Source of the DNA: a virus
Taxonomy: Duplodnaviria; Caudoviricetes
Length of the DNA: 59,239 bases
Virus record (IMG/VR): IMGVR_UViG_3300034064_000298
Location: 1 to 59,239 of that record
Strand: one strand, 5' to 3'
The position numbers and the translations under genes are program-made. The notes below the pieces were generated by a model. The model was not told the origin of the DNA. It did not search any database and saw only the letters and a program-made list of their open reading frames with translations. This document shows, piece after piece, positions 1-59,239 of this stretch (positions are counted from its first letter, which is position 1; each line of letters begins with the position of its first letter).

Positions 1-3000
1 ATTAACTTAGTAGCTTCTGATACGGTATATACTGGTAATGTCTCTGCTTCTGGTAATATTACTTCTAATATTATCACTGCGTCGAGTGCCAATATTACTA
101 CAGGCGAAGTTGGTAACTTAACAGTTAGTGGCACAACTAGTTTGGCTGGTAATATTATTAGTGACGTGGTTGTAAATGCCAACGTTACTGCGAATTACTT
201 TATAGGCGATGGTAGTCAGTTATCGAATATCTCAGCTAGTGGACTAGTGGGCGGATATACTAACGCTAATGTCGCGGCATACTTACCGGTATATACTGGC
301 AATATTACTGCAAATATTATTAGCACAACGGGCAATATTACCGGCGCGAATCTCAATACTGATGGTTCAATATTTGCTAATATATTATCAGGTAATACCA
401 TAAGCTCGTCTGGTAATATAGTATCAAACGGCACTTTTATTGGTACTAGCTTGCTTGTAAATGGTAATGCGAGCATTACTGGCAACGTTGAAATAACTGG
501 TAACTTAAACTATAATAGCGCACAAGATCTAATAGTAAGCGACCCGCTTATATTCATCGGCGCAAATAATACTGCGGATTTGCTTGACTTAGGCACGATT
601 GTAGAGTATGATACAGGTACGCAGCAATACGGCGGGTTTGTCCGAGATCACACTGATGGCACATGGCGCCTTTTCAGCGACTTGGTGACGATGCCGACTA
701 CGACTGTTGACTTTGCGAACGCCTCATACGCGCCTATCCAAGCCAGCGCGTTCATAGGCAACGGAGCCCAACTCACTGGCTTTGCGAACGTGGCTTTCAG
801 CGGGGAATATAATGACTTAGCGAATATACCAGTAATACCAACGACGACCAGTAACCTTATCAACGACTCGGGATATATTACTATCGGGAATGTTGCCAAC
901 TATTTGCCCACGTATGGCGGCAATATAAGCGGCACTATTACCACGAATAATCAACCATATATCAACCAGTTGGGCGTATTGTCGACTCTGAACGTAAGTG
1001 GGCTAACCACCACACACGCACTGTCGGTAACGGACCAGGCTACGGTGGGCAACTTAGTCGTCACTGGCAACGTGACACTGCCGGGCAACATCAACCAGAT
1101 ATCGGGCAACCAAGGTCAGTTCTTCGGTGACATATATGGCTTCGGCGCACTTTACGCTGGTGTGCCCTCTGGCTACGCAAACTTACCGGCTACTGTATTC
1201 CAAGTAACTGCTGACTACCCAGACTACGCCCAGATCAACTTCCAGAATATCAACCCTGGCAACGGCGCGAGTGCTGATTACGTGGTCACTGCCGACAACG
1301 GCACAAACAGCACCTACTTCGCTGACTTTGGTATAGCGTCTAGCGCGTTCGATGGGCTATCTCCAAACGCACTAGGCAACGTGGTCAAGGCAAACGACGC
1401 GTATCTCTACACGCTGGCTGACGGCAGCGCGAACGCTGGTGGCAACTTGATATTGGCTGCGGCTACCCCGACACGTTCAGTGATCGTAGCGGCAGGCGGC
1501 GGCACTTCGTCTGACGTAGTTGCTACCTTTAGCCCTGGTAACCTAAGTGTTACTGGTAATATAACCGGCTCATACTTATTCGGCAACGCTGCCTTCTTAA
1601 CTGGTTTACCAACACAATATAGTAATGCAAACGTAGCGGCATACTTACCGATATACACGGGCAATATTACGGCGAATACTATTAGTGCATCTGGCAACGT
1701 AACTGGCGCTAACTTAACAACAGCTGGTTTGGTTACTGCATCTGGTAATGTAACTGGCGGCAATATCAATACTGCTGGTTTAATATCAGCTAGTTTGGCT
1801 ACCGTATCTGGTAACGTTATAGGCGGTAACATAGTAACTGGTGGTTATGCTACTATTACTGGCAACGTTATTGCAGCGAATATTACTACAGGTGGTTTGA
1901 TATCTGCTGCGGGTAATATATTGACACTTAGTAACGCTTTGGTTAGTGGTTATGCTACTATTACTGGCAACGTTATTGGCGGTAATATTACTACAGCTGG
2001 TGAAGTAACTGCAACTGGTAATGTAACTGGTTCAAATATCAATACTGCTGGTTTAGCCACTATTACTGGTAATGTCATTGGTGGCAATATCAATACTGCT
2101 AATATAGTAACCGCCGGTGGTAATATTATTGGCGCTAACTTTGTAACTGCTGGCTTAGTAACTGCAGCTGGTAATGTAACTGGTGCAAATATCAATACTG
2201 CTGGACTAATAACTGCAACTGGCGGCATTACTGGCGGTTCATTCTCAACAGCTGGTTTTATTACTGCAACTGGCAATATTACCACTGCAGCGAACGTAAC
2301 TGCGTTGGGAGAGGCTAATATAACTGGCAACGTTATTGGCGGGAATATCACTACGGCTGGCTTAATAACTGCAACTGGTAATATCACCGGCGCTAACTTA
2401 GTAACAGCTGGAATAGCCACCATTACTGGTAATATACTGACAGCTAGTAACGTATTGGTTAGTGGTTATTCATCAACAACTGGTAATGTAACAGGCGCAA
2501 ATATCAATACTGCTGGCTTAATAACTGCAACTGGTAATATCACCGGCGGCAATATTATTACAGCGGGTGTATTATCCGTTGGTGGTAATATTATTGCCCC
2601 ATATCATATTGGTAATCTGGCAAATGGTACTTCTAGTATCAATATCGCTTCAGCGAATGCCAATATTCAGTTCATTGTTGCTAATACCAACGTAGGTACA
2701 CTATCTACTAATGCAGTCGCATTTGGTAATGGTGCAGGTGCAATACTACAAGGTAATACTAGTATTGCAATTGGTAATGCAGCAGGAAGCAATACTCAAG
2801 CTGCTAGTGCGATCGCTATTGGTAATAATGCAGGTGTTACTACACAGGGTGCTAATGCAATAGCTATTGGTAGATTAGCAGGCAATAATACCCAAGGCAC
2901 AAATGCTATTTCTATTGGACATAATTCTGGTAATGCGTTCCAGGGTGCAGGCGCTATAAGTATCGGTTCAGGCACAGGCTCGAATATTCAAGGCATAAAT

Positions 3001-5448
3001 TCTATTGCTATTGGTAATACCGCGGGTAATTATGTCCAACAAGGCAATAGTATTGCGATTGGGTATAATGCAGGTAATATCAACCAAGCCCAACTTAGTA
3101 TTGCTATGGGCTGGAATGCAGCAGGGTCTACTGTAACTGCAAATGGTAATGTGGTAGAGTTTAATGGTACTACGATGTCGATTCGAGGTACTTATGATAG
3201 AAACTTCATCGACACTATGTTACTATCGGGTAATGGCCTGGCAAATGCAACATACGTTACCGGCGTTTCTACTGGTGTATTCTCTAATGTGAAAATTGTT
3301 GGGAATGTACTTACATTAGCAGGGACGTTGACCAACTTCTACGCTCCGGTTGGTACGGTATTCTCTGGTAATACTATCACATTAGGAACGGTTGTAAGAG
3401 ACGTCAAGATAGCTACCATGCCTAACGCTTCCCTTAACGGCACTACACTGTCTGCTGGCACCGGAACCTCAGGTGAGCCTATTAGCGTTGGTATGTACCT
3501 AAACGCTTCAGGGTTAAGCCAAGGAGTTTACATTGTAAACAACATCAGTGGCAGCGGCGATAACTCTACATGGCAAGTTAGCCTATCTGGCGTCCTTTCG
3601 GCTAGAGCCTTTACCGGTAGATACTGGATAGTTGAACCTTCGCAGACCGTGAACGGGGTTAGTGCAAACATCATAAATTACGCGGTTAACCCAGCACATA
3701 CTGCAAATATAGCCAACGTTACAGGCTACACCGGCCAGGGAGTTCGCAGTATCGCTATCGGAGTCAGCGCCGGCGCAACATCGCAGCAATATAATTCAGT
3801 GGCTATCGGCTGGGCAGCTGGTCAAACAAACCAAAATTACAGCGCGGTTGCCATTGGACAAGGAGCTGGATCAACTTCTCAAGGAACTAACACGGTTGCA
3901 ATTGGCATAGGGGCCGGTGGAACTAATCAAGCAGGATCTGCGGTTGCAATTGGCCCTCAGGCTGGTGCGAACGCGCAAGGAGTTAACTCGGTTGCGATTG
4001 GTATCAACGCAGGAATCACAGGACAAGGACAGAACTCGGTAGCAGCAGGCACTAACGCAGGTTACACTAATCAAGGTATCCAATCGGTTGCTCTGGGACT
4101 AGGAGCTGGACAAACAACGCAAGGAGCGAGTTCGACTGCAGTTGGTGTATATGCCGGACAAACTGCACAAGGAGCGCAATCGGTTGCAATTGGAACCAGT
4201 GCAGGCACAGGTTCCCAAGGTGCCAGCTCAGTAGCTGTTGGCACAAATGCAGGAGCATCAGCTCAAGGAACATCTTCCGTTGCGATTGGACCCTTTGCAG
4301 CATATGTCACACAAGGTATATTCTCCACCGCGTTGGGTTCATATGCCGCATATGCAAACCAAGGTGCTCAAGCACACGCGATCGGATACACTTCAGGATA
4401 TCAAAATCAAGGATCTTCGTCAATAAGTATTGGCCATCAGGCCGCAACTTACTACCAGCTACCAAACTCGATAGCAATTGGGTTCCAAGCCGGTCAGAAC
4501 TATCAAGGAGCTCAGTCGATAGCCATCGGCACAGGTGCTGGTAAAGTGCCACAAGGCAATAATAGCATCGCAATAGGAACAGGAACTTGTTTTGCTGCGC
4601 TGAGTGCTTACGGCAACGTGTCTAACATTTCAGGCAACTTGTTGTCTATGGGAGGCAACCTATTCGCTGGTAACATCACGGTAGGCATGACAGTAACTGG
4701 TGCAGGTATAGTTGGCGGAACAAGAATCACTGCTCTTGGCACAGGTACAGGTAATGCTGGTACATACTTCGTGAACATATCGCAGAATGTTGCCAATACC
4801 ACTATTACCACTTACACAACTCAGGGTTCCAATACTGTATCGCTTGGATATCAAGCAGGGTATCAAGATCAAGGCAACAACGCTGTTGCTATCGGCTACC
4901 GAGCAGGTTATGCCAACCAATCAGCTAACTCAATAATCATTAACGCTGCCACAAACGCGCTGGATAGTACCTCTCCAGGACTATACGTCAATCCAGTACG
5001 CAGTGATTCTAGCAATACGACCAACTTTGTGTTCTATAATACTTCCTCAAAAGAGGTAAGCTATTCGAATGTTATAACTAATATCGCTGCCAATAGTATA
5101 ACAGGTACTGCTGCCAATAACGCGGTTACTATCGTAAGCTACAAATATGTTGTAACTACATCCTCGTATTCTGCGATATACACACCTGATCTAAGTGTTG
5201 GAACGGTGTTCAAGCTGACGTTGACGAATAATATTACCTTCAATAACTTTGGAGGCACTCCGCAAGCAGGTCAGTATGCGACATTTATATTCACTCAAGA
5301 TGCGACTGGTAATCGCACACTGACTTCGACGATGAAATTTGCAGGGGGTGTTAAGACACTGAGTACAGCAGGAGGAGCAGTAGATATTATGTATGTGTTC
5401 TTTGATGGAACAACATACTACGCAACATTAATGAAAGGATTCTCGTAA
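1..5448 (+). CDS. Giant tail fibre / adhesin-like virion protein, 5'-truncated at window edge
   Basis: Frame is open from base 1 (INLVASDTVYTGNVS...). It has many GN(I/V)(T/I)(G/A)(G/A)N repeats, then 15-aa S(V/I)AIG..AG...QG repeats resembling trimeric adhesin heads, and a C-terminal QDATGNRTL..GAVDI domain. Confidence 0.8.
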   Translation: MNLVASDTVYTGNVSASGNITSNIITASSANITTGEVGNLTVSGTTSLAGNIISDVVVNANVTANYFIGDGSQLSNISASGLVGGYTNANVAAYLPVYTGNITANIISTTGNITGANLNTDGSIFANILSGNTISSSGNIVSNGTFIGTSLLVNGNASITGNVEITGNLNYNSAQDLIVSDPLIFIGANNTADLLDLGTIVEYDTGTQQYGGFVRDHTDGTWRLFSDLVTMPTTTVDFANASYAPIQASAFIGNGAQLTGFANVAFSGEYNDLANIPVIPTTTSNLINDSGYITIGNVANYLPTYGGNISGTITTNNQPYINQLGVLSTLNVSGLTTTHALSVTDQATVGNLVVTGNVTLPGNINQISGNQGQFFGDIYGFGALYAGVPSGYANLPATVFQVTADYPDYAQINFQNINPGNGASADYVVTADNGTNSTYFADFGIASSAFDGLSPNALGNVVKANDAYLYTLADGSANAGGNLILAAATPTRSVIVAAGGGTSSDVVATFSPGNLSVTGNITGSYLFGNAAFLTGLPTQYSNANVAAYLPIYTGNITANTISASGNVTGANLTTAGLVTASGNVTGGNINTAGLISASLATVSGNVIGGNIVTGGYATITGNVIAANITTGGLISAAGNILTLSNALVSGYATITGNVIGGNITTAGEVTATGNVTGSNINTAGLATITGNVIGGNINTANIVTAGGNIIGANFVTAGLVTAAGNVTGANINTAGLITATGGITGGSFSTAGFITATGNITTAANVTALGEANITGNVIGGNITTAGLITATGNITGANLVTAGIATITGNILTASNVLVSGYSSTTGNVTGANINTAGLITATGNITGGNIITAGVLSVGGNIIAPYHIGNLANGTSSINIASANANIQFIVANTNVGTLSTNAVAFGNGAGAILQGNTSIAIGNAAGSNTQAASAIAIGNNAGVTTQGANAIAIGRLAGNNTQGTNAISIGHNSGNAFQGAGAISIGSGTGSNIQGINSIAIGNTAGNYVQQGNSIAIGYNAGNINQAQLSIAMGWNAAGSTVTANGNVVEFNGTTMSIRGTYDRNFIDTMLLSGNGLANATYVTGVSTGVFSNVKIVGNVLTLAGTLTNFYAPVGTVFSGNTITLGTVVRDVKIATMPNASLNGTTLSAGTGTSGEPISVGMYLNASGLSQGVYIVNNISGSGDNSTWQVSLSGVLSARAFTGRYWIVEPSQTVNGVSANIINYAVNPAHTANIANVTGYTGQGVRSIAIGVSAGATSQQYNSVAIGWAAGQTNQNYSAVAIGQGAGSTSQGTNTVAIGIGAGGTNQAGSAVAIGPQAGANAQGVNSVAIGINAGITGQGQNSVAAGTNAGYTNQGIQSVALGLGAGQTTQGASSTAVGVYAGQTAQGAQSVAIGTSAGTGSQGASSVAVGTNAGASAQGTSSVAIGPFAAYVTQGIFSTALGSYAAYANQGAQAHAIGYTSGYQNQGSSSISIGHQAATYYQLPNSIAIGFQAGQNYQGAQSIAIGTGAGKVPQGNNSIAIGTGTCFAALSAYGNVSNISGNLLSMGGNLFAGNITVGMTVTGAGIVGGTRITALGTGTGNAGTYFVNISQNVANTTITTYTTQGSNTVSLGYQAGYQDQGNNAVAIGYRAGYANQSANSIIINAATNALDSTSPGLYVNPVRSDSSNTTNFVFYNTSSKEVSYSNVITNIAANSITGTAANNAVTIVSYKYVVTTSSYSAIYTPDLSVGTVFKLTLTNNITFNNFGGTPQAGQYATFIFTQDATGNRTLTSTMKFAGGVKTLSTAGGAVDIMYVFFDGTTYYATLMKGFS

Positions 5449-5459
5449 TAGTCATTATA

Positions 5460-5490
5460 TCGGGTTAAGGTATTTAATATCTTAACCCGA
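5460..5490. terminator. Hairpin after tail-fibre stop (probable terminator)
   Basis: tcgggttaag...cttaacccga perfect 10-bp inverted repeat between convergent genes. Confidence 0.6.
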
Positions 5491-5569
5491 ATCAATGTTT
5501 CGATCTAAGTGAAAGACGAGAAGTTATTAACTGCTATAACAATACATAGTGGCAACTATGCGACTCCAG

Positions 5570-5597
5570 AACTGAAGACTACTCTGAGTCTTCAGTT
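5570..5597. terminator. Second hairpin in convergent intergenic region
   Basis: aactgaagact-actctg-agtcttcagtt followed by ttc. Confidence 0.55.
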
Positions 5598-5637
5598 TTC
5601 TGGTTATCCAGTAAAATCTTCATGATTTCCAGTCGCG

Positions 5638-5874
5638 TCAGTCGCTCACCCTTTCGACAATCCAGCCCATTTCCTCACAGAACGCCACCGCTTCTTCTTT
5701 AGAATCAAACGAATCAAACCAAAACCCGTTCGAATCGATATCAGCCCCGTCAATTACTGCCCACTGAGGTTCACCTAGATCGTGGTTATAGTCGATGAAT
5801 ACAGTGAAAGCGGTACGTCCTACTCTCTTTAAGGCTTCTTTGTACGTAGAGCTAGATATAACATCGTTTGCCAT
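5638..5874 (-). CDS. Hypothetical protein
   Basis: 78-aa ORF with GGAG RBS upstream. Confidence 0.6.
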   Translation of the reverse strand: MANDVISSSTYKEALKRVGRTAFTVFIDYNHDLGEPQWAVIDGADIDSNGFWFDSFDSKEEAVAFCEEMGWIVERVSD

Positions 5875-5891
5875 ACAGTTACTCCGGTAGC

Positions 5892-6206
5892 TTATAGGTA
5901 GTTCATGATTTCTGAGTTATAGCGCTGAGTTGTCTCAGCATCGAAACTCCAGTTTCTCCAGCTGAACTCTGCCAATGTCAGTCTTTTGACTCTTTTCGTT
6001 TCGTATTTTGGTCGAATGGTGACGCGTTTCTCAGTTATCTGAACGATCTCGCCAGTGTATGCTAGGTTGAAAGAATCGTAGATCGCTGTGTCGCCAATCT
6101 CAAACATCGTAGGAGTAGAACCATTTCGGCTTACGCTGATCCACTTTTTAGGCTCAAATTCAACCGTGTATGTCTCGCGACCGTCGCAGATAGTGATATT
6201 GGGCAT
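5892..6206 (-). CDS. Hypothetical early protein
   Basis: 104-aa ORF directly behind a copy of the promoter/RBS repeat. Confidence 0.7.
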   Translation of the reverse strand: MPNITICDGRETYTVEFEPKKWISVSRNGSTPTMFEIGDTAIYDSFNLAYTGEIVQITEKRVTIRPKYETKRVKRLTLAEFSWRNWSFDAETTQRYNSEIMNYL

Positions 6207-6270
6207 TTTCTTTCTCCAGTTGTTTGTCTCTATGGGTGTAGTATAGCAGGTGGCGAAGAGGTGTCAAACT
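6207..6270 (-). repeat. Remote copy of the promoter-leader-RBS cassette repeat
   Basis: tttctttctccagttgtttgtctctatgggtgtagtatagcag matches the copy at 55360; TTGACA(6267-6262)-16 nt-TATACT(6245-6240). Confidence 0.9.
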
Positions 6271-6471
6271 TTATTTTGAAGAATTTACATCCCAAATGTT
6301 TGGGACTTCCTTGAACTTGCGACCGGAGCGATCAATATTCATTCCTTTTGGTAGTAACCGTAGTTCATTGTTTGCCACGTAGGCATATATTTTAGTTTTG
6401 GAGTCCTCGAAAATATAGATGTGGTTTGGAGTGCTACCAGGCCATTGTGTTATTTCTTGGAGTGCGATCAT
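6271..6471 (-). CDS. Hypothetical protein
   Basis: 66-aa ORF, ATGA overlap with upstream ORF. Confidence 0.6.
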   Translation of the reverse strand: MIALQEITQWPGSTPNHIYIFEDSKTKIYAYVANNELRLLPKGMNIDRSGRKFKEVPNIWDVNSSK

Positions 6472-6602
6472 GCGAAAATCCTCTGGTCCGAAGACCTAGA
6501 CTGATGTTTAGGTCTTCGTTGGTATGTGTTTTTCCTATCACGTTGAACAGTTGCTTTGTTGAACTGTCTAGCGTATTTTGCTACCAGGTTTTTTACTTTC
6601 AT
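6468..6602 (-). CDS. Small basic protein (not in ORF track), 44 aa
   Basis: MKVKNLVAKYARQFNKATVQRDRKNTYQRRPKHQSRSSDQRIFA; GGAGA RBS and its own sigma70 promoter. Confidence 0.65.
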   Translation of the reverse strand: MKVKNLVAKYARQFNKATVQRDRKNTYQRRPKHQSRSSDQRIFA

Positions 6603-6631
6603 CGCTTTTCTCCATTGATTAATTTCTGTCT

Positions 6632-6660
6632 AGTATACAGACAAGATCATGGATTGTCAA
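6632..6660 (-). promoter_or_regulatory. Sigma70-type early promoter
   Basis: TTGACA-17 nt-TATACT. Confidence 0.75.
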
Positions 6661-6668
6661 CCTATAAG

Positions 6669-7262
6669 TCAAAAACTGTTGCGATCAGTGATGACTTTGT
6701 CTGCCAGTCCATATTCAACGGTTTCGGTAGCTGGCAATACCGTATCCCTATCCATGTCTCGTTCAAGAACGTCGTATTCTTTGCCGGTGTTGCCGACGTA
6801 AATCTCAGTCAGTCTCTTTTTCAGTCGGACTATTTCGTTGGCTCTGATAACGATGTCTGACGCTTGACCCTCTGCTCCACCCATTGGTTGATGAATGAGA
6901 TGGCTGGCATTGGGTAGTATGTACCGTTTGCCCTTCGCACCAGAACTTGCAATGACTGAGCCCATTGATGCAGCTTGGCCATATACCACGGTCACGACGT
7001 CGCATTTTATGAAATTCATAGTGTCTACTATACCCAACCCTGCGGTTACATGCCCACCTGGACTGTTGACGTATAGGATGATATCGCTATCAGGATCTTC
7101 GGCCTCAAGGAATAGCAGCTGCGACACGATCAAGCTGGCACTCTGGCTATTGACGTCTGTGTCTAACATCACGATGCGATCCTTCAGAAGCCTACTATAA
7201 ATATCGTATGATCGTTCACCCTTGCTAGTCTGCTCGACGACCATTGGCACTAAACTTGGCAT
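6669..7262 (-). CDS. clpP: ATP-dependent Clp protease proteolytic subunit
   Basis: [30 protein letters not shown] (Ser), IHQP (His), DRD (Asp). Confidence 0.95.
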
Positions 7263-7300
7263 AAAATTCTCCTTAAATAGATTGTGGGAAAGCCCCTGTC

Positions 7301-7329
7301 ATTATACAACGACAAGGGCGCAAAGTCAA
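7301..7329 (-). promoter_or_regulatory. Sigma70-type promoter of clpP
   Basis: TTGACT-17 nt-TATAAT. Confidence 0.75.
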
Positions 7330-8915
7330 GAGTATTTTACAAGATATTGAAGACGGCGGAGCGAGGACTCATTGAGTGCATCTTCGTCCGGTTCAGGCAG
7401 TGACTCAGTTTCGTCACTCGGCTTTTCTCCTGCTACCTTTTTATTGAGTGGCGCAGGTTCAGCTTTTGGAATATCCAACTTTTTAGGAACGTCGGGAGAT
7501 TTTTCTTTTGCTACGGTAGATTCTTTTTGGTGATATGCAAATGCTCCAACGTCCTCAAGTTCTTGTTTCATTTTCTTCATGCTGCTTACCATACCCTTCA
7601 TGAGAGTTCGATCGTAGGCATCTGCGTTTTGCAATTCTTTCGTTTTGTCTTTTATACCAGAGGACATAGTGGTGAAGACTTTTTCAAACTTTTTATCCAG
7701 TTTAGGTGGAAGATTCATTCGGATAGATTTGTATGCTTGGAATAGAGACGAATATTCGTCTTTGAGTTCCGCTAGTATCTTCAGCGAGTCTTGTCGCTTT
7801 TGCGATCTGATTTCCATTTCTTCGCCTGTTCTAGCACCTTTTAGTCCGAGTGCAATGTAACCATCAGGATAAGCAAATGTTCCTCTACCTCTACTCAGTA
7901 CCGGCTGCATTGCAGCATTGTCTGGAATAGTATCACCGTCGACGAAGTTGCAGTACTCGAGGGTATGAACGTTCTTAGTGTTGATTATAAGAACGCTATC
8001 CCATCCACTGTTTGCCTTATTCATGTTGACTACGGAACTTGACCATACCTTATCGGCGTCGCTTGAACCCAACGACTTGAGAACCTTTCTAGCCATTTCG
8101 GACGAGTCTTTGACCTTGTAAATCTTGGAAATGTAGTCGTTCATCAATCTGACTGCAGCGTCTTCGCCCTTGCTTTTTTCTAGCTTTTTCCAAAACTCTG
8201 GAAACCATCCTTTGGTTAGTCGAGGCGATTTATCCGTGTCTTCCAGCTGCCATCCATTCTTGTTAGCTATCTCTTTCAGACCATCGTTTAGCGTGTCAGC
8301 CACGCGACTCTCCGCGCCCTGGCCCGCCTTTTCATCACTAGCTGAACTCTTCAGTCCACTACCTGTGCTTTTTATCTCCAGGTACCAGCCATCCAAACTG
8401 ACATCAGCACCTTCCGCACTCGGAACCTTAGAAGCATTCAAGCCATAGATCAGAAAGAACAGCTCACCTGCCCCCTGTCCACTAGCTGTAGCCGCAGAAT
8501 ATTGCATGATATCGGGAAGGGTTTCTTGAAACACCTCATTGCTTCGCATCTTGGATGGAACCAACTCTAGGATACTTCCCTTGCCGGATTTCTCGAAGTG
8601 CGAAGGTCCTATCTTCATGCTGGGATCGTTCAGCAGCACAAAGTATTCCTTTAGACTTTTATATCCAAAATGCTTGGAGTTGATAGTCCTATTGAAGAAG
8701 TCCCAACTCTTAGAGTCAAGATTGCTCAACGCCTGTTTTTTGATCAAGCTGATATTATCATCGACTTCGGACCTACGAAGATGCGTCTCGATGCTACTCA
8801 GAGTTTTTGCATCCTCGATATCGTCCAACTTGCTTATTAGCTCGATGAGTTCAGACTTAGATATTTCAAATAAATTGTACAACTTATGATCTCCATTCAT
8901 TCTGGTATTTATCAA
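7326..8915 (-). CDS. Putative PD-(D/E)xK nuclease-fold protein, probably late/virion-associated (start uncertain, possibly 8900)
   Basis: GQGAGELFF...ADVSLDGWYLEIKS motif; GATAAATA motif at 8906-8913; C-terminal LNESSLRRLQYL. Confidence 0.45.
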   Translation of the reverse strand: MINTRMNGDHKLYNLFEISKSELIELISKLDDIEDAKTLSSIETHLRRSEVDDNISLIKKQALSNLDSKSWDFFNRTINSKHFGYKSLKEYFVLLNDPSMKIGPSHFEKSGKGSILELVPSKMRSNEVFQETLPDIMQYSAATASGQGAGELFFLIYGLNASKVPSAEGADVSLDGWYLEIKSTGSGLKSSASDEKAGQGAESRVADTLNDGLKEIANKNGWQLEDTDKSPRLTKGWFPEFWKKLEKSKGEDAAVRLMNDYISKIYKVKDSSEMARKVLKSLGSSDADKVWSSSVVNMNKANSGWDSVLIINTKNVHTLEYCNFVDGDTIPDNAAMQPVLSRGRGTFAYPDGYIALGLKGARTGEEMEIRSQKRQDSLKILAELKDEYSSLFQAYKSIRMNLPPKLDKKFEKVFTTMSSGIKDKTKELQNADAYDRTLMKGMVSSMKKMKQELEDVGAFAYHQKESTVAKEKSPDVPKKLDIPKAEPAPLNKKVAGEKPSDETESLPEPDEDALNESSLRRLQYLVKYS

Positions 8916-9829
8916 AAAATCAGTAATCTGTCAGTGGGTGATTGTTCATGGACGAAATTTCTAACGAAATTTTCTTTTACATTGTTCAGGCTTTTGCCTC
9001 TGCCTGCTGTATATTTTACATCAAATAAATGAATCTCGAAACCTTTTAGATGCTCTTCGAAGAAACCATCGCCAATTTCTTTGTTACTCAGCGATACGCT
9101 TGCTCCAAGAGAGTCGGCGTATTTGAAAAATTCACACAATCTGATTTGCTCGACATCTCCAAACCCCTCAGAGGTATAGATAGTAGAGCTGTCACGATAA
9201 GGAGGATCAAAGTACACATAGGAATCGCTGGTGATATAGTCCTTAACTCCTTCAAAGTCACCATTTAGTATGGTACACTTATCGTTGAAGAACTGCGAGT
9301 GAGAGCGTATCAATGAGGTATTGATGAACGGTCTAGTTTCTGCTTGTACGCCAGGGGGTGTAGCATAACGACCTCTAGAGTACGAGTACACTTTCCACCA
9401 ACCATTGAAGCTGGTTTTCATCATGAAATACAAATGACTGCTAACTTCTGTAGGTGTCATATTTTCCCAGTCGTTGATATATCTCATCTTGAGACTGGTA
9501 TAAAAAGCATGTCGTTTGATCTTGCGCTCTGCCGTGTCCTTATCATTGATATTCAAATATTCTTCCTCGAACGACTGACAAAGACGAAGAAATTCATCCA
9601 CGTCGTCTCTTATGGTACTATATAACTGGATCAGCTCTGAGTTTTGATCGTTTATTACAAATTTGGCATCTGGATAGCGGTCGGTGACCCAATGAGATAT
9701 TGCGCCACCGCCGTAGAATGCGTCAATGAATGTTGTGAACTTTTTAGATGGCCAAAATAAATCGCCATACTTCTCCTTCATTTTTCTTTTGCCGCCCGTC
9801 CATTTGAATAAAGGCTCCAATTTTGCCAT
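8912..9829 (-). CDS. dam: DNA adenine methyltransferase, D12/Dam-like
   Basis: KWTGGK, FIDAFYGGGAI (motif I), INDQN, YFDPPY (motif IV). Confidence 0.85.
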   Translation of the reverse strand: MAKLEPLFKWTGGKRKMKEKYGDLFWPSKKFTTFIDAFYGGGAISHWVTDRYPDAKFVINDQNSELIQLYSTIRDDVDEFLRLCQSFEEEYLNINDKDTAERKIKRHAFYTSLKMRYINDWENMTPTEVSSHLYFMMKTSFNGWWKVYSYSRGRYATPPGVQAETRPFINTSLIRSHSQFFNDKCTILNGDFEGVKDYITSDSYVYFDPPYRDSSTIYTSEGFGDVEQIRLCEFFKYADSLGASVSLSNKEIGDGFFEEHLKGFEIHLFDVKYTAGRGKSLNNVKENFVRNFVHEQSPTDRLLIF

Positions 9830-9926
9830 GCTTTATGTCCTGATAGTGTCTTGGTTCAATCTAGTACCAACCACACGAATGTGATTAGCACCGAGATAGT
9901 CATTATTATTGCCATGTGCGTTCTCC

Positions 9927-10295
9927 TTAAGGGCAGACGTTTACGTTACGTGGATTGCCATATTGGTCGTATACAGTTTGCATCTGGCAGTTGTTGCCAC
10001 GCTGAAGATCGTAAGTCGTACCTTGCTGAGGCTGAACCTGGCCTTGGTTTACATAGATTACCTGAGGTTGCTGTTGCTGGACTTGGACGGGCTCAGGTCG
10101 ATTCATCGCATTCACCAAACCACCGATGATCGCTACGCCCGCTGAAGCCACACCGGCACCAAGTGCGCTTGAGTACCAGTTAGTGCTGCCATACTGTTGG
10201 TTCATCGTGTACTGCTGATTGTATTGTCCGTATTGCTGGGCAGAGGCGGAGACTGATGCAGCGGCCAGAAGTGCGAAGGCTATTACTTTTTTCAT
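9927..10295 (-). CDS. Secreted Q/Y-rich small protein
   Basis: Signal peptide MKKVIAFALLAAASVSASA; AGGAGA RBS; own promoter. Confidence 0.75.
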   Translation of the reverse strand: MKKVIAFALLAAASVSASAQQYGQYNQQYTMNQQYGSTNWYSSALGAGVASAGVAIIGGLVNAMNRPEPVQVQQQQPQVIYVNQGQVQPQQGTTYDLQRGNNCQMQTVYDQYGNPRNVNVCP

Positions 10296-10327
10296 GTTTG
10301 TATCTCCTGTTTTCTTTCTATGCGGCT

Positions 10328-10356
10328 ATTATACCAAGAAATCTTGTTCAAGTCAA
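10328..10356 (-). promoter_or_regulatory. Sigma70-type promoter
   Basis: TTGACT-17 nt-TATAAT. Confidence 0.75.
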
Positions 10357-10362
10357 CTCTTT

Positions 10363-10650
10363 TTATCGATTAGGATACTGATATTGCTGTTGGCGAGGTT
10401 GACCTTGTGGTGGCAGGTTGATGATGATAGGCGGACTTTGCTGAATCACTGTGTTGTAGGTGAACGATGGTCCTTGTATCGGATATCCACCATAACCATA
10501 ACCACCGTAGTAGCCTATAGGTCCGCCGTAGTAGCCCATTCCACCACCGTAGTAACCCATCGGGACACCAAAGTTTGCTCCGTAACCACCGTACCATGCA
10601 GACGCCGTTGAACTTGCTATCATTAGTGCTGCGAATAGGAACTTTTTCAT
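10363..10650 (-). CDS. Secreted G/Y-rich small protein
   Basis: Signal peptide MKKFLFAALMIASSTASA; GYYGG repeats; RBS and TTGACG-17-TATTCT promoter at 10675-10703. Confidence 0.75.
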   Translation of the reverse strand: MKKFLFAALMIASSTASAWYGGYGANFGVPMGYYGGGMGYYGGPIGYYGGYGYGGYPIQGPSFTYNTVIQQSPPIIINLPPQGQPRQQQYQYPNR

Positions 10651-10699
10651 CTCGTTCTCCTTTATGTTGGACTAAGAATACATCATTACGCGATGCGCG

Positions 10700-11242
10700 T
10701 CAAGTCTCAATCAGAGATAAAACGCTAGAAATGGTATCTTTGTTAAGATTCTCCAATGAAGCCAAATCTTTTCGTAAATCTTCTTCGTGATCAATGATGA
10801 CCCATTCGACGTTTGGATGAGATTTGATGACTTCGTTGACTAGGCCGAAATAGTGGTTGGTTTTTTCATCGGTCAATGGTTGATCGCACCAGTTAAATCC
10901 CATCAATATTACGATATCACTCACCGCAGCGGTTAGATGAAATGCGATGATTTCTTCGGGGTTATTCACCTCATGTGAAAACCCACCAGCAAACGCTTTC
11001 ATGTTTTTGGTGGGATTTGTTATATTCACAAGAGCTTCTCTAGGCACGTACAGATTGCACAGCTCGTAGAATTTTTGAGTTACCAATTTGTATGCTTGGT
11101 CGACTTCGTAGCAGATGACGTTGTCAGTGCTGCACGACTTCCAAGATTGCCAGCCACCCCAAAAACTACCGATAGATTTCAATTTTTCTAAGTCGGCATG
11201 TGGAATCGAGTGATTGTTTGAAACTACCAGATTTATATTCAT
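10700..11242 (-). CDS. Hypothetical protein
   Basis: 180-aa ORF coupled to upstream ORF. Confidence 0.65.
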   Translation of the reverse strand: MNINLVVSNNHSIPHADLEKLKSIGSFWGGWQSWKSCSTDNVICYEVDQAYKLVTQKFYELCNLYVPREALVNITNPTKNMKAFAGGFSHEVNNPEEIIAFHLTAAVSDIVILMGFNWCDQPLTDEKTNHYFGLVNEVIKSHPNVEWVIIDHEEDLRKDLASLENLNKDTISSVLSLIET

Positions 11243-11592
11243 TTCTGTATGTAATATGACCAGCTATCTGGAAGTTCTGAACTGCTCAATGTTTCTACCC
11301 TACTCAACAGTTCATCATAGAATGTATCCAACTCGCCGCCCCATTTACCGTATAGATTTGCTATTTTTGATTTACATTCTTTCCATGATCTAGAACGGTA
11401 GTCTTCCAATAACATATTATGAAGAGTTATTTGATTTGTTGATTCTGCGATCTCCTCGAATGGAATATTCTCGACTACGCAGTATGACTCAATAACTAAC
11501 CCAGTTTCATTGAACTTGAGGGTATCAAGTTCAAGAACTACATATTTTTGAGATAGACTCTCAGCTCTTTCTTTGCCTAAAATAATATTCAC
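11239..11592 (-). CDS. Hypothetical protein (probable GTG start at 11592)
   Basis: AAAGGAGA RBS before GTG-AAT-ATT; this start avoids overlap with the divergent gene. Confidence 0.6.
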   Translation of the reverse strand: MNIILGKERAESLSQKYVVLELDTLKFNETGLVIESYCVVENIPFEEIAESTNQITLHNMLLEDYRSRSWKECKSKIANLYGKWGGELDTFYDELLSRVETLSSSELPDSWSYYIQK

Positions 11593-11620
11593 TGTTTCTC
11601 CTTTGATAAATATATTTACT

Positions 11621-12415
11621 ATGGTATTTAGCTTCGACATAATTAGTGATTTACACTGTGACGCCAAGAATTCTGGAATTAACTGGGATGGCTTTGCCAC
11701 AAGTCCATTCTGTATTGTGACCGGTGATGTCGCTCGTAACAGACAAAGTTTGATTAAGACTCTTTCCCGCGTTGCCGATAGTTATCCAGGTGGAGTGTTT
11801 TACATCGATGGCAATGATGAACATCGAGACTACTACAGCGACGTCGTTGATAGTTATCAAGATTTATCTCAATCGCTCAAGAAAATAAATAACCTGGTTT
11901 ATCTCCATGACAATATTGTCGTTATAGACGGAGTAGCAATAGTCGCAGTCAATGGATGGTGGACATATGACTTCAATCCGGAAGTAGACGTCGCTGCGAC
12001 ATTTGAGTGGTTCGATGAATACGCGAACACTACAAGAATGCAGTCAAACAACCTAGTGAAATTGGCCTACGCCGACGCGGCATATCTGGTAAACAGCGTC
12101 AAGAGACTACAGAAACATCCTAGCGTGAAGAAAATTGTGATCGTGTCACACACTCTGCCCGCTCCATGGTTAGCATCACATGATATCGATCTAGTCAATA
12201 CTTTTAGATTCAACTGCTTAGGAAATCAGTATCTTCAGCTGGCACTCGAAGAAGATACTGAACACAAAATAGATACTTGGGTATTCGGTCATTATCACAA
12301 ACCAGTCGACCAAGTAAGGGATGGCATCAGGTATGTAAGTAACCCACGCGGGAGACCGAATACTCCCTGGTCACAAAATCCATATTATCCAAGAAGGATA
12401 GATATAGAAATTTAG
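11621..12415 (+). CDS. Calcineurin-like metallophosphoesterase
   Basis: ISDLH, VTGD, GNDE, SHT, FGHYH motifs; GATAAATA at 11605-11612 just before the ATG. Confidence 0.85.
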   Translation: MVFSFDIISDLHCDAKNSGINWDGFATSPFCIVTGDVARNRQSLIKTLSRVADSYPGGVFYIDGNDEHRDYYSDVVDSYQDLSQSLKKINNLVYLHDNIVVIDGVAIVAVNGWWTYDFNPEVDVAATFEWFDEYANTTRMQSNNLVKLAYADAAYLVNSVKRLQKHPSVKKIVIVSHTLPAPWLASHDIDLVNTFRFNCLGNQYLQLALEEDTEHKIDTWVFGHYHKPVDQVRDGIRYVSNPRGRPNTPWSQNPYYPRRIDIEI

Positions 12416-12720
12416 TGAACATCTGGTTCTAGCTTTACCTGTAATGGGTAATTCTGAGACCTAGCGGCCATCGTGATTTCCACTCCTTTCTGCTCGGCGA
12501 TCTCGTATGGCAACACTGCTACCACAGCTGACCCGTTTTCGTGAATATCATAAGTAATATCCATAGCAGTTTCTTCGGAGTAGTTGAAGAAGTCTATCAA
12601 TGATCCACTTACAAATTCCATTGACGTCAGGTTATCGTTGAGATAGATAATCTTATATAATGGAGGTTCCTTGACCTCTAAGTTAGTTTTGATCTTCGTA
12701 ATCGATTCTACATGTGCCAT
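12412..12720 (-). CDS. clpS: ClpS N-end-rule adaptor
   Basis: PPLYKIIYLNDNLTSMEFV...IHENG.AVV..YEIAE.K...YPL. Confidence 0.9.
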   Translation of the reverse strand: MAHVESITKIKTNLEVKEPPLYKIIYLNDNLTSMEFVSGSLIDFFNYSEETAMDITYDIHENGSAVVAVLPYEIAEQKGVEITMAARSQNYPLQVKLEPDVH

Positions 12721-12740
12721 TTTAGTACCTTTGTGTGATA

Positions 12741-12762
12741 GTAGGGGAGAAATCTCCCCTAC
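12741..12762. terminator. Hairpin between hsp20 and clpS
   Basis: gtaggggaga-aa-tctcccctac inverted repeat. Confidence 0.6.
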
Positions 12763-12782
12763 GTTATTTATTGATTCAGTAT

Positions 12783-13229
12783 CTAGTTAATGTAGGTAAT
12801 GCTGATGTTTTTTGGTTTGGATTCTTCTGGAATAATACGTTCCAATCTGACGGAAAGTATTCCATTGGTTGCGACTGCGTCGATCACTTCTACACGATCA
12901 GCCAAGCTGAATGTTCGAATAAATCGTCTAGAGCTGATACCATGATGGATATATTCCACTGGTTTTTCTGATGAATTTTCAGATTTCTCTCCAGAGATTA
13001 TCAAAACTCCCTCTTGCACGATGGCAGTTACCTCACCTGGAGTGAATCCTGCTATGGCGACTTGTACCTCGAATGAGTTCTCGGCTGTTTTTATGATGTT
13101 ATATGGAGGATAAGTTCCATTACCATTGTTGTTAGCCTCCATCTGGTTGATCACGCGATTGAGAATATTGTCGATGCCAATCGTGTTGCGATAGAACGGA
13201 GTCAGGTCCGCGGTTGTTAGTCTTGTCAT
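12783..13229 (-). CDS. Small heat-shock protein (Hsp20/IbpA family)
   Basis: YPPYNI, AIAGF, YIHHGISSRRF.R.F.LA, NGILSV.L. Confidence 0.92.
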   Translation of the reverse strand: MTRLTTADLTPFYRNTIGIDNILNRVINQMEANNNGNGTYPPYNIIKTAENSFEVQVAIAGFTPGEVTAIVQEGVLIISGEKSENSSEKPVEYIHHGISSRRFIRTFSLADRVEVIDAVATNGILSVRLERIIPEESKPKNISITYIN

Positions 13230-13281
13230 TTCGTTTCTCCTATATTAAGCAAGTTACACGATGCGAGCCCGATATCGGCAC
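13230..13281 (-). promoter_or_regulatory. ROSE-like RNA thermometer in hsp20 leader
   Basis: GCCGAuauCGGGC hairpin then CUUGCU..AGGAG anti-SD stem. Confidence 0.6.
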
Positions 13282-13305
13282 TTACACCGTAGGTTTACGT
13301 GGATA

Positions 13306-13602
13306 TCAATCTTGGCCGATGATTGCCACGATTTCTTCTTCGCGTAGAATGTGATATTCTACGCCATCAACTTTGAGAGTTTGTCCCGCATGTTTCGAGA
13401 ACAGAATCCTATCTCCAGGTTTCACTACCAATGGAACGACTGTCCCATCTTTCGCAAATCCACCTGAACCTACTTCTACTACTTCTCCCTGCGTGGGTTT
13501 TTCTGATGCAGAGTCGGGAATAATCAGACCGAAAGCAGTCACTGCTTCTGATTCAATTAGTTTGACTGCGATACGATCTCGAAGTGGTTTTAGTTTACTC
13601 AT
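13306..13602 (-). CDS. groES: Co-chaperonin GroES
   Basis: LKPLRDRI, GLIIPDSA.EKP, GEVV.VG.G, VKPGD. Confidence 0.93.
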   Translation of the reverse strand: MSKLKPLRDRIAVKLIESEAVTAFGLIIPDSASEKPTQGEVVEVGSGGFAKDGTVVPLVVKPGDRILFSKHAGQTLKVDGVEYHILREEEIVAIIGQD

Positions 13603-13627
13603 TATTACTCCTTGGTTGATATTTTAT

Positions 13628-13666
13628 ATGGTAGCAGATGTTAACGGAGTTGTCAACATCTGCTAC
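13628..13666 (-). promoter_or_regulatory. groES promoter embedded in a 12-bp inverted repeat (possibly also the dnaK terminator)
   Basis: TTGACA-17 nt-TACCAT; gtagcagatgtt/aacatctgctac. Confidence 0.6.
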
Positions 13667-13675
13667 TGGTTTTAG

Positions 13676-15565
13676 TTACGCTGCTTCAGTGAACTGTGCA
13701 TCGACGACAGCATCATCGGCGGGGGAGGCACTCTCCGTCTCGTTTTTAGGAGTTGCATCCCTAACGATCTTACTAGCATCGAGAAGCTTTTCCGTTGCTT
13801 TCCTGATCTGCTGAAGGTCGTCACCAGACGTTGATTCCTCGACCTCCGAAAGGGCAGTCTCGATCTGATCAATATCGTCCGAACTAAGCCTGTCCTTGAC
13901 TTCAGAGAGTTCCTTCCTGATTTGATGAACATGTTGCTCTGCATGGTTTCTTGCCTCGATCAGTTCTTTCAGTTTCTTGTCAGACTCTGCGTTCATTTCA
14001 GCTTCATTTATCATACGCTTAATTTCAGCATCTGTCAAGCCAGAATCACTCTTAATTGTGATTTTATTTTGCTTACCAGAGGACTTGTCCTTTGCAGATA
14101 TATTCATAATGCCGTTGGCATCGATGTCAAACGTGACTTCAATTTGTGGTGTACCACGAGGCGCAGGTGGAATACCATTCAGGTCGAACTTGCCGAGTTG
14201 TTTATTGTAGCTGAACAATTCGCGTTCGCCCTGTGCTACGTTGATCGTCACAGCAGCCTGGTTATCCTCGGCTGTTGAAAATACCTGACTTGCCTTGGTA
14301 GGAATAGTGGTATTCTTTTCGATGAGTTTGGTAAATACACCTCCCATCGTTTCGATGCCTAAGGACAGAGGAGTCACGTCAAGTAACAATACATCTGTTT
14401 TTGTACCACCCAATACCGCGCCCTGTACCGCAGCACCAGCAGCAACAGCCTCATCTGGGTTCACATCTTTGCGAGGTGCCTTGTCAAACAGCTTTTCAAC
14501 TGCTTCTTGGACCTTGGGCATTCTAGTTTGCCCGCCAACCAATATAACCTCGTCGATATCTTTGGACGTAACTCCAGCATCTTTCAGTGCAGTTTTGCAT
14601 GGCGCAATGGTTCGCTCGATCAGATCTTCTACCATCGACTCGAACTTGGAGCGCGTGATGGTGATATCTAAATGCTTAGGTCCACTTGCATCCGCGGTAA
14701 CGTATGGTAGATTGATGCTTGTTTGTTGCGTACTCGATAGCTCAATCTTGGCTTTCTCTGCGGCATCTTTCAGACGTTGGAGCGCGAGCGTGTCATTCTT
14801 CAGATCGATGCCAGAGTCTTTCTTGAACTCGCTTACCAGATAGTCCATGAGGCGCTGGTCGAAGTCTTCACCGCCAAGCGCAGTGTCACCGTTGGTGGAT
14901 AGAACCTCAATCTGCTTTTCGCCATCGACGTTAATGATATCAATGATGGAGACGTCGAAGGTGCCGCCGCCTAAATCCCAGACCGCAATCTTTCGATCTT
15001 TTTTGTCTGCTTTGTCGACACCGTAGGCTAGAGCAGCTGCAGTAGGCTCATTGATGATGCGTAGAACCTCGAGTCCTGCTATTCTTCCAGCGTCCTTAGT
15101 AGCTTGACGCTGACTGTCGTTGAAATATGCAGGTACCGTGATAACCGCCTGTGTTACCTCGACTCCAAGATAGTCTTCGGCAGTCTTCTTCATCTTGCGT
15201 AAGACTTCAGCGGACACTTGCGGTGGGGCCAGTTCTTGTCCATTGGCTTTTACCCAAGCATCACCATTCTTCGCTTCGACAATCTCGTAAGGCATGAGGT
15301 CGATGTCTTTCTGGACCGCTTCTTCGGTGAACTTACGTCCGATCAAACGCTTTACGGCGTACAGGGTGTTCTTGGGGTTTGTTACTGACTGTCTTTTTGC
15401 GGAAGCACCTACCAATACTTCGTTGTCCGAGTATGCGATGATGGATGGAGTGGTTCTTGCGCCTTCTGCATTTTCGATGACTCGAGCGGAGCCATTTTCA
15501 AGAATTGCGACGCAGCTATTTGTAGTCCCGAGATCGATTCCCAGGATTGGGGTTGATTTGCTCAT
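13676..15565 (-). CDS. dnaK: Molecular chaperone DnaK (Hsp70)
   Basis: [43 protein letters not shown]-terminal VVDAQFTE; start at MSKSTP behind GGAGA RBS. Confidence 0.97.
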
Positions 15566-15619
15566 TTTGTAGTCTCCTATTTTGTAGCAAGATTTAGTTA
15601 TAGGCCCGAAAATCGGCAC
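15566..15619 (-). promoter_or_regulatory. ROSE-like leader in front of dnaK
   Basis: GUGCCGAuuuUCGGGC hairpin then UCUUGCUA..UAGGAGA, same layout as the hsp20 leader. Confidence 0.55.
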
Positions 15620-15702
15620 CTCATGTTTTGTACACCATCTCTAACAGTGTACTCTTATTTAGACAACTATTCAAGTGAAAAGTTGCCCGAATTCAGTAAT
15701 AT

Positions 15703-16833
15703 TTAGTCAAATTCTCCAGACTCGACTCTAGCAATGAACTCTGGTTCTGTCCATGGCAATTTTTCGATCTGCCCACGTTGAAACATTTTGCGTTGTTCCT
15801 TCAGAGTCGTATGTGTATTTATCATTTTCCATATCTTGGAAGCCTTTTTGTAGTTGTGATGCTCTTCTTCCTCATCGTCGTCATCATCGACAACCGTTAT
15901 ATCTACCTCTTCAAAAAACGCGGTAGGTGGTCCCTCTCGATCTAGTCTTGCGTCTACTATATTGTCAACTACGTCACAGTCGTGATTAGGACAATCTTCG
16001 GATGAGTCTTCGGTATCGCCGGTTTCATATTGAACATCGTCGCTGATTTCTGGCTGATTATCAACTGCCTTTCTGCGTTCTCTTTCCCACTTCATGCTCT
16101 CTGTTGATGCAAGTACCATCATGATTGCAAGAGGATCAAACACCATCACCAATAGTATAATGACCCATCGTACTGCTCTTTCCAGCAAGTTGCCATCTGG
16201 ATTATCGCCGTAGATAACAGCAGCCAGATATTTTATAGGACCTACTTCCGCTTCAACCTTGCGAAGAGTGCTTGCTATAGGCGCTCTTTCGTCATTCAAT
16301 GCCGCGATGCGATCCTGTGCTTTGGCGATATCATTCTGCAAGCTCGCTCGTTCCTTTGCCTGAGACTTTCGCAGTTGAACCGCTCGTCCAGCTCCCTGTT
16401 CGCTCGTTGATCTGGCTATTGTCTGATCTACCGTCGCATTTAACTGCGATAGTGCCTGCTTCGATACCTCAATCGTATCCCTTTCCGTTTTTATTTTTTC
16501 GTCGAGTAATGCTATCTTGGCAGCTACATCGGCCGAGGGGACACCTTGATCCAAATGTGCCTTTGACAAGAATCCAAAAATACCCAGACTAGTGATGAAC
16601 ATCAGTAGCAAGACGGCAGGGATCAGATACAGCTTCATCAGTAAGCGGCACTGCGACCAATACTTATGCAGCCAAACGGTAGTCGTCACCTTTGCTATCT
16701 CTAGCGCGATCGACATTATCACCACTGGAATTACCGCAGCGGCAAATATCGCGGTAAGCCCTGCTATACTATAGTACGCAGCTACCGTCGATATCGACAA
16801 TGAAACAAATAAAACAAGATAAGATAAGCCCAT
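15703..16833 (-). CDS. Membrane protein with coiled coil and acidic tail
   Basis: Several hydrophobic helices and a coiled coil; GATAAATA at 16838-16845 just before MGLSYL. Confidence 0.7.
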   Translation of the reverse strand: MGLSYLVLFVSLSISTVAAYYSIAGLTAIFAAAVIPVVIMSIALEIAKVTTTVWLHKYWSQCRLLMKLYLIPAVLLLMFITSLGIFGFLSKAHLDQGVPSADVAAKIALLDEKIKTERDTIEVSKQALSQLNATVDQTIARSTSEQGAGRAVQLRKSQAKERASLQNDIAKAQDRIAALNDERAPIASTLRKVEAEVGPIKYLAAVIYGDNPDGNLLERAVRWVIILLVMVFDPLAIMMVLASTESMKWERERRKAVDNQPEISDDVQYETGDTEDSSEDCPNHDCDVVDNIVDARLDREGPPTAFFEEVDITVVDDDDDEEEEHHNYKKASKIWKMINTHTTLKEQRKMFQRGQIEKLPWTEPEFIARVESGEFD

Positions 16834-16843
16834 TAAGTATTTA

Positions 16844-17371
16844 TCAGAACCACGTGCGGTGTTTTTCAGCAACCCATTCAAAACCATTGTGTTCATGAAT
16901 AGTCCACTGGACGTTAGATGGCACTTTTACTATTTTCAGTGAAGCATGATTTCCCTCAGCTTTGATACCTAGTTCTTTCACTATATCTATCAGGATTGGA
17001 TCGTCTCTTTCGAGACGTTTGCAGTCCCAAGCTACGCCATTGGACAATATTAGATATGGTCCAAATTGTTCGTCTGAAAATCTATCCGACCTATGTTGTA
17101 TTGTGTAAGGTATCTTGGCTCGATCGAGATACGTTCTTTGAGCAATAGGCGATAGCTCGAAATCACCATAACTCTCGTTGATAACAACTTCGGTAAGTCC
17201 TATGAGATGAGACACAAATTCGTCCATCTCTTGATTTTCCGGAGGACTTACCACAGTCATTATTTTATTCACACAACACGCGCAGATGTAACGATCCCTT
17301 CCGTTGATCTCGATCGTTATGACCTTGTGGGGATTGTTACTAGCGCATATCGTACAAACTATCTTGCTCAT
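16844..17371 (-). CDS. C4 zinc-finger protein fused to a domain paralogous to 52066-52335
   Basis: CTIC..YICACCV; shared VIN.SYG.F.LS...R.DP.L..IV.ELG...LKIV.VP..V.W.I....G.EWVAEKHR.W. Confidence 0.7.
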   Translation of the reverse strand: MSKIVCTICASNNPHKVITIEINGRDRYICACCVNKIMTVVSPPENQEMDEFVSHLIGLTEVVINESYGDFELSPIAQRTYLDRAKIPYTIQHRSDRFSDEQFGPYLILSNGVAWDCKRLERDDPILIDIVKELGIKAEGNHASLKIVKVPSNVQWTIHEHNGFEWVAEKHRTWF

Positions 17372-17758
17372 TTAGTGAATTGGATCTGCCAATACCGGAC
17401 CAAATATTCTGACGTAATTTTCTTCGATCTTCCATCGTTCATCTGCCAATACCTGATCCTTCTGAGTTTCCCACTTGGTTTTTATCTCGTCTCTTTCATC
17501 TTCGGAGAAGCATGGATCAAAGTCGAACGTGCAATTTACCAGATTTGAAAGACTAACATGAACATTGTCGGTAACCACGCCCGCGTCGAACTTGATATCT
17601 TCTGGATAATCTCTAGCGTCAACGAAAGCATGCCCGTCTTTGTACGTTTCAGTTACTGCCCATCCTCGTGTAAATCCTCCCGACATCTTCTCGAATATAC
17701 TATAAAACGAGTTGACACTGTAATTTTCTATAGGGGTAATGCGATATAAGTTAGCCAT
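17372..17758 (-). CDS. Hypothetical protein
   Basis: 128-aa ORF with AGGAGA RBS. Confidence 0.65.
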   Translation of the reverse strand: MANLYRITPIENYSVNSFYSIFEKMSGGFTRGWAVTETYKDGHAFVDARDYPEDIKFDAGVVTDNVHVSLSNLVNCTFDFDPCFSEDERDEIKTKWETQKDQVLADERWKIEENYVRIFGPVLADPIH

Positions 17759-17767
17759 AGTTTTCTC

Positions 17768-18232
17768 CTAGCCTTGAGTTGAAAATTGATCTTTGGTCAG
17801 TTGGCAGACCATCATAAATTGATCGTATGCCGCTCGTACCGCTGGATTCTGTAACATTGTCTCCGCTTCTTTGCACATCGCGTCTATCCCTGCATCTACC
17901 GCTTCTACCGCTGATGGGAAAGCTAGATAGCTCATCTCTTCTCCGTAGGCTTCCTTCAGCTTCTTCCACGCTTTTTGTTGCGTCTCAGTAACAGGAGCGG
18001 TCATAGGCCTAGCCGACGATGCTTCAATCAGAACATCCGTAATTTTGTCTCTGGCATAGCTACCTGCTGCAATCATAGCTGCGAAATTTGGATCTATTGG
18101 TCTTTTGCTAACACTGCCTGGCTTCGCAAAAACTAAGGTAGTTCCCATTCGGTAGCTGTTTGAAAATTCTTCGTCATATTCCGAAATTGGAACATATCTT
18201 CGACCTTTCTTAATATAAAAAGTCGAACTCAT
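17768..18232 (-). CDS. Hypothetical protein
   Basis: 154-aa ORF in minus-strand operon. Confidence 0.65.
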   Translation of the reverse strand: MSSTFYIKKGRRYVPISEYDEEFSNSYRMGTTLVFAKPGSVSKRPIDPNFAAMIAAGSYARDKITDVLIEASSARPMTAPVTETQQKAWKKLKEAYGEEMSYLAFPSAVEAVDAGIDAMCKEAETMLQNPAVRAAYDQFMMVCQLTKDQFSTQG

Positions 18233-18367
18233 ACGAATTTCTCGTAGATATTAAGTATCAACTGCCTAAGCTCAGGGAATAATGCCAATATTAGTATTAC
18301 TGCCACCAACACGTTTAGTATAATTTCCATTTTGATCTCCTTTGAACCATGACTCTACTGTAACAGA

Positions 18368-18661
18368 TCACTCGTCGTCTGACAACACTGTTGCTCTCTT
18401 TAAGTTTCCTGTCTCTCCATCGAATAACAACCTAATGTTAGGATTTTCCCAGTGTTCGGCAGGTCTGAACACACACTTTCCAGGAACGAGTTCAAGAATA
18501 CCCAACACTACTTCATCAGCTTTAGGCGGTCTGATTCGATATTCAACATCCTCATCCCATGAAGGATTAGTCTCTATCCATTCGCCGGTTACAGTATCTC
18601 GTTCCTCTATGATTCTTCCATCTGCCCAAGCAACAATACAGACTGCGTGTTTGTGTTTCAT
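18368..18661 (-). CDS. Hypothetical phage protein
   Basis: 97-aa ORF, AGGAGA RBS, P.W....EYRI.P motif. Confidence 0.65.
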   Translation of the reverse strand: MKHKHAVCIVAWADGRIIEERDTVTGEWIETNPSWDEDVEYRIRPPKADEVVLGILELVPGKCVFRPAEHWENPNIRLLFDGETGNLKRATVLSDDE

Positions 18662-18675
18662 GTTATGTTCTCCTA

Positions 18676-20049
18676 TTAGAATTTGTCACCAGGGTTAAAT
18701 GCTCGGAACCGCACAAATCGAGGGAATCGAAGTGAGTAGCTGCCGTCCTGATTCTGCGTCACCACGTCGGCCATCACCTCTACTACCATATCAATGGTCG
18801 TTTCTTTGTCTTCCCAAATCTGCTGGCGCTGTTCGTCTGTAAGGCCGCTACCGACGTTGACTCGAATGAGTTTGCCATCATCCTCGCCTTCGCATACCAA
18901 CGCGCCCAGCCGCCCCTCATTCTTGCCTGTGCCTTCTTCTAGTCCAACCACTACCAGGTCAAAAGTCGACGTAGGTTTCAGCTTCATCCAAGCATCTGTG
19001 CGCTTAGTCTGATACGGCGCTTCCATATTTTTTATCATGATACCTTCGTAACCGAGCTTCAACGCCTCTTCGAAGTATTCTTGAAGAGTAGTGTTGCCTT
19101 CTTCCATACTAAGATCAACTAGGATACCTTCGGAAATCTGAAGACATTTTGAATTTTCTAAGCTAGGACGAAGCTGCTCCAGTATCTGGATACGTTTTTT
19201 CTGTTGTGCATTCCAGAAACCTCGCTCGAAATCTACGAGTGGAATAACATCGAAGATGTTGTAGATCATGTCGGTTGTTTCGACATCGCTCTTTCGCTGA
19301 GCCTGTTTCATTAGCTGTTGAAAACTCTCACCGATAACTTCGCCGTCCAACACGAAGCCATCATCTAACCATTGGTTTAGGAACGCTTTCAGTTTCGTCA
19401 ACTCTAATATCTCCTTCTCGATCTGAGGGAAGTTATTGAGTGGCTTGCCGTTTCGGCTCATTAGTTCTACCGAATCACGTCTTACTATAGCGAGCATCCT
19501 AACACCGTCGAGTTTGTACTCGAGTCGCTTAATACCAGTCATATTCTTGGGTTTTTTGGTTGAATCTACCGCAAGCTGGCAGCTAAATACTGGAATAGCC
19601 CACTTGGACTTGCCTACGATTTTGTTTATAGTTGATTCACTGAACCCGCATCTTAGGTCCTTCAGGATAACTCTACGGCACATTCTGTTCCACTCGTCCG
19701 AGTCGAACTCTTCGCTCAACAGTCGGATGGCATCTCTTGCCGCGTTTCCAGTTAGGGCTCTGGTTCTAAGTGTGTCACACAATGCCCAGAAGTCATGCCA
19801 GGGGTTAGGTCGATTTGTTAAGCCAACAGTTTCATCTACCTGCCGAACACCATACACGAAAAAGGGATTGTACGCTAGGTAGCAGTTGTAAAGGAATGCC
19901 TCAGCGTTCAAGCTGCCGACGGTGGCGGCGGCAAAGGCTTCCTTGATCACGCTTTCCTTGTGGAGGCGGCTATTGCTTGACTCTAGTTTCTGAATCCAAC
20001 AGTTGGCCAACGTGAAGCCACTATAGTTGGTATTCGCTATCTCTATCAT
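18676..20049 (-). CDS. ATP-dependent DNA ligase
   Basis: EYKLDGVR (motif I), LDGE, EGIMIK, WMKLK, VGSG, SLRFPRF (OB fold); TTGACA-17-TATTAT promoter at 20082-20110. Confidence 0.93.
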   Translation of the reverse strand: MIEIANTNYSGFTLANCWIQKLESSNSRLHKESVIKEAFAAATVGSLNAEAFLYNCYLAYNPFFVYGVRQVDETVGLTNRPNPWHDFWALCDTLRTRALTGNAARDAIRLLSEEFDSDEWNRMCRRVILKDLRCGFSESTINKIVGKSKWAIPVFSCQLAVDSTKKPKNMTGIKRLEYKLDGVRMLAIVRRDSVELMSRNGKPLNNFPQIEKEILELTKLKAFLNQWLDDGFVLDGEVIGESFQQLMKQAQRKSDVETTDMIYNIFDVIPLVDFERGFWNAQQKKRIQILEQLRPSLENSKCLQISEGILVDLSMEEGNTTLQEYFEEALKLGYEGIMIKNMEAPYQTKRTDAWMKLKPTSTFDLVVVGLEEGTGKNEGRLGALVCEGEDDGKLIRVNVGSGLTDEQRQQIWEDKETTIDMVVEVMADVVTQNQDGSYSLRFPRFVRFRAFNPGDKF

Positions 20050-20114
20050 GTCGTCTCTCCGTTTATTTAAGGTATGAGTGCATAATACACGGATGAAAGG
20101 GGCCTGTCAACTAC

Positions 20115-20294
20115 TTAGGGATGAAGATATACTTTGTACGGCCAGTTGATTTTGTCGATGCAGTCTGATACCGACTGACCAGAGTCGGTACATTCCTGCA
20201 TCTCCTTATTCTTGATGTCGGCCTGTCGTTGCCCCACGGTGAATGCCACGATGACAACACAGGCCGAAAAGATAAGCTGAAGTATGAACTTCAT
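20115..20294 (-). CDS. Small membrane/secreted protein (not in ORF track)
   Basis: MKFILQLIFSACVVIVAFTVGQRQADIK...; TAATG overlap with upstream ORF. Confidence 0.5.
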   Translation of the reverse strand: MKFILQLIFSACVVIVAFTVGQRQADIKNKEMQECTDSGQSVSDCIDKINWPYKVYLHP

Positions 20295-20476
20295 TATGCC
20301 GCGATGTCGTCAGACTGAGAGAACTCCAGATCTGCTTTCAGTAAATTTGCAGCCATAGGATGATGCTTGTTGAGATACTTAGTCAACTCCCATAGTGAGT
20401 CGCTATCAAGCCAAGCGATACCTTCAGCCAAATCTTCAATCGCGTCAAATGTGTCAGTTTTAGTTTGAGTAGTCAT
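20294..20476 (-). CDS. Hypothetical protein
   Basis: 60-aa ORF, GAGG RBS. Confidence 0.55.
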   Translation of the reverse strand: MTTQTKTDTFDAIEDLAEGIAWLDSDSLWELTKYLNKHHPMAANLLKADLEFSQSDDIAA

Positions 20477-20815
20477 ATTTACCTCTATTGTTAAACAGTT
20501 GCCAGTGATACAAGTAGAACGATAGCCAAAACAAAAAGTTCCATTAAAGGCACTCCAAGTAAGTTTAAATCAACTCTTCTGATTCATCCTGTTTGTATTT
20601 TGACTGCGGGATATCCACGGTCCACATTGCTACTACCAATATAACGCCTAATATAAAAAGTTCCATGATGTTTTACCTCGTGTGTTTATGTATGTATCGC
20701 TATATTACTGCTTTTTTCATCGAAAGTCAACGATTAATGCGAATTTTACAGGTAATGAACTGTTTCCTATTAGTAACATATCTATCGAGATTTTAGCCAT
20801 TGTATCTCAAAAGTG

Positions 20816-21160
20816 TCATACACAGACGGATTTGAGATATCCCAGAAACGAGTCGATTAGTCCATGGTGCATCGCAACTCCAGTCAAGTAGATCAACAAC
20901 AATCCACCATTTACTATGGCTATGTTGACTTCTTTGATGCGAATTCCCCAAATCATATACAACAACGCTCCTACATTTAGGAGGTAGACGTTTAGTGGCA
21001 TTATTTTGAAGCTGGTGCACAATGCTCCCGAAAGCGTGAAGCATAGTGCAATCCATTTTATAAAGGTGTTAGTTTTCATTGAAGTCGAATAAATTCTCGA
21101 AAAGTTTCTCGTCTTCAGTCTTATTGTCGCCACCAAATGAAAAATCATAGGTGAGTGCAT
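20816..21160 (-). CDS. Small multi-pass membrane protein (real start probably MKTNTFIKW)
   Basis: Three hydrophobic segments. Confidence 0.55.
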   Translation of the reverse strand: MHSPMIFHLVATIRLKTRNFSRIYSTSMKTNTFIKWIALCFTLSGALCTSFKIMPLNVYLLNVGALLYMIWGIRIKEVNIAIVNGGLLLIYLTGVAMHHGLIDSFLGYLKSVCV

Positions 21161-21542
21161 CGTGACACACGATATTCTTCTCCACGATATGTCTCAGCTC
21201 TTCGTGTCCACATAGCAGACGATCGCGACATAGGTCGACGTTGTCTTGCATCAAGTCCACACCATACGTGTTGGATAACGCAGTCTCTAGACTTTGTCCG
21301 TTCTCCATCTTCATGATAACAACTTCACTCAGGAACTGACCGTCGCCACATGATGGGTCAAGAAACGTCTTAGTAGGGTCGGTAAATGACTCCGGTGGCA
21401 ATTGCTGAAGTATTTCTTGAACCAAAGGCGTAGGAGTAAATACCTCGCCAGTACTCTTGACTCGATTGCGTTCACGATCAACGCCTGACATGTATTCACG
21501 ATCTCGAAGATGCTTGATGTATTTTTCCAAAGTTTCAGTCAT
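21069..21542 (-). CDS. N6-adenine methyltransferase SAM-binding half
   Basis: GEVFTP, FLDPSCGDGQFL, YGVDL; ends before any NPPY motif; promoter at 21566-21594. Confidence 0.7.
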   Translation of the reverse strand: MTETLEKYIKHLRDREYMSGVDRERNRVKSTGEVFTPTPLVQEILQQLPPESFTDPTKTFLDPSCGDGQFLSEVVIMKMENGQSLETALSNTYGVDLMQDNVDLCRDRLLCGHEELRHIVEKNIVCHDALTYDFSFGGDNKTEDEKLFENLFDFNEN

Positions 21543-21602
21543 TTGTCTCTCCTATGTTGGACTCTATTATCACTCGATGGATCTCGGAAGTCAACATGTT
21601 TA

Positions 21603-21800
21603 TCAGATATTCTGATCAGAATTTTTCGGCGTTGGGCTTAGTATGGCTCCTTCATCGCATATCGCCGACTTGATATCTTTGTCATGTTTGAACTCTGCCT
21701 GATGAGACGACAAGTAGACTTGACATTCTTGCTTAGACTTAAATTTCTTCACCAGCACGTCGTCGCTGCTGTGAAGACTCAATATTAAAAACCATTCCAT
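21603..21800 (-). CDS. Small hypothetical protein (paralog of 49338-49517)
   Basis: W.L.....DVL...F.....C...C..G pattern. Confidence 0.6.
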   Translation of the reverse strand: MEWFLILSLHSSDDVLVKKFKSKQECQVYLSSHQAEFKHDKDIKSAICDEGAILSPTPKNSDQNI

Positions 21801-21805
21801 TTTTG

Positions 21806-22390
21806 TTACCTCTGTGAATAGAAAATATGCTTACCAATATGTGCCCTAACGAACATATCTTTAGACCAACCAGGAGCTTCTATGTAGTCGCCATGATAGT
21901 GGTCAGCCTTTGCTAGTGTAGTTACACGAACTCCTCTAGCAAATGCAGCCGCGGCGTCTTTTGCCTGTACCCAAGATTGACCGTGAGGACGTTCTTCGCG
22001 CATACGTCGAAATTTGGTCCAGCTGAATTGATTCTTCCTGTAGACTACCTTGCACATGGTTTTGCCCCAGTGCTGTTGCTTTAGACGATTGTAGGTCACG
22101 TTGGCAACAGCTATTTTGCCAATATATCCCTCGAATTTGGCCTCGTGATAGATGTTTCTGGACAAGCAATTGAACTCTCTCGGAGTCAATGGCACACGCT
22201 GGTTAGTATTGGTCAATATGGAAAACGTCTTTTCATCAGGTTCTTCACCAAGAGTAGCTGTCACATGACCTCGACTGGGCTCAGACGAAGATTTGTCTAG
22301 CCACCTAGGCAAGTTATACGAAACAACGTAGGAGATGAGCAGCATGATCATACAGATTGCGAATGTCTCGTTCACGGACAGCTTTTTCAT
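21806..22390 (-). CDS. SleB-like cell wall hydrolase
   Basis: CLSRNIYHEAKFE, AVANVTYNR, VVY..NQFSW, IGKHIFY; N-terminal anchor. Confidence 0.9.
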   Translation of the reverse strand: MKKLSVNETFAICMIMLLISYVVSYNLPRWLDKSSSEPSRGHVTATLGEEPDEKTFSILTNTNQRVPLTPREFNCLSRNIYHEAKFEGYIGKIAVANVTYNRLKQQHWGKTMCKVVYRKNQFSWTKFRRMREERPHGQSWVQAKDAAAAFARGVRVTTLAKADHYHGDYIEAPGWSKDMFVRAHIGKHIFYSQR

Positions 22391-22401
22391 GGTAATATCG
22401 C

Positions 22402-22677
22402 TTATTTGGTGGTATCTACTCGTTGTGCGATCATTGCGTCTGCGATATTGTAGGCATCACGGGCGTAAAGTTTCCAGGTTTCTGGCGTAGTGCCTCTATA
22501 ACCAGAAGGACTTGAGAGTAGTCCCTGAATTGCCGCCAGTGCAAATCGATCTCGCAAACTCACGCCTACTACCTCAGGCAGTGGCATAAGTTCGTCAACA
22601 TTGCTAGAGACGGTCCAGTTAGCTGGTTCAGGACTAGCGATATCTTCAGCTGGTTGTTTAGTTCTAGGTCTTGCCAT
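22402..22677 (-). CDS. Hypothetical phage protein
   Basis: LRDRFA..A.QG...AY..ADAM..R motif common in phage early regions. Confidence 0.7.
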   Translation of the reverse strand: MARPRTKQPAEDIASPEPANWTVSSNVDELMPLPEVVGVSLRDRFALAAIQGLLSSPSGYRGTTPETWKLYARDAYNIADAMIAQRVDTTK

Positions 22678-22685
22678 TGGTTTTC

Positions 22686-22871
22686 CTATTGTAGTAGTAA
22701 ATCGGCACCATCAAATGCCATTGGGTTTGTCTTTTGTATATGAGTTATTATAGCATCCATCGCGCAGCATTGTATTAGCGCGAACTCATCTTCTGTTAAG
22801 TTCTCAAAGTCTGAATTCCCGTCATTCCATATAGCCTGTAGTTCTGTTACGCGCTCTGGTGTAATATTCAA
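22686..22871 (-). CDS. Hypothetical protein
   Basis: 61-aa ORF coupled to neighbour. Confidence 0.5.
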   Translation of the reverse strand: MNITPERVTELQAIWNDGNSDFENLTEDEFALIQCCAMDAIITHIQKTNPMAFDGADLLLQ

Positions 22872-23062
22872 TTTTGTGCCTCAATTTTTGAGTAGTTGGT
22901 ACATTCAGGATGATCTTTCGTGATTTCAGAAGTGCATTGCCATTCTGTATCGCGCAGTGTTATCGTGCTTTCATTCCGAGCACCTGAAACTCCTACCCAT
23001 ACAATCAAGTATAGCAATGCAAGTATAACATTTACTTTGGTGAGTTTAGAGAGTTTATCCAT
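22868..23062 (-). CDS. Small membrane-anchored protein
   Basis: N-terminal hydrophobic helix, W.C...C. Confidence 0.5.
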   Translation of the reverse strand: MDKLSKLTKVNVILALLYLIVWVGVSGARNESTITLRDTEWQCTSEITKDHPECTNYSKIEAQN

Positions 23063-23259
23063 TTAGAATCCTATCTGAGAGTGAGCCGCGTTGGTGAACA
23101 GCGACGCAAAGTATGTTAGTGGGATGAAAAATACAATCACTTCAGCAATCATGTAGGTGTACCAAAAAGATGCGGTCAGTGTGTCGATGTCTTTCATTTT
23201 AGTTTCCTGTGTTTAAGTTACTTGTGTATTATATGATGAATTTCGCCAGCTGTCAAGCA

Positions 23260-23535
23260 CTATTCGTAATATTCTTCGATATATTTTTGTGCCTGTGCGC
23301 TAGGACTGAACTTGGTTTCCCACCGCTCCTGTTCGGTTATTCCATAAGGAGCATGATCGTACTTCGATCCATTGAAGCACCATTCCATCTCGATGCCATT
23401 CGTCCATGACCTACTTATTCTACTCGTCCATCCAGCGTTTCGATTGGCAGATCGCAATCCCTTTCGGGCTGACGATTCTGACCGATAACTTTGAATTTGG
23501 GCACCAGTTGCGATATGAAATAGGACGAATGTCAT
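23260..23535 (-). CDS. Hypothetical protein
   Basis: 91-aa ORF. Confidence 0.6.
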   Translation of the reverse strand: MTFVLFHIATGAQIQSYRSESSARKGLRSANRNAGWTSRISRSWTNGIEMEWCFNGSKYDHAPYGITEQERWETKFSPSAQAQKYIEEYYE

Positions 23536-23544
23536 AATTTAACC

Positions 23545-23742
23545 TCAGTTGACGTATGTGATTTGAACCGCGTTACCTTTTATGTCGGTCCCGCCCACGC
23601 CTACTGCTTTTGATTGTATCAGATCAGCGTAGCATGCCCTTACAGAGGCATTTATTTTAGGATCATCACCAACGCCCCTGGATATTGCATTAGCTGAAGC
23701 GTAGAAACTGACACCGTTCACGATAATTCTTAGCTTTTTCAT
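23545..23742 (-). CDS. Hypothetical protein
   Basis: 65-aa ORF with AGGAGA RBS. Confidence 0.6.
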   Translation of the reverse strand: MKKLRIIVNGVSFYASANAISRGVGDDPKINASVRACYADLIQSKAVGVGGTDIKGNAVQITYVN

Positions 23743-23754
23743 TTGCTTCTCCTA

Positions 23755-23961
23755 CTAGTTGGCGTTGTTGAGTTCTTTGACGTGATTTTCCAGAACTTTT
23801 ATTTGCTCCGGTGTCAGCGCGAGAGAGCCTAGAAGTTTTGACATGTCCGATAGCGCGTATCCCAGCATGTAGGCATAGCTTTTGCCACCAACCGATGATA
23901 CTGATTTCCGCTCAGAAGTTTTCTCTATCGTCTCTGCGTACAGTGTTATTTCGTTCATCAT
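23755..23961 (-). CDS. Hypothetical early protein
   Basis: 68-aa ORF with RBS and promoter TTGACA-17-TATACT at 23989-24017. Confidence 0.6.
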   Translation of the reverse strand: MMNEITLYAETIEKTSERKSVSSVGGKSYAYMLGYALSDMSKLLGSLALTPEQIKVLENHVKELNNAN

Positions 23962-24020
23962 TTTCTCCTTTGCTTACGTTATGGGAGTAGTATAACAACA
24001 AGATGCACCACTGTCAACTT

Positions 24021-24875
24021 TTATTTTACAGGAATATCGAGTCCTGTTGAAATTCCTGCCTGATCGAACGCGGTCTGGTTTTGTCCTTGTTGTAGGCATC
24101 CTACTACGCACTGTCCAGTGAACGAGGTCATATCCGCGATGGAACGAATGAAGTCATTGCTTCCGCCTGGCTCTACATCCAACCCTCTGCTAGGTAGATT
24201 GCTGATCCAACTAAGCATGACCGTAGCCGCATTACTGTCTAGCGTTGACCAATTTAGAGACGATGCAGCTTGTAAAGATCGTTCTCTTAGGAGCTGATTT
24301 CCCATTTCTGTCCAGTACTGGTTCAAGAGCGATACTGGTCCAGGATATAGCGTTGCTACGTTTGCTATCTCCGTCTGTGCTGACGGTATTAGTCCAGTTG
24401 CAACCGCGCTATCACGAGTCGCGTATGTGCCAGCTGCTGGGTTTCCAGGTGGAATAACCACCGGACCAGTGCCGAATACACCATCCACGACGTTCAGCAT
24501 TGTGACATAAATAGTCGTCAACTCGCCTAGTCCGATGTTGGACATTTGCGATACCGTGTCGACAAATTGTGAAGTGTAGTTATATCCTGCTGCCGTTCCG
24601 AGCGAATCCGAAATGACTATCGTCCCGTTCACGCCTGTTCCTTGTATACCGAATTGATTGGCATAGAAATTGGCTACGCTGGATGGAACTGGCTGTGTCA
24701 ACGAGTTCACCAATGGCAACTCTGCATTTGAACCTATTGCGCTCACCGCCGTGGCAAACTCTGGAAGAGTCATGTTCATTATGCCGGTGACTTGCTCAAG
24801 GCTGACCGACAATGCCTTGTTGGCTACTGCCCATTCTGAAGGTATTATTTGCTGCAATCTATCTAGGGCAATCAT
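24021..24875 (-). CDS. Putative baseplate/virion protein
   Basis: Low-charge S/T/N/G-rich composition; in operon with the PAAR-like gene. Confidence 0.5.
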   Translation of the reverse strand: MIALDRLQQIIPSEWAVANKALSVSLEQVTGIMNMTLPEFATAVSAIGSNAELPLVNSLTQPVPSSVANFYANQFGIQGTGVNGTIVISDSLGTAAGYNYTSQFVDTVSQMSNIGLGELTTIYVTMLNVVDGVFGTGPVVIPPGNPAAGTYATRDSAVATGLIPSAQTEIANVATLYPGPVSLLNQYWTEMGNQLLRERSLQAASSLNWSTLDSNAATVMLSWISNLPSRGLDVEPGGSNDFIRSIADMTSFTGQCVVGCLQQGQNQTAFDQAGISTGLDIPVK

Positions 24876-25822
24876 GCTGTCGATCTCAATGTGTAAGCTG
24901 GCAACTGCGTAGTCAACGAGGAGTTGATTGTATTGGTATTGCCGAGATATATGGGTACATACCCATCTGCTGTCACGGTATTCATGGTACCAAAACTGTT
25001 AGGGAATAACTTGTATGGATTCAACAAGTCTGCCATATTACTTATTCCTTTAGTTTTAACACCTAGAACCGAAAGTATCTGTGCCAGATTCTCATCGACA
25101 ACTTGCGACATAGCTATGGTCATTAACTTCTGATCCGAATCTGAGACGCTAACCGTTGGATCATCTAGATTTGCGACGACATCTGAATCGATACCTACTG
25201 CCAAAAATACCAATGAGACAACCGGAAGATTACCTACTACGTTTATTATCTGGCGAACAAGCGCCAATGGACTACCAAGATCGTTTAGGTTGGATAAATC
25301 AATTAGCTGACCAAGGTTAACGAGATCTTCTCCAAAACCTTTTGTGTTCGGGTTAATGGAGGAGATACTTCCTGTCACCGCGTCGGACATCGTACTAAAT
25401 GTATTGCCTAGGTAGGTCTGGCCCACGTTTGAGCTACTGATGAAGTCGGAAGCCTGGCTATTGTATGCGAGTGATATTTCATATGCCTGCGTGAACTTAG
25501 TTAGGTCGCCGTTTCCAAGATACATCGCAGCGGTAGTCGACAGCAGTCCGGTAAAACCAGTCGTCGAGACAGTAATGTTGCCATACGGCGCTGAATCACT
25601 CAGCGCCGGGCAAGTGTTGGAAGCAAGAGTTTCCAGTGTTCCAATTGTCGTGTTGGACAGTATGTTGCCAGTGCTGCCATTCGCAAGAGTTGATAGGAAT
25701 GGGCTGATCAGTGTTGTGCTAGTGTAGCTCGCCATTGCCCCAACGAACTGGGCGTTTGCCGTTAACCCAGTGTTCTGAAGTAATCCTGCCCCTGCGTTTA
25801 GCTGTAATGGAGTTAGTGCCAT
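24872..25822 (-). CDS. Putative baseplate/virion protein (start MALTPLQ)
   Basis: Immediately follows the PAAR-like gene; S/T/N/G-rich. Confidence 0.5.
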   Translation of the reverse strand: MALTPLQLNAGAGLLQNTGLTANAQFVGAMASYTSTTLISPFLSTLANGSTGNILSNTTIGTLETLASNTCPALSDSAPYGNITVSTTGFTGLLSTTAAMYLGNGDLTKFTQAYEISLAYNSQASDFISSSNVGQTYLGNTFSTMSDAVTGSISSINPNTKGFGEDLVNLGQLIDLSNLNDLGSPLALVRQIINVVGNLPVVSLVFLAVGIDSDVVANLDDPTVSVSDSDQKLMTIAMSQVVDENLAQILSVLGVKTKGISNMADLLNPYKLFPNSFGTMNTVTADGYVPIYLGNTNTINSSLTTQLPAYTLRSTA

Positions 25823-25823
25823 A

Positions 25824-26090
25824 TTATCCAACGAATACCGAATCGCTACCGTTGATTCTTGCGTGACCACAAGAATCAACGTCTCCTTCGACTACGATAG
25901 GCCTCCCATTCACGAGAACTGAATCGACACTGCCAAAGGTGGTTGCCGCTAGATGATTATTGTAGTGCGAGGTCACTGGATTGCCCGTAACTGCAATAGG
26001 TCTACCGTTTACGAATACCGTGTTATCGCCTTTCATGATCATACCACCTTCGGTATTTACATCCAGCTGTCTCTGAACTTTCTTTCCCAT
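25824..26090 (-). CDS. PAAR-like baseplate spike tip protein
   Basis: TVFVNGRPIA..G.PV.SH, VLVNGRPIV..GD..SCGH, GS.SVFVG. Confidence 0.85.
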   Translation of the reverse strand: MGKKVQRQLDVNTEGGMIMKGDNTVFVNGRPIAVTGNPVTSHYNNHLAATTFGSVDSVLVNGRPIVVEGDVDSCGHARINGSDSVFVG

Positions 26091-26091
26091 G

Positions 26092-26382
26092 TTAACCCAT
26101 CAATATCTTGTTCGACACTGGTCTGATTCCAGTGGTTGTCTCGATATAGCCATCACGAACGCGATCTTGGCTAGGAGCTATCATTGAAATATGATTCTTT
26201 TGAAGAATGACCATCTTATCCGGATCAGCCGTGAACAAACTCATCACCAACTGAATACCTTGAGGGCCAGGAATAACGGTTAGTGGTGTCTTTACTTCAT
26301 ACTCAGATTCAGTCTCACCGATGATCTTCGTTACAATTTCATCACCGTTGCTCAGCCTAATGGTATAAATTTCATCAATCAT
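26092..26382 (-). CDS. Conserved phage protein, possible Sm-like fold
   Basis: IRLSNGDEIV.K motif; sits in the RNR/glutaredoxin operon. Confidence 0.55.
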   Translation of the reverse strand: MIDEIYTIRLSNGDEIVTKIIGETESEYEVKTPLTVIPGPQGIQLVMSLFTADPDKMVILQKNHISMIAPSQDRVRDGYIETTTGIRPVSNKILMG

Positions 26383-26615
26383 TAATCCTCCTCAAAGTAA
26401 GTTTTCAATTCTGTGTAGCCCCCAATGTAGTTATCATCGAGGAATATCTGTGGTACCGATCTAGCTGACGGCACCGATTCCAACAGTTGTTCCCTTGTCC
26501 ATGGTCCTAGACCAATAATTCGTTCTTCGATATCATATCCTTTGGTCTTCAGCAAGTGTTTTGCTGCGACGCAGTGAGGGCAATTTTCTTTGCTCCACAC
26601 CAGTGCCTCTTTCAT
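26382..26615 (-). CDS. Glutaredoxin
   Basis: CPHC, SVPQIF, YIGGY. Confidence 0.92.
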   Translation of the reverse strand: MKEALVWSKENCPHCVAAKHLLKTKGYDIEERIIGLGPWTREQLLESVPSARSVPQIFLDDNYIGGYTELKTYFEED

Positions 26616-26630
26616 AGTTTTCTCCTCTGT

Positions 26631-27731
26631 TTAGATTGTAGGTAATAGATCATAGTCCAAATCATCCGACATGGCCCCAATCACGTAATTGGTACTCTCA
26701 GATTCCTGTAGAGCTGTTTGCTTTTTGCTTGTATCAGTGTGCTTATTGAACCAAGGAATAGGAGTGGTTTTAGGCGCAGGGTGTTGGTACTTGATATTTA
26801 TCTCTTTCAGCGCACCAACGGCAGTATAATCGACGAATTCTTTTAGGATACTCGAGTTCAAGCCTATGACTGGTCCTTTCTTGAACAAGAAATCTGCCCA
26901 TTCCTTTTCTTCCCTGATGACGTCTAAGTACATTGAGTAGACCTCGTCGGCACACTCGTCCTTGATAGCAGCGAATCGCGCATCGTCCTTTGCCACCTGA
27001 TTGATGATATACGCAGTCCATTCCTTGTGCAACAGTTCATCCTGTAATATCAGGCTAATAATGTTACCGTTGCCGATGAAAATTTTGTTCTCAACCATCG
27101 CCAAACTCGTAGCAAATGACACCATGAATCTAAATGCTTCTAGCGCGTAACTTGCGTGTAGTGCGAACCAAATTGTTTTGATGTGTTCCTGCTCGTCAAT
27201 CGCCTCGCCCAAGTCCTTTCGACAGTTGATTTTGTGCAGTCGGTTGTAATACTTACCTACTGAGGATGCCATATCAATAATTTCCTGGGTATCGTGAATA
27301 CTATTGAATATCTCTTTAGGTACGTTATAGATATTGCGGATAATATGCGAGTACGAGCGACTGTGTATGTTTGTTTCAAAGAAAGACCAAGCACTTACTA
27401 AGGCTTCCAGTTCTGGAATACTTATTACCGGACCAAATATCTGAGCTGGGGCTCTTCCTTGAAGGGAATCAAGTGCAGTCTGTCGCAGTAAGTTGGACGT
27501 GAATATATGCTTTACTGAATCACTGGAGTCCTTGAAATCATTCGAATCTTTTGTGAGAGATATCTCCTCTGGAATCCAAAAGAAACCTCGCTGAACAGTC
27601 TCGAACTTGCTAACCTTTGGATACCTGAATTCCTCGAATCTTTGAACCGTTACCGGGCCAGCTGGATCCAGAAACATTTTGCGATTTAGATAATCTGTTT
27701 TAGTTTTTAAATTATATTGCATTGTACTCAT
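26631..27731 (-). CDS. nrdB: Ribonucleotide reductase class Ia beta subunit
   Basis: FFWIPEE, ETNIHSRSY, LEAFRF, DELLH, ALQE. Confidence 0.93.
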   Translation of the reverse strand: MSTMQYNLKTKTDYLNRKMFLDPAGPVTVQRFEEFRYPKVSKFETVQRGFFWIPEEISLTKDSNDFKDSSDSVKHIFTSNLLRQTALDSLQGRAPAQIFGPVISIPELEALVSAWSFFETNIHSRSYSHIIRNIYNVPKEIFNSIHDTQEIIDMASSVGKYYNRLHKINCRKDLGEAIDEQEHIKTIWFALHASYALEAFRFMVSFATSLAMVENKIFIGNGNIISLILQDELLHKEWTAYIINQVAKDDARFAAIKDECADEVYSMYLDVIREEKEWADFLFKKGPVIGLNSSILKEFVDYTAVGALKEINIKYQHPAPKTTPIPWFNKHTDTSKKQTALQESESTNYVIGAMSDDLDYDLLPTI

Positions 27732-27744
27732 GTTTTGTGTCCAG

Positions 27745-30054
27745 TTATAGCTTGCAAGCGACGCAATCTTCTTCCTCGTCCTCTGTGCCAGAAGGTAAGT
27801 CTTCTAGGGCGTCAGATTTTGAACCTTTTTTGTTTATTAAGCTGTAGTAAAAAGTTTTGATTCCAAACTTATGTGCCAACATCAGATTAGCGGCGATCAA
27901 CGTTGTGGGTACCTTTCTATCCGGAAAGTGTGCTGGATTGTAGAAAGTATTTGTGCTGATCGACTGGTCGGTATAGGCTGCCAGAACCGCGGCTGTCTTG
28001 ATATATCCCAAACAATCCTTTTGTTCCCACATGAGCTGGTATCTGTTCTTCAATTTATGATATTCTGGTACCACTTGGGTGAATGATCCAGCTTTGGACT
28101 CTTTGATTGATATCAGTGACATTGGCATCTCAATTCCATTTGTGGAATTGATAACAACCGAACTCGACTCTACTGGAGCTATTGCGATCAAAGTCGCATT
28201 TCTTACGCCATACTGTTTCATATTGGCACGAAGCGTTTCCCAGTCTAGTTCGGGGCTGAAGTCCGTTAGCTCATTCACTCCATCGGCCCGTAATTCCCAT
28301 GGGAAAATACCTTGACCATAACGTGTTTTGCTACTGTCCAGACATGCTCCTCGTTCCTTTGCCAACTCGACCGTAGCTTCAGTCAGGAAAAATGCTTGAT
28401 GCTCCATCCAGGACTTGACCTCTGCCAGCGAGTCTTTTTCACCATACTTCAGGTTGCGTTTGGCATGCCAGTAGGCAAGATTCGTGATACCTACGCCAAG
28501 AGGTTGTATTTCATCGTTGCTCAGTTTACTCTGGATGCTCAGGAAGTCTTGGTAGTCAAGAATATTACAAAGGCTACGCTGAAGAATCCGACAAGCGCGA
28601 CGCATGTCTTCCGGATTCCTGAATGCTCCCCAGTTAATTGATCCGAGCGTACACAGTGCAATACGGCCAGAAGAATCATCGAGACGTTTAAAAGGTTTAG
28701 TAGGAAGTAAGATTTCACAGCACAAATTTGATTGGTAAATTGTATGGTATTCTGGATCGAACGGACCCTGCTTCATTACGTTATCAATGAACACTAGGTA
28801 GATACGACCGGTATCTGTTCTTTCCTTTAATATGCCGCCCTTGAATACCTCTTCGGCCGACATTACCTTCTTTCTTAGTCCTGCTTTCTTTTCGTACTTA
28901 AGGTATAACTCCTCAAAGAGAGCAGTGTTTTTATAGAATGCTTCATATAAATCAGGAACTTCGTTCGGGTCAAAAAACGTTATATCTTCCTTGTTTTTGA
29001 AACGGCGCCAGAAGAATGCTGATAAAACGACGCCATAATCCATGTGGCGCACCCGAGTTTCCTCGGTTCCCTGATTGTTTTTCAGCACGATCAGATCATC
29101 GAACTGATGGTGCCATATAGGATAGAATACGGTGGCACTTGCATTTCGGACGCCGCCTTGGCTACAGGAGCGCAAGTCTCCAAACCATTTCTTCAGAAAT
29201 GGTATGAGTCCGGTATGCTCGATCTCGCCACCTCTAATGGGAGACTTCAACGATCTCATTCTGCCAATTTCAAGCCCTATACCTGCTCTTTTACTGGCAT
29301 ACTTGGCCATCATCTCTCCGGAGGCAAATACTGAGTCCAGATTGTCATCCGAACGAATAAGTACGCAAGAGGAGAATTGCTTAGTAGGTGTACCAAGACC
29401 AGCCAAAACAGGAGTTGCCAGCGTAAATAATCCGTCGGAAGCAGCGTTATAGTATTCCTTGATATATCGCATCCTTGCTGAGTTCGGTTCTTCGTTATTA
29501 AAGACGGTTGCAGCAGCAATCATATAGCGAATCTGAGGAGTTTCGTAAATCTGCTTAGTGACTCGATTCCGAACCAGATATTTTTCTATCAGCTGCTCGA
29601 TAGCGGCATACGAATATTGCTCGTCTTTGGAATGATCGATGAAATCATTCATTTTGTTCCAGTCTTCCTCTGAATACCATTCCAAAAGTTCAGGAGTATA
29701 CATACCTGATGCTACGTTGTTCTTAACTATCTCGTAGAGGTGAGGTACATCATATTGACCAAACACATCCTTGCGTAGCATACTGAGTCGCTGTTTGCCT
29801 GCGACGTATTGATAATTGACATGACCTACTGTAGGGTTAGATTCGACGTCAATAAGGTCGACGATAGCTCTGAGTGTGATCTCGTCGATTTCTTTGGTAG
29901 TTATACCATTGTAGAAATGTGGTTGACTCTTGATTTCAACCATAGATTGACTTACGTCAGCGATGCCCTCGCAGATTTTTGCGATTTGACCCTGCCATTT
30001 GTCGATCATCAATGGCTCACGTTGACCATTGCGTTTTAGCACTGAAATTTGCAT
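27745..30054 (-). CDS. nrdA: Ribonucleotide reductase class Ia alpha subunit
   Basis: ATP cone VLKRNG, QFSSCVL, CSQGGVR, SNLCCEI, C-terminal CVACKL. Confidence 0.96.
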   Translation of the reverse strand: MQISVLKRNGQREPLMIDKWQGQIAKICEGIADVSQSMVEIKSQPHFYNGITTKEIDEITLRAIVDLIDVESNPTVGHVNYQYVAGKQRLSMLRKDVFGQYDVPHLYEIVKNNVASGMYTPELLEWYSEEDWNKMNDFIDHSKDEQYSYAAIEQLIEKYLVRNRVTKQIYETPQIRYMIAAATVFNNEEPNSARMRYIKEYYNAASDGLFTLATPVLAGLGTPTKQFSSCVLIRSDDNLDSVFASGEMMAKYASKRAGIGLEIGRMRSLKSPIRGGEIEHTGLIPFLKKWFGDLRSCSQGGVRNASATVFYPIWHHQFDDLIVLKNNQGTEETRVRHMDYGVVLSAFFWRRFKNKEDITFFDPNEVPDLYEAFYKNTALFEELYLKYEKKAGLRKKVMSAEEVFKGGILKERTDTGRIYLVFIDNVMKQGPFDPEYHTIYQSNLCCEILLPTKPFKRLDDSSGRIALCTLGSINWGAFRNPEDMRRACRILQRSLCNILDYQDFLSIQSKLSNDEIQPLGVGITNLAYWHAKRNLKYGEKDSLAEVKSWMEHQAFFLTEATVELAKERGACLDSSKTRYGQGIFPWELRADGVNELTDFSPELDWETLRANMKQYGVRNATLIAIAPVESSSVVINSTNGIEMPMSLISIKESKAGSFTQVVPEYHKLKNRYQLMWEQKDCLGYIKTAAVLAAYTDQSISTNTFYNPAHFPDRKVPTTLIAANLMLAHKFGIKTFYYSLINKKGSKSDALEDLPSGTEDEEEDCVACKL

Positions 30055-30079
30055 TAAATCCCTCTTATTAGTTGTACGC

Positions 30080-30499
30080 TCAAGCGTACTTTTGCTTTAC
30101 CTGCTCCGAGGATAGGCGACGATGAATCTGTAATTGTTTTGTATTTAGTATCGACTCGTTGTAGTTCAAAACATAACAGGAGTCGCTTACGGTCACTACA
30201 TTGTAGTCGTCATTTGTTAGTATTAGACTTGCATCGGCTATATCGCCACGATCCATCATGGATAGAGTATACAATATACCTAGACCTCTTGTCAAGTCGC
30301 AATATACGTTATCTTCCAATAATTCCCAAGGATTGGGCCAACGGTCGATATCGTCCCAGTGAAGATAGAAGGCGCTCCATGGAGTTTCCTGCCACCACTC
30401 GTTAATAGCAGTCAATGCTTCGGGTAGAGCCAACGTTTCGGAAGATGCCCTAAGCGCCTGCCAGCTCGTCAGACGCTGCTCAAAAGTTTTGTACCACAT
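30080..30499 (-). CDS. Hypothetical protein, possibly transglutaminase-like
   Basis: WPNPWELL....YCD...LG..YTL. Confidence 0.5.
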   Translation of the reverse strand: MWYKTFEQRLTSWQALRASSETLALPEALTAINEWWQETPWSAFYLHWDDIDRWPNPWELLEDNVYCDLTRGLGILYTLSMMDRGDIADASLILTNDDYNVVTVSDSCYVLNYNESILNTKQLQIHRRLSSEQVKQKYA

Positions 30500-30501
30500 G
30501 T

Positions 30502-32142
30502 TTATAGATGTTTGATAGAATAAGTCATTGAACCATCGTAGCTTGTGCTACTCGTCGTGTACTGAACGTATATGACGTCAGCGGGTTGAACCACGCTGAA
30601 AGTCACGCCTAGATCACTGGACTCGACAAAATCATCCGACCATGTTGGTGAAGTAGATACCCATTTCGGTGTAACTGTCAATGTGCCTATGCGTGATGCG
30701 GCGCCACGAACTATGCTATAGTCTATGGTGAAAGCGTTTACCAGTGCGGTATTTACGGCCAACTGAGTACCACCAACGCTAGTCACGGTGCTAGGACTTG
30801 TTGTGTTGTCCAACAATTCTGCTATTTGTCCAGACTGACGTATATATGTACCTACCGCTATTTGTGCGCTATTTGTGATCGCGATGCTGGTAGAATCATT
30901 CAGCAGAACTCTAGGGAAACTTGTACCAGGGTCGGCTATTCCAGAATACGCGTCTGTTCTAGCAAACATATCACCAACGCTGATATTGTTATCGCTTCTG
31001 AATTCAATTATAGCATAGCATGGATTTTGCAGTCCCAGTAACTGGTTGCCAACATCGTAGAAGATATTGTAGCCAGAGGCGTTCAACTGTGCTGTGCCTA
31101 TTAGTATACCTTGAGCGTATATGCTGTTGAAAACGTTGTTGGTTATTCTGAACCCAGACGCGCTATTCGTGGTGTCTGCGCCCATTCCAATTACAACTCC
31201 TTGGTGCAGCATGTCAAACGAGCAGCTATCTATACTCACTCCTTGTACGAGTTGCTCAATTCCAGTTGTTGGCTGAGCCGTATTGAACCCGTAGGTGGTG
31301 CCAGAAAATTGACATTCCTTGAAGTTTATATTGCTGGTAGTGATCGCAGGCGTACTGCTGAATCTTATCGCAGCCGTAAAAGGTGACAATATATTCAGCT
31401 GAGATGCTACCAATGCGCCCTGGAAGTTGACCGAGTTTAGACGACAATCAACGACGTTCTCAAATAGGAACACGTCGGATGATGTATTTAGGTTCACAAA
31501 GCTCATGTCAGAGATCGTGATCTGCCTAGGAGAAATTGCGCCGCCTGCACCCATATTCGGACCGGTATACTGATTGCTGTCAGCTGTTCTTGCAACAGGG
31601 ATCAGTGTTCGAATGATGTCCATTTGAATGATCGAGCTTTCGATACCATCACCATATAACGTAGCATAGGGTGGTATTTTAATGCTACTGGTAACGCGAT
31701 ATACACCGGCAGGGAAGAATATGGCTCGTCTGATCTGTGGATTTACGTCCACGCAATATATCTGAAACAGAGCGCGATTGATAGCTGCTGTATCATCCGT
31801 TACGCCATTACCAGTTGCGCCAAAATCTTTTACCGATACCCATTGATCCATCCAGCTCTGAATGCTTTGCTTGATCGGATCACCAGGAGTTGGACCAGTC
31901 TGTGCTATGTATCCTGCCGCTTCACCTTTGAATGTGTATGCCACTGGCACTGCCAGAATGTCGCTGAACTCAGTTAGAATTTCCGTGTTGCCTATAACTG
32001 GAGCACCTTCAGAAATCTCTCCATTGCCTATCCACAGACGCCGAGAATCAATACTCCATCCTAGTTCTGCACCCGCCAATTGAGGCAGGTCGATCTGTAA
32101 TCCCTTTCGGGCAGTAATCTGTGAAATCTGGGTTATAGCCAC
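30502..32142 (-). CDS. Tail spike / beta-helix (pectate lyase-like) virion protein
   Basis: N-terminal LAGAELGW...RLWIGNG head; VSVKDFGATGNGVTDDTAAINRAL, FFPAGVY; late motif at 32165-32172. Confidence 0.8.
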   Translation of the reverse strand: MAITQISQITARKGLQIDLPQLAGAELGWSIDSRRLWIGNGEISEGAPVIGNTEILTEFSDILAVPVAYTFKGEAAGYIAQTGPTPGDPIKQSIQSWMDQWVSVKDFGATGNGVTDDTAAINRALFQIYCVDVNPQIRRAIFFPAGVYRVTSSIKIPPYATLYGDGIESSIIQMDIIRTLIPVARTADSNQYTGPNMGAGGAISPRQITISDMSFVNLNTSSDVFLFENVVDCRLNSVNFQGALVASQLNILSPFTAAIRFSSTPAITTSNINFKECQFSGTTYGFNTAQPTTGIEQLVQGVSIDSCSFDMLHQGVVIGMGADTTNSASGFRITNNVFNSIYAQGILIGTAQLNASGYNIFYDVGNQLLGLQNPCYAIIEFRSDNNISVGDMFARTDAYSGIADPGTSFPRVLLNDSTSIAITNSAQIAVGTYIRQSGQIAELLDNTTSPSTVTSVGGTQLAVNTALVNAFTIDYSIVRGAASRIGTLTVTPKWVSTSPTWSDDFVESSDLGVTFSVVQPADVIYVQYTTSSTSYDGSMTYSIKHL

Positions 32143-32170
32143 TTGCGGTCTCCTGTTGTATCTGTATTTA

Positions 32171-32887
32171 TCAGATCAGGTAGTATTGCTCTAGTCGTTT
32201 CCACCAGCGATCAGCCCACATGTTGAAATCATCTGGTTTTAGGATGAATTCTTGGTATGTTGGTTTACCTTCAATGAGACCATCGCTACTCATCTTGGGT
32301 TTTACAGCCATCAGCACAACTCCCTTCTTGATATTGGTTCCATGAACCTCGTTGTGCGCGAGAGCATACGCAGTCAGCTGAAGATAATAGTCTTCTACCT
32401 GTTCTTCGGTCTTGACTCGGTTGGACTGCTTATAGTCGAGTATAGCTTCATCACCTAGGTGAATACCTATGCCATCCGTTGTGCCAGCATATAGACCTGG
32501 AAAGTATAGCGGAACTTCAACGCCCCAAACTTCGTCCACTTTGGATAGACCTTCTTGAATGACGAGTTCTGCCATCAGGTGACTAGGCCATGAAAATGGG
32601 TTGGAGCCTCTGTCCTTTAAAGCGCCATCCTTGATGTAGTTTTCAAGGTAGGTGTGCATACGAGTGCCTCGATTGGCAGCCTCAGTTGTTATCTTTTGCG
32701 CTCGCTCATGGCCGATACTGTCTCGCCATTTTTGAAGTGCTTCCTTCTTCTTTTTAGGAGTGGTTGCAGATAGCACAGTGGTGACACTTGGAACAGGTGT
32801 TCCATCTGGTGTCATGTATAGGCGTTTGCCCTCGACGGATGATCTCTTGATCGAGATATAGTCGAAGCGGGGTTTTAGTAGACTCAT
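32171..32887 (-). CDS. PD-(D/E)xK exonuclease
   Basis: PSVTTVL, RGTRMH, EVPL, YAGTTD, DYK, YYLQLTAYA; promoter at 32921-32949. Confidence 0.88.
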   Translation of the reverse strand: MSLLKPRFDYISIKRSSVEGKRLYMTPDGTPVPSVTTVLSATTPKKKKEALQKWRDSIGHERAQKITTEAANRGTRMHTYLENYIKDGALKDRGSNPFSWPSHLMAELVIQEGLSKVDEVWGVEVPLYFPGLYAGTTDGIGIHLGDEAILDYKQSNRVKTEEQVEDYYLQLTAYALAHNEVHGTNIKKGVVLMAVKPKMSSDGLIEGKPTYQEFILKPDDFNMWADRWWKRLEQYYLI

Positions 32888-32945
32888 TGGACCTCTGATA
32901 AGAGTTAATTTGATGTTTGTATGGTACTAGGCTTGACGACGGAAG

Positions 32946-33173
32946 TCAAGACCATGGACGAGTTAATTTGATTTTTTCTGCGTCGTCTCGGCGCATCACG
33001 ATGTCAGTGTGCATGATTTTTACTTGGATAGGATCGTCCAGTGGACCCGCTCGTACCATCGAGACAAGAACACCTATCTTGAACCCTAGGGCGTATAGTC
33101 GAGGATCCCGAGGGCAGTCCTGGATGATACCGGACTGGCCTGTTTGAAGGTCATTTAGAGAGCATTTGTTCAT
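32946..33173 (-). CDS. feoA: FeoA-like SH3 domain protein
   Basis: L.DL..GQ.G.I, RL.ALGF..G, PLDDPIQV, RRDDA.KI; promoter at 33188-33216. Confidence 0.7.
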   Translation of the reverse strand: MNKCSLNDLQTGQSGIIQDCPRDPRLYALGFKIGVLVSMVRAGPLDDPIQVKIMHTDIVMRRDDAEKIKLTRPWS

Positions 33174-33219
33174 GATTTACTTTACTCATGATAACTGGTA
33201 GCCAGTCGAAAGTCAACGT

Positions 33220-33543
33220 TTATTTGCGTCGTTTCATCGCCTTTTTAGCATTTGAGTCGACCACGTTTCTGGCCTGATCAACACTCATGTTCTGTGATGG
33301 TTCTTCGTTTCCTTTGAATCGAATTTTATCGGACATAGGATCGAGTGGCTCAACGATGCCACTCATCGGCTCCTGTGACAGTAGATCCGCTAGAGTATCA
33401 GGTGTGACATTTACGCCAAGATTTTTAGCCATATTGATGAACGCTGTCTGGCTAATTTCTTTCTTGGCGGTAGTATCATCCGCACGACCCAGTAGTAACT
33501 GGGTGACGGCTAGTAACTTCTTCGTGGATGCGTTATCGGCCAT
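33220..33543 (-). CDS. Hypothetical late protein
   Basis: 107-aa ORF in late operon. Confidence 0.6.
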   Translation of the reverse strand: MADNASTKKLLAVTQLLLGRADDTTAKKEISQTAFINMAKNLGVNVTPDTLADLLSQEPMSGIVEPLDPMSDKIRFKGNEEPSQNMSVDQARNVVDSNAKKAMKRRK

Positions 33544-33554
33544 GTTGGTTATCC

Positions 33555-35024
33555 TTAGATTCTGTTACGTCCAAGATTTCCAACTGGGACCTCGTCACTA
33601 TCGACGTCGATATCTAAATCGGTATCGATATCTGAGTCGTCGCCTAAGTCTGCGTCGAAATCAAAGTCGTCTTCGCCGCCTAAATCATCATCCATATCAG
33701 GCAGGCCACCGCCCATGTCATCGCCCATGTCACCACCTAAGGGTTCCTGACCGGTAACAACACCAAGGGCTTCTTCCAACTGCTGACGTGACTCTTCTAG
33801 ACTCTGAACTAGCTGAGAAAGGGCTGCGCTTGCGTCTGTTTTGAATTGACCGGCCTGATCGATTCCCATCTCATTTCTAACCTGGCTGACAAGGGCTGGC
33901 AGATCTTTGTACTGCATGGAGGTAGCTTGCTCGATCATCTTCTGAACGTTGTCTACCATGTCCTGTGCTGCCAACACTACCTGCGCCTGTTGAATCTCAC
34001 TTTCACGCAACGCACGACGCAGAGAACGACGTGATTCGTTAGTTGCCGTGTTCGAACTCCATTTAACATCACCGCTAAGAATACCTTCCAGATCTTTCAA
34101 TTGCTTGAGAATATTTGGATCTTTTGACCTGTTGGCACTTAGTCTATCGTGTTTCTTTACCAACTCTTGGTAGACTTTGTACGGTATTCTTTGAAGTCTC
34201 ATTCTTTTTACAAGTTCTTCGTCGCTTGCTTCGGTTTGCATAGGAGAACCCATGGCGGCAGATGCTACTGTTTTCTGTTCGTCGGGTGACAGGTTTTGTC
34301 CAGATTTGGCTTTGGTCATTGCGGTGCGTAGTTTAGGGTCTTGAATCTTCTGGATAGCCTGAGTTTGTGCTGCTTTCATTTTTGCTTGATCGGCTGGATT
34401 CGTAGTACCACCTAAACCAGGAAGTGCATCTTCTTTTACGTCTTTCTTCTTTTTGGCGTTATATTTCTTGTCTGCGTTAATATGTGCTGCTCGTTCCTGA
34501 GCCTCATATTTTGCTGCATAAGTAGCCACAACTTTCCCGTCATCGACGACATTGAACTTGCCAATTGAAGGTACTACTTTTGCTTCGCTTAACTCGGTAG
34601 CGGCTTCTTTTACGTCTTTCTTCTTTTTGGCGTTATATTTCTTGTCTGCGTTAATATGTGCTGCTCGTTCCTGAGCCTCATATTTTGCTGCATAAGTAGC
34701 CACAACTTTCCCGTCATCGACGACATTGAACTTGCCCATTGAAGGTACTACTTTTGCTTCGCTTAAACTAGCCGCTGTTTCGCCAATCAGAGTCGACAGG
34801 ACATTTTCCATCATCATCAGCTTCAAGTACGCAGGATTCTTTTCACTGTGGTGAAAAGAATGAGAACGACGATGTTCCAGTACCAAACCACGAACACGAG
34901 ACAATAGCCCACGCGCCTGGCGATCGGTCAAATTTTCAATTTGAAAGCCCTTACCAAAGTAGCTTTCAAATACCTTAGCGGCTTGCCTTGAAGGTTTAGG
35001 CGCGGACAGTTCGTTCAATTTCAT
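33555..35024 (-). CDS. Putative head/scaffold-type protein with internal 58-aa duplication
   Basis: MKLNE start, multiple xxE motifs, coiled coil, acidic tail. Confidence 0.55.
   Translation of the reverse strand: MKLNELSAPKPSRQAAKVFESYFGKGFQIENLTDRQARGLLSRVRGLVLEHRRSHSFHHSEKNPAYLKLMMMENVLSTLIGETAASLSEAKVVPSMGKFNVVDDGKVVATYAAKYEAQERAAHINADKKYNAKKKKDVKEAATELSEAKVVPSIGKFNVVDDGKVVATYAAKYEAQERAAHINADKKYNAKKKKDVKEDALPGLGGTTNPADQAKMKAAQTQAIQKIQDPKLRTAMTKAKSGQNLSPDEQKTVASAAMGSPMQTEASDEELVKRMRLQRIPYKVYQELVKKHDRLSANRSKDPNILKQLKDLEGILSGDVKWSSNTATNESRRSLRRALRESEIQQAQVVLAAQDMVDNVQKMIEQATSMQYKDLPALVSQVRNEMGIDQAGQFKTDASAALSQLVQSLEESRQQLEEALGVVTGQEPLGGDMGDDMGGGLPDMDDDLGGEDDFDFDADLGDDSDIDTDLDIDVDSDEVPVGNLGRNRI
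34430..34766. repeat. Direct repeat, 163 bp x2 (period 174 bp)
   Basis: 34430-34592 and 34604-34766 differ at one position (ccaatt vs cccatt). Confidence 0.9.
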
Positions 35025-35472
35025 TTGTAAATCCTCTGGTTTGATAAAAGTGAGAAATCATAATACATTTATTCAGACGGGCCTGTATATCGGCCTTATA
35101 CTTAAGTTTACTTTCTAACTTAAAGGTTATACGCTCAACGAGATCAATATCTTTTGATGATTTGGCAATAGCCGACCTAACATGAATGTCGTTGGTTAGT
35201 TCCAACAATCTTCCATCTAGCTGCTTTATTTCCCTGGCTAAATCATCATACTCGTATTTATCAGCGACACACCAGCTCAATGCAGAGCGAGTACTGCCGA
35301 AATAACCTATCAAATCATTATTACGAATAACGCCATAACTACCGTCATGTGGTATTATCCGATATTTTCCAAACACGAAATAACTACCATCTGAGTTGCC
35401 ACACATAGCATTTATTTTGGTATTTTCAAGCTCGTCCTTAAGTATCTTCTTAAATTTCTGTTTATTTTTCAT
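34996..35472 (-). CDS. Hypothetical late protein
   Basis: 158-aa ORF; GATAAATATAAATA at 35473-35486. Confidence 0.6.
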   Translation of the reverse strand: MKNKQKFKKILKDELENTKINAMCGNSDGSYFVFGKYRIIPHDGSYGVIRNNDLIGYFGSTRSALSWCVADKYEYDDLAREIKQLDGRLLELTNDIHVRSAIAKSSKDIDLVERITFKLESKLKYKADIQARLNKCIMISHFYQTRGFTNEIERTVRA

Positions 35473-35484
35473 TATTTATATTTA

Positions 35485-35895
35485 TCAAATTTTTTGAAAG
35501 TATAGATTCTGATCGATACCATCGACTACTAACATGTTGGATTTTATTGATTGGTCATCATATACTATCATAGGTACATTTTTGGCGTCGTTTTTCAAAA
35601 TTTCAAATGGGTCAAATTCACTGCCATATACTGAAATATCCTCGACCGAGAATTCAAAATACCATTTAGATTTGTGTTTGACTGGATATACTATATCAAA
35701 TATTTGTGTTCTAAGTGAGATAACCTGAGTAAGGGTTTCCCAGTTTCGTTGTTGATTTCTCGAACGATTCCAACCAGCATTGTTTTCAATAAGTTGACAG
35801 GCTGAATCTTTGTATGGGAGTTTGTGTGGCTGAAAGTATCCCGTTGTATTGGTGAAAGTGATGTCGAATATAGTGGAGACTCTTATGGCATACAT
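35485..35895 (-). CDS. Hypothetical late protein (start MYAIRV)
   Basis: GATAAATA at 35901-35908 directly upstream. Confidence 0.6.
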   Translation of the reverse strand: MYAIRVSTIFDITFTNTTGYFQPHKLPYKDSACQLIENNAGWNRSRNQQRNWETLTQVISLRTQIFDIVYPVKHKSKWYFEFSVEDISVYGSEFDPFEILKNDAKNVPMIVYDDQSIKSNMLVVDGIDQNLYFQKI

Positions 35896-35913
35896 GCAGA
35901 TATTTATCGGCAC

Positions 35914-35943
35914 AAAAAAGGCCCGAGAATTACCCCGAGCCTT
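35914..35943 (-). terminator. Intrinsic terminator
   Basis: aaggctcgggg-taat-tctcgggcc-tttttt on the minus strand. Confidence 0.75.
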
Positions 35944-35965
35944 GTTTCGTGTTACTAGCTTGTTA

Positions 35966-36430
35966 TTAGCAAGGTGCAGTAGCGGTTGAAGCCAAACGGA
36001 ATCCAACGTTGGTCACGGTTGTGCCAGTGAAGTCATAGCCGTTGACAATACCAATACCAGATACCAGAGCAGCCAGAGTCGTTGTAGAGTTGTCTGTGCC
36101 GTCTTGTGCAGTGTTGAACGCTCCGGTGGGGAAAGTAGCAACGCTGAAGTTGTTGGTAGAGGCAGTTGCGTCAACCTGATATACAGCAACAACAGAATAC
36201 TGCTGAATGGTCTGTAACAGAGTCTGAACTGCGCCATTTACTCCAGCCTGTGTGGTAGCAGCATCGCCACCGCCCAGAGTCATGCCGAAAAAGTCTAGCT
36301 TAGGACCGGCAAAGTTAGTAGGAACACCAGCGGGTGCATATGCAACGTTAGCTGATAACTGAGGACCGTTCAGGGTATCAGTTGCGAATACGGGCTGTGA
36401 ACCACCGCTTACGATTTGAATTTGTGCCAT
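35966..36430 (-). CDS. Abundant structural protein (possible capsid decoration)
   Basis: Strong AAGGAGA RBS, late motif at 36470-36477, own terminator, A/G/T-rich composition. Confidence 0.55.
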   Translation of the reverse strand: MAQIQIVSGGSQPVFATDTLNGPQLSANVAYAPAGVPTNFAGPKLDFFGMTLGGGDAATTQAGVNGAVQTLLQTIQQYSVVAVYQVDATASTNNFSVATFPTGAFNTAQDGTDNSTTTLAALVSGIGIVNGYDFTGTTVTNVGFRLASTATAPC

Positions 36431-36492
36431 TTTAATTCTCCTTATTTAATGGGCTGTTTGCCCTACATGTATTTATCTTTTTTCACAAATTT

Positions 36493-38310
36493 TCATTTAG
36501 GCGTTTTACCGTCCCACATAGCCCTGTTCCCTGCGCTGAAGTTGAAACGATCTACCAGCTTTGCTCTACCTGACGGTGTTGCCAGTACCCAACCCTCTTG
36601 ACCTGGTTGCTGGTTATTTAACTGTCCAAGCATGTCTGATTTCAATTCATGGAGCAGCAAGAACTCAGTGAATGCTGCGCTCAAACCATCTAGGTTGCTA
36701 CTCGGACTCTGGAGATATTCGACTATGTTGTTGAATTTACCATTTGAAACATTGCCTCTGAGCCATTCGGCAAAGCCAGTCAATAAATCGTCATAGTTGC
36801 TGGAAATACGGCTGTTGATATATCTCTTGCATAGTTTGGGGAAATCAGTTATTCTAGCAGATCGTAGTTCCATTGGGTTGAAGAGTTGGTCGATATCTCT
36901 GCCATGGTTGTCCAGGATATGAGTTATCTGACTGATGATCCTTTCGCATGGCGTCACTGTATGAACCTGGTTGTAACTAGGGTCTATCAGTAATAGGCCA
37001 TTGACGGGGTTGAACGTCATGTTTTTTAGCGGCTGTTCAGGTGAATGAACACCATCGAATCGTGTGTGTACCGCTATGCCTATGTTGCTCTCTCCTATTT
37101 TCTCGCCTAGCAACGTATCTCTGGGTATATTGTACTCTATGAAATTCGGTTGAAATTTGAAAGCTCCTGCTGACTCCGGTGGACGTTGGGTAAATAGCAA
37201 ATCTCCCATCACGAATCCTCTGAACGTGTCGGGTGTTGCTGCCTTTAGTACGGGAAACAGTTGGGTGTACATGTCAATAAGCTCGGCTCGGTCGCCCTTT
37301 CGTCTGCTCATGATAGCGGCCAACTGTTCAGGAGTGGAGGATAGTCCATCGTAGCTCTTGGCGGTGAACCCTGACTTATCGGTTAGCACGAAGTCGCCGT
37401 TTGGCTTTCTTCCCCATACTAACGCGATTCCGTCCCATTTAAGACTTACCGCGTCTGCTACGTTTTCCGCGGAGTGCGCTATGATACTCAATGCTTCCAA
37501 AATACCACGACAACCACGCTCGAACACCAGGTCTTCCAGATGTTCTATTCTCGATGCCTCAACCAGTGGCACCATGCCTTGGTTGACTATTCTATCGCGT
37601 AGTCTAGCCAGGAAGTTAGTGTCGGATTCGGATTCCATGAATGGAATCCCTCTGCTGGCAAATTTCTCGCGGGCATACTTCAACTTTTCATCGCGCTTCT
37701 TGTCGTCCTTGATAGCGTCAAGTATGGTCTCGACGCTGTTCAGATCTTGTTCCGTTGCTGCATCGCCTAGAAGTAGTTTGGCTACTGCGTCAATGTTCGT
37801 GTATGCTTTTTTCTTGGCTGGGTCAATCAGTCCAGCGTTCTGGTTGATTTTGTAGCCTAGACTTTTAGCAATTGAGGTGAGTAGTATTCTTCTTTCTACT
37901 CCGGTATACTCGCTTCCATCTGGCTCGGATAGAAAAAATTTGACAAATTCTGGCTTTTTGGTAAACCAGAAGTCGGTCTGAACGTATCCTAGATTTGGTT
38001 TGCCATTGATAGGGGTTCGCAGGTGAACTCCCATTGGACAGCTTGACACATATGACTTAGGTTTTAGCTTGTTGCTTTCTGCCCACCGTTTTAGATGTGC
38101 CTCGAAGTCATCCTTGTCCACTTTGTTGGAATCAACGACAAGAGTGATACACTCACTGGTGTCATTCTTTCCGGTTTCCCCTGCTATTTTGTTTTGCAGC
38201 GACATGCCAGCAAGAAGCTCCAACCATGCTATCGTGGTCTTGATATCCGTCTGTGCTATTCTGCCGGTCAGCGACTGGTCATCAGCGTTCTTGAAGTCAT
38301 TCCGGCTCAT
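36493..38310 (-). CDS. Two-domain protein: degenerate nucleotidyltransferase-like N-terminus plus KxDG ligase-like domain
   Basis: GETGK..TSECITLVVD ... YVQTDF; HLEDL...SLKWDG.A.VWG...TDK...GDLLF...FQPN...EGWV...KLVDR. Confidence 0.55.
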   Translation of the reverse strand: MSRNDFKNADDQSLTGRIAQTDIKTTIAWLELLAGMSLQNKIAGETGKNDTSECITLVVDSNKVDKDDFEAHLKRWAESNKLKPKSYVSSCPMGVHLRTPINGKPNLGYVQTDFWFTKKPEFVKFFLSEPDGSEYTGVERRILLTSIAKSLGYKINQNAGLIDPAKKKAYTNIDAVAKLLLGDAATEQDLNSVETILDAIKDDKKRDEKLKYAREKFASRGIPFMESESDTNFLARLRDRIVNQGMVPLVEASRIEHLEDLVFERGCRGILEALSIIAHSAENVADAVSLKWDGIALVWGRKPNGDFVLTDKSGFTAKSYDGLSSTPEQLAAIMSRRKGDRAELIDMYTQLFPVLKAATPDTFRGFVMGDLLFTQRPPESAGAFKFQPNFIEYNIPRDTLLGEKIGESNIGIAVHTRFDGVHSPEQPLKNMTFNPVNGLLLIDPSYNQVHTVTPCERIISQITHILDNHGRDIDQLFNPMELRSARITDFPKLCKRYINSRISSNYDDLLTGFAEWLRGNVSNGKFNNIVEYLQSPSSNLDGLSAAFTEFLLLHELKSDMLGQLNNQQPGQEGWVLATPSGRAKLVDRFNFSAGNRAMWDGKTPK

Positions 38311-39281
38311 CCTAGTTTAAATCCCATGAGTTTTAGTAGTTCATCGGCTCCTGGATTTCCTGTAGGTCTTGCCTTATTCGAACCTCCGCTCGCTTCAATC
38401 GTTTTGTCTCCAAGATTTCGCAATGCTGTGTTGGTAATACCTGCCTGAGATAAGTCTCGTATAAGATGCTCGGAATCAATGTCTTGATGAGTATTTTGCC
38501 TACGACCTGATCTTCTGTCAGGTATGTCTGCCATTTTTTGACTCATACTAGCTGCAGTAATCAACTCTGTGAATAACTTTTTTTCATTCGATTCATCTTC
38601 CTCCGATATGATATCCTCGTTGGCTTTGTGGCGAATTAATGGCTGAGTTGCGCGGCCAGTGTCATCTTCGGAATCCTGTGCATATTTTTCACGAGCTGCG
38701 GCTGCCTGTGCTTTCTGCTTATCCAACTCTTGTTGGTATTGTTGCTTGCTTGCACGAATCTCTTCTGGAGTTGGTGGTGTTCTAGTCTGTCCCAATTTCA
38801 GCTGCTTTTGTGCCGGCTGATCTGCTGTGTTCGATGTATCATCTGTTGATTTTGACGATGGAGGTTTATTAGTAACAGGAGCACTTAACTTATTTATGAT
38901 CTTGGCAATATGATCGCCATTGTCCAGACTCTTTAATGGACGATTACCAAGAAAGTTTTTCTGAACAAAGGCGTACAGCTGATTGCGATACAAATTACTA
39001 GTATGGTTTAAGTAGTCTTTTTTATCTTCCGGATCGGTTATGCTCGCTGCGTAACGCCTAACGAATTCTTTCCATACATTATACGATTTATCAGCAATCT
39101 GCTGTATTTGTGCCTGTCGTTTGCTATCTTTGAAATTACCAAGAGAGCCTGCATCCCATGCGCCTTTTACACCGCTGGCAAAACTTTTGGCAGCAGAAGC
39201 CATAGAACCTAGACTTGCTTCGTCTACTATGTCTTCATTTATCCGACTCTTTTTTGCTTGACTTACTTCGTATATTTTCAT
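38307..39281 (-). CDS. Putative internal head protein
   Basis: MKIYE, INE, VDE, ISE motifs; charged low-complexity linker. Confidence 0.5.
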   Translation of the reverse strand: MKIYEVSQAKKSRINEDIVDEASLGSMASAAKSFASGVKGAWDAGSLGNFKDSKRQAQIQQIADKSYNVWKEFVRRYAASITDPEDKKDYLNHTSNLYRNQLYAFVQKNFLGNRPLKSLDNGDHIAKIINKLSAPVTNKPPSSKSTDDTSNTADQPAQKQLKLGQTRTPPTPEEIRASKQQYQQELDKQKAQAAAAREKYAQDSEDDTGRATQPLIRHKANEDIISEEDESNEKKLFTELITAASMSQKMADIPDRRSGRRQNTHQDIDSEHLIRDLSQAGITNTALRNLGDKTIEASGGSNKARPTGNPGADELLKLMGFKLG

Positions 39282-39516
39282 TTGTTTTTCTCACTGATCT
39301 GGTGAACTTACTGGGATCCTTGAGTTTTATGGAATTCAACAACTTCCTAGTCAAATTCTCAGATTGTTCCTCAGTGTAAGTCTCTTCAATTTGTTCGATC
39401 AACCGTATCGCACTGGCAATAATATTCGAGGCCCTACTTTCAATTAGATGTTTGCGATCTCTCTCGATATAAAGAGAGTCTAGTTCCTCTAATATTGATC
39501 TGGTTTTCTTGTGCAT
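39235..39516 (-). CDS. Hypothetical late protein
   Basis: 93-aa ORF; GATAAATA at 39540-39547. Confidence 0.6.
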   Translation of the reverse strand: MHKKTRSILEELDSLYIERDRKHLIESRASNIIASAIRLIEQIEETYTEEQSENLTRKLLNSIKLKDPSKFTRSVRKTNENIRSKSSKKESDK

Positions 39517-39549
39517 AGAGTTACCGATTGAGTATTCTGTATTTATCAG

Positions 39550-40959
39550 TTATGACTTGTTCTTGATAGACTTGAGCAGCTGGCCTAGCTTCGCGCTCTG
39601 AACTTCGGCAGTCACCCTATGTATCTCACCCGTGTCTTTGTCGACCAGGTCTTCGTTTATTTTACCAGGCGATTTTATGGTGTCCAGAATGTTTGGTTTC
39701 TTAATATACCCAGAACTCTGCTGTTGGTCTTCGCCTAGATCGATGATTCGCATGGTTTCGACATTGTAATCCAGATCGATTTTCTGTCCGACACCGGTAC
39801 TTGAACGAGACTTCATACACTGAATTTGGTACCGTCCTTGTTCTTTCATCGCTCTAGACGTGAATATACCAAATACGTTATCGGCTGTGTTGATCTTACT
39901 GATACCACCTGATATGTGGCTATGGTCAAATTCTATTTCTTCAACCGCCGAGCGATTCAACTGGCTGGCTGTTATCATCAACACATTCAATTCTTTGGCA
40001 AGATTTCTCAGCTCTTCCGATACATATTTGTCCTTGATGAATAGATCATTTGGGTTTACTTTCGCAGTGACTGGCATGAGAAGATCAAGATAATCCACCA
40101 TCACGAAGTCGACCTTTATTCCTGTCTTGATCTGAACTTCTTTTAGATAGCTCCTGATGTCATTGATGTTACTCTGTGCTGGCAATCCCTTGACTCGGTA
40201 CTGGCCCATTTTCTTCGATGCCATCTTCACCCGCAAGCTGGCAGTATCGATGTCTTTTCGGATATCTTTGGTGCTCATTTGCGTGAGCATGGCATCGGTT
40301 CGAAGGCTGGTAAGTTCTTCACTAAGTTCGAGCGTGATATATACTCCGCTTAGGTTTTGCTGCTGTAACCAGTTTAGTGCTATGTTCATCATCACCAGCG
40401 ATTTACCTGAACCTGAACCACCGGCAAAGATGTTCAACTCACCTCGACTAAAACCACCATACAGAATCTTGTCCAACTGAGGCCAACCAGAGGATACCTG
40501 ACCACCTGAACTGAAATATCGGTTGATTCGTTCCGAGGGATTGTCGAAGTAATCTGTTCCCATGTCCTTGGTGAGCGATATTTGGACCGCTGATTTGATC
40601 AGGCTTTCAACAGGACCATAGTCACCCTTTTCCAAGAGATCAGCAGACTTCAAGATCGCTCGCTCAAGCTCTTGACGACGTGTAAATCTCTCGAATTCAG
40701 TGAGGGCCCAGTCGACATGACCCTCGTTCATTTCGTCCACCTGGAATAGTTTCACTCCGGTGGTGACTTCAATTTGCTTTAGCGTCGGTAGGGTGTGATG
40801 CTTGTCGCAGTGTTCCTTTATGAAAGCAGCGGCAGGTCGAATTTTTCGATCAAAGTTCTCCTCGTTGTAAATATTCTGCACACGGACGAATATCTCTGCG
40901 TCCGTCAACATCATTTCCAGAAATAGCTTCTGGATATCAATTCCGTATTCTTTGATCAA
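39550..40959 (-). CDS. DnaB-like replicative helicase (T4 gp41-like)
   Basis: GGSGSGKS Walker A, TLELSE, VDYLD, TASQLNR, KSR. Confidence 0.93.
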   Translation of the reverse strand: MIKEYGIDIQKLFLEMMLTDAEIFVRVQNIYNEENFDRKIRPAAAFIKEHCDKHHTLPTLKQIEVTTGVKLFQVDEMNEGHVDWALTEFERFTRRQELERAILKSADLLEKGDYGPVESLIKSAVQISLTKDMGTDYFDNPSERINRYFSSGGQVSSGWPQLDKILYGGFSRGELNIFAGGSGSGKSLVMMNIALNWLQQQNLSGVYITLELSEELTSLRTDAMLTQMSTKDIRKDIDTASLRVKMASKKMGQYRVKGLPAQSNINDIRSYLKEVQIKTGIKVDFVMVDYLDLLMPVTAKVNPNDLFIKDKYVSEELRNLAKELNVLMITASQLNRSAVEEIEFDHSHISGGISKINTADNVFGIFTSRAMKEQGRYQIQCMKSRSSTGVGQKIDLDYNVETMRIIDLGEDQQQSSGYIKKPNILDTIKSPGKINEDLVDKDTGEIHRVTAEVQSAKLGQLLKSIKNKS

Positions 40960-41938
40960 GTTTCATCCTCATAAGTTCGATTTTTATTTTACTGGTGTGA
41001 GCTGCTTCCATGATGGCAAGCAACGCACCAAGACGTCCGTATGTTCTGACAGCATCCGCAACGTCTTTGATACCATGATCCCACTGTGGAATACTCACCG
41101 CCCACCCCATTTCGATTGCGCGGCTGATCATGGTTTGGCCCGAGATATCTTGGTCAGGCACTACTATTATATCTCGTCTCAGTGAATTTATCAAGTTGGA
41201 TTGTTCATCATTGACCGTGTTGTGCAACACCGCGAGGCCATTGATTGCAAGGGCGTCGAACACTCCTTCAACCACGATCGCTGATGTCCACTCCGGCATT
41301 TGCAAATCTGCGCCGAATACATATCCAGGTTGAATATCATGAATATATTTTCGTTTTTTGTTGTCCAAGTATCGAGAAGAATGTCCAACGATTCTATTAT
41401 TATGCGTGAATGGTATAACTATTCGATTACCATCTCTAGCGTATTCTCCATTGCCTGTGCCTACCATAAATGGATAACAAGATGGATCAATAGCTCTATC
41501 TTTCAAGTATTTGACAAACTTTTCGTGCGCTGGGTTATTTTGATCAAGTAACTCAGTCTCGTCGGGTAGTTCCTTGCTCTCGAACCTGATCTTACGAGTA
41601 GGCCCAAGGTGCTGTTTGTGTTCCTCTATGATGCCATAAATGCTTTTGTGTCTTAGGCTTTCGAGATTGATATATTCTATCATCGTCTCGTCCACGCCAA
41701 GCCATTCTAGCAGACGTCGTGATTTGAGTGATAGGATTTTCCCTTGAGAGAATCCAGTGACGTATCCGCAGTTGAAGCAGTGCCACTTCCATGAACCGTC
41801 TGTGTCGACTTTTAGTCCACCTCTGCCTCGCTTGTCCGGAGTTTCGCCCATGTGAACACAGCATGGTGCATTCAAAGCCCACCAGCCAGAAGGTGTAGAC
41901 TTCTTTTTGTGTGTTATCAAAGTTAGTATATCAATCAT
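40937..41938 (-). CDS. DNA primase (Zn ribbon plus TOPRIM)
   Basis: APCC..HCFNCG, RIVIPF, VEGVFDA, PDQD, KDVADA; promoter at 41945-41973. Confidence 0.9.
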   Translation of the reverse strand: MIDILTLITHKKKSTPSGWWALNAPCCVHMGETPDKRGRGGLKVDTDGSWKWHCFNCGYVTGFSQGKILSLKSRRLLEWLGVDETMIEYINLESLRHKSIYGIIEEHKQHLGPTRKIRFESKELPDETELLDQNNPAHEKFVKYLKDRAIDPSCYPFMVGTGNGEYARDGNRIVIPFTHNNRIVGHSSRYLDNKKRKYIHDIQPGYVFGADLQMPEWTSAIVVEGVFDALAINGLAVLHNTVNDEQSNLINSLRRDIIVVPDQDISGQTMISRAIEMGWAVSIPQWDHGIKDVADAVRTYGRLGALLAIMEAAHTSKIKIELMRMKLDQRIRN

Positions 41939-41969
41939 GCGTCCATGATAACATGATTTTCAAGGGTTG

Positions 41970-43115
41970 TCAACGATAAAATAGATTTACCACGAATCCT
42001 GTAGTGATAGCAACAATCGCTCCCTGATTAGCAGGTGGCACTGGATAAGCGTATGGATTTACACCACCAGCAGGTAGAGGCCAATAACCTGAACCTTGTT
42101 CGGTGACCACGATCTCGGTGACCGTTCCCTGTGCGTTTATAACAGCATACGCAGCAGCGCCCGCACCATCTCCTAGAATATCTACCCTAGGCGGCGCCAG
42201 ATAGCCTGAACCGCCGTTTTGCACTGTGATGCTCTGTAGTTTGCCATCGGTGCAGAAGGCATAGGCCAACGCCGGAACACCAGGAGGATTGGGCGTGGCA
42301 AAAATGCTATTGTTGAAGCACATGCGAAGCAGCGGATACCACCCCTCCACCGTCCAGTGGATAGTGCCTGTGTGGTTCAAGTATGTCTTGCTCTCAGTTA
42401 CGTTGTACCAGAGACTTTGGTAGTTTTCAGCCCACTGAGCTTTGATCGTGCCAGTGTATTGGATTAGATCCATCTGAATCGTGGTTATCGAACTTGTTGG
42501 CTCAATGAAGCTGGAGTAGTATTCTGTGTTCAACCATGAGTTGTAATAGCTACCATTTCCAGACCAGTATTGTCCTGCCCAGTTGGGATAATTTTGGTAA
42601 CTGGTGCCACCATAACTGACCTGACTTGACAGCTCCACCGTAGGAATGGTCAACGGAGCACTCGGCACGAACTGAGGCAATGCAGAGTTCACGATGTCCA
42701 TCATTGCTCTAGCGCCTGCCTGTGCATCGGTGAATACAGCTTCGGTCAGATTGCCAGACTTACGAACTATGGAATAGCTGGCTGGTTGAGCCTGTAGTTC
42801 TACCAGTTCCGGTTGCGTGAATGTCACCTTAGCTCTACCCGTAGATCCATTCAATATAACCATTGCTTTTTCTAGTAGAATCTTGAGGCCATTTGTGGTC
42901 ATTACTCTGAACACAAATGAACTACCGGTAATATTCACCGGTTTTTCATCTTGATTTACAAACTCGAACAATAGAACGTTATCTACTCCGAGATTTAAGG
43001 TTAATTTCTTTGCGTACACGGGTGAATACCTATAGGTGAAAGTATAATCCCCGCTCGTATTCATTAGTAATACACGGGTCTTTTGTTGAAATATATAAAC
43101 TGTTGTAGAGTACAT
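41970..43115 (-). CDS. Putative baseplate/tail structural protein
   Basis: FVNQDEKPVNITG N-terminal domain, GGSGY/QGSGY repeats; late motif at 43123-43130. Confidence 0.6.
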   Translation of the reverse strand: MYSTTVYIFQQKTRVLLMNTSGDYTFTYRYSPVYAKKLTLNLGVDNVLLFEFVNQDEKPVNITGSSFVFRVMTTNGLKILLEKAMVILNGSTGRAKVTFTQPELVELQAQPASYSIVRKSGNLTEAVFTDAQAGARAMMDIVNSALPQFVPSAPLTIPTVELSSQVSYGGTSYQNYPNWAGQYWSGNGSYYNSWLNTEYYSSFIEPTSSITTIQMDLIQYTGTIKAQWAENYQSLWYNVTESKTYLNHTGTIHWTVEGWYPLLRMCFNNSIFATPNPPGVPALAYAFCTDGKLQSITVQNGGSGYLAPPRVDILGDGAGAAAYAVINAQGTVTEIVVTEQGSGYWPLPAGGVNPYAYPVPPANQGAIVAITTGFVVNLFYR

Positions 43116-43159
43116 GGTTGAGTATTTATCATTATTTTTTTACCGATAAATACCACAAC

Positions 43160-43540
43160 ATGAACAACTTAATATTCACCAAATTAGCCGAAAGGTATCC
43201 ATTTATTACATTATGTATCTATGCTTCCGAGGAGTATGTAGGCATAATACAGAACAAGGATGACACCATTACGTCGATGTATGACTTTGGTAGCATAATT
43301 GATATTGAGTTGAAACGACGTTTTATTGAATTAGCTAATATATGGTGGTGGGAAAGTAATCGTTCGATTCCAATCAATATATTCCTGAAAAGAGACTGGG
43401 AAGTATTTCGCCCATATATGAAAACATTTACCAACAAAGATCTGAATATTATTCATGGACCAGTATGCAGTCTAAGTGATCTGGCCAAACTCAGGTCCAA
43501 ACGGCGTAGTATAACTCTCGTCAAGCGTATTGACCAGTAG
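43160..43540 (+). CDS. Conserved hypothetical protein (start MNNLIF)
   Basis: WWWESNRSIPINIFL; GATAAATA at 43145-43152. Confidence 0.65.
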   Translation: MNNLIFTKLAERYPFITLCIYASEEYVGIIQNKDDTITSMYDFGSIIDIELKRRFIELANIWWWESNRSIPINIFLKRDWEVFRPYMKTFTNKDLNIIHGPVCSLSDLAKLRSKRRSITLVKRIDQ

Positions 43541-44089
43541 ATTCATGTGAATTTTTGCCAACATGGCGTAACTGATCGCATGCGACTTTCTGAATACAAA
43601 TCCCTTACTGTCATCTCCGTCCCACACTGACTCAAACACCGTAGGCCAAGGCATATTTTGCAGATGCGCCTTCCCTGGTCTAATGATCGAAATTATTGCT
43701 GCCAATCTTGGAATGGAGTCTGGCTTCATTCTTGACAACAGGTCGGGCCTACCACCTATATGAACAATTTGACTTGCCCATTCAGAGTCATTCCATAGTC
43801 GTTCCCATGGTGGCTCAGTTGTGAGCAGTTGTTCGTAGTGATCTTGATCGCGTATCATGGCATAGACGGACATGTTCAACAGATCGATCTTAAAATAGCC
43901 TCGCCTCTCTGCCTCCTCGTAGTCTATTGCTGCACACTTCAGAATAGGATCATACGGGATCTCGGTAGCATATATTCCACTGTTGTGTAATCTAGGTTTT
44001 CCCATGTGACTTTGTCTGGCCGACGTGTGGCGGATCAACCTCAGTAGTTGATTTCTGTCACCAATGTCGATGTCAATATCAGCACTCAT
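43472..44089 (-). CDS. Minimal DNA polymerase III alpha (DnaE, family C) catalytic core
   Basis: DIDID, HNSGIY, FKIDLL, IRPG, FRKSHAISYA. Confidence 0.75.
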   Translation of the reverse strand: MSADIDIDIGDRNQLLRLIRHTSARQSHMGKPRLHNSGIYATEIPYDPILKCAAIDYEEAERRGYFKIDLLNMSVYAMIRDQDHYEQLLTTEPPWERLWNDSEWASQIVHIGGRPDLLSRMKPDSIPRLAAIISIIRPGKAHLQNMPWPTVFESVWDGDDSKGFVFRKSHAISYAMLAKIHMNLLVNTLDESYTTPFGPEFGQIT

Positions 44090-44773
44090 TTACCACCCCG
44101 CTTGGCGTAATATATCTTGGGCATATTCTTGATCTTCTGGACGATTGAGCATGATTTTCTGCCAGTACATCGTGTCGATATACGGCCAGATCATTGCTAT
44201 CTGATCGCTGGTTAGTTCCGATAGAAACTTCTGTCCACTGTCACTGGAATATAGCACCCATGGACTTAGACGCCCAGCAACGATCGCGTGAAGATTTGCG
44301 TTCACGTTTCCATACCGTAGAACATCCTTTGCAGGATGTTCGGTTTTTTCTTGCCAAGTTATCGAATACTCCACGGCTCGACTCAGTGCGTCGCTTACGT
44401 CCTCGACACGAAGGTAGTCGATCAAGAAAGCGGTATAGGATGTGTCCTTGCACCAGTGATCGATTTTCTTGTTGTTCTTCAGAAGGTATTCCACGAATCT
44501 CATAGGATTGATAATCTTCGTGTTCACGCTGTATATACCGAACTTGACAAATGCCAAGTAGTATGGACTATTGATGAAATCCATAATCGTTCTCGGTTTG
44601 TGATTGCCAGCAGATATTTCATAGAACTTCAAGAACGCGTAGAAACCTAGCCTTACACCTGGATCATCTTTGGCTAGAAATCTACGTTTCTTCTCGCATG
44701 AATGCGACAATAAGGACGATGGTCTCTTGAACTCTTTCTTGCAATATTCGCAAGTCATGTCCTCCGTTGTCAT
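44090..44773 (-). CDS. Zinc-finger protein in replication block (start MTTEDM)
   Basis: CEYC...F.....L..H.C. Confidence 0.6.
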   Translation of the reverse strand: MTTEDMTCEYCKKEFKRPSSLLSHSCEKKRRFLAKDDPGVRLGFYAFLKFYEISAGNHKPRTIMDFINSPYYLAFVKFGIYSVNTKIINPMRFVEYLLKNNKKIDHWCKDTSYTAFLIDYLRVEDVSDALSRAVEYSITWQEKTEHPAKDVLRYGNVNANLHAIVAGRLSPWVLYSSDSGQKFLSELTSDQIAMIWPYIDTMYWQKIMLNRPEDQEYAQDILRQAGW

Positions 44774-44780
44774 GTGTGTC

Positions 44781-44951
44781 TCAGTGAGTAGTTGAATATT
44801 TAACATTCACGGTATTTGGACGTTCAACGTCTGTTGCTTTGCAATCTTGAATTACACCACCATTCGCTAGGAACACTTCCATCTCTTTCTTGATCTGGTC
44901 GGAGTGGCGTTCCTTGAATGTCTTGTTTTCGTCTTTCTTTTTTTCGATCAT
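44781..44951 (-). CDS. SutA-like small RNA polymerase-binding protein (not in ORF track), 56 aa
   Basis: MIEKKKDENKTFKERHSDQIKKEMEVFLANGGVIQDC...; GGAGA RBS. Confidence 0.55.
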   Translation of the reverse strand: MIEKKKDENKTFKERHSDQIKKEMEVFLANGGVIQDCKATDVERPNTVNVKYSTTH

Positions 44952-44975
44952 ACGTTGTCTCCATTGTGTAGTTGA

Positions 44976-45452
44976 TCAGCCAAGTTCCTTCTTGATTTGT
45001 TCCTTTGTCCAGCCCATTGCTTCGGCCAATTTTTTCAGTTCCTTTACGTCGGTGAACTGTGACATCAGTTTTACATCATCTGCCTTCAGGGAAGGATATA
45101 GCTTCATGAGAAACTTTTCTCCCTTGTTGCTCCCGCCACCTTCCTTCTTTTTCTGTGCGAGCCAGGGATGACGCTGCTTTCCTAACCCTGGACTCACGGT
45201 TGTTGCCATGAGCCATTGTAGCTCAGGATGTTTGTTGACAGCGAAGAAATGCTTATTCAGCCTCTCGTTGGTCGAGATGATATAGAATTCCTGAAGTTCC
45301 GAACTACCCTCTACTGTGACACCCCAAGAAATCATCAGGTAGTTGCTGAATTTCTTCCGATCTTCGTCGGTGAAGTTTTTGTAGTAGTCACGATCCTTTA
45401 GATCGAAGGCTGCCATTTCCGACTGTATGTCTAGTTTGCTACTCATTACCAT
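44976..45452 (-). CDS. Possible clamp-loader small subunit (gp62-like)
   Basis: TNE..N.H......ELQW......KQRHPW pattern; position in replication block. Confidence 0.4.
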   Translation of the reverse strand: MVMSSKLDIQSEMAAFDLKDRDYYKNFTDEDRKKFSNYLMISWGVTVEGSSELQEFYIISTNERLNKHFFAVNKHPELQWLMATTVSPGLGKQRHPWLAQKKKEGGGSNKGEKFLMKLYPSLKADDVKLMSQFTDVKELKKLAEAMGWTKEQIKKELG

Positions 45453-45961
45453 GCCTTCCTGTAGTCGACGACCTCACAGTTCCTGCTTATTTCTTTCACA
45501 AAGTACACGCACTCTGGTTTTTCTTTGTCGGTTATAGGAACACATAGCATGTGTCCGTTTTTCATTTTTGGACTGAACCAGGTCACTTCTTGGTACACAT
45601 CCATGATCTCAATATCAGGAAAGGTTGGCGAAAAGCTGCTCAGTGGGTTATACTGAAAGGCTTTGAACCCTCTGTCGTTTATCGACGTGAGCGAAATAAC
45701 TTCCAGATCACCAAGGTCAGGTTCACCTATCAAAATTTGCCAGTCGATCGGCATTTTTACTATGTTTTCGCCAATACGCAACACTAAAGCAGGTGCGGTA
45801 AAACTCTCCAAAAATATAAGAGGAATATAGTAGTAGTCTGGCGATAAAGGATTGCTGTTGTCCAGCACCGCGAAACGTAGATCATCGACGTCAGTGTGAA
45901 GATGATACAGATCGAAAGGTTTATTGTTATCTAAGGTTAATATTTTCAAGAGACTCTCCAT
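45446..45961 (-). CDS. Conserved hypothetical protein
   Basis: 171-aa ORF downstream of UvsW; two overlapping sigma70-like promoters at 45964-46001. Confidence 0.6.
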   Translation of the reverse strand: MESLLKILTLDNNKPFDLYHLHTDVDDLRFAVLDNSNPLSPDYYYIPLIFLESFTAPALVLRIGENIVKMPIDWQILIGEPDLGDLEVISLTSINDRGFKAFQYNPLSSFSPTFPDIEIMDVYQEVTWFSPKMKNGHMLCVPITDKEKPECVYFVKEISRNCEVVDYRKAW

Positions 45962-46004
45962 GTAGTATCATCAGTGTACTGTCATCTGTCAATAAAGTCA
46001 AGTC

Positions 46005-47465
46005 TTAATTTTTCCATTCTAGCTTTTCTTGTGTAAAAGGATACCGAGCATCTTTGTAGAATGCTTTCCTTTTTGAAAGATGGCGTTTGGCAAACTTACA
46101 GCTGGACGTAATATCCCAGATATTGACGAAATCCTTGTCCTCAGCTTTGCGAATACCTCTACCAATACTCTGAATAACTCTCACAAAGCTCTTGCCAGGT
46201 TCAATGAGTACAAGGTTAAATATTCTAGGTATATTGATGCCTACCGCTGCCACGCCATACGTTGCTATAATGATCTTGTCGTCACTAGTAGCGACATCGT
46301 CGTACTCGGTTTGCCTGTCCGATGCTTTGGTGCTACCAGAAACGAAAACTGATCCATCTAGCTGTGTCACTAGAGCTTTACCAGGCGCGACACGATCAAC
46401 CAATACCAGAGTATTTCCAGTCTTGGCGATTTCGCTGATAACTTTAGCCATAGTTTCCAAACGCTCCTTGTTCTCAAGTAGGAACTTCAGCTCCTTCTGA
46501 TAATCCTTGAACTCTACGTGGTCAACCAGTTGAATAATGTTGACGTGACATTGTGCCAACACTCCCTTGTCCTGCAACTCGGCAGCAGATAGATGGCTGA
46601 TCACTGGACCTAGACTTACAGTCAATGCTATTCGGTTGAAGTCTTCCTTTGGTACAGTTCCAGTTAGGCCCCACCGAATAGGAATTTCACCCATAACTCC
46701 AGTGAGTAGTTGCTTCAGCGCAGATGCCTTCGCTTGGTGAGCCTCGTCTATCATGACGCAAACAACGCCCTCGATGAACTCTTGGATAGTTATCGCTGCT
46801 TCTCCATCTCTGGTGTTTTTGAAAAGTTCATTCAGGCTTTGCCATGTGCTTATGGTATGGGTTTTGCCGAACTCTTTTCGATCACCATAGTACACGCCTA
46901 CGTCCAGGCCGAGGTTGATATAGTCCTTTTCGGTCTGCGTTACTAGACTCTTGTTGGGAACTACCACGATGGTCCTGCCGTGTGCTTCGCACCGTTGGCT
47001 TAGGGTAGCCGTGATGAGAGTTTTGCCTGCACCTGTTGCAACCTCCTGAATGCTCTGTGTGTTAGTTAGGAAGTTGTTTACCGTTTCTACCTGGTAGTCT
47101 CGTAGCTTGATTGCCACCCCTTCATTCGGATGACCTTTTGGCCATGTTTTATGTGAGAAGGTATCCTCGGTCACAGGCTCGAAGTTGAACGCGGTATTGT
47201 ATTCTCTGACGTCAACCAAGTCGATATCGTAGCCCTTGTTGGACACTATAGGCAGTATCTCTTCCAAGAGGTTCACATAGGTCGAACCTCCCATCTGAAA
47301 GTAGTTGGTTGAACCATCCCAGCGTCCAAGACGGACACTGGTACAGTATTTCAGTGCGGGATCGATGAATTTGAACTTCTTGGTGAGTATCTTCCTGGTA
47401 TCAAGATCCAACCCCTCAAATTTGCAATTCACCTCATCCTTGACGATCAGTGTACATTGTTTCAT
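46005..47465 (-). CDS. uvsW: UvsW-like superfamily 2 helicase
   Basis: LRDYQ, ATGAGKT, DEAH, GLTGT, GINIP, QSIGRGIR. Confidence 0.9.
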   Translation of the reverse strand: MKQCTLIVKDEVNCKFEGLDLDTRKILTKKFKFIDPALKYCTSVRLGRWDGSTNYFQMGGSTYVNLLEEILPIVSNKGYDIDLVDVREYNTAFNFEPVTEDTFSHKTWPKGHPNEGVAIKLRDYQVETVNNFLTNTQSIQEVATGAGKTLITATLSQRCEAHGRTIVVVPNKSLVTQTEKDYINLGLDVGVYYGDRKEFGKTHTISTWQSLNELFKNTRDGEAAITIQEFIEGVVCVMIDEAHQAKASALKQLLTGVMGEIPIRWGLTGTVPKEDFNRIALTVSLGPVISHLSAAELQDKGVLAQCHVNIIQLVDHVEFKDYQKELKFLLENKERLETMAKVISEIAKTGNTLVLVDRVAPGKALVTQLDGSVFVSGSTKASDRQTEYDDVATSDDKIIIATYGVAAVGINIPRIFNLVLIEPGKSFVRVIQSIGRGIRKAEDKDFVNIWDITSSCKFAKRHLSKRKAFYKDARYPFTQEKLEWKN

Positions 47466-47468
47466 GCG

Positions 47469-47747
47469 TTACTCATAGTTGGTCAAGTCGATGCTAGACC
47501 ATAAGGAAAGTTTCGTCAACTTTTTATTTCTCGCTACATCTATGGCGTCGCTACTGATGACCTCTTCCTGTGTGAGGATTTGTATCATCGCGCAGAGATC
47601 GCCGATTTCCTCTTCAAGGCGTTGCTTGTTGGTTTTACCATTCCACTCGGAGTCTATGCCAAACCTAAATATCTTAGATATGGCTTGCGATACCTCGGCA
47701 CATTCTTCTTGCGTGATGCAAAGGATTTCTTTATTTTGTTTGTCCAT
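47469..47747 (-). CDS. MazG-like nucleotide pyrophosphohydrolase
   Basis: EECAEV.QAISK..RFG, LEEEIGD. Confidence 0.8.
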   Translation of the reverse strand: MDKQNKEILCITQEECAEVSQAISKIFRFGIDSEWNGKTNKQRLEEEIGDLCAMIQILTQEEVISSDAIDVARNKKLTKLSLWSSIDLTNYE

Positions 47748-47786
47748 TATTTATCTCCAGGTTGGTTATTTTAGGTGAGGGCAGCC

Positions 47787-48791
47787 TTACGCTGCTCCCA
47801 TCATGCAAGTCATCTTAGCAATGCTGCGCCACTTCTTGGCATTCACCTTAGTAAGGTCGGCAATTTTCAGTGCCATGCGAATCGACATCTCGTTGAGCTT
47901 GTTGCGGTTCTCATCCATGAAGTCGATGATCTCCTCTTCCTGCTCTGGTTCGAGGTTATAGCCTTGGAAGAGGGCGCCTGTCTTATATATCTGCTTTACG
48001 CGAAGGAACTTGTCGCGCATGCTGTTCATTGTCAGGTCAAGGTAGTGGCACCGGCTACCAAGGGCGGCCAAATGGTCTTGGAGCTTCTTGCTCTTGATGT
48101 TGTTGAAGTCAAGGTTAGTGATGAAGATGATGGAAGCCTTGAAGTCGTAGGAGTCAGGAATGTCTTCACGGCGAAGCATGTGGCTGTCGGAGTTCCAGTG
48201 AATCCTACGCTTCTTGCCGGAGTCAAGGGCTGCTTTTAGGATGTTCAAGGACAACTCGTCGTTGAATACGCTATCGCAGTCGTCGAAAACCAATACGTTA
48301 CCAGGTTCGCTGAACTTGTAGAGTTTAGCGTATAGTCCGATCGGGCTGATCGCTCCCTTTACGATGTCATACTTCAGTGGGCGATTCGCTATCACATCAA
48401 ACAAGGATGCTTTTTCCAGCTGTTGCTCTACGCCGTAGCTCTTACCTACACCAGGAGGTCCAACTACGATCATGGAGCGAATGTTGCCCATGATCGCTGC
48501 GTCTGTCATGTCTTCGAGAATCTCGAAGCGTTCGCTGATGCGCTCCATGATCTCGTCGTCGGTTTCGCGCTGAACCGGTTCAACTGGTACTTCTGAAATT
48601 TCGTAGTCGTGGTGGCTGTTGACTCTGATTCGAATATTGTTTCCAGCCTTATCGCCGAATTCTTCGGTTGCCCGGACAGTAATGTAGGCGCCTTTTGCAC
48701 CTTCCTTGTATCCTTTTACCAAAGCAAAGGTCTTGTTGCTGATTGGGTTATTGAGGTAGCTGCCGCTCTTGATGGTAACCGTAGAATTCAT
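47787..48791 (-). CDS. AAA-family ATPase
   Basis: GPPGVGKS, VLVFDDCD, IFITN, ALGSR; promoter at 48826-48854. Confidence 0.85.
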   Translation of the reverse strand: MNSTVTIKSGSYLNNPISNKTFALVKGYKEGAKGAYITVRATEEFGDKAGNNIRIRVNSHHDYEISEVPVEPVQRETDDEIMERISERFEILEDMTDAAIMGNIRSMIVVGPPGVGKSYGVEQQLEKASLFDVIANRPLKYDIVKGAISPIGLYAKLYKFSEPGNVLVFDDCDSVFNDELSLNILKAALDSGKKRRIHWNSDSHMLRREDIPDSYDFKASIIFITNLDFNNIKSKKLQDHLAALGSRCHYLDLTMNSMRDKFLRVKQIYKTGALFQGYNLEPEQEEEIIDFMDENRNKLNEMSIRMALKIADLTKVNAKKWRSIAKMTCMMGAA

Positions 48792-48856
48792 GTCGTCTCT
48801 CTCCGTTTGTTTACGTTATGGGAGTAGTATAGCGTCGTTGACCAGAGGTGTCAACT

Positions 48857-49108
48857 TTAATTTGAAAGAAGTGCGACCATGAGGAACCCCTCTAGGTTCT
48901 CCATCATCTCGGAAAGCTCTCTGGTCATTTTCTGGTAGTTGCCGGTGATATTGCCTCGTTGGCGACACCTTACACTCTCTTTGCTCATCTCGGTGAGCTT
49001 CAGGTCGACGGTAGCTATCATCTTCATCAGATCTCGCCTTGCCACTGGATTCTTGATTCCTCTAGCTTGCTGTTGGATATTGTCCAGCTTTTTGCGTTCT
49101 TCAAACAT
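48857..49108 (-). CDS. Hypothetical helical protein
   Basis: 83-aa ORF. Confidence 0.6.
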   Translation of the reverse strand: MFEERKKLDNIQQQARGIKNPVARRDLMKMIATVDLKLTEMSKESVRCRQRGNITGNYQKMTRELSEMMENLEGFLMVALLSN

Positions 49109-49126
49109 TAGGTGACATCCGGTAGA

Positions 49127-49354
49127 TTATGACCAGCGCAGCAGAAAGGTAGCCAAGTCTTTTCTTGTAAGGTAGAATACGGAGCCCATGTAGGTGTGAG
49201 GTATTCCACTGCTGAACAGCCAGTCTCGTATCTTACTGATTGTGTCTTTTTCACATTCGAGTACCTCGACTCTGTGAGAGTAGGGATACCTCCCACTCGT
49301 TCTGTATCCTAGGTCAGTTATACTGAGTTTCATGTGGCTACTCATCGCTGTCAC
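49127..49354 (-). CDS. Hypothetical protein
   Basis: C-terminal F.LRWS motif common in large-phage small proteins. Confidence 0.55.
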   Translation of the reverse strand: MTAMSSHMKLSITDLGYRTSGRYPYSHRVEVLECEKDTISKIRDWLFSSGIPHTYMGSVFYLTRKDLATFLLRWS

Positions 49355-49517
49355 CTATCACAATGCCTGGAGTGCAGGTTAGCTTCTTCAAATCTTTGTT
49401 GTGCTGCTCTTTGAGAGCGATCAAATTCAACATCTGCTTGCACTCTTTCTCGGTGCTGAACTCACGGGCAAGAACGTCAGGGGTAGATACAAGATACATT
49501 GCCAAAATCCAACTCAT
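49338..49517 (-). CDS. Cassette gene (not in ORF track), 59 aa
   Basis: MSWILAMYLVSTPDVLAREFSTEKECKQMLNLIALKEQHNKDLKKLTCTPGIVIGDSDE, directly behind a repeat copy. Confidence 0.7.
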   Translation of the reverse strand: MSWILAMYLVSTPDVLAREFSTEKECKQMLNLIALKEQHNKDLKKLTCTPGIVIGDSDE

Positions 49518-49560
49518 CTTCTTTCTCCTGTTGTTTGTGTCTATGGGTGTAGTATAGCAG

Positions 49561-50223
49561 TTATTGCGAAACAGTCAACCTTTTATTGAACTCTTCTTCG
49601 GTCATTCGAACTCCTTTCACGTACCATTGTTTATCGCCGTTTGTGAATTCAACAGCAGGCCCATCCTCTCGGTGTATTTCGCCGTTTATGGCCCACAATT
49701 TGCCATGTTTAGCTTCCATGGCAGGTCCATCTTCTCGATGCTGTTTGCCGTTTACCCAATACTCTTTGTGTCCATCAGGATACTCGACGGCAGGTCCATC
49801 TACACGATGACGTTTGTCATTTAGGTACCACTTTTTGGCGCCATCTGCTTCCTCCATAGCAGGTCCATCTACGCGATGAAGTTTGCCGTTTTGATACCAC
49901 TCGTTTGTACCCCAAGAATATTCGATAGCAGGTCCATCTACGCGATGAAGTTTGCCGTTTCGATACCACTCCTTGGTGCCATCTGCATCCTCCATAGCAG
50001 GTCCATCTATCCTGTGAAGTTTGCCGTTTCGATACCAAAACTTGCTGCCATCTGCCCATTCAATCGCAGGTCCATCTACTCGATGAAGTTTGCCGTTTAG
50101 CCGCCACTCTTTGCAGCCATCTGCGTATACAACAGCTGGGCCATCTTCGTTGTGAAGTTTGCCATTGAGGCGCCACTCTGATCTTCCAGCTGTTTCTGAT
50201 ATGGTATATTCGGACATCGTCAT
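49561..50223 (-). CDS. HREDGPA-repeat protein, 8 repeats
   Basis: 23-aa repeat H(R)(E/V)DGPA.E..DG.K.W..NGK; tail MTEEEFNKRLTVSQ. Confidence 0.9.
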   Translation of the reverse strand: MTMSEYTISETAGRSEWRLNGKLHNEDGPAVVYADGCKEWRLNGKLHRVDGPAIEWADGSKFWYRNGKLHRIDGPAMEDADGTKEWYRNGKLHRVDGPAIEYSWGTNEWYQNGKLHRVDGPAMEEADGAKKWYLNDKRHRVDGPAVEYPDGHKEYWVNGKQHREDGPAMEAKHGKLWAINGEIHREDGPAVEFTNGDKQWYVKGVRMTEEEFNKRLTVSQ

Positions 50224-50265
50224 TCTCCAAGATGTTTTGTGTCTATGGGTGTAGTATAGCAGTTA

Positions 50266-50808
50266 TCAAGGAACAGTCAACCTTTTGTTGAACTCTTCTT
50301 CAGTCATTTGAACTCCGTTCACATACCACTTTTTATCGCCGTTTGCATACTCAACAGCTGGTCCATCTACTCGGTGTCGTTTGCCATTTACCCAATACTC
50401 TTTGTTGCCATAGGACTCCCATCCTACTTTGCCTGGTGGAACTTCGATAGCTGGGCCATCTTCTCTATGACATTTGCCATCCACAAACCAAATTTTGGTG
50501 CCATCTGCAAGATCGAAAGCTGGTCCATCTACTCGGTGATATTTGCCATTTACCCAATACTCTTTGGTGCCATCAAGACGCTCAAACGATGGTCCGTCCA
50601 CGCGATGACGTTCTCCATTCAACCACCATTCTGTGGTGCCATCTGCACCTTCGACTGCAGGGCCGTCTTCTCTGTGACGTTTGTCATTTACCCACCATTC
50701 CTTTCTGCCATCTGCCCACACCAAGGCTGGTCCGTCTTCTCGATGTCGTTTGCCATTGAAAAGCCACTCCGTCATTGTATCAGTTTCTTTTTTGGTATAT
50801 CCGATCAT
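50266..50808 (-). CDS. HREDGPA-repeat protein, 6 repeats (start MIGYTK)
   Basis: Same repeat, one unit carrying an 8-aa insertion; tail EEEFNKRLTVP. Confidence 0.9.
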   Translation of the reverse strand: MIGYTKKETDTMTEWLFNGKRHREDGPALVWADGRKEWWVNDKRHREDGPAVEGADGTTEWWLNGERHRVDGPSFERLDGTKEYWVNGKYHRVDGPAFDLADGTKIWFVDGKCHREDGPAIEVPPGKVGWESYGNKEYWVNGKRHRVDGPAVEYANGDKKWYVNGVQMTEEEFNKRLTVP

Positions 50809-50852
50809 CGCCAATCTCCTAGCTGTTTGCGTTTATGGCAGTATAGCAGTCA

Positions 50853-51167
50853 TCAAGGAACAGTCAACCTTTTATTGAACTCTTCTTCAGTCATTTGAAC
50901 TCCGTTAACGTACCATTCCTTTCTGCCATCGGCCCAATCGATCGCAGGTCCATCCTCTCTGTGAGGTCTGCCGTTTACCCACCATGATTTAGAGCCATCT
51001 GCGTATTCAGCCGCAGGTCCATCTTCTCGATGTTGTTTGCCGTTCATGAACCAATACTTACTGCCATCAGCCCATTCAATCGCAGGTCCATCTTCTCTGC
51101 CTAGTTTACCGTTTAGATACCAAAACTTGGTGCCAGCTATTTCTTGCATATATGCAGTCATCATCAT
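50853..51167 (-). CDS. HREDGPA-repeat protein, 3 repeats
   Basis: Same repeat; tail EEEFNKRLTVP. Confidence 0.9.
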   Translation of the reverse strand: MMMTAYMQEIAGTKFWYLNGKLGREDGPAIEWADGSKYWFMNGKQHREDGPAAEYADGSKSWWVNGRPHREDGPAIDWADGRKEWYVNGVQMTEEEFNKRLTVP

Positions 51168-51225
51168 TCTCCTGTTGCTTTACGACTATGGGTGTAGTGA
51201 AGCAGTCATCAAGGAACAGTCAACC

Positions 51226-51390
51226 TTATTTTACTTCTCTGGTTGAACCGATTTCCCAATCCTCGACCTTGTACATTGCCTTCATGAGTTGCCTTGCTCT
51301 GACCATATCCGGTGCAGATACTGTGACGTCGATTCTCCCTACGTAATTGGATGTTTTTATGGTTACGGGTGCGGTCCATTGTTTGTTCAT
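51226..51390 (-). CDS. Cassette gene (not in ORF track), 54 aa
   Basis: MNKQWTAPVTIKTSNYVGRIDVTVSAPDMVRARQLMKAMYKVEDWEIGSTREVK. Confidence 0.6.
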   Translation of the reverse strand: MNKQWTAPVTIKTSNYVGRIDVTVSAPDMVRARQLMKAMYKVEDWEIGSTREVK

Positions 51391-51403
51391 GTGCTTTCTC
51401 TGT

Positions 51404-51730
51404 TTAGATGATTTTTACTTTGTATCCGAGCATCTTCTCGATCTCGGCTAGAGTTAGCTCAACTGGTTCTGATGTTACTGCCTTTAGATTCTGCTGAAGA
51501 ACGCTCTTGGCGAGTCGAAAAGGTAAGGAGAAGTCAGTCTCGCTGTGAATAGGCGGCGTTACGTTCACCCATTCTTTATCATACTCCGAGAATCTCTGTA
51601 GCTTTTTCGTTGCCTCATCCCACTGCAGTTTGGTTCCTTGTTTGAACGTGATTTTCCAGCAACCCGCTGATATTGCAAATGAATTGGTTACGACGTAATC
51701 ACCTGAGGTGGGAAAGGTACGAGTAGTCAT
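51404..51730 (-). CDS. Cassette gene, hypothetical
   Basis: 108 aa; C-terminal ELTLAEIEKMLGYKVKII; partial repeat upstream. Confidence 0.7.
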   Translation of the reverse strand: MTTRTFPTSGDYVVTNSFAISAGCWKITFKQGTKLQWDEATKKLQRFSEYDKEWVNVTPPIHSETDFSLPFRLAKSVLQQNLKAVTSEPVELTLAEIEKMLGYKVKII

Positions 51731-51770
51731 TGTTTTCTCCTAGCTGTTTGTGTCTATGATGTCGTCTAGC

Positions 51771-51998
51771 TTAGTATGCCAACACCTCAACTACCTGTGT
51801 CAGGTATGCCCAATGAGAATCCTTTGTGCCGATATCGATGTAGTCGATGCCAGGCTGGCCGTTTTTGATGTTGCTGTCGGTATAGGTTACCTTAGCTTGT
51901 CTTGCGATACCGTTGCCAAAGTTGCCGCGTACCATCACGAGACTGCCTTCGCGGATGTCCTTGAGTCCTACTGCTTTGGTTTTCTTGAAGGTCATCAT
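51771..51998 (-). CDS. Cassette gene, hypothetical (possible SH3-like fold)
   Basis: 75 aa directly behind a repeat copy. Confidence 0.7.
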   Translation of the reverse strand: MMTFKKTKAVGLKDIREGSLVMVRGNFGNGIARQAKVTYTDSNIKNGQPGIDYIDIGTKDSHWAYLTQVVEVLAY

Positions 51999-52065
51999 CT
52001 TCTTTCTCCAGTTGTTTGTCTCTATGGGTGTAGTATAGCAGTTATTGAGAAAGTGTCAACTCTTT

Positions 52066-52335
52066 TTAGTCCCATACGCGATGTTTTTCAGCAACCCATT
52101 CCCTACCATCGTAGTCTTCTATCTGCCATTCAACGTCGTCTGGTACTTCCACGATCTTCAAAGAGGCAAATTGACCACCAGCCACTAGCCCTAGTTCCTC
52201 TACAATCTGAACCAGATATGGATCAGCTCTATCATGATGACGATCTACGTTTTTACCTGTCAATTCAAAGTATCTTTTAGTAGCTTGTTTGGATAATCCA
52301 AATCCACCATACTGAGCGTTGATTACTATTTTCAT
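52066..52335 (-). CDS. Cassette gene, conserved phage hypothetical
   Basis: MKIVIN..YGGFGLS...EWVAEKHRVW; paralog of the C-terminal domain of 16844-17371. Confidence 0.8.
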   Translation of the reverse strand: MKIVINAQYGGFGLSKQATKRYFELTGKNVDRHHDRADPYLVQIVEELGLVAGGQFASLKIVEVPDDVEWQIEDYDGREWVAEKHRVWD

Positions 52336-52403
52336 TCTTCTTTCTCCAGTTGTTTGTCTCTATGGGTGTAGTATAGCAGTTATTGAGAAAGTGTCAACCT
52401 TTT

Positions 52404-52865
52404 TTACCAGCTAGATCGATAAGTGACTGTCCAGTTCCAGCCTATATCCTCCCCTAGGTCTTCTAGGAACGATCTAAGCTCTTGTTTCGTGAGTTCAAGA
52501 TCTGCCCAATACCCTTCCGTCATTTCGGAGGAGCCAAAAAAGAATCCCTCGCATGGTGGCAACAACTCGGCGGCCAGCTCCTTTGAGCCTCCTATCTTTT
52601 CTAGGGTACGAAGTAGATCATCCAAATGTTCCAAGGTCACCTCGTATGCCCTACAGTCATCTACGCCATTCTGTACGTTCTTGACAAACCAGTTATGAAT
52701 GGCATTTGCCTTGCGCCAATACATTACTTGATACTCTAGACCTGTCAGCTGCATGCCATACCGAGTGTTTTCCGTGAGTTCCGCTATTTTCTCAATCAAC
52801 TCCTGGTCTTTGGAATTTAGGCTGCTGAGGTATTTGCGAGCGTGAAGATACATATCAAGGCCCAT
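52404..52865 (-). CDS. Cassette gene, conserved phage hypothetical
   Basis: MGLDMYL, YWRKANAIHNWF, LP..EGFFFGS, Y.SSW. Confidence 0.8.
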   Translation of the reverse strand: MGLDMYLHARKYLSSLNSKDQELIEKIAELTENTRYGMQLTGLEYQVMYWRKANAIHNWFVKNVQNGVDDCRAYEVTLEHLDDLLRTLEKIGGSKELAAELLPPCEGFFFGSSEMTEGYWADLELTKQELRSFLEDLGEDIGWNWTVTYRSSW

Positions 52866-52902
52866 TTTCTTTCTCCTGTTTATTTGAGGTATAGTGTAGC
52901 AG

Positions 52903-53085
52903 TTATTGAGGAAGTGTCAACCTTTTATTGAACTCTTCTTCGGTTATTTGTTCTCCGTTTACCCACCACTCTTTGGTGCCATCAGATCGCTCAACCGCCG
53001 GGCCTGTCGTGTGATGAAGTTTGCTATCTCGATACCGCTCTATAGTGCCATCAGGATAGATGTTTATGGAATGTCCACTCGCCAT
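52903..53085 (-). CDS. HREDGPA-family protein, 1 repeat
   Basis: HHTTGPAVERSDGTKEWWVNG; tail ITEEEFNKRLTLPQ. Confidence 0.8.
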   Translation of the reverse strand: MASGHSINIYPDGTIERYRDSKLHHTTGPAVERSDGTKEWWVNGEQITEEEFNKRLTLPQ

Positions 53086-53094
53086 ATTACTCTC

Positions 53095-53310
53095 CTACTC
53101 GGCAGTCGGCGAGAGAACTTGAACTAATGAATCGTCGTACCACCCTTCAAAGGTGTAGTAGTTGAATGATGCGACCAGATTGCCTTTGGCAAAACCTAGC
53201 CAGCCATTGATGCGACCGTTACTGTCGTCAAACAACTCTTCATGATCGAAGGTGTCGTCGTCGAACATATCAAAGAAGTCGTCTTCATCATTGTATATTT
53301 CAGTAATCAT
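53095..53310 (-). CDS. Cassette gene, very acidic small protein
   Basis: 71 aa, D/E/F-rich N-terminus. Confidence 0.65.
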   Translation of the reverse strand: MITEIYNDEDDFFDMFDDDTFDHEELFDDSNGRINGWLGFAKGNLVASFNYYTFEGWYDDSLVQVLSPTAE

Positions 53311-53353
53311 TGGTGTTCTCCAGCTGTTTGCGTCTATGGGTGTAGTGTAGCAG

Positions 53354-53656
53354 TTATCGAGAAAGTGTCAATTCTTCTTCGGTTATTTCAACTCCGTTTA
53401 TATACCAGTACTTGGTGCCATCTGCATATTCCATGGCAGGCCCATCTACGCGATGAATTTTTCCGTTTACCCACCACTCTTTGTATCCATCCTCCCATTC
53501 AACCGCAGGCCCATCTTCTCTGTGCAGTTTGCCGTGTCTATACCAATACTTACTGCCATCTGCATATTCAATCGCAGGTCCATCTTCACGATGAAGTTTG
53601 TCGTCTAGGTACCAAAACTTGTCGCCGTTTATTTCTTTGGTAGTATATCCGGTCAT
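53354..53656 (-). CDS. HREDGPA-repeat protein, 3 repeats
   Basis: Head MTGYTTKEINGDKFWYLD; tail EEELTLSR. Confidence 0.9.
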   Translation of the reverse strand: MTGYTTKEINGDKFWYLDDKLHREDGPAIEYADGSKYWYRHGKLHREDGPAVEWEDGYKEWWVNGKIHRVDGPAMEYADGTKYWYINGVEITEEELTLSR

Positions 53657-53699
53657 CTTCTTTCTCCAGCTGTTTGCGTCTATGGGTGTAGTATAGCAG

Positions 53700-54083
53700 T
53701 TATTGAGAAAGTGTCAACCTTTTATTGAATTCTTCTTCGGTTATTTGTTCTCCATTTATCCACCACTCTTTGTTGCCATCTGCGTATTCGACGGCCGGTC
53801 CATCCTCTCGTTGGATCTCACCGTTTATATACCAGAATTTGGTGCCATCATAGATTTCAATCGCAGGTCCGTCCTCACAATGTACTAGGCCGTTTAGATA
53901 CCAAAATTTGGTGCCATTGGGGTATTCAATAGCAGGTCCATCCACTCGATGTCGTTTGCCGTTTATATACCAATACTTGTTGCCATCTGCCCATTCGATC
54001 GCAGGTCCATCCTCTCGATGGAGTTCGCCATCAAGGCGCCACTCTGTTTTATACTCGTCTGTAGATATAGTATATCCGGTCAT
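53700..54083 (-). CDS. HREDGPA-repeat protein, 4 repeats
   Basis: Head MTGYTISTDEYKTEWRLDGEL; tail EEEFNKRLTLSQ. Confidence 0.9.
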   Translation of the reverse strand: MTGYTISTDEYKTEWRLDGELHREDGPAIEWADGNKYWYINGKRHRVDGPAIEYPNGTKFWYLNGLVHCEDGPAIEIYDGTKFWYINGEIQREDGPAVEYADGNKEWWINGEQITEEEFNKRLTLSQ

Positions 54084-54126
54084 CTTCTTTCTCCAGCTGT
54101 TTGCGTCTATGGGTGTAGTATAGCAG

Positions 54127-54441
54127 TTATTGAGAAAGTGTCAACCTTTTGTCGAACTTTTCTTTGGTCATTTGTTTTCCGTCTATGAACCACTTCTTGG
54201 TGCCATTTGCTCGTATGACCGCAGGTCCATCTACCCTGTGAGGTTTGCCGTCTATATACCACTCTTTGGTGCCATCTGCAGCTTCAAACGCAGGTCCATC
54301 TACTCTGTTAAGTTTGCCGTTTCTATACCACCTCTTGGTGCCACTTGCAAGTTCAACCGCTGGGCCGTCTTCTCTGTTAAATTTGCCGTCTAGGTACCAA
54401 AACTTGTCGCCGTTTATTTCTTTGATAGTATATCCGGTCAT
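54127..54441 (-). CDS. HREDGPA-repeat protein, 3 repeats
   Basis: Head MTGYTIKEINGDKFWYLD; tail KFDKRLTLSQ. Confidence 0.9.
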   Translation of the reverse strand: MTGYTIKEINGDKFWYLDGKFNREDGPAVELASGTKRWYRNGKLNRVDGPAFEAADGTKEWYIDGKPHRVDGPAVIRANGTKKWFIDGKQMTKEKFDKRLTLSQ

Positions 54442-54484
54442 CTTCTTTCTCCAGTTGTTTGCGTCTATGGGTGTAGTATAGCAG

Positions 54485-55144
54485 TTATTGAGGAAGTGTC
54501 AACCTTTTGCTGAACTCTTCCTCAGTTATTTCAACTCCGTTTAACCACCATTCTGTGGTGCCATCTGCCCATTCGATCGCAGGTCCATCCTCTCTGTTAA
54601 GTTTGCCGTTTCTATACCACCTCTTGGTGCCATCTGCCCATTCAGATGCAGGTCCATCTTCTCTGTGTTTTAAGCCGTTTACCCACCATTCTTTGGAGCC
54701 ATCTGCGTATTCAGCCGCAGGTCCATCTTCTCTGTGTTCTTTGCCGTTTACCCACCATTCTTTGGAGCCATCTGCCCATTCAACAGCAGGTCCATCTTCT
54801 CGGTGTCGTTTGTCGTCTATATGCCAAAACTTGCTGCCATTTGCCCATTCGACCGCAGGTCCATCTTCTCTGCCTAGTTTACCGTTTAGATACCAAAACT
54901 TGGTGCCATCTGCCCATTCGACCGCAGGTCCATCTACTCTGTGTCGTTTGCCATTTAGATACCAAAACTTGCTGCCATCTGCCCATTCAGATGCAGGTCC
55001 ATCTTCTCTGTGTTTTAAGCCGTTTACCCACCAATACTTGTTGCCATCTGCCCATTCGATCGCAGGTCCATCCTCTCGATGGAGTTCGCCATCAAGGCGC
55101 CACTCTGTTTTATAGTCGTCTGTAGTTATGGTATATCCGGTCAT
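54485..55144 (-). CDS. HREDGPA-repeat protein, 8 repeats (start MTGYTIT)
   Basis: GGAGAAAGAAG RBS before the ATG at 55144; tail EEEFSKRLTLPQ. Confidence 0.9.
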   Translation of the reverse strand: MTGYTITTDDYKTEWRLDGELHREDGPAIEWADGNKYWWVNGLKHREDGPASEWADGSKFWYLNGKRHRVDGPAVEWADGTKFWYLNGKLGREDGPAVEWANGSKFWHIDDKRHREDGPAVEWADGSKEWWVNGKEHREDGPAAEYADGSKEWWVNGLKHREDGPASEWADGTKRWYRNGKLNREDGPAIEWADGTTEWWLNGVEITEEEFSKRLTLPQ

Positions 55145-55164
55145 CTTCTTTCTCCGCTTATGTC

Positions 55165-55359
55165 TTAGAATTTTTCGGTAGCAGGAGCGCCAACTGCATG
55201 TTTCATGCCATAGGTGTACCACTCTTTGTAGCCATCGGCTTGTGCTGTCGAGGTGTCTTCAGCCCATTCGGTAGCAGGTTCAATATCAGTGTAGGGGTTA
55301 GGTCCGTAGCCTGCAATTTCATACTCGTCGATTTCGTAGGTAGTGATTGCTGCTTTCAT
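55165..55359 (-). CDS. Cassette gene with degenerate repeat remnant
   Basis: PATEWAE...ADGYKEWY..G.KH...APA. Confidence 0.55.
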   Translation of the reverse strand: MKAAITTYEIDEYEIAGYGPNPYTDIEPATEWAEDTSTAQADGYKEWYTYGMKHAVGAPATEKF

Positions 55360-55425
55360 TTTCTTTCTCCAGTTGTTTGTCTCTATGGGTGTAGTATAGC
55401 AGATGTTGAAGGAGTGTCAACCTTT

Positions 55426-56136
55426 TTAGCGCCAATTTTCAAAAATAATTTGATCATTGATCTGATGTGGCTTAGGCTCGCCGTGGCAAATGATGACGGA
55501 TGTGTCGTTCACGTTTGGAGCAGCGTTGACGTCTCTATAACTCTTCAGTGCGAAGTCGTATCCACCTTGTACCACTTCCCAGCGCCAGGACTTCACTCCA
55601 CCTTCAAAAAATCGTCGACTACTAGTAGGTATAACGTCCGATAAGTAATCCTGATCTCCCTTATACATTCCGGTAATAGTAGGTAAATGGCATTTAGAGA
55701 ATCTCTTCCATATATGATGATATACAGTAGTGTCCCACCACATCATACTCGAGTTGATACCCATGAAGTTAGGTCGCCATAATGCTTTGAAGTCCTTTAT
55801 AGCCCATAAGCAATGAGTAGGTAATTGCCAAACCCAATCAATACTATCGGTTATAACGACATCGAGATCAAAGTATAATAATGGGCCTGAGTAATGCTCG
55901 GAGTTGAATAACTGCATCTTATACCACCAGGCATACTTATCTTGAATCCCATTCCAGGGTATCAGCGAGTGTTTTACCATATACTCAGGTACATCTCTAG
56001 ATTCTTCGGTATATACATGGAATACTACCGGCACAGTTAGGTTTCTACTTACCATATTGTACAGTTTATCCACATATTCCCAGGAATACCCATTCCCATG
56101 TATTACGCAAGCTATGTTTATATTGTAATCATCCAT
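55426..56136 (-). CDS. Glycosyltransferase (GT-A fold, GT8-like; start MDDYNI)
   Basis: WWYKMQLF, YFDLD, NSSMM.W, GDQD, HGEPKP. Confidence 0.8.
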   Translation of the reverse strand: MDDYNINIACVIHGNGYSWEYVDKLYNMVSRNLTVPVVFHVYTEESRDVPEYMVKHSLIPWNGIQDKYAWWYKMQLFNSEHYSGPLLYFDLDVVITDSIDWVWQLPTHCLWAIKDFKALWRPNFMGINSSMMWWDTTVYHHIWKRFSKCHLPTITGMYKGDQDYLSDVIPTSSRRFFEGGVKSWRWEVVQGGYDFALKSYRDVNAAPNVNDTSVIICHGEPKPHQINDQIIFENWR

Positions 56137-56163
56137 GCTGTTATTTAGCCGATAAATACCCAC

Positions 56164-56871
56164 ATGAATACCGATATAATCCCTATCTTCATAGGTTATG
56201 ACCAAAGAGAGTCAATTGCCTATCATACTTGCTGCAATTCTATCATTAGAAACTCTAGCCAACCAGTAACTATAATACCATTGGCGCTGAATCTATTCAG
56301 TAACTTCTATAATGAAACCCATATCGACGGTAGTAACCAATTCATTTATTCTAGATTCCTGGTACCTTATCTGATGGGTTTTAAGGGCCACGCCTTGTTC
56401 ATTGACGGTGACATGATAGTAAAGGGCGATGTTGCCGAGTTATGGGCTATGCGAAGTCACATGTGCGACGTTCAGGTAGTCAAACACGAATACGAAACAC
56501 GGATGCCTGTCAAGTACTTGGGCGCTAAAAATGAGAACTACCCCAGGAAAAACTGGTCGAGCGTGATTATTTGGAATTGTGGAAGCCACCCAAACAGAAA
56601 ACTCACACCGGAGTTCATTGAGAAGTCAAGTGGTGCCGAACTGCATAGGTTCACTTGGATAGAAGATGAAAGACTGGGTGAGTTGCCAAAGGAATGGAAC
56701 TGGCTTGATCTTGAATACGACGCAAACCCTCAGGCGAAACTCATTCACTACACGTTGGGAATACCTGCGTTCGCTGAGTTTGCCACCGGTGGAATGGCCG
56801 ATGAATGGCACAAAGAAAGAGAGTTTGCTAACTACCCTAAAGCCAATTATGAATATATCAGTATACCATAA
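56164..56871 (+). CDS. Glycosyltransferase (GT8-like)
   Basis: IFIGYD.RE, SRFLVP, FIDGDM, RKNWSS, LP.EWN, IHYTLG. Confidence 0.82.
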   Translation: MNTDIIPIFIGYDQRESIAYHTCCNSIIRNSSQPVTIIPLALNLFSNFYNETHIDGSNQFIYSRFLVPYLMGFKGHALFIDGDMIVKGDVAELWAMRSHMCDVQVVKHEYETRMPVKYLGAKNENYPRKNWSSVIIWNCGSHPNRKLTPEFIEKSSGAELHRFTWIEDERLGELPKEWNWLDLEYDANPQAKLIHYTLGIPAFAEFATGGMADEWHKEREFANYPKANYEYISIP

Positions 56872-57772
56872 GTCAATACCTAACTCTAAAAACAGAGAGA
56901 AAATAGACCTATTGAGATACTTCTCCGATGGGGCCAAGGTACTCAAAGAATCAGTAACGGACGTCCATTCTTATTCTTATAACCCAACTGACGTTGCAGT
57001 ATTACAAGGATGGATATCCGATAAGGTAACTAGGCCCCATTTGGCGTTGCGAAACCAGGTTATTGAAGGTCAGTTGAAGTCTGGGAATCATGTAGTAGTG
57101 GTAGATAGTAACCTATTCTTATACGCCAATACCAATAACCCATTGCATTACCTGAGATATAGTTTCGACGGTGTATTCCCAACTACTGGCAATTACTGCG
57201 ATCAAGAGAATGTGTCGAATACTAGGTGGGAACAGGTATTCAATAACATTGGTATATCATTGAAGTCGGATAGAACCTCGGGTGGTCATATATTGATCTG
57301 CTTGCAGCGCAACGGTGGCTGGTCGATGTCGGGCTGCTCAGTGCTGGAATGGACTGCCAACACTATACTAGAGCTGCGCGAGTACACAGATCGGCCCATC
57401 CGACTTAGGCCGCATCCTGGCGACAAGGCTGCTAGAGGATACTTGGGCGATTTTGAAACGAGTGATCTACTGGCAGGCGTAACCCTCAGTGAGGTAGGGT
57501 CGAGCCTGGTCGACGATTTGCAAGATTGTTGGGCAGCCATAGGCCACAACTCTAGTCCGACTGTGGGCGCAGCCATCGAAGGTATTCCTATCTTTCTCAC
57601 TGATCCCGAACGTAGCCAGTCGCGTGAAGTAGCCAACACTGACCTTAGCCTGATAGAGACTCCGACGTTTTATGACCGAGTACCGTGGGTTGCCAGGTTG
57701 GCGATGAGTCACTGGAACTTCGAAGAACTGAAGAACGGCATGTGTTGGGCTCACATGCGAAAGTTCATTTGA
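56849..57772 (+). CDS. Capsular-polysaccharide-type GT-B-like protein (start MNISVY)
   Basis: ILICLQ, R.RPHP, NSSP.V.A.I.GIP. Confidence 0.65.
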   Translation: MNISVYHKSIPNSKNREKIDLLRYFSDGAKVLKESVTDVHSYSYNPTDVAVLQGWISDKVTRPHLALRNQVIEGQLKSGNHVVVVDSNLFLYANTNNPLHYLRYSFDGVFPTTGNYCDQENVSNTRWEQVFNNIGISLKSDRTSGGHILICLQRNGGWSMSGCSVLEWTANTILELREYTDRPIRLRPHPGDKAARGYLGDFETSDLLAGVTLSEVGSSLVDDLQDCWAAIGHNSSPTVGAAIEGIPIFLTDPERSQSREVANTDLSLIETPTFYDRVPWVARLAMSHWNFEELKNGMCWAHMRKFI

Positions 57773-58580
57773 ACTCTTTCAGCTCCTGGAGTTGGGTTTT
57801 ATAGTTTGGTATTTTCAAGTCAATAGAGCGCCTAGTATCAACCAATATCTTATCAACCGGTTTAGGGCCAAAATCCCTACTAACAGTTTTACCTAAGCCA
57901 TATACTTCGTTTATATCACACAATAACTCGTATTTGCTAGTCTTAACCTTATTATCTACCATATGGTATAGGCCAGTTGCAGACGAGTTTATCATATAAG
58001 TATCCAAACATTTTGCGAGTTGTAGCGTAGTAATACCATTCCACCTAGAATTGACCCAGCCTGGAATAATTTTATCCTTGTAATTAAGTGCCCAGTGTAA
58101 TAACCCTGTTCCATTCTTTAGTTCTGGGCCAATGATACTCATTCTAAAGGTTATGTCCTTGTTGTTTATTACTTCGCCTAGTGCTTTTGTTCTACCATAG
58201 TCATTGGTTTCAGTTGGGGCGTTATTTTCATAGTAACTGCCCTGCTGACCGTCGAATACGCAGTCGGTGGATAAATGTATTAGGCGAGTGGGTGATTCTC
58301 TTAGTTTCATCTCTAGGTATCTAGGGAACCAGCTATTGACAATAATAGCCCTGGTTGGGTTATCCTTGCTTGCTTGTACTAGTACTCCTGCTGCGTTAAT
58401 AATGAAGTCATACTTATCCAGTTTGTCGAAGAATTTAGTAACCGATACTGTATCCTCGATATTCAATGTAATATCGGCATCTTTTCTAGCTGCTGTTTCG
58501 ACGTCGTAACCCTGGAGCTTGAGATACTTAGTAATCATATGCCCAGCCATTCCATTACTACCTATTACTAATACTCTCAT
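57765..58580 (-). CDS. RmlD-like NAD(P)-dependent sugar reductase (SDR)
   Basis: GSNGMAG, HLSTDCVFDG, YGRTK. Confidence 0.88.
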   Translation of the reverse strand: MRVLVIGSNGMAGHMITKYLKLQGYDVETAARKDADITLNIEDTVSVTKFFDKLDKYDFIINAAGVLVQASKDNPTRAIIVNSWFPRYLEMKLRESPTRLIHLSTDCVFDGQQGSYYENNAPTETNDYGRTKALGEVINNKDITFRMSIIGPELKNGTGLLHWALNYKDKIIPGWVNSRWNGITTLQLAKCLDTYMINSSATGLYHMVDNKVKTSKYELLCDINEVYGLGKTVSRDFGPKPVDKILVDTRRSIDLKIPNYKTQLQELKEFK

Positions 58581-59239
58581 ACTAGAAACCCTCCTCTGAT
58601 AAGTCTATCCTTTATTAACTCGTTGGACATTGTTTCTGTTTTGGAGTCAAACTCTGTATATTGAATATTCGGCAAATCGCCATACTTATTCAATAACTTG
58701 TCATTCATTGCAGGTGGTAGTATTACGAAGTAATGTTCTCCCCAACAGCGAGTAAGTAATGCCTCGTGCTTTGTTACTAATACCTCGTCGAGTTTCTCGC
58801 CTGGCCTAATACCTGTTATGATAGTATCTACCTTACCATAATGATCCATTATTACTTCGGCGAGATTCAGAATATTACAGGCTGGCATCCTCATTACGAA
58901 TGTTTCGCCGCCAATACTATTGACTGTCGCCTCAAATAGTAATAGAATGGCCTCTTCCAACGTAAGAAAGAATCTAGTCATATTTACGTCAGTAATGGTT
59001 ATTGGGCCGCCGTTTTTAATCTGTTCAATAAAGAATGGTACTACCGAGCCGCTTGAGCCCAGGACATTACCACCCCTAACGCAAATGAACTTAGTATCTG
59101 ATATATCATTTGCTTGTATTATTAGTTTCTCGCCTACCGCCTTGGTCATACCATATAGGTTGGATGGCTCGGCGGCTTTATCGGTACTAACGTCAATACA
59201 GTATTCAACGTTATTCGCTATACAAGCCTCAATAATATT
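58577..59239 (-). CDS. CapD/PseB-like UDP-sugar 4,6-dehydratase, 5'-truncated at window edge
   Basis: Frame open to the edge: STDKA..P.NLYGMTK, RGGNVLGSSGSV, MTRFF, GIRPGEKL.E. Confidence 0.9.
   Translation of the reverse strand, partial: NIIEACIANNVEYCIDVSTDKAAEPSNLYGMTKAVGEKLIIQANDISDTKFICVRGGNVLGSSGSVVPFFIEQIKNGGPITITDVNMTRFFLTLEEAILLLFEATVNSIGGETFVMRMPACNILNLAEVIMDHYGKVDTIITGIRPGEKLDEVLVTKHEALLTRCWGEHYFVILPPAMNDKLLNKYGDLPNIQYTEFDSKTETMSNELIKDRLIRGGFLV

Follow-up and report, generated by a model that had tools for sequence, protein, structure and literature searches.

Promoter-leader units as putative recombination seams in a small-gene array of a lake-water jumbo phage

On the minus strand of the stretch of DNA analysed here (the window, 59,239 nucleotides), 12 copies of one repeated ~70-bp unit lie between 49.5 and 55.4 kb, and each is, judged by its motifs, a complete near-consensus σ70 extended -10 promoter with leader and SD. 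We consider it probable (roughly 60%) that this array is a hyperplastic early-gene region whose units act as recombination seams, resembling the promoter-early stem-loops (PeSLs) of T4-type phages but without the stem-loop; the units look like places where small early genes are gained, lost and swapped. The mechanism is not new, the PeSL model having already been published for T4-type phages. The window covers ~17% of the genome of an uncultured jumbo phage from lake water, with PA5oct and Atu_ph07 as distant relatives; among cultured phages, Phosso, Atu_ph07 and PA5oct are closest to it (helicase 51–54%).

Each unit runs in the order A-tract, TTGACA, a 16-nt spacer ending in TG, TATACT, a conserved leader, GGAG and ATG (Table 1). 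The upstream tract reads AAAAGG, the -35 hexamer is TTGACA or TTGACT, TG precedes the -10 hexamer in 12 of 12 array copies as well as in the 13th copy, and the 13 copies score 10–11 of 12 hexamer matches; the -10 variants are TACACT at 53371 and 52920 and TTCACT at 51223. The leader is A/C-rich, unstructured and ~27–33 nt long, the SD is a strong GGAG ribosome site directly before the start codon, and the ATG, 27–34 nt after the -10 of each copy, opens an ORF of 59–220 aa. Preceding non-MORN genes have their TAA stop codon in the A-tract of the unit, whereas MORN genes end inside its spacer, and the stop codon of the glycosyltransferase gene abuts unit 1. When the pattern TTGAC-N14-TGCTANACT was searched with up to 2 mismatches, the window gave 15 matches, 12 of them on the minus strand at 49551–55420 and one at 6240–6267 (minus strand), the remaining two being unrelated with 2 mismatches each; 100 dinucleotide shuffles averaged 1.64 matches, each giving fewer than 15. 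With at most 1 mismatch, the whole record gave 13 reverse-strand matches, none on the forward strand and none for the backwards control. An nhmmer profile built from the 13 copies and run over the window added a diverged 14th copy and a leader-only half copy, and a second half copy, consisting of the SD and first codons, was seen in the sequence. Twelve of the 13 copies are concentrated in a 6.6-kb slot, with a start-to-start spacing in the array of 338–943 bp, near the ~340–920 bp given by a sequence-only reading of this DNA. That reading had described twelve near-identical direct repeats plus two half copies, each repeat immediately before an ATG and uniting -35, extended -10, leader and SD, with two TACACT and one TTCACT variants and a cargo of 8 repeat-protein paralogs and about 8 unrelated small genes; pattern search, profile and sequence bear out this description, and our count of the cargo is likewise 8 and 8, the repeat proteins being MORN-fold paralogs.

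Table 1. Units, genes and borders of the array, with outlying units (window coordinates)
Feature	Position	Strand	Basis
Glycosyltransferase gene, 259 aa, upstream slot border	55426..56205	-	phrog_1962, E 1.1e-17
Unit 1, TTGACA-16-TATACT, TG present	55357..55428	-	E 3.2e-20
G1, 64 aa, no family match	55165..55359	-	ORF and family scans
Half copy, SD GGAGAAAGAAG and ATG, no promoter, before G2	55142..55160	-	sequence
G2, 219 aa, MORN-fold, 8–9 repeats of 23 aa	54485..55144	-	DUF6745 43.8 bits; 69-bp periodicity
Unit 2; -35 and spacer also encode G2 end (KRLTLPQ*)	54439..54513	-	E 1.9e-23
G3, 104 aa, MORN-fold	54127..54441	-	translation
Unit 3	54081..54155	-	E 7.3e-24
G4, 127 aa, MORN-fold	53700..54083	-	DUF6745 30 bits
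Unit 4; A-tract to ATG 100% identical to unit 3	53654..53728	-	E 6.1e-24
G5, 100 aa, MORN-fold	53354..53656	-	DUF6745 36.6 bits
Unit 5, -10 TACACT	53309..53379	-	pattern and profile
G6, 71 aa, acidic, no family match	53095..53310	-	ORF and family scans
G7, 60 aa, short, MORN-like, promoterless	52903..53085	-	sequence
Unit 6, -10 TACACT, shortened leader	52863..52931	-	E 8.6e-14
G8, 153 aa, phrog_7971	52404..52865	-	E 1.1e-14
Unit 7	52336..52406	-	profile
G9, 89 aa, phrog_16527	52066..52335	-	PHROGs scan
Unit 8	51996..52068	-	profile
G10, 75 aa, no family match	51771..51998	-	ORF and family scans
Half copy, leader and SD, no -35/-10, before G11	51734..51770	-	nhmmer model positions 33–69, E 0.008
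G11, 108 aa, no family match	51404..51730	-	family scans
G12, 54 aa, no family match	51226..51390	-	family scans
Unit 9, -10 TTCACT, spacer subfamily TGTTCCTTGAT	51159..51232	-	pattern and profile
G13, 104 aa, MORN-fold	50853..51167	-	sequence
Unit 10	50806..50878	-	profile
G14, 180 aa, MORN-fold	50266..50808	-	sequence
Unit 11	50215..50291	-	profile
G15, 220 aa, MORN-fold (predicted structure)	49561..50223	-	AF2 pLDDT 96.7; DUF6745 53.4 bits
Unit 12	49515..49589	-	profile
G16, 59 aa, no secure family	49338..49517	-	phrog_25767 marginal, E 0.0068
Diverged unit, TTGACA-17-TATACT, no TG, before phrog_1250 gene	48793..48865	-	nhmmer E 1.8e-7
phrog_1250 gene, 334 aa, downstream slot border	47787..48791	-	E 1.3e-88
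Unit 13, 43 kb off, before 104-aa gene (5892–6206) adjoining prohead protease gene	6204..6275	-	E 3.7e-19

Each small gene or gene pair would carry this standard expression unit of A-tract, promoter, leader and SD with start codon. From the motifs we infer promoter activity, a start site and early timing, with host RNA polymerase presumably starting at every unit simultaneously, immediately after infection. No minus-strand terminator-like site was found between cassettes at 47.5–57 kb, the sole site lying inside G6, and transcription would run on into the downstream replication genes. Units are on average 82% identical, whereas the 120-nt non-MORN flanks, at 55%, are no more alike than unrelated sequences, so that homology of non-MORN cassettes stops at the unit. 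Because the ~70-bp units are the sole homology between unrelated neighbours, unit-to-unit recombination would swap whole cassettes. Homologous recombination of this kind would delete, insert, duplicate and swap self-expressing cassettes, as comparison with relatives partly shows, and may have inflated the slot between the glycosyltransferase and phrog_1250 genes from <2 kb to 6.6 kb.

PeSLs have been described in the T4-type phages RB49/phi1, PST/T4 and nt-1/KVP40, where the accounts of Arbiol et al. (2010, PMC2839356) and Comeau et al. (2014, PMC4122927) give a ~70–100-bp module leading from the upstream-gene stop codon in an A/T-rich tract, through σ70-like -35/-10 elements, to an SD and start codon. 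According to the same accounts, the modules concentrate in a hyperplastic region before small ORFans, related phages differ by insertions, deletions and replacements whose ends lie in them, and promoter activity and mini-circles were shown experimentally; the sequence-only reading was thus right that shuffling of promoter cassettes is known in T4-type phages. The window unit likewise has σ70-like -35/-10 elements with an A/T-rich upstream tract, spans from the upstream stop codon (in the spacer for MORN genes) to the downstream SD and start, and is concentrated in a hyperplastic slot upstream of ORFans. It differs in having no stem-loop or terminator (8 of 8 folded units showed no hairpin, z -0.5 to +1.1 relative to shuffles) and a much more uniform leader, in belonging to a lake-water jumbo phage rather than a T4-type phage, and in that half of the cargo is one repeat-protein family.

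Evidence for cassette turnover comes from relatives of the slot that the array fills. Among 114 loci examined, 22 hold both the glycosyltransferase and phrog_1250 genes, and in 22 of 22 these are same-strand neighbours; in these distant relatives the gap is 613–2025 bp with 0–4 promoters, compared with 6634 bp and 13 promoters here, a tenfold variation in slot length, and the phrog_1250 orthologs after the slot are 51–54% identical. A distant clade (L196–L211, glycosyltransferase 43–53% identity) has its own version of the unit and the layout GT-P-c0-P-x-P-c3-P-phrog_1250, where GT is the glycosyltransferase and x is nothing, c6 (54 aa), c15 (86 aa) or c35 (128 aa). Whole unrelated cassettes are present, absent or replaced between near-identical promoter-leader units, and in L202 an extra cassette lies between two units identical over 55 nt. 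Six of 14 slot-spanning loci agree both in layout and in their offsets counted from the glycosyltransferase stop codon, and these six may be one phage sampled repeatedly. The units of L211 are 77–81% alike among themselves but 69–73% alike to their L209 orthologs, a likeness of leaders that reads as within-genome homogenisation and points to exchange between copies.

In the window's own lineage three mosaic joints fall inside the unit or among the first codons of its gene. Metagenome contig L112 follows the related fragment G001 (43810–44967, 97.7%) to codon 9–11 of a gene and then the window (54507–52997, 98.7%), so that the crossover between G001 and the window array lies in the unit/first codons; it is one short contig with only ~47 nt common to both parents, and could be either a genuine recombination product or a chimera of the assembly. 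A non-MORN gene of G001 shares its first 9 codons, MTGYTTKEI, with G5. G2 and G4 are 97% identical over the first 105 nt, with homology from the SD (GGAG) onward and a promoter only at G4. The comparison of related genomes for breakpoints inside the repeat, which the earlier reading had suggested, found indels clearly ending in units in the distant clade, and in the window lineage one hybrid contig, L112, and internal joints.

These joints bear on the explanation that the array is expression architecture only, in which selection keeps strong early promoters and leaders while turnover proceeds by illegitimate recombination and the units are passive. The unit also occurs at 11 further distinct sites on the related fragments G001, G002 and G004, before small, mostly non-MORN genes, and when 24 distinct copies were compared the spacer was variable (0.93 bits per position), while ACACCCATAGA and the leader CAAAC were each at least 80% conserved. 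Conservation of -35, TG, -10 and leader while the spacer drifts is what functional constraint predicts, and selection for expression alone could explain it; the array also kept its content over four years in four runs, and the ~17 MORN genes of G001 expanded with few units. We nevertheless regard this explanation as unlikely, because indel ends in relatives fall inside 55-nt identical units, the three mosaic joints lie in the unit or its first codons, and leaders are closer within a genome than between orthologs; moreover, the spacer subfamilies are grouped along the array (TGTTCCTTGAT at 49.5–51.2 kb, CTTTCTCAATAAC at 52.0–54.5 kb), again suggesting exchange between copies.

The repeat proteins of the array have a 69-bp period corresponding to 23 residues and ~2 to 9 repeats per gene, and are predicted to adopt an elongated, MORN-like beta-hairpin repeat sheet. 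The G15 model gave MORN1 (6t69/6t68, E 3e-8) and junctophilin as top Foldseek matches (E 3e-8 to 3e-5); DUF6745 was above cut-off in 4 of the 8 proteins, and Pfam MORN_2 stayed below its gathering score in the one protein of 8 that it touched (19.8 versus 29.6 bits). Known MORN proteins (MORN1 6t68/6t69, junctophilins 7rw4/7rxe, MORN4 6jle) share the 23-residue beta-hairpin sheet, but the array proteins are only 16–19% identical to them in sequence and are small and stand-alone with a C-terminal helix TEEEFNKRL. The family could itself have built the array by tandem duplication and unequal crossing-over in the 69-bp repeats, with the promoter carried along and non-MORN genes as incidental insertions. 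Such an origin would suit the varying repeat number, the alternation of N-terminal modules (G2 with G4, 97%; G3 with G5, 84%), which suggests a two-gene duplication, the >7269 metagenome homologs, and the ~17 head-to-tail MORN genes of G001 and 584-aa, 15-repeat form of G002. It is nonetheless doubtful as the main cause, since 7 of 13 units (6 of the 12 array units) drive genes outside the MORN family, 5 of 13 (4 of 12) come after such genes and share no homology beyond the unit itself, copies of this unit drive unrelated genes on other fragments, and the slot of relatives varies although it holds no MORN genes. MORN paralogs would, alongside recombination at the units, also multiply by tandem duplication and unequal exchange within their repeats; they are old (65–83% DNA identity) and not a recent amplification. 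G001 has ~17 MORN genes but just 5 copies of the promoter, so that growth of the family does not depend on the unit, contrary to the earlier proposal that the repeats serve mainly to expand this family.

Misassembly of the array or its cassette order from short reads through repeats is very improbable. The units interrupt all Logan contigs (k=31), L112 is an alternative join assembled at least once, and the G2-to-G3 junction is carried by the window assembly alone. Against this, independent metagenome contigs confirm the order in parts of the array: 49186–50250 is matched by L108 (99.8%), 54946–56906 by L105 (99.0%) and 52997–54507 by positions 1–1511 of L112 (98.7%), which together are colinear with the window across six units (four in L112, one in each of the others). 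In four lake runs (2020, 2024) the listed unique cassette pieces matched at 97–100% (0–5 differences; 0 in X1–X3) at single-copy-like depths resembling the flanks, for example 16.7–20.9 in X1 and lower in X4 (4.2–7.9), with no sign of copy-number heterogeneity among these pieces, and the same architecture recurs in related fragments and distant relatives.

The array recalls an integron in that short unrelated exchangeable genes lie head to tail at one locus with a repeated element between them. We rejected that identity: PHROGs scans of 63 window proteins (16 array and 47 others, in ~17% of the genome) found no integrase or recombinase family, in line with the earlier description as integrase-free, the folded units contain no attC-type imperfect hairpins, and each cassette has its own promoter, whereas integron cassettes share Pc. 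Exchange would instead proceed by general homologous recombination. Of the integron-like accordion proposed earlier, insertion and deletion of cassettes between repeats agree with the relatives' cassettes and the mosaic joints, and the integron-like parts are absent.

Large DNA viruses also have accordions, as in poxvirus K3L amplification and in giant-virus MORN/ankyrin multigene families with a repeated early promoter. The window resembles these in a repeat-protein family amplified head to tail with a standard early promoter on each copy, but it belongs to a bacteriophage with host-type σ70 promoters, and its paralogs are old and interleaved with unrelated genes. Of the 8 cargo genes outside the MORN family, six lack a secure Pfam or PHROG family. 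The G8 family is widespread in phages, with relatives encoded in 135 IMG/VR stretches and viral, unnamed Atlas clusters, and G9 has a paralog at 16844–17371.

A search for the pattern TTGAC-N14-TGCTANACT returned 12 minus-strand matches in the array and one further match far from it (positions of features are tabulated below); the observed count was reached in 0 of 100 shuffles, and the backwards control gave no matches. Each unit starts with an A-tract, followed by TTGACA or TTGACT, a spacer of 16 nt with TGC at its end, TATACT (TACACT in two copies and TTCACT in one), ACACCCATAGAGACAAACAACTGGAGAAAGAAG and an ATG, the start of an ORF of 59-220 aa. A profile built from the 13 copies picked up two more: a diverged one ahead of the phrog_1250 gene, and a half copy with the leader only; a second half copy, consisting of the SD and start only, precedes the 219-aa cargo gene G2. 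The unit counts, -10 variants and spacing in the sequence-only reading were all correct. Judged by its sequence, the promoter is of near-consensus sigma70 type with an extended -10, matches 10-11 of 12 hexamer positions with the TG present, and is followed by an unstructured leader and then a strong SD. The stop codons of the non-MORN genes of the array lie within the A-tract of the next unit, and the MORN genes extend into the next unit, their final codons (KRLTLSQ or KRLTVP, then the stop) lying within its -35 box and spacer. The copy outside the array, unit 13, has a leader identical to that of unit 1 and drives a lone 104-aa gene without known family, which sits right where the minus-strand block ends, adjoining the prohead protease gene.

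Coordinates of the features, with the sequence on which each lies
Feature	Sequence	Coordinates	Strand
Glycosyltransferase (GT) gene	window	55426..56205	
Units 1-12, pattern matches	window	between 49551 and 55420	-
G2, with SD-and-start half copy	window	55144	
G9 (89 aa)	window	52066-52335	-
Leader-only half copy	window	51770-51734	
Diverged copy	window	48865-48793	
phrog_1250 gene	window	47787..48791	
Helicase gene	window	46005-47465	
205-aa ORF	window	43472-44089	-
175-aa gene	window	16844-17371	-
Hsp20 and DnaK genes	window	12783-15619	-
Prohead protease gene	window	6669-7262	
Unit 13, full promoter-leader unit, incl. driven gene, 43 kb from array	window	5892-6275	-
Unit 13, pattern match	window	6240-6267	
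Open-ended repeat ORF	window	1-5448	+
Repeat region	G001	393-4620	
53-aa gene pair	G001 (L016)	10244-11200	+
phrog_16527-type relative	G002	22861-23025	
c0 homolog	G002	41755-41967	-
Leader with upstream stem	L111	about 1464-1540	
Leader with upstream stem	L113	about 641-717	

The closest known system is that of the promoter-early stem-loop (PeSL) cassettes of T4-type phages. A PeSL combines a strong early promoter of sigma70-like type with an A/T tract upstream that contains the stop codon of the preceding gene, with a stem-loop, and with the SD and start of the gene that follows; PeSLs cluster in hyperplastic regions, bring about insertions, deletions and replacements, and form mini-circles (PMC2839356; PMC4122927). 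The array, known here from sequence, matches the composition and hyperplastic setting so described, and differs in the stem-loop: 8 of 8 units folded no better than shuffles, and we found no hairpin in them. Moreover, no terminator-like sites were found between the cassettes on the minus strand, and the 47-57 kb stretch matched no Rfam family at E <= 0.1. Because these sequence traits of PeSLs fit except for the stem-loop, the array appears to work like a PeSL system as a variant rather than a member, and the stem-loop is dispensable for the cassette pattern. The sequence-only reading had called the array integrase-free and integron-like; indeed no integrase was found in the window, but the analogy with integrons fails, because the units have no attC hairpins and each cassette carries its own promoter, and the array is not an integron.

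Taken together, the observed anatomy and the inferred transcription and recombination make up a reading to which we give a probability of about 0.6. Host RNA polymerase would transcribe the array early, starting about 7 nt after TATACT, and transcripts would read through into the downstream replication genes; recombination between units would cause cassette turnover, and the cargo would serve host takeover. The observation is confirmed and its earlier interpretation partly supported, and the latter is largely known already; the principle is not new, and the array is a solid, well-documented example rather than a new kind of system.

The unit also occurs at 11 further distinct sites on the related IMG/VR fragments G001, G002 and G004 (G003 and G005 are strain variants of part of G001), where it drives mostly non-MORN small genes. 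Over 24 distinct copies the spacer drifts, with 0.93 bits per position, while the leader's ACACCCATAGA and CAAAC are each at least 80% conserved; the leader is therefore constrained or homogenised and not merely copied recently. It is conceivable, at rather long odds, that the near-invariant leader (ACACCCATAGAGACAAACAAC...GGAG) is itself a cis-element, held uniform in all early units of the genome because it is either read by a phage factor (for example in coordinated early-mRNA shut-off or processing) or used as a preferred exchange point, and that the slot between the GT and phrog_1250 genes is an actively cycling capture site with circular cassette intermediates, grown tenfold in this lineage; if so, this would be hairpin-less, leader-based promoter-mediated gene shuffling in jumbo phages far from T4. 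A separate idea, that the pyrimidine-rich spacer, present only in read-through RNA, pairs with the purine-rich SD, was not supported: spacer-SD duplex energies of 25 distinct units averaged -8.0 kcal/mol versus -6.7 kcal/mol for shuffled spacers, and a median fraction of 0.29 of the shuffled spacers paired as well. In two other metagenome contigs, L111 and L113, the same TGCTATACT plus ACACCCATAGACACAAACA leader has no -35 box upstream; in its place stands a GC stem with a T-run, resembling an intrinsic terminator, perhaps a form of the unit that carries a hairpin in a relative.

The array fills the slot between the GT gene and the phrog_1250 gene, and we fetched 114 loci with these two proteins. 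Both border genes were present in 22 of them and were same-strand neighbours in all 22, with a gap of 613-2025 bp and 0-4 promoter matches; the slot of the window measures 6634 bp and holds the diverged unit as well as the 12 others. The layout in the L196-L211 clade is GT-P-c0-P-(variable)-P-c3-P-phrog_1250, where P is a promoter unit; at the variable position there is either nothing or one of c6 (54 aa), c15 (86 aa) and c35 (128 aa), and L198 and L212 show two further layouts. The extra cassette of L202 is flanked by two units identical over 55 nt, thus the indel can be placed only to the inside of the unit, and an indel end within the unit is the signature described for PeSLs in PMC2839356. 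Six of 14 slot-spanning loci agree in layout and in every offset from the GT stop codon, and a single phage, sampled several times, may account for them. The comparison of related genomes proposed with the sequence-only reading yielded cassette polymorphism ending in units, but in distant relatives (GT identity 43-53%) with their own version of the unit, and none of their small slot cargo genes is present in the slot of the window. Among IMG/VR relatives, identity was at most 67% for phrog_1250, 46% for G8 and 53% for GT, and 0 of 194 IMG/VR loci of these proteins carried this unit, so that cassette gain and loss could be followed only in more distant genomes. Megablast of the array gave no match among 50,697 phage records, and the sole blastn match was a 3% MORN match in Celeribacter phage P12053L. 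In phage PA5oct the phrog_1250 homolog is preceded by four small genes and no GT, hence the slot is not conserved that far. A c0 homolog (41-54% identity) stands without a unit on the different fragment G002; c0 is the first cassette gene after GT in the distant relatives, and its place on G002 suggests relocation of a cassette gene.

On this reading, promoter-mediated modular shuffling reaches beyond T4-type phages, to an uncultured freshwater jumbo lineage and wider relatives sharing GT and phrog_1250, and the slot offers a natural test bed in which one conserved position holds from zero to sixteen putatively self-expressing early genes. Phages keep genes for host takeover and counter-defence in slots of this kind, which makes these slots a good place to mine new functions.

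Besides the slot, three kinds of evidence bear on a shuffling role of the unit: homology, concerted evolution and mosaic joints. Within the array, similarity between non-MORN cassettes is limited to the unit (mean identity 82% versus 55% in the flanks), and the flanks of MORN cassettes are 69-70% identical. In L211, units one to three have a common leader, unlike that of other genomes, and are 77-81% identical among themselves versus 69-73% to their L209 orthologs, a pattern of concerted evolution; in the window, spacer subfamilies cluster by position. The first part of metagenome contig L112 follows G001 (97.7%) through a secreted-protein gene, a promoter with G001-type spacer, the leader and the first 9-11 codons, and its second part follows the window (98.7%) through G3, G4 and G5 into G6. 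The G001 gene after that promoter is non-MORN, yet starts MTGYTTKEI as G5 does. Either L112 is a real recombinant, or it is a chimera that arose through about 47 shared bases; its junction and the G2-G3 junction of the window are each known from one assembly only. Between the SD and codon 35, G2 matches G4 at 97% identity, and only G4 has a promoter.

Contigs colinear with the window cross six units (one in L105, one in L108 and four in L112), and being independent they indicate that the array is not simply an assembly artefact. In Logan contigs from four lake runs of 2020 and 2024, the listed unique array pieces matched at 97-100% (0-5 differences; 0 in X1-X3), evidence that bears on content and not on order, circles, deletions or copy number, as the contigs end at promoter units. 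At the listed contig joints, only 20-56 nt lie to a side, within units or MORN repeats, mostly with unknown letters between. Depths of array pieces were like those of the flanks, for example 16.7-20.9 in X1, and lower in X4 (4.2-7.9). Array content is therefore stable in this population, which counts against ongoing turnover.

Eight of the 16 cargo genes (G2-G5, G7 and G13-G15) are of MORN type, with a 23-residue repeat, W-x-NGK-x-HRxDGPA-x-E-x-x-DG-x-K, and a common C-terminal helix, TEEEFNKRL. DUF6745 scored above the Pfam cut-off in 4 of these 8 proteins and MORN_2 in none; the G15 model (pLDDT 96.7) matched the structures of MORN1 and junctophilin (E 3e-8 to 3e-5), and the eight are, as modelled, MORN-fold proteins. 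The family has more than 7269 matches in metagenomes. G001 carries about 17 MORN genes head to tail with only 5 units within that 8.5-kb stretch, which overturns the earlier claim that the device serves mainly to expand the repeat family. Moreover, repeat number per gene ranges from about 2 to 9, N-terminal modules alternate between genes (G2 resembles G4, and G3 resembles G5), and a single 584-aa gene of G002 has 15 MORN repeats. The family therefore expands and reshuffles via its own internal repeats and tandem duplication, and does not need the unit. The eight paralogs and the about 17 on G001 are candidate early host-binding proteins. The remaining eight cargo genes encode unrelated small proteins for which Pfam, PHROGs and NCBIfam gave no function; in PHROG, two fell into function-unknown families and one had a marginal match only, and G8 matched only unnamed viral clusters in the Atlas. 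phrog_16527 is matched by G9 and also, 35 kb away, by a 175-aa gene in its C-terminal part, hence one family occurs as a free cassette as well as a domain of a larger gene; G002 carries another relative of this type.

The window is a whole IMG/VR virus record, linear and 59,239 bp long; CheckV puts it at 17% complete, from which a full genome of roughly 345 kb follows. Its genes include those for DnaK, Hsp20, both ribonucleotide reductase subunits, DnaB, primase, ligase, helicases, prohead protease and endolysin, nearly all on the minus strand. The tabulated helicase shares 51-54% identity with its counterparts in Sinorhizobium phage Phosso, Agrobacterium phage Atu_ph07 and Pseudomonas phage PA5oct, and all 24 listed array-holding sequencing runs are lake-water metagenome DNA, with no RNA run among them; thus the window is a fragment of an uncultured freshwater jumbo phage. 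G001, G002 and G004 have no orthologous genes in common with it except the large repeat protein and MORN genes, and their completeness (15%, 13% and 3%) is consistent with one genome size. L105, L108 and L112 match the window, part of L112 matches G001, and L114 matches G004, all at 97.7-99.8% identity and under one shared metagenome prefix. These fragments are probably other parts of the same phage type.

The phage's own Hsp20 (148 aa, phrog_432) is accompanied by a DnaK/Hsp70 of 647 aa, whose identity is 58-71% to DnaK-like sequences from bacteria and to huge uncultured phages, and about 50% to Lak phages. The open-ended ORF of more than 1815 aa has internal repeats and no PHROG family, and a G001 repeat region is related to it (51% amino acid identity over 323 residues, with many DNA matches). 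The 205-aa ORF matches only the DNA-polymerase family phrog_11778 and, at its C-terminal end, phrog_405; a polymerase gene may have been split here, with this ORF as one part. On G001 a 53-aa gene (MFNVEIYKEVAGFDG...) is tandemly duplicated, one copy with a standard unit and the other with a diverged promoter, and the locus is present as strain variants on three contigs (G001, G003 and G005).

Follow-up and report, generated by a model that had tools for sequence, protein, structure and literature searches.

The question raised by this locus is why a phage should carry eight versions of one small repeat protein side by side, and what such proteins might do. The source phage is large, uncultured, T4-related and from lake water, and the window analysed here covers positions 1 to 59,239 of its IMG/VR record (IMGVR_UViG_3300034064_000298). 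Anchoring on the DGPA motif located 36 HRxDGPA units in total in eight minus-strand genes (Table 1). Together with the ORF coordinates, this bears out the eight paralogs and the copy numbers (8, 6, 3, 1, 3, 4, 3 and 8) given in the first-pass annotation, which was made from the DNA letters alone. The unit measures 23 residues, 26 of the 28 within-gene spacings being exactly 23 and the exceptions 22 and 31, and Tandem Repeats Finder reported six 69-nt arrays in the repeat region (scores 197-571, 69-80% matches). All eight ORFs are intact, and a ninth gene is a degenerate remnant of the unit. No further member of the family was found outside 49.5-55.1 kb by tblastn over the whole record.

Table 1. 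Features of the repeat region (coordinates of the window)
Feature	Position	Strand	Description
Repeat gene 1	49561..50223	-	220 aa, 8 units; unit 7 of 22 aa; cap MTEEEFNKRLTVSQ; partial Pfam DUF6745 match, 53.4 bits
Repeat gene 2	50266..50814	-	6 units; unit 5 with 8-residue insertion; likelier start ATG at 50808 (MIGYTKK...)
Repeat gene 3	50853..51167	-	104 aa, 3 units
Repeat gene 4	52903..53085	-	60 aa, 1 unit; second gene, preceded by a 71-aa acidic ORF
Repeat gene 5	53354..53656	-	100 aa, 3 units; head type B (MTGYTTKEINGDKFWYLD)
Repeat gene 6	53700..54083	-	127 aa, 4 units; head type A; protein used for modelling
Repeat gene 7	54127..54441	-	104 aa, 3 units; sole basic member, pI 9.5
Repeat gene 8	54485..55144	-	219 aa, 8 units; second gene, after the 64-aa remnant gene; Atlas model pLDDT 0.92
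Remnant gene	55165..55359	-	64 aa, degenerate unit (ADGYKEWYTYGMKHAVGAPATE); first in the unit shared with gene 8
Gene-scale tandem duplication	53641..54735	-	periods 427 and 358 nt; one gene and one cassette per period
Promoter cassette, 12 copies	49551..55420	-	TTGAC(A/T), 16-nt spacer, TG-extended -10 TA(T/C)ACT
Promoter cassettes	49551-49578, 50253-50280, 50840-50867, 51196-51223	-	
Promoter cassettes	52032-52059, 52370-52397, 52893-52920, 53344-53371	-	
Promoter cassettes	53690-53717, 54117-54144, 54475-54502, 55393-55420	-	

Three residues, G5, P6 and G13, never vary among the 34 regular units; D4 and A7 are present in 33, W17 in 32, and R2, K15 and G21 in 31. The eight most variable positions are 8, 10, 14, 16, 18, 19, 22 and 23. 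They had been described as mostly aromatic or charged, which applies to positions 10, 16 and 18, but not to 8, 14, 19, 22 and 23, where aliphatic or small polar residues prevail. Strand alternation would put the variable residues on both faces of the predicted sheet. The acidic cap TEEEF, proposed as common to all paralogs, is exact in six of the eight genes, but reads TEEEL in gene 5 and TKEKF in gene 7.

The AF2 model of the gene 6 protein (pLDDT 95.3, pTM 0.84) is a single-layer all-beta hairpin solenoid. The top Foldseek matches were all MORN proteins, namely MORN4-Myo3a (6jle, E 1e-3), 6t68, 6t69 and junctophilin (7rxe), and 6jle was also ranked first by a second, Foldseek-independent fold search (Z 7.3 over 112 aligned residues, rmsd 4.5); junctophilin and the Trypanosoma, Toxoplasma and Plasmodium MORN1 structures (6t68, 6t69, 6t4d) were among the best structural matches in the two independent searches. 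These matches are middling (TM ~0.45, Z <8) and, as the tool itself warns, may reflect a common arrangement only. The spacing and the model nevertheless agree on the MORN-type architecture of ~23-residue tandem beta-hairpins in an elongated single-layer sheet, and the first-pass assignment to MORN-like beta-hairpin proteins is upheld. The MORN signature W-x-x-(N)G-x-x-H...G...G can be superimposed by eye on the phage unit. Eukaryotic MORN proteins thus share the 23-residue period and the single-layer hairpin sheet, whereas the phage proteins are very small (1-8 units), stand-alone, phage-encoded, arrayed and closed by a TEEEF helix cap, with a distinct HRxDGPA signature and no match to Pfam MORN (PF02493) at E<=1 in nine proteins.

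YwqK/MORN_2 proteins are a bacterial MORN variant that blocks a protein by binding to it, in immunity or as an antitoxin. The earlier placement of the phage proteins near this class was borne out in part. When DUF6745 is set aside, the named ESM Atlas clusters that resemble them most are those of YwqK/MORN_2, with a score of 0.89 by features and a TM of 0.89 (by query) by structure; in the Atlas, scores below 0.9 count as leads only. However, the Pfam threshold was missed, MORN_2/YwqK (PF07661) reaching at best 19.8 and 15.8 bits in two of nine proteins against a gathering cut-off of 29.6, and a six-frame search gave no MORN_2 match at E<=0.01. The phage locus also differs from YwqK in consisting of paralog arrays rather than one gene, and in lacking an adjoining cognate toxin gene. 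Four of the eight proteins exceeded the 27-bit cut-off of DUF6745 (PF20530; 53.4, 43.8, 36.6 and 30.0 bits), matching only a repeat-like segment (profile positions ~63-96 of 206) rather than the domain; a full-text search found no paper naming this family. Giant-virus clusters were also found among the Atlas structural look-alikes (TM 0.78-0.81). Multigene families of interaction repeats (MORN, ankyrin and others) are expanded in large DNA viruses; here, in contrast, the host is bacterial, the proteins are of much smaller size and every gene is served by a bacterial promoter of its own.

The cassettes listed in Table 1 share a strong, near-consensus sigma-70 promoter of host type, TTGAC(A/T)-16-TGcTA(T/C)ACT, with the TG-extended -10 and the 16-nt spacer in 11 of them, followed by a conserved leader of ~35 nt with a GGAG Shine-Dalgarno sequence. 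The window contains 13 matches to this pattern, where 0.03 would be expected, and 12 of them lie within the 6 kb of the repeat region, all on the gene strand. A promoter stands immediately upstream of six of the eight repeat genes, the other two being second genes of two-gene units. The stop codon of every repeat gene falls within the -35/spacer part of the next cassette, as opposed to none of the four non-repeat genes that precede a cassette, and the last codons (K-R-L-T-L/V-S/P-Q) double as the -35 box and spacer of the promoter that follows. Terminator-like sites numbered three in 8 kb, versus 6.6 expected, with none at the cassettes. The early expression put forward in the first-pass annotation is plausible in view of the promoter consensus, which is also the whole basis on which we infer the timing.

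According to PMC4122927, the PeSL cassettes of T4-type phages are near-perfect sigma-70 promoters that separate the small variable ORFs in a plastic region. The present locus likewise repeats a near-consensus sigma-70 promoter of early type in a plastic region, with 12 cassettes in 6 kb, and these cassettes are a plausible substrate for modular shuffling. They differ from PeSL by the 16-nt spacer and TG-extended -10, by a -35 and spacer that fall within the coding tail of the preceding gene, and by the lack of a conserved stem-loop in the six cassettes that were folded (z -1.61 to +1.84).

The tandem duplication (Table 1) operates on the scale of whole genes. Head type A is common to genes 6 and 8 (95% nucleotide identity) and head type B to genes 5 and 7 (92%). 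Between -15 and +105, genes 6 and 8 share 90-100% identity, and ~70% beyond; for genes 5 and 7 the identity is 97-100% between -60 and ~+60, and again ~70% beyond. The paralogs are mosaics with such sharp identity breaks, and the nearest relative of a unit lies in the same gene for only 9 of the 36. In 11 close unit pairs pN/pS was 0.88 at variable sites versus 0.17 at scaffold sites, figures that are weak evidence, as the synonymous sites have almost reached saturation (pS 0.57) and variability itself served to pick the variable class. The pattern looks like relaxed constraint within a fixed frame rather than dN/dS >1. Diversifying selection at the variable sites is thus not supported, and since no positive selection was found there, the substitution rates lend no support to an arms-race reading.

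At the head of a long leftward block of genes for replication and nucleotide metabolism stands the array, in the same orientation as and directly upstream of those for helicase, polymerase, primase, RNR, ligase and DnaK. Its other neighbours are small ORFs; none of them was found to belong to a toxin or defence family, and PADLOC gave no matches (nothing below E 0.06). The adjoining ATPase gene matches 1,306 phage records, mostly T4-like, and no repeat ORF was found beside its homologues at 80 loci (34 of these at least 10 kb). The exact sequence recurs in contigs from three runs on lake water that belong to three studies (X2, X3 and X6). Other viral contigs also carry arrays of variable unit number, such as L014, whose nine genes hold 4, 6, 8, 3, 4, 3, 4, 6 and 3 units, and paralog number and sequence differ among related phages. 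In three Burkholderiales isolates, related arrays lie between a MobC/NikA-like mobilization accessory gene and an MbeA-like relaxase gene; in these Janthinobacterium, Duganella and Acidovorax elements they are near orphan DNA methylase and HTH genes. Among 57 long relatives scanned, 37 pass the DUF6745 cut-off, and one each is fused to LRV/HEAT repeats, to ankyrin repeats, to an EF-hand and a tail collar domain, and to a RepB primase C-terminal domain.

On balance we lean towards regarding the repeat proteins as early-expressed intracellular binders diversified by recombination. The phage would possess eight independently promoted early genes and one decayed copy, each encoding a small, soluble, mostly acidic and presumably cytoplasmic protein, predicted to form a single-layer twisted beta-sheet of one to eight MORN-like 23-residue hairpins with a strand as N-terminal cap and an acidic helix (TEEEFNKRL) as C-terminal cap. 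The frame would be built by H-R-x-D-G-P-A, E9, D12-G13, K15, W17 and N20-G21, leaving eight other positions per unit almost free to vary, and the number of units would set the length of the surface. Soon after infection these proteins probably serve as adaptors or inhibitors that bind host, possibly phage, proteins. Each gene forms a self-contained cassette that comprises a leader, an ORF and the next gene's promoter; because the coding tail is that promoter, recombination between near-identical cassettes and 69-nt units could duplicate, delete and reshuffle genes.

A special case of this binder reading, possible but rather doubtful, is that every paralog has its own host defence effector or toxin, which it binds and neutralises. 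The YwqK look-alikes, the early-type promoters and the variation in paralog number and sequence among related phages would agree with it. So would the Burkholderiales arrays: as arrays were found both in phages and in mobilization operons, two kinds of mobile element carry them where establishment functions are expected. It is weakened by MORN_2 scores below the Pfam threshold, by the lack of a PADLOC match and of an adjoining toxin or defence gene, by a pN/pS not above 1, and by literature searches that yielded no MORN-like phage anti-defence protein. The proteins might instead be scaffolds for the replication, nucleotide-metabolism or assembly proteins of the phage itself, as the co-oriented replication block and the fusions of long relatives to other interaction modules may suggest. 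We consider this unlikely, given that the array is not kept beside the ATPase gene and that rapid turnover of number and sequence is a poor fit to conserved phage partners.

Near-neutral selfish expansion, in which cassettes multiply through promoter-repeat recombination with little benefit to the phage, would account for a pN/pS close to neutral at the eight variable positions of the unit, the gene-scale duplications and the decayed copy, and promoter repeats are recombinogenic in PeSL shuffling (PMC4122927). Yet eight intact ORFs, a strongly constrained scaffold, conservation over tens of thousands of clusters and recurrence of the exact sequence in three lake-water studies make it quite unlikely. 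A role as membrane- or lipid-associated adaptors, for example in superinfection exclusion or envelope remodelling, appears very unlikely: the fold does resemble junctophilin and MORN1 and the surface is aromatic-rich (WYF content 8-16%), but no signal peptide or hydrophobic segment was found in the repeat proteins (maximum KD19 <=0.25), and since seven of the eight are acidic, binding to anionic bacterial membranes would be unfavourable. Membrane or lipid binding was the original proposal for eukaryotic MORN repeats, and has itself been questioned. Least probable of all are virion or injected structural proteins. Phage baseplate/spike pieces among the weaker fold matches (9cuy, Z 6.0; 6orj, Z 5.5) and the tail collar domain of one long relative point that way, against small genes with early-type promoters within a replication block. 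In the cultured phage Atu_ph07, moreover, none of six relatives (gp51, 81, 88, 243, 379 and 588), which are distant (35-50% identity over parts), is among the 131 virion proteins (Table S5, PMC6102473), so that this outcome, which the first-pass annotation had named as contrary to binders, did not materialise there.

The HRxDGPA repeat is among the larger uncharacterised metagenome protein families, with 28,884 clusters (50% identity) matching at E<=1e-3, and the Atlas clusters nearest to the repeat proteins are 94-100% viral. Among 50,697 phage records only 5 gave a match, and these come from two cultured phages and one uncultured record; this near absence from cultured phages would explain the lack of a known function. 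New here are the 12-copy promoter cassette, the stops within the next cassette, the mosaic paralogs, the pN/pS pattern, the Burkholderiales arrays and the negative virion result for Atu_ph07. The promoter-in-coding-tail layout shows a way for a phage gene family to be strongly expressed and recombinogenic together, and variable arrays in large phages and in mobilization operons of cultivable Burkholderiales offer experimentally tractable entry points. More speculatively, phages and mobilizable elements might have in common a library of MORN-like binders, driven by recombination, that disable variable host factors (e.g. defence effectors) on cell entry; unequal exchange, among cassettes as well as among 69-nt units, would keep yielding binders of new length and surface because the coding tail of each gene is the next promoter. 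The repeat itself is not specific to mobile elements, since Rhodospirillales carry a single-copy relative in a conserved chromosomal setting between the genes for ATP sulfurylase and AprB.

Eight minus-strand ORFs, numbered here by rising coordinate, encode the 23-residue HRxDGPA repeats of the window, and their unit numbers (8, 6, 3, 1, 3, 4, 3 and 8) and positions agree with the first-pass annotation. The spacing between units is exactly 23 residues in 26 of 28 cases, and TRF reported six 69-nt tandem arrays. G5, P6 and G13 are constant over all 34 regular units, D4, A7, W17, R2, K15 and G21 are changed in at most three, and the entropy reaches 1.6-2.9 bits at positions 8, 10, 14, 16, 18, 19, 22 and 23. 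Every repeat protein starts with a half unit (...K-x-W-x-L-N/D-G-x-x) and ends in (I/M)TEEEF-N-K-R-L-T-(L/V)-(S/P)-(Q). The TEEEF cap, which had been described as common to all of them, is exact in six of the eight and altered in the two others. A decayed unit marks a ninth gene, and within the record the family is restricted to 49.5-55.1 kb. A hyper-acidic ORF of 71 residues (pI 4.05, net charge -16, WYF content 19.7%) also lies in the array, behind a promoter cassette of its own, and shares its transcript with the one-unit gene 4. No family was found for it in Pfam, PHROGs or PADLOC, and a DNA-mimic-like or decoy role would be a guess.

The repeat genes are interspersed with cassettes composed of a sigma-70-type promoter, a leader and a Shine-Dalgarno (SD) sequence. 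The pattern TTGAC(A/T)-N13-TGCTA(T/C)ACT, with up to one mismatch, has 13 matches in the window, where 0.03 would be expected; all are on the minus strand, and 12 of them lie between 49,551 and 55,420. A generic promoter scan gave the cassettes scores of 10-11 out of 12; their spacer measures 16 nt and their -10 box is TG-extended. The leader of approximately 35 nt that follows is nearly identical among the copies and ends in GGAGAAAGAAG-ATG. Six of the eight repeat genes have a cassette of their own; genes 4 and 8 come second in two-gene units, after the acidic ORF and a remnant gene, respectively. All eight repeat genes have their stop codon within the spacer of the next cassette, the -35 box being formed by their last codons, AGG TTG ACA CTT TCT CAA TAA (R L T L S Q stop), while the four non-repeat genes preceding a cassette all end before it. 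This fits a C-terminal tail set by the promoter, since relatives elsewhere keep the TEEEF(N) cap but differ in the residues after it. Three further copies or relatives of promoter and leader were seen outside the array, one before the gene of a 334-residue ATPase and two deep in the replication block.

The SD sequence of every cassette contains GGAG, the motif at which the endonuclease RegB of T4 cleaves early mRNA. Complementarity between the promoter spacer CUUUCUC and the SD sequence GAGAAAG could hide the latter in read-through transcripts; this pairing appears in some cassette folds, is not significant in them and is missing from the cassettes of genes 1-3. No stem-loop was found in the six cassettes that were folded (fold z from -1.6 to +1.8). 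They resemble the promoter-early stem-loop cassettes of T4-type phages in promoter quality and setting (PMC4122927), but differ from them in having no hairpin.

Over all 561 unit pairs pN/pS was 0.44, synonymous sites being close to saturated (pS 0.57). For 11 close, non-overlapping pairs it was 0.88 at the eight variable positions, a value biased upward as this class was picked by its variability, and 0.17 at the other fifteen. Constraint is thus strong on the frame of the repeat and nearly absent at the variable positions, and positive selection, for which a dN/dS check had been proposed, finds no support in a ratio below 1. The paralogs have a mosaic make-up. Between genes 6 and 8 identity is 90-100% over the stretch that starts 15 nt upstream of the ATG and reaches +105, and approximately 70% thereafter; between genes 5 and 7 it is 97-100% over promoter, leader and the first 45-60 nt before falling to the same level. 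A unit's closest relative lies within its own gene in only 9 of 36 cases, and TRF detected gene-plus-cassette periods of 427 and 358 nt. Such sharp breaks in identity point to recombination or gene conversion and not to steady divergence.

The region 49400-55500 is represented in four lake-water sequencing runs (X2, X3, X6 and X9) by contig pieces of 225-972 nt only; the pieces listed show no differences in X2, X3 and X6, a few in X9, and no indels. Such fragments agree with a remark in PMC9238414 that short-read assembly under-recovers MORN-repeat genes 37-fold. Contig joints over the array were numerous; no rearrangement is concluded from them, as their sides are short (20-73 nt) and the joints may derive from other paralogs.

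Predicted structures placed the repeats near MORN proteins. The AF2 model of gene 8 from the single sequence (pLDDT 59) was set aside, and that of gene 6, built with 28 aligned relatives (alignment A1), reached pLDDT 95.3 and pTM 0.84; it consists of short strands and tight turns in series with a C-terminal helix at residues 116-126. ESM Atlas models had pLDDT values of 0.88 (gene 6) and 0.92 (gene 8). The top Foldseek matches in the PDB were nearly all MORN proteins, namely MORN4-Myo3a (6jle, E 1e-3), MORN1 (6t68, 6t69, 6t4d), junctophilin and radial-spoke proteins, at TM ~0.45. An exhaustive aligner independent of Foldseek again put 6jle first (Z 7.3, rmsd 4.5 Å over 112 residues), and since the tool rates Z below 8 as middling we take this as a likeness in fold class, strengthened by the 23-residue period and the W...G...H...G pattern common to both.

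The proposal that these are MORN-variant repeats thus holds for the fold searches and fails for the profiles. A Pfam scan gave no row for MORN (PF02493), the best score for MORN_2 (PF07661, which includes YwqK) was 19.8 bits against a cut-off of 29.6, and a six-frame MORN_2 search of the window was empty; judged from sequence, the repeat proteins do not belong to either family. Four of the eight pass the cut-off of DUF6745 (PF20530), matching only profile positions ~63-96 of 206. Sequence searches of the PDB, with a single protein and with a profile, gave nothing meaningful (best E 0.41), the two proteins submitted to PHROGs (genes 1 and 6) had no family there, and NCBIfam returned chance-level rows far under the cut-offs. 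No paper found in a literature search named DUF6745, and searches combining MORN with phage, anti-defence or YwqK gave a single relevant passage, in PMC9238414, which reports MORN repeats to be enriched 37 times in long-read marine viral data. From strand alternation in the DSSP string of the gene 6 model, positions 8, 10, 19 and 22 would lie on the W17/H1 face and 16, 18 and 23 on the R2/E9 face, so that by this reasoning, which is not a measurement, variable positions would occupy both faces. A two-copy homodimer prediction for gene 6 with A1 (score 0.00, mark 0.42) was uninformative either way.

The repeat family has a great many members. One search matched 7,983 of 8,000 scored candidates to the family, an exhaustive search gave 28,884, 15,389 and 1,787 clusters at E<=1e-3, 1e-10 and 1e-30, respectively, and the nearest Atlas clusters were 94-100% viral. 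Among 57 long relatives scanned, 37 had a partial DUF6745 match alone, and single ones add LRV/HEAT, ankyrin, EF-hand plus tail collar, a RepB-primase C-terminal domain or DUF7666. Many small A1 relatives (P0057, P0061, P0065, P0093, P0116 and others) carry after the TEEEF cap a further module, ...C-x-G-K-x-V-E-I-D-G-K-K-Y-x-L, which the window's proteins do not have. Five of 50,697 phage records matched: Celeribacter phage P12053L (2), Agrobacterium phage Atu_ph07 (2) and an uncultured phage (1). Those of P12053L belong to a group of small genes at the left end, between thyX and primase/helicase. A 211-kb viral contig encodes nine paralogs (4, 6, 8, 3, 4, 3, 4, 6 and 3 units) with a different cap, spaced by 4-5 nt and without promoters of their own. 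Of 80 loci around homologues of the ATPase next to the array, 34 of which measure 10 kb or more, none held a repeat ORF; the genomic place of the array is therefore lineage-specific.

Among species-representative cellular genomes, 382 pattern matches were obtained, 219 of them encoding relatives, and 77 loci were retained; ORFs were examined in 15 of these, and 90 non-repeat ORFs from 12 were scanned against Pfam. Three Burkholderiales arrays (Janthinobacterium, Duganella and Acidovorax), the genes of which overlap by 4 nt, sit between a NikA/MobC-like gene and an MbeA-like relaxase (E 1e-31 over the N-terminal 340-370 residues) of a mobilizable element. Their repeat proteins have a SEEEFN cap in common, and the vicinity includes HTH genes and orphan N6/N4 methylases. 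By tblastn against all stored loci, both mobilization proteins occurred in these three only; other cellular loci adjoin serine recombinases or an integrase. Three Rhodospirillales have a single gene of 5-8 units between ATP sulfurylase and AprB (APS reductase beta subunit). Because this single-copy gene is also found in such chromosomes, the scaffold is general, whereas the arrays are a feature of mobile elements.

Coordinates of features in the window and in cellular loci
Feature	Sequence	Position	Strand	Remark
Repeat genes 1-8	window	49561-55144	-	
Ninth gene	window	55165-55359		decayed unit
71-aa acidic ORF	window	53095-53310	-	
Cassette with GGAG	window	53657-53717	-	example
Promoter and leader outside array	window	6240-6267, 23979-23998, 48826-48854	-	copies or relatives
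DnaK homologue	window	13676-15619	-	
ORF >1,768 aa	window	1-5448	+	
Array, Janthinobacterium sp. RB2P8	L018	3480-8409		7 repeat genes
Array, Duganella qianjiadongensis	L034	2514-7230		7 repeat genes
Acidovorax sp. SUPP3334	L059	5735-7799		1 repeat gene
ATP sulfurylase/AprB loci, Magnetovibrio and two Rhodospirillales chromosomes	L048, L063, L068	3800-4534, 3959-4717, 3992-4750		conserved synteny

We lean slightly towards the repeat proteins being early intracellular protein binders. The data show a family of scaffolds under strong constraint, with surface positions free to vary and lengths that differ; its genes lie behind promoters of host type, heading the replication block, are reshuffled by recombination and are common to phages and mobilizable elements. 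A version of this reading in which the bound partners belong to host defence gains appeal from the presence of such arrays in two kinds of mobile element; we nevertheless consider it improbable. The first-pass annotation had also named structural virion components as an outcome that would speak against binders. Seven places in Atu_ph07 matched, and the six annotated genes that contain them correspond to gp51, gp81, gp88, gp243, gp379 and gp588. This numbering was obtained from anchors with concordant products and masses: gp20 (internalin), gp42 (mega protein), gp69, gp70 (primase/helicase), gp72, gp76, gp80 (UvsW-like), CDS 242 (nicotinate phosphoribosyltransferase), gp377 (49.7 kDa), gp381 (20.0 kDa), gp586 (PnuC) and gp587 (NadR). 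None of the six is among the 131 virion-associated proteins of this phage (Supplementary Table S5, PMC6102473), which argues against a structural role, with the qualification that these relatives are distant from the window's proteins and that the virions were PEG-purified only.

The window takes up an entire IMG/VR virus record; CheckV estimated its 59,239 bases as 17% complete, so that the whole genome would measure approximately 350 kb if this estimate is right. Among its gene products are a DnaK homologue, both RNR subunits, a DnaB-like helicase, a primase, an ATP-dependent ligase, a DNA helicase and polymerase pieces, almost all of them encoded on the minus strand between ~6 and 55 kb. 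The ATPase directly downstream of the array was matched in 1,306 phage records, mainly T4-like phages of enterobacteria, Vibrio, Acinetobacter and Aeromonas and PA5oct-like jumbo phages, all below 60% identity, and no phage record is near-identical, megablast of 7 kb against these records giving no match. Window DNA was carried by lake-water metagenomes, 24 runs from 24 studies among those listed, at least half of the sampled words being present in 12 of them; no RNA run was among these 24. An ORF of more than 1,768 residues on the opposite strand runs off the window start and had no family in Pfam or PHROG. The DnaK homologue is full-length and 67-71% identical to gammaproteobacterial DnaK in phage-labelled records; DnaK is also encoded by huge uncultured phages and Lak phages.
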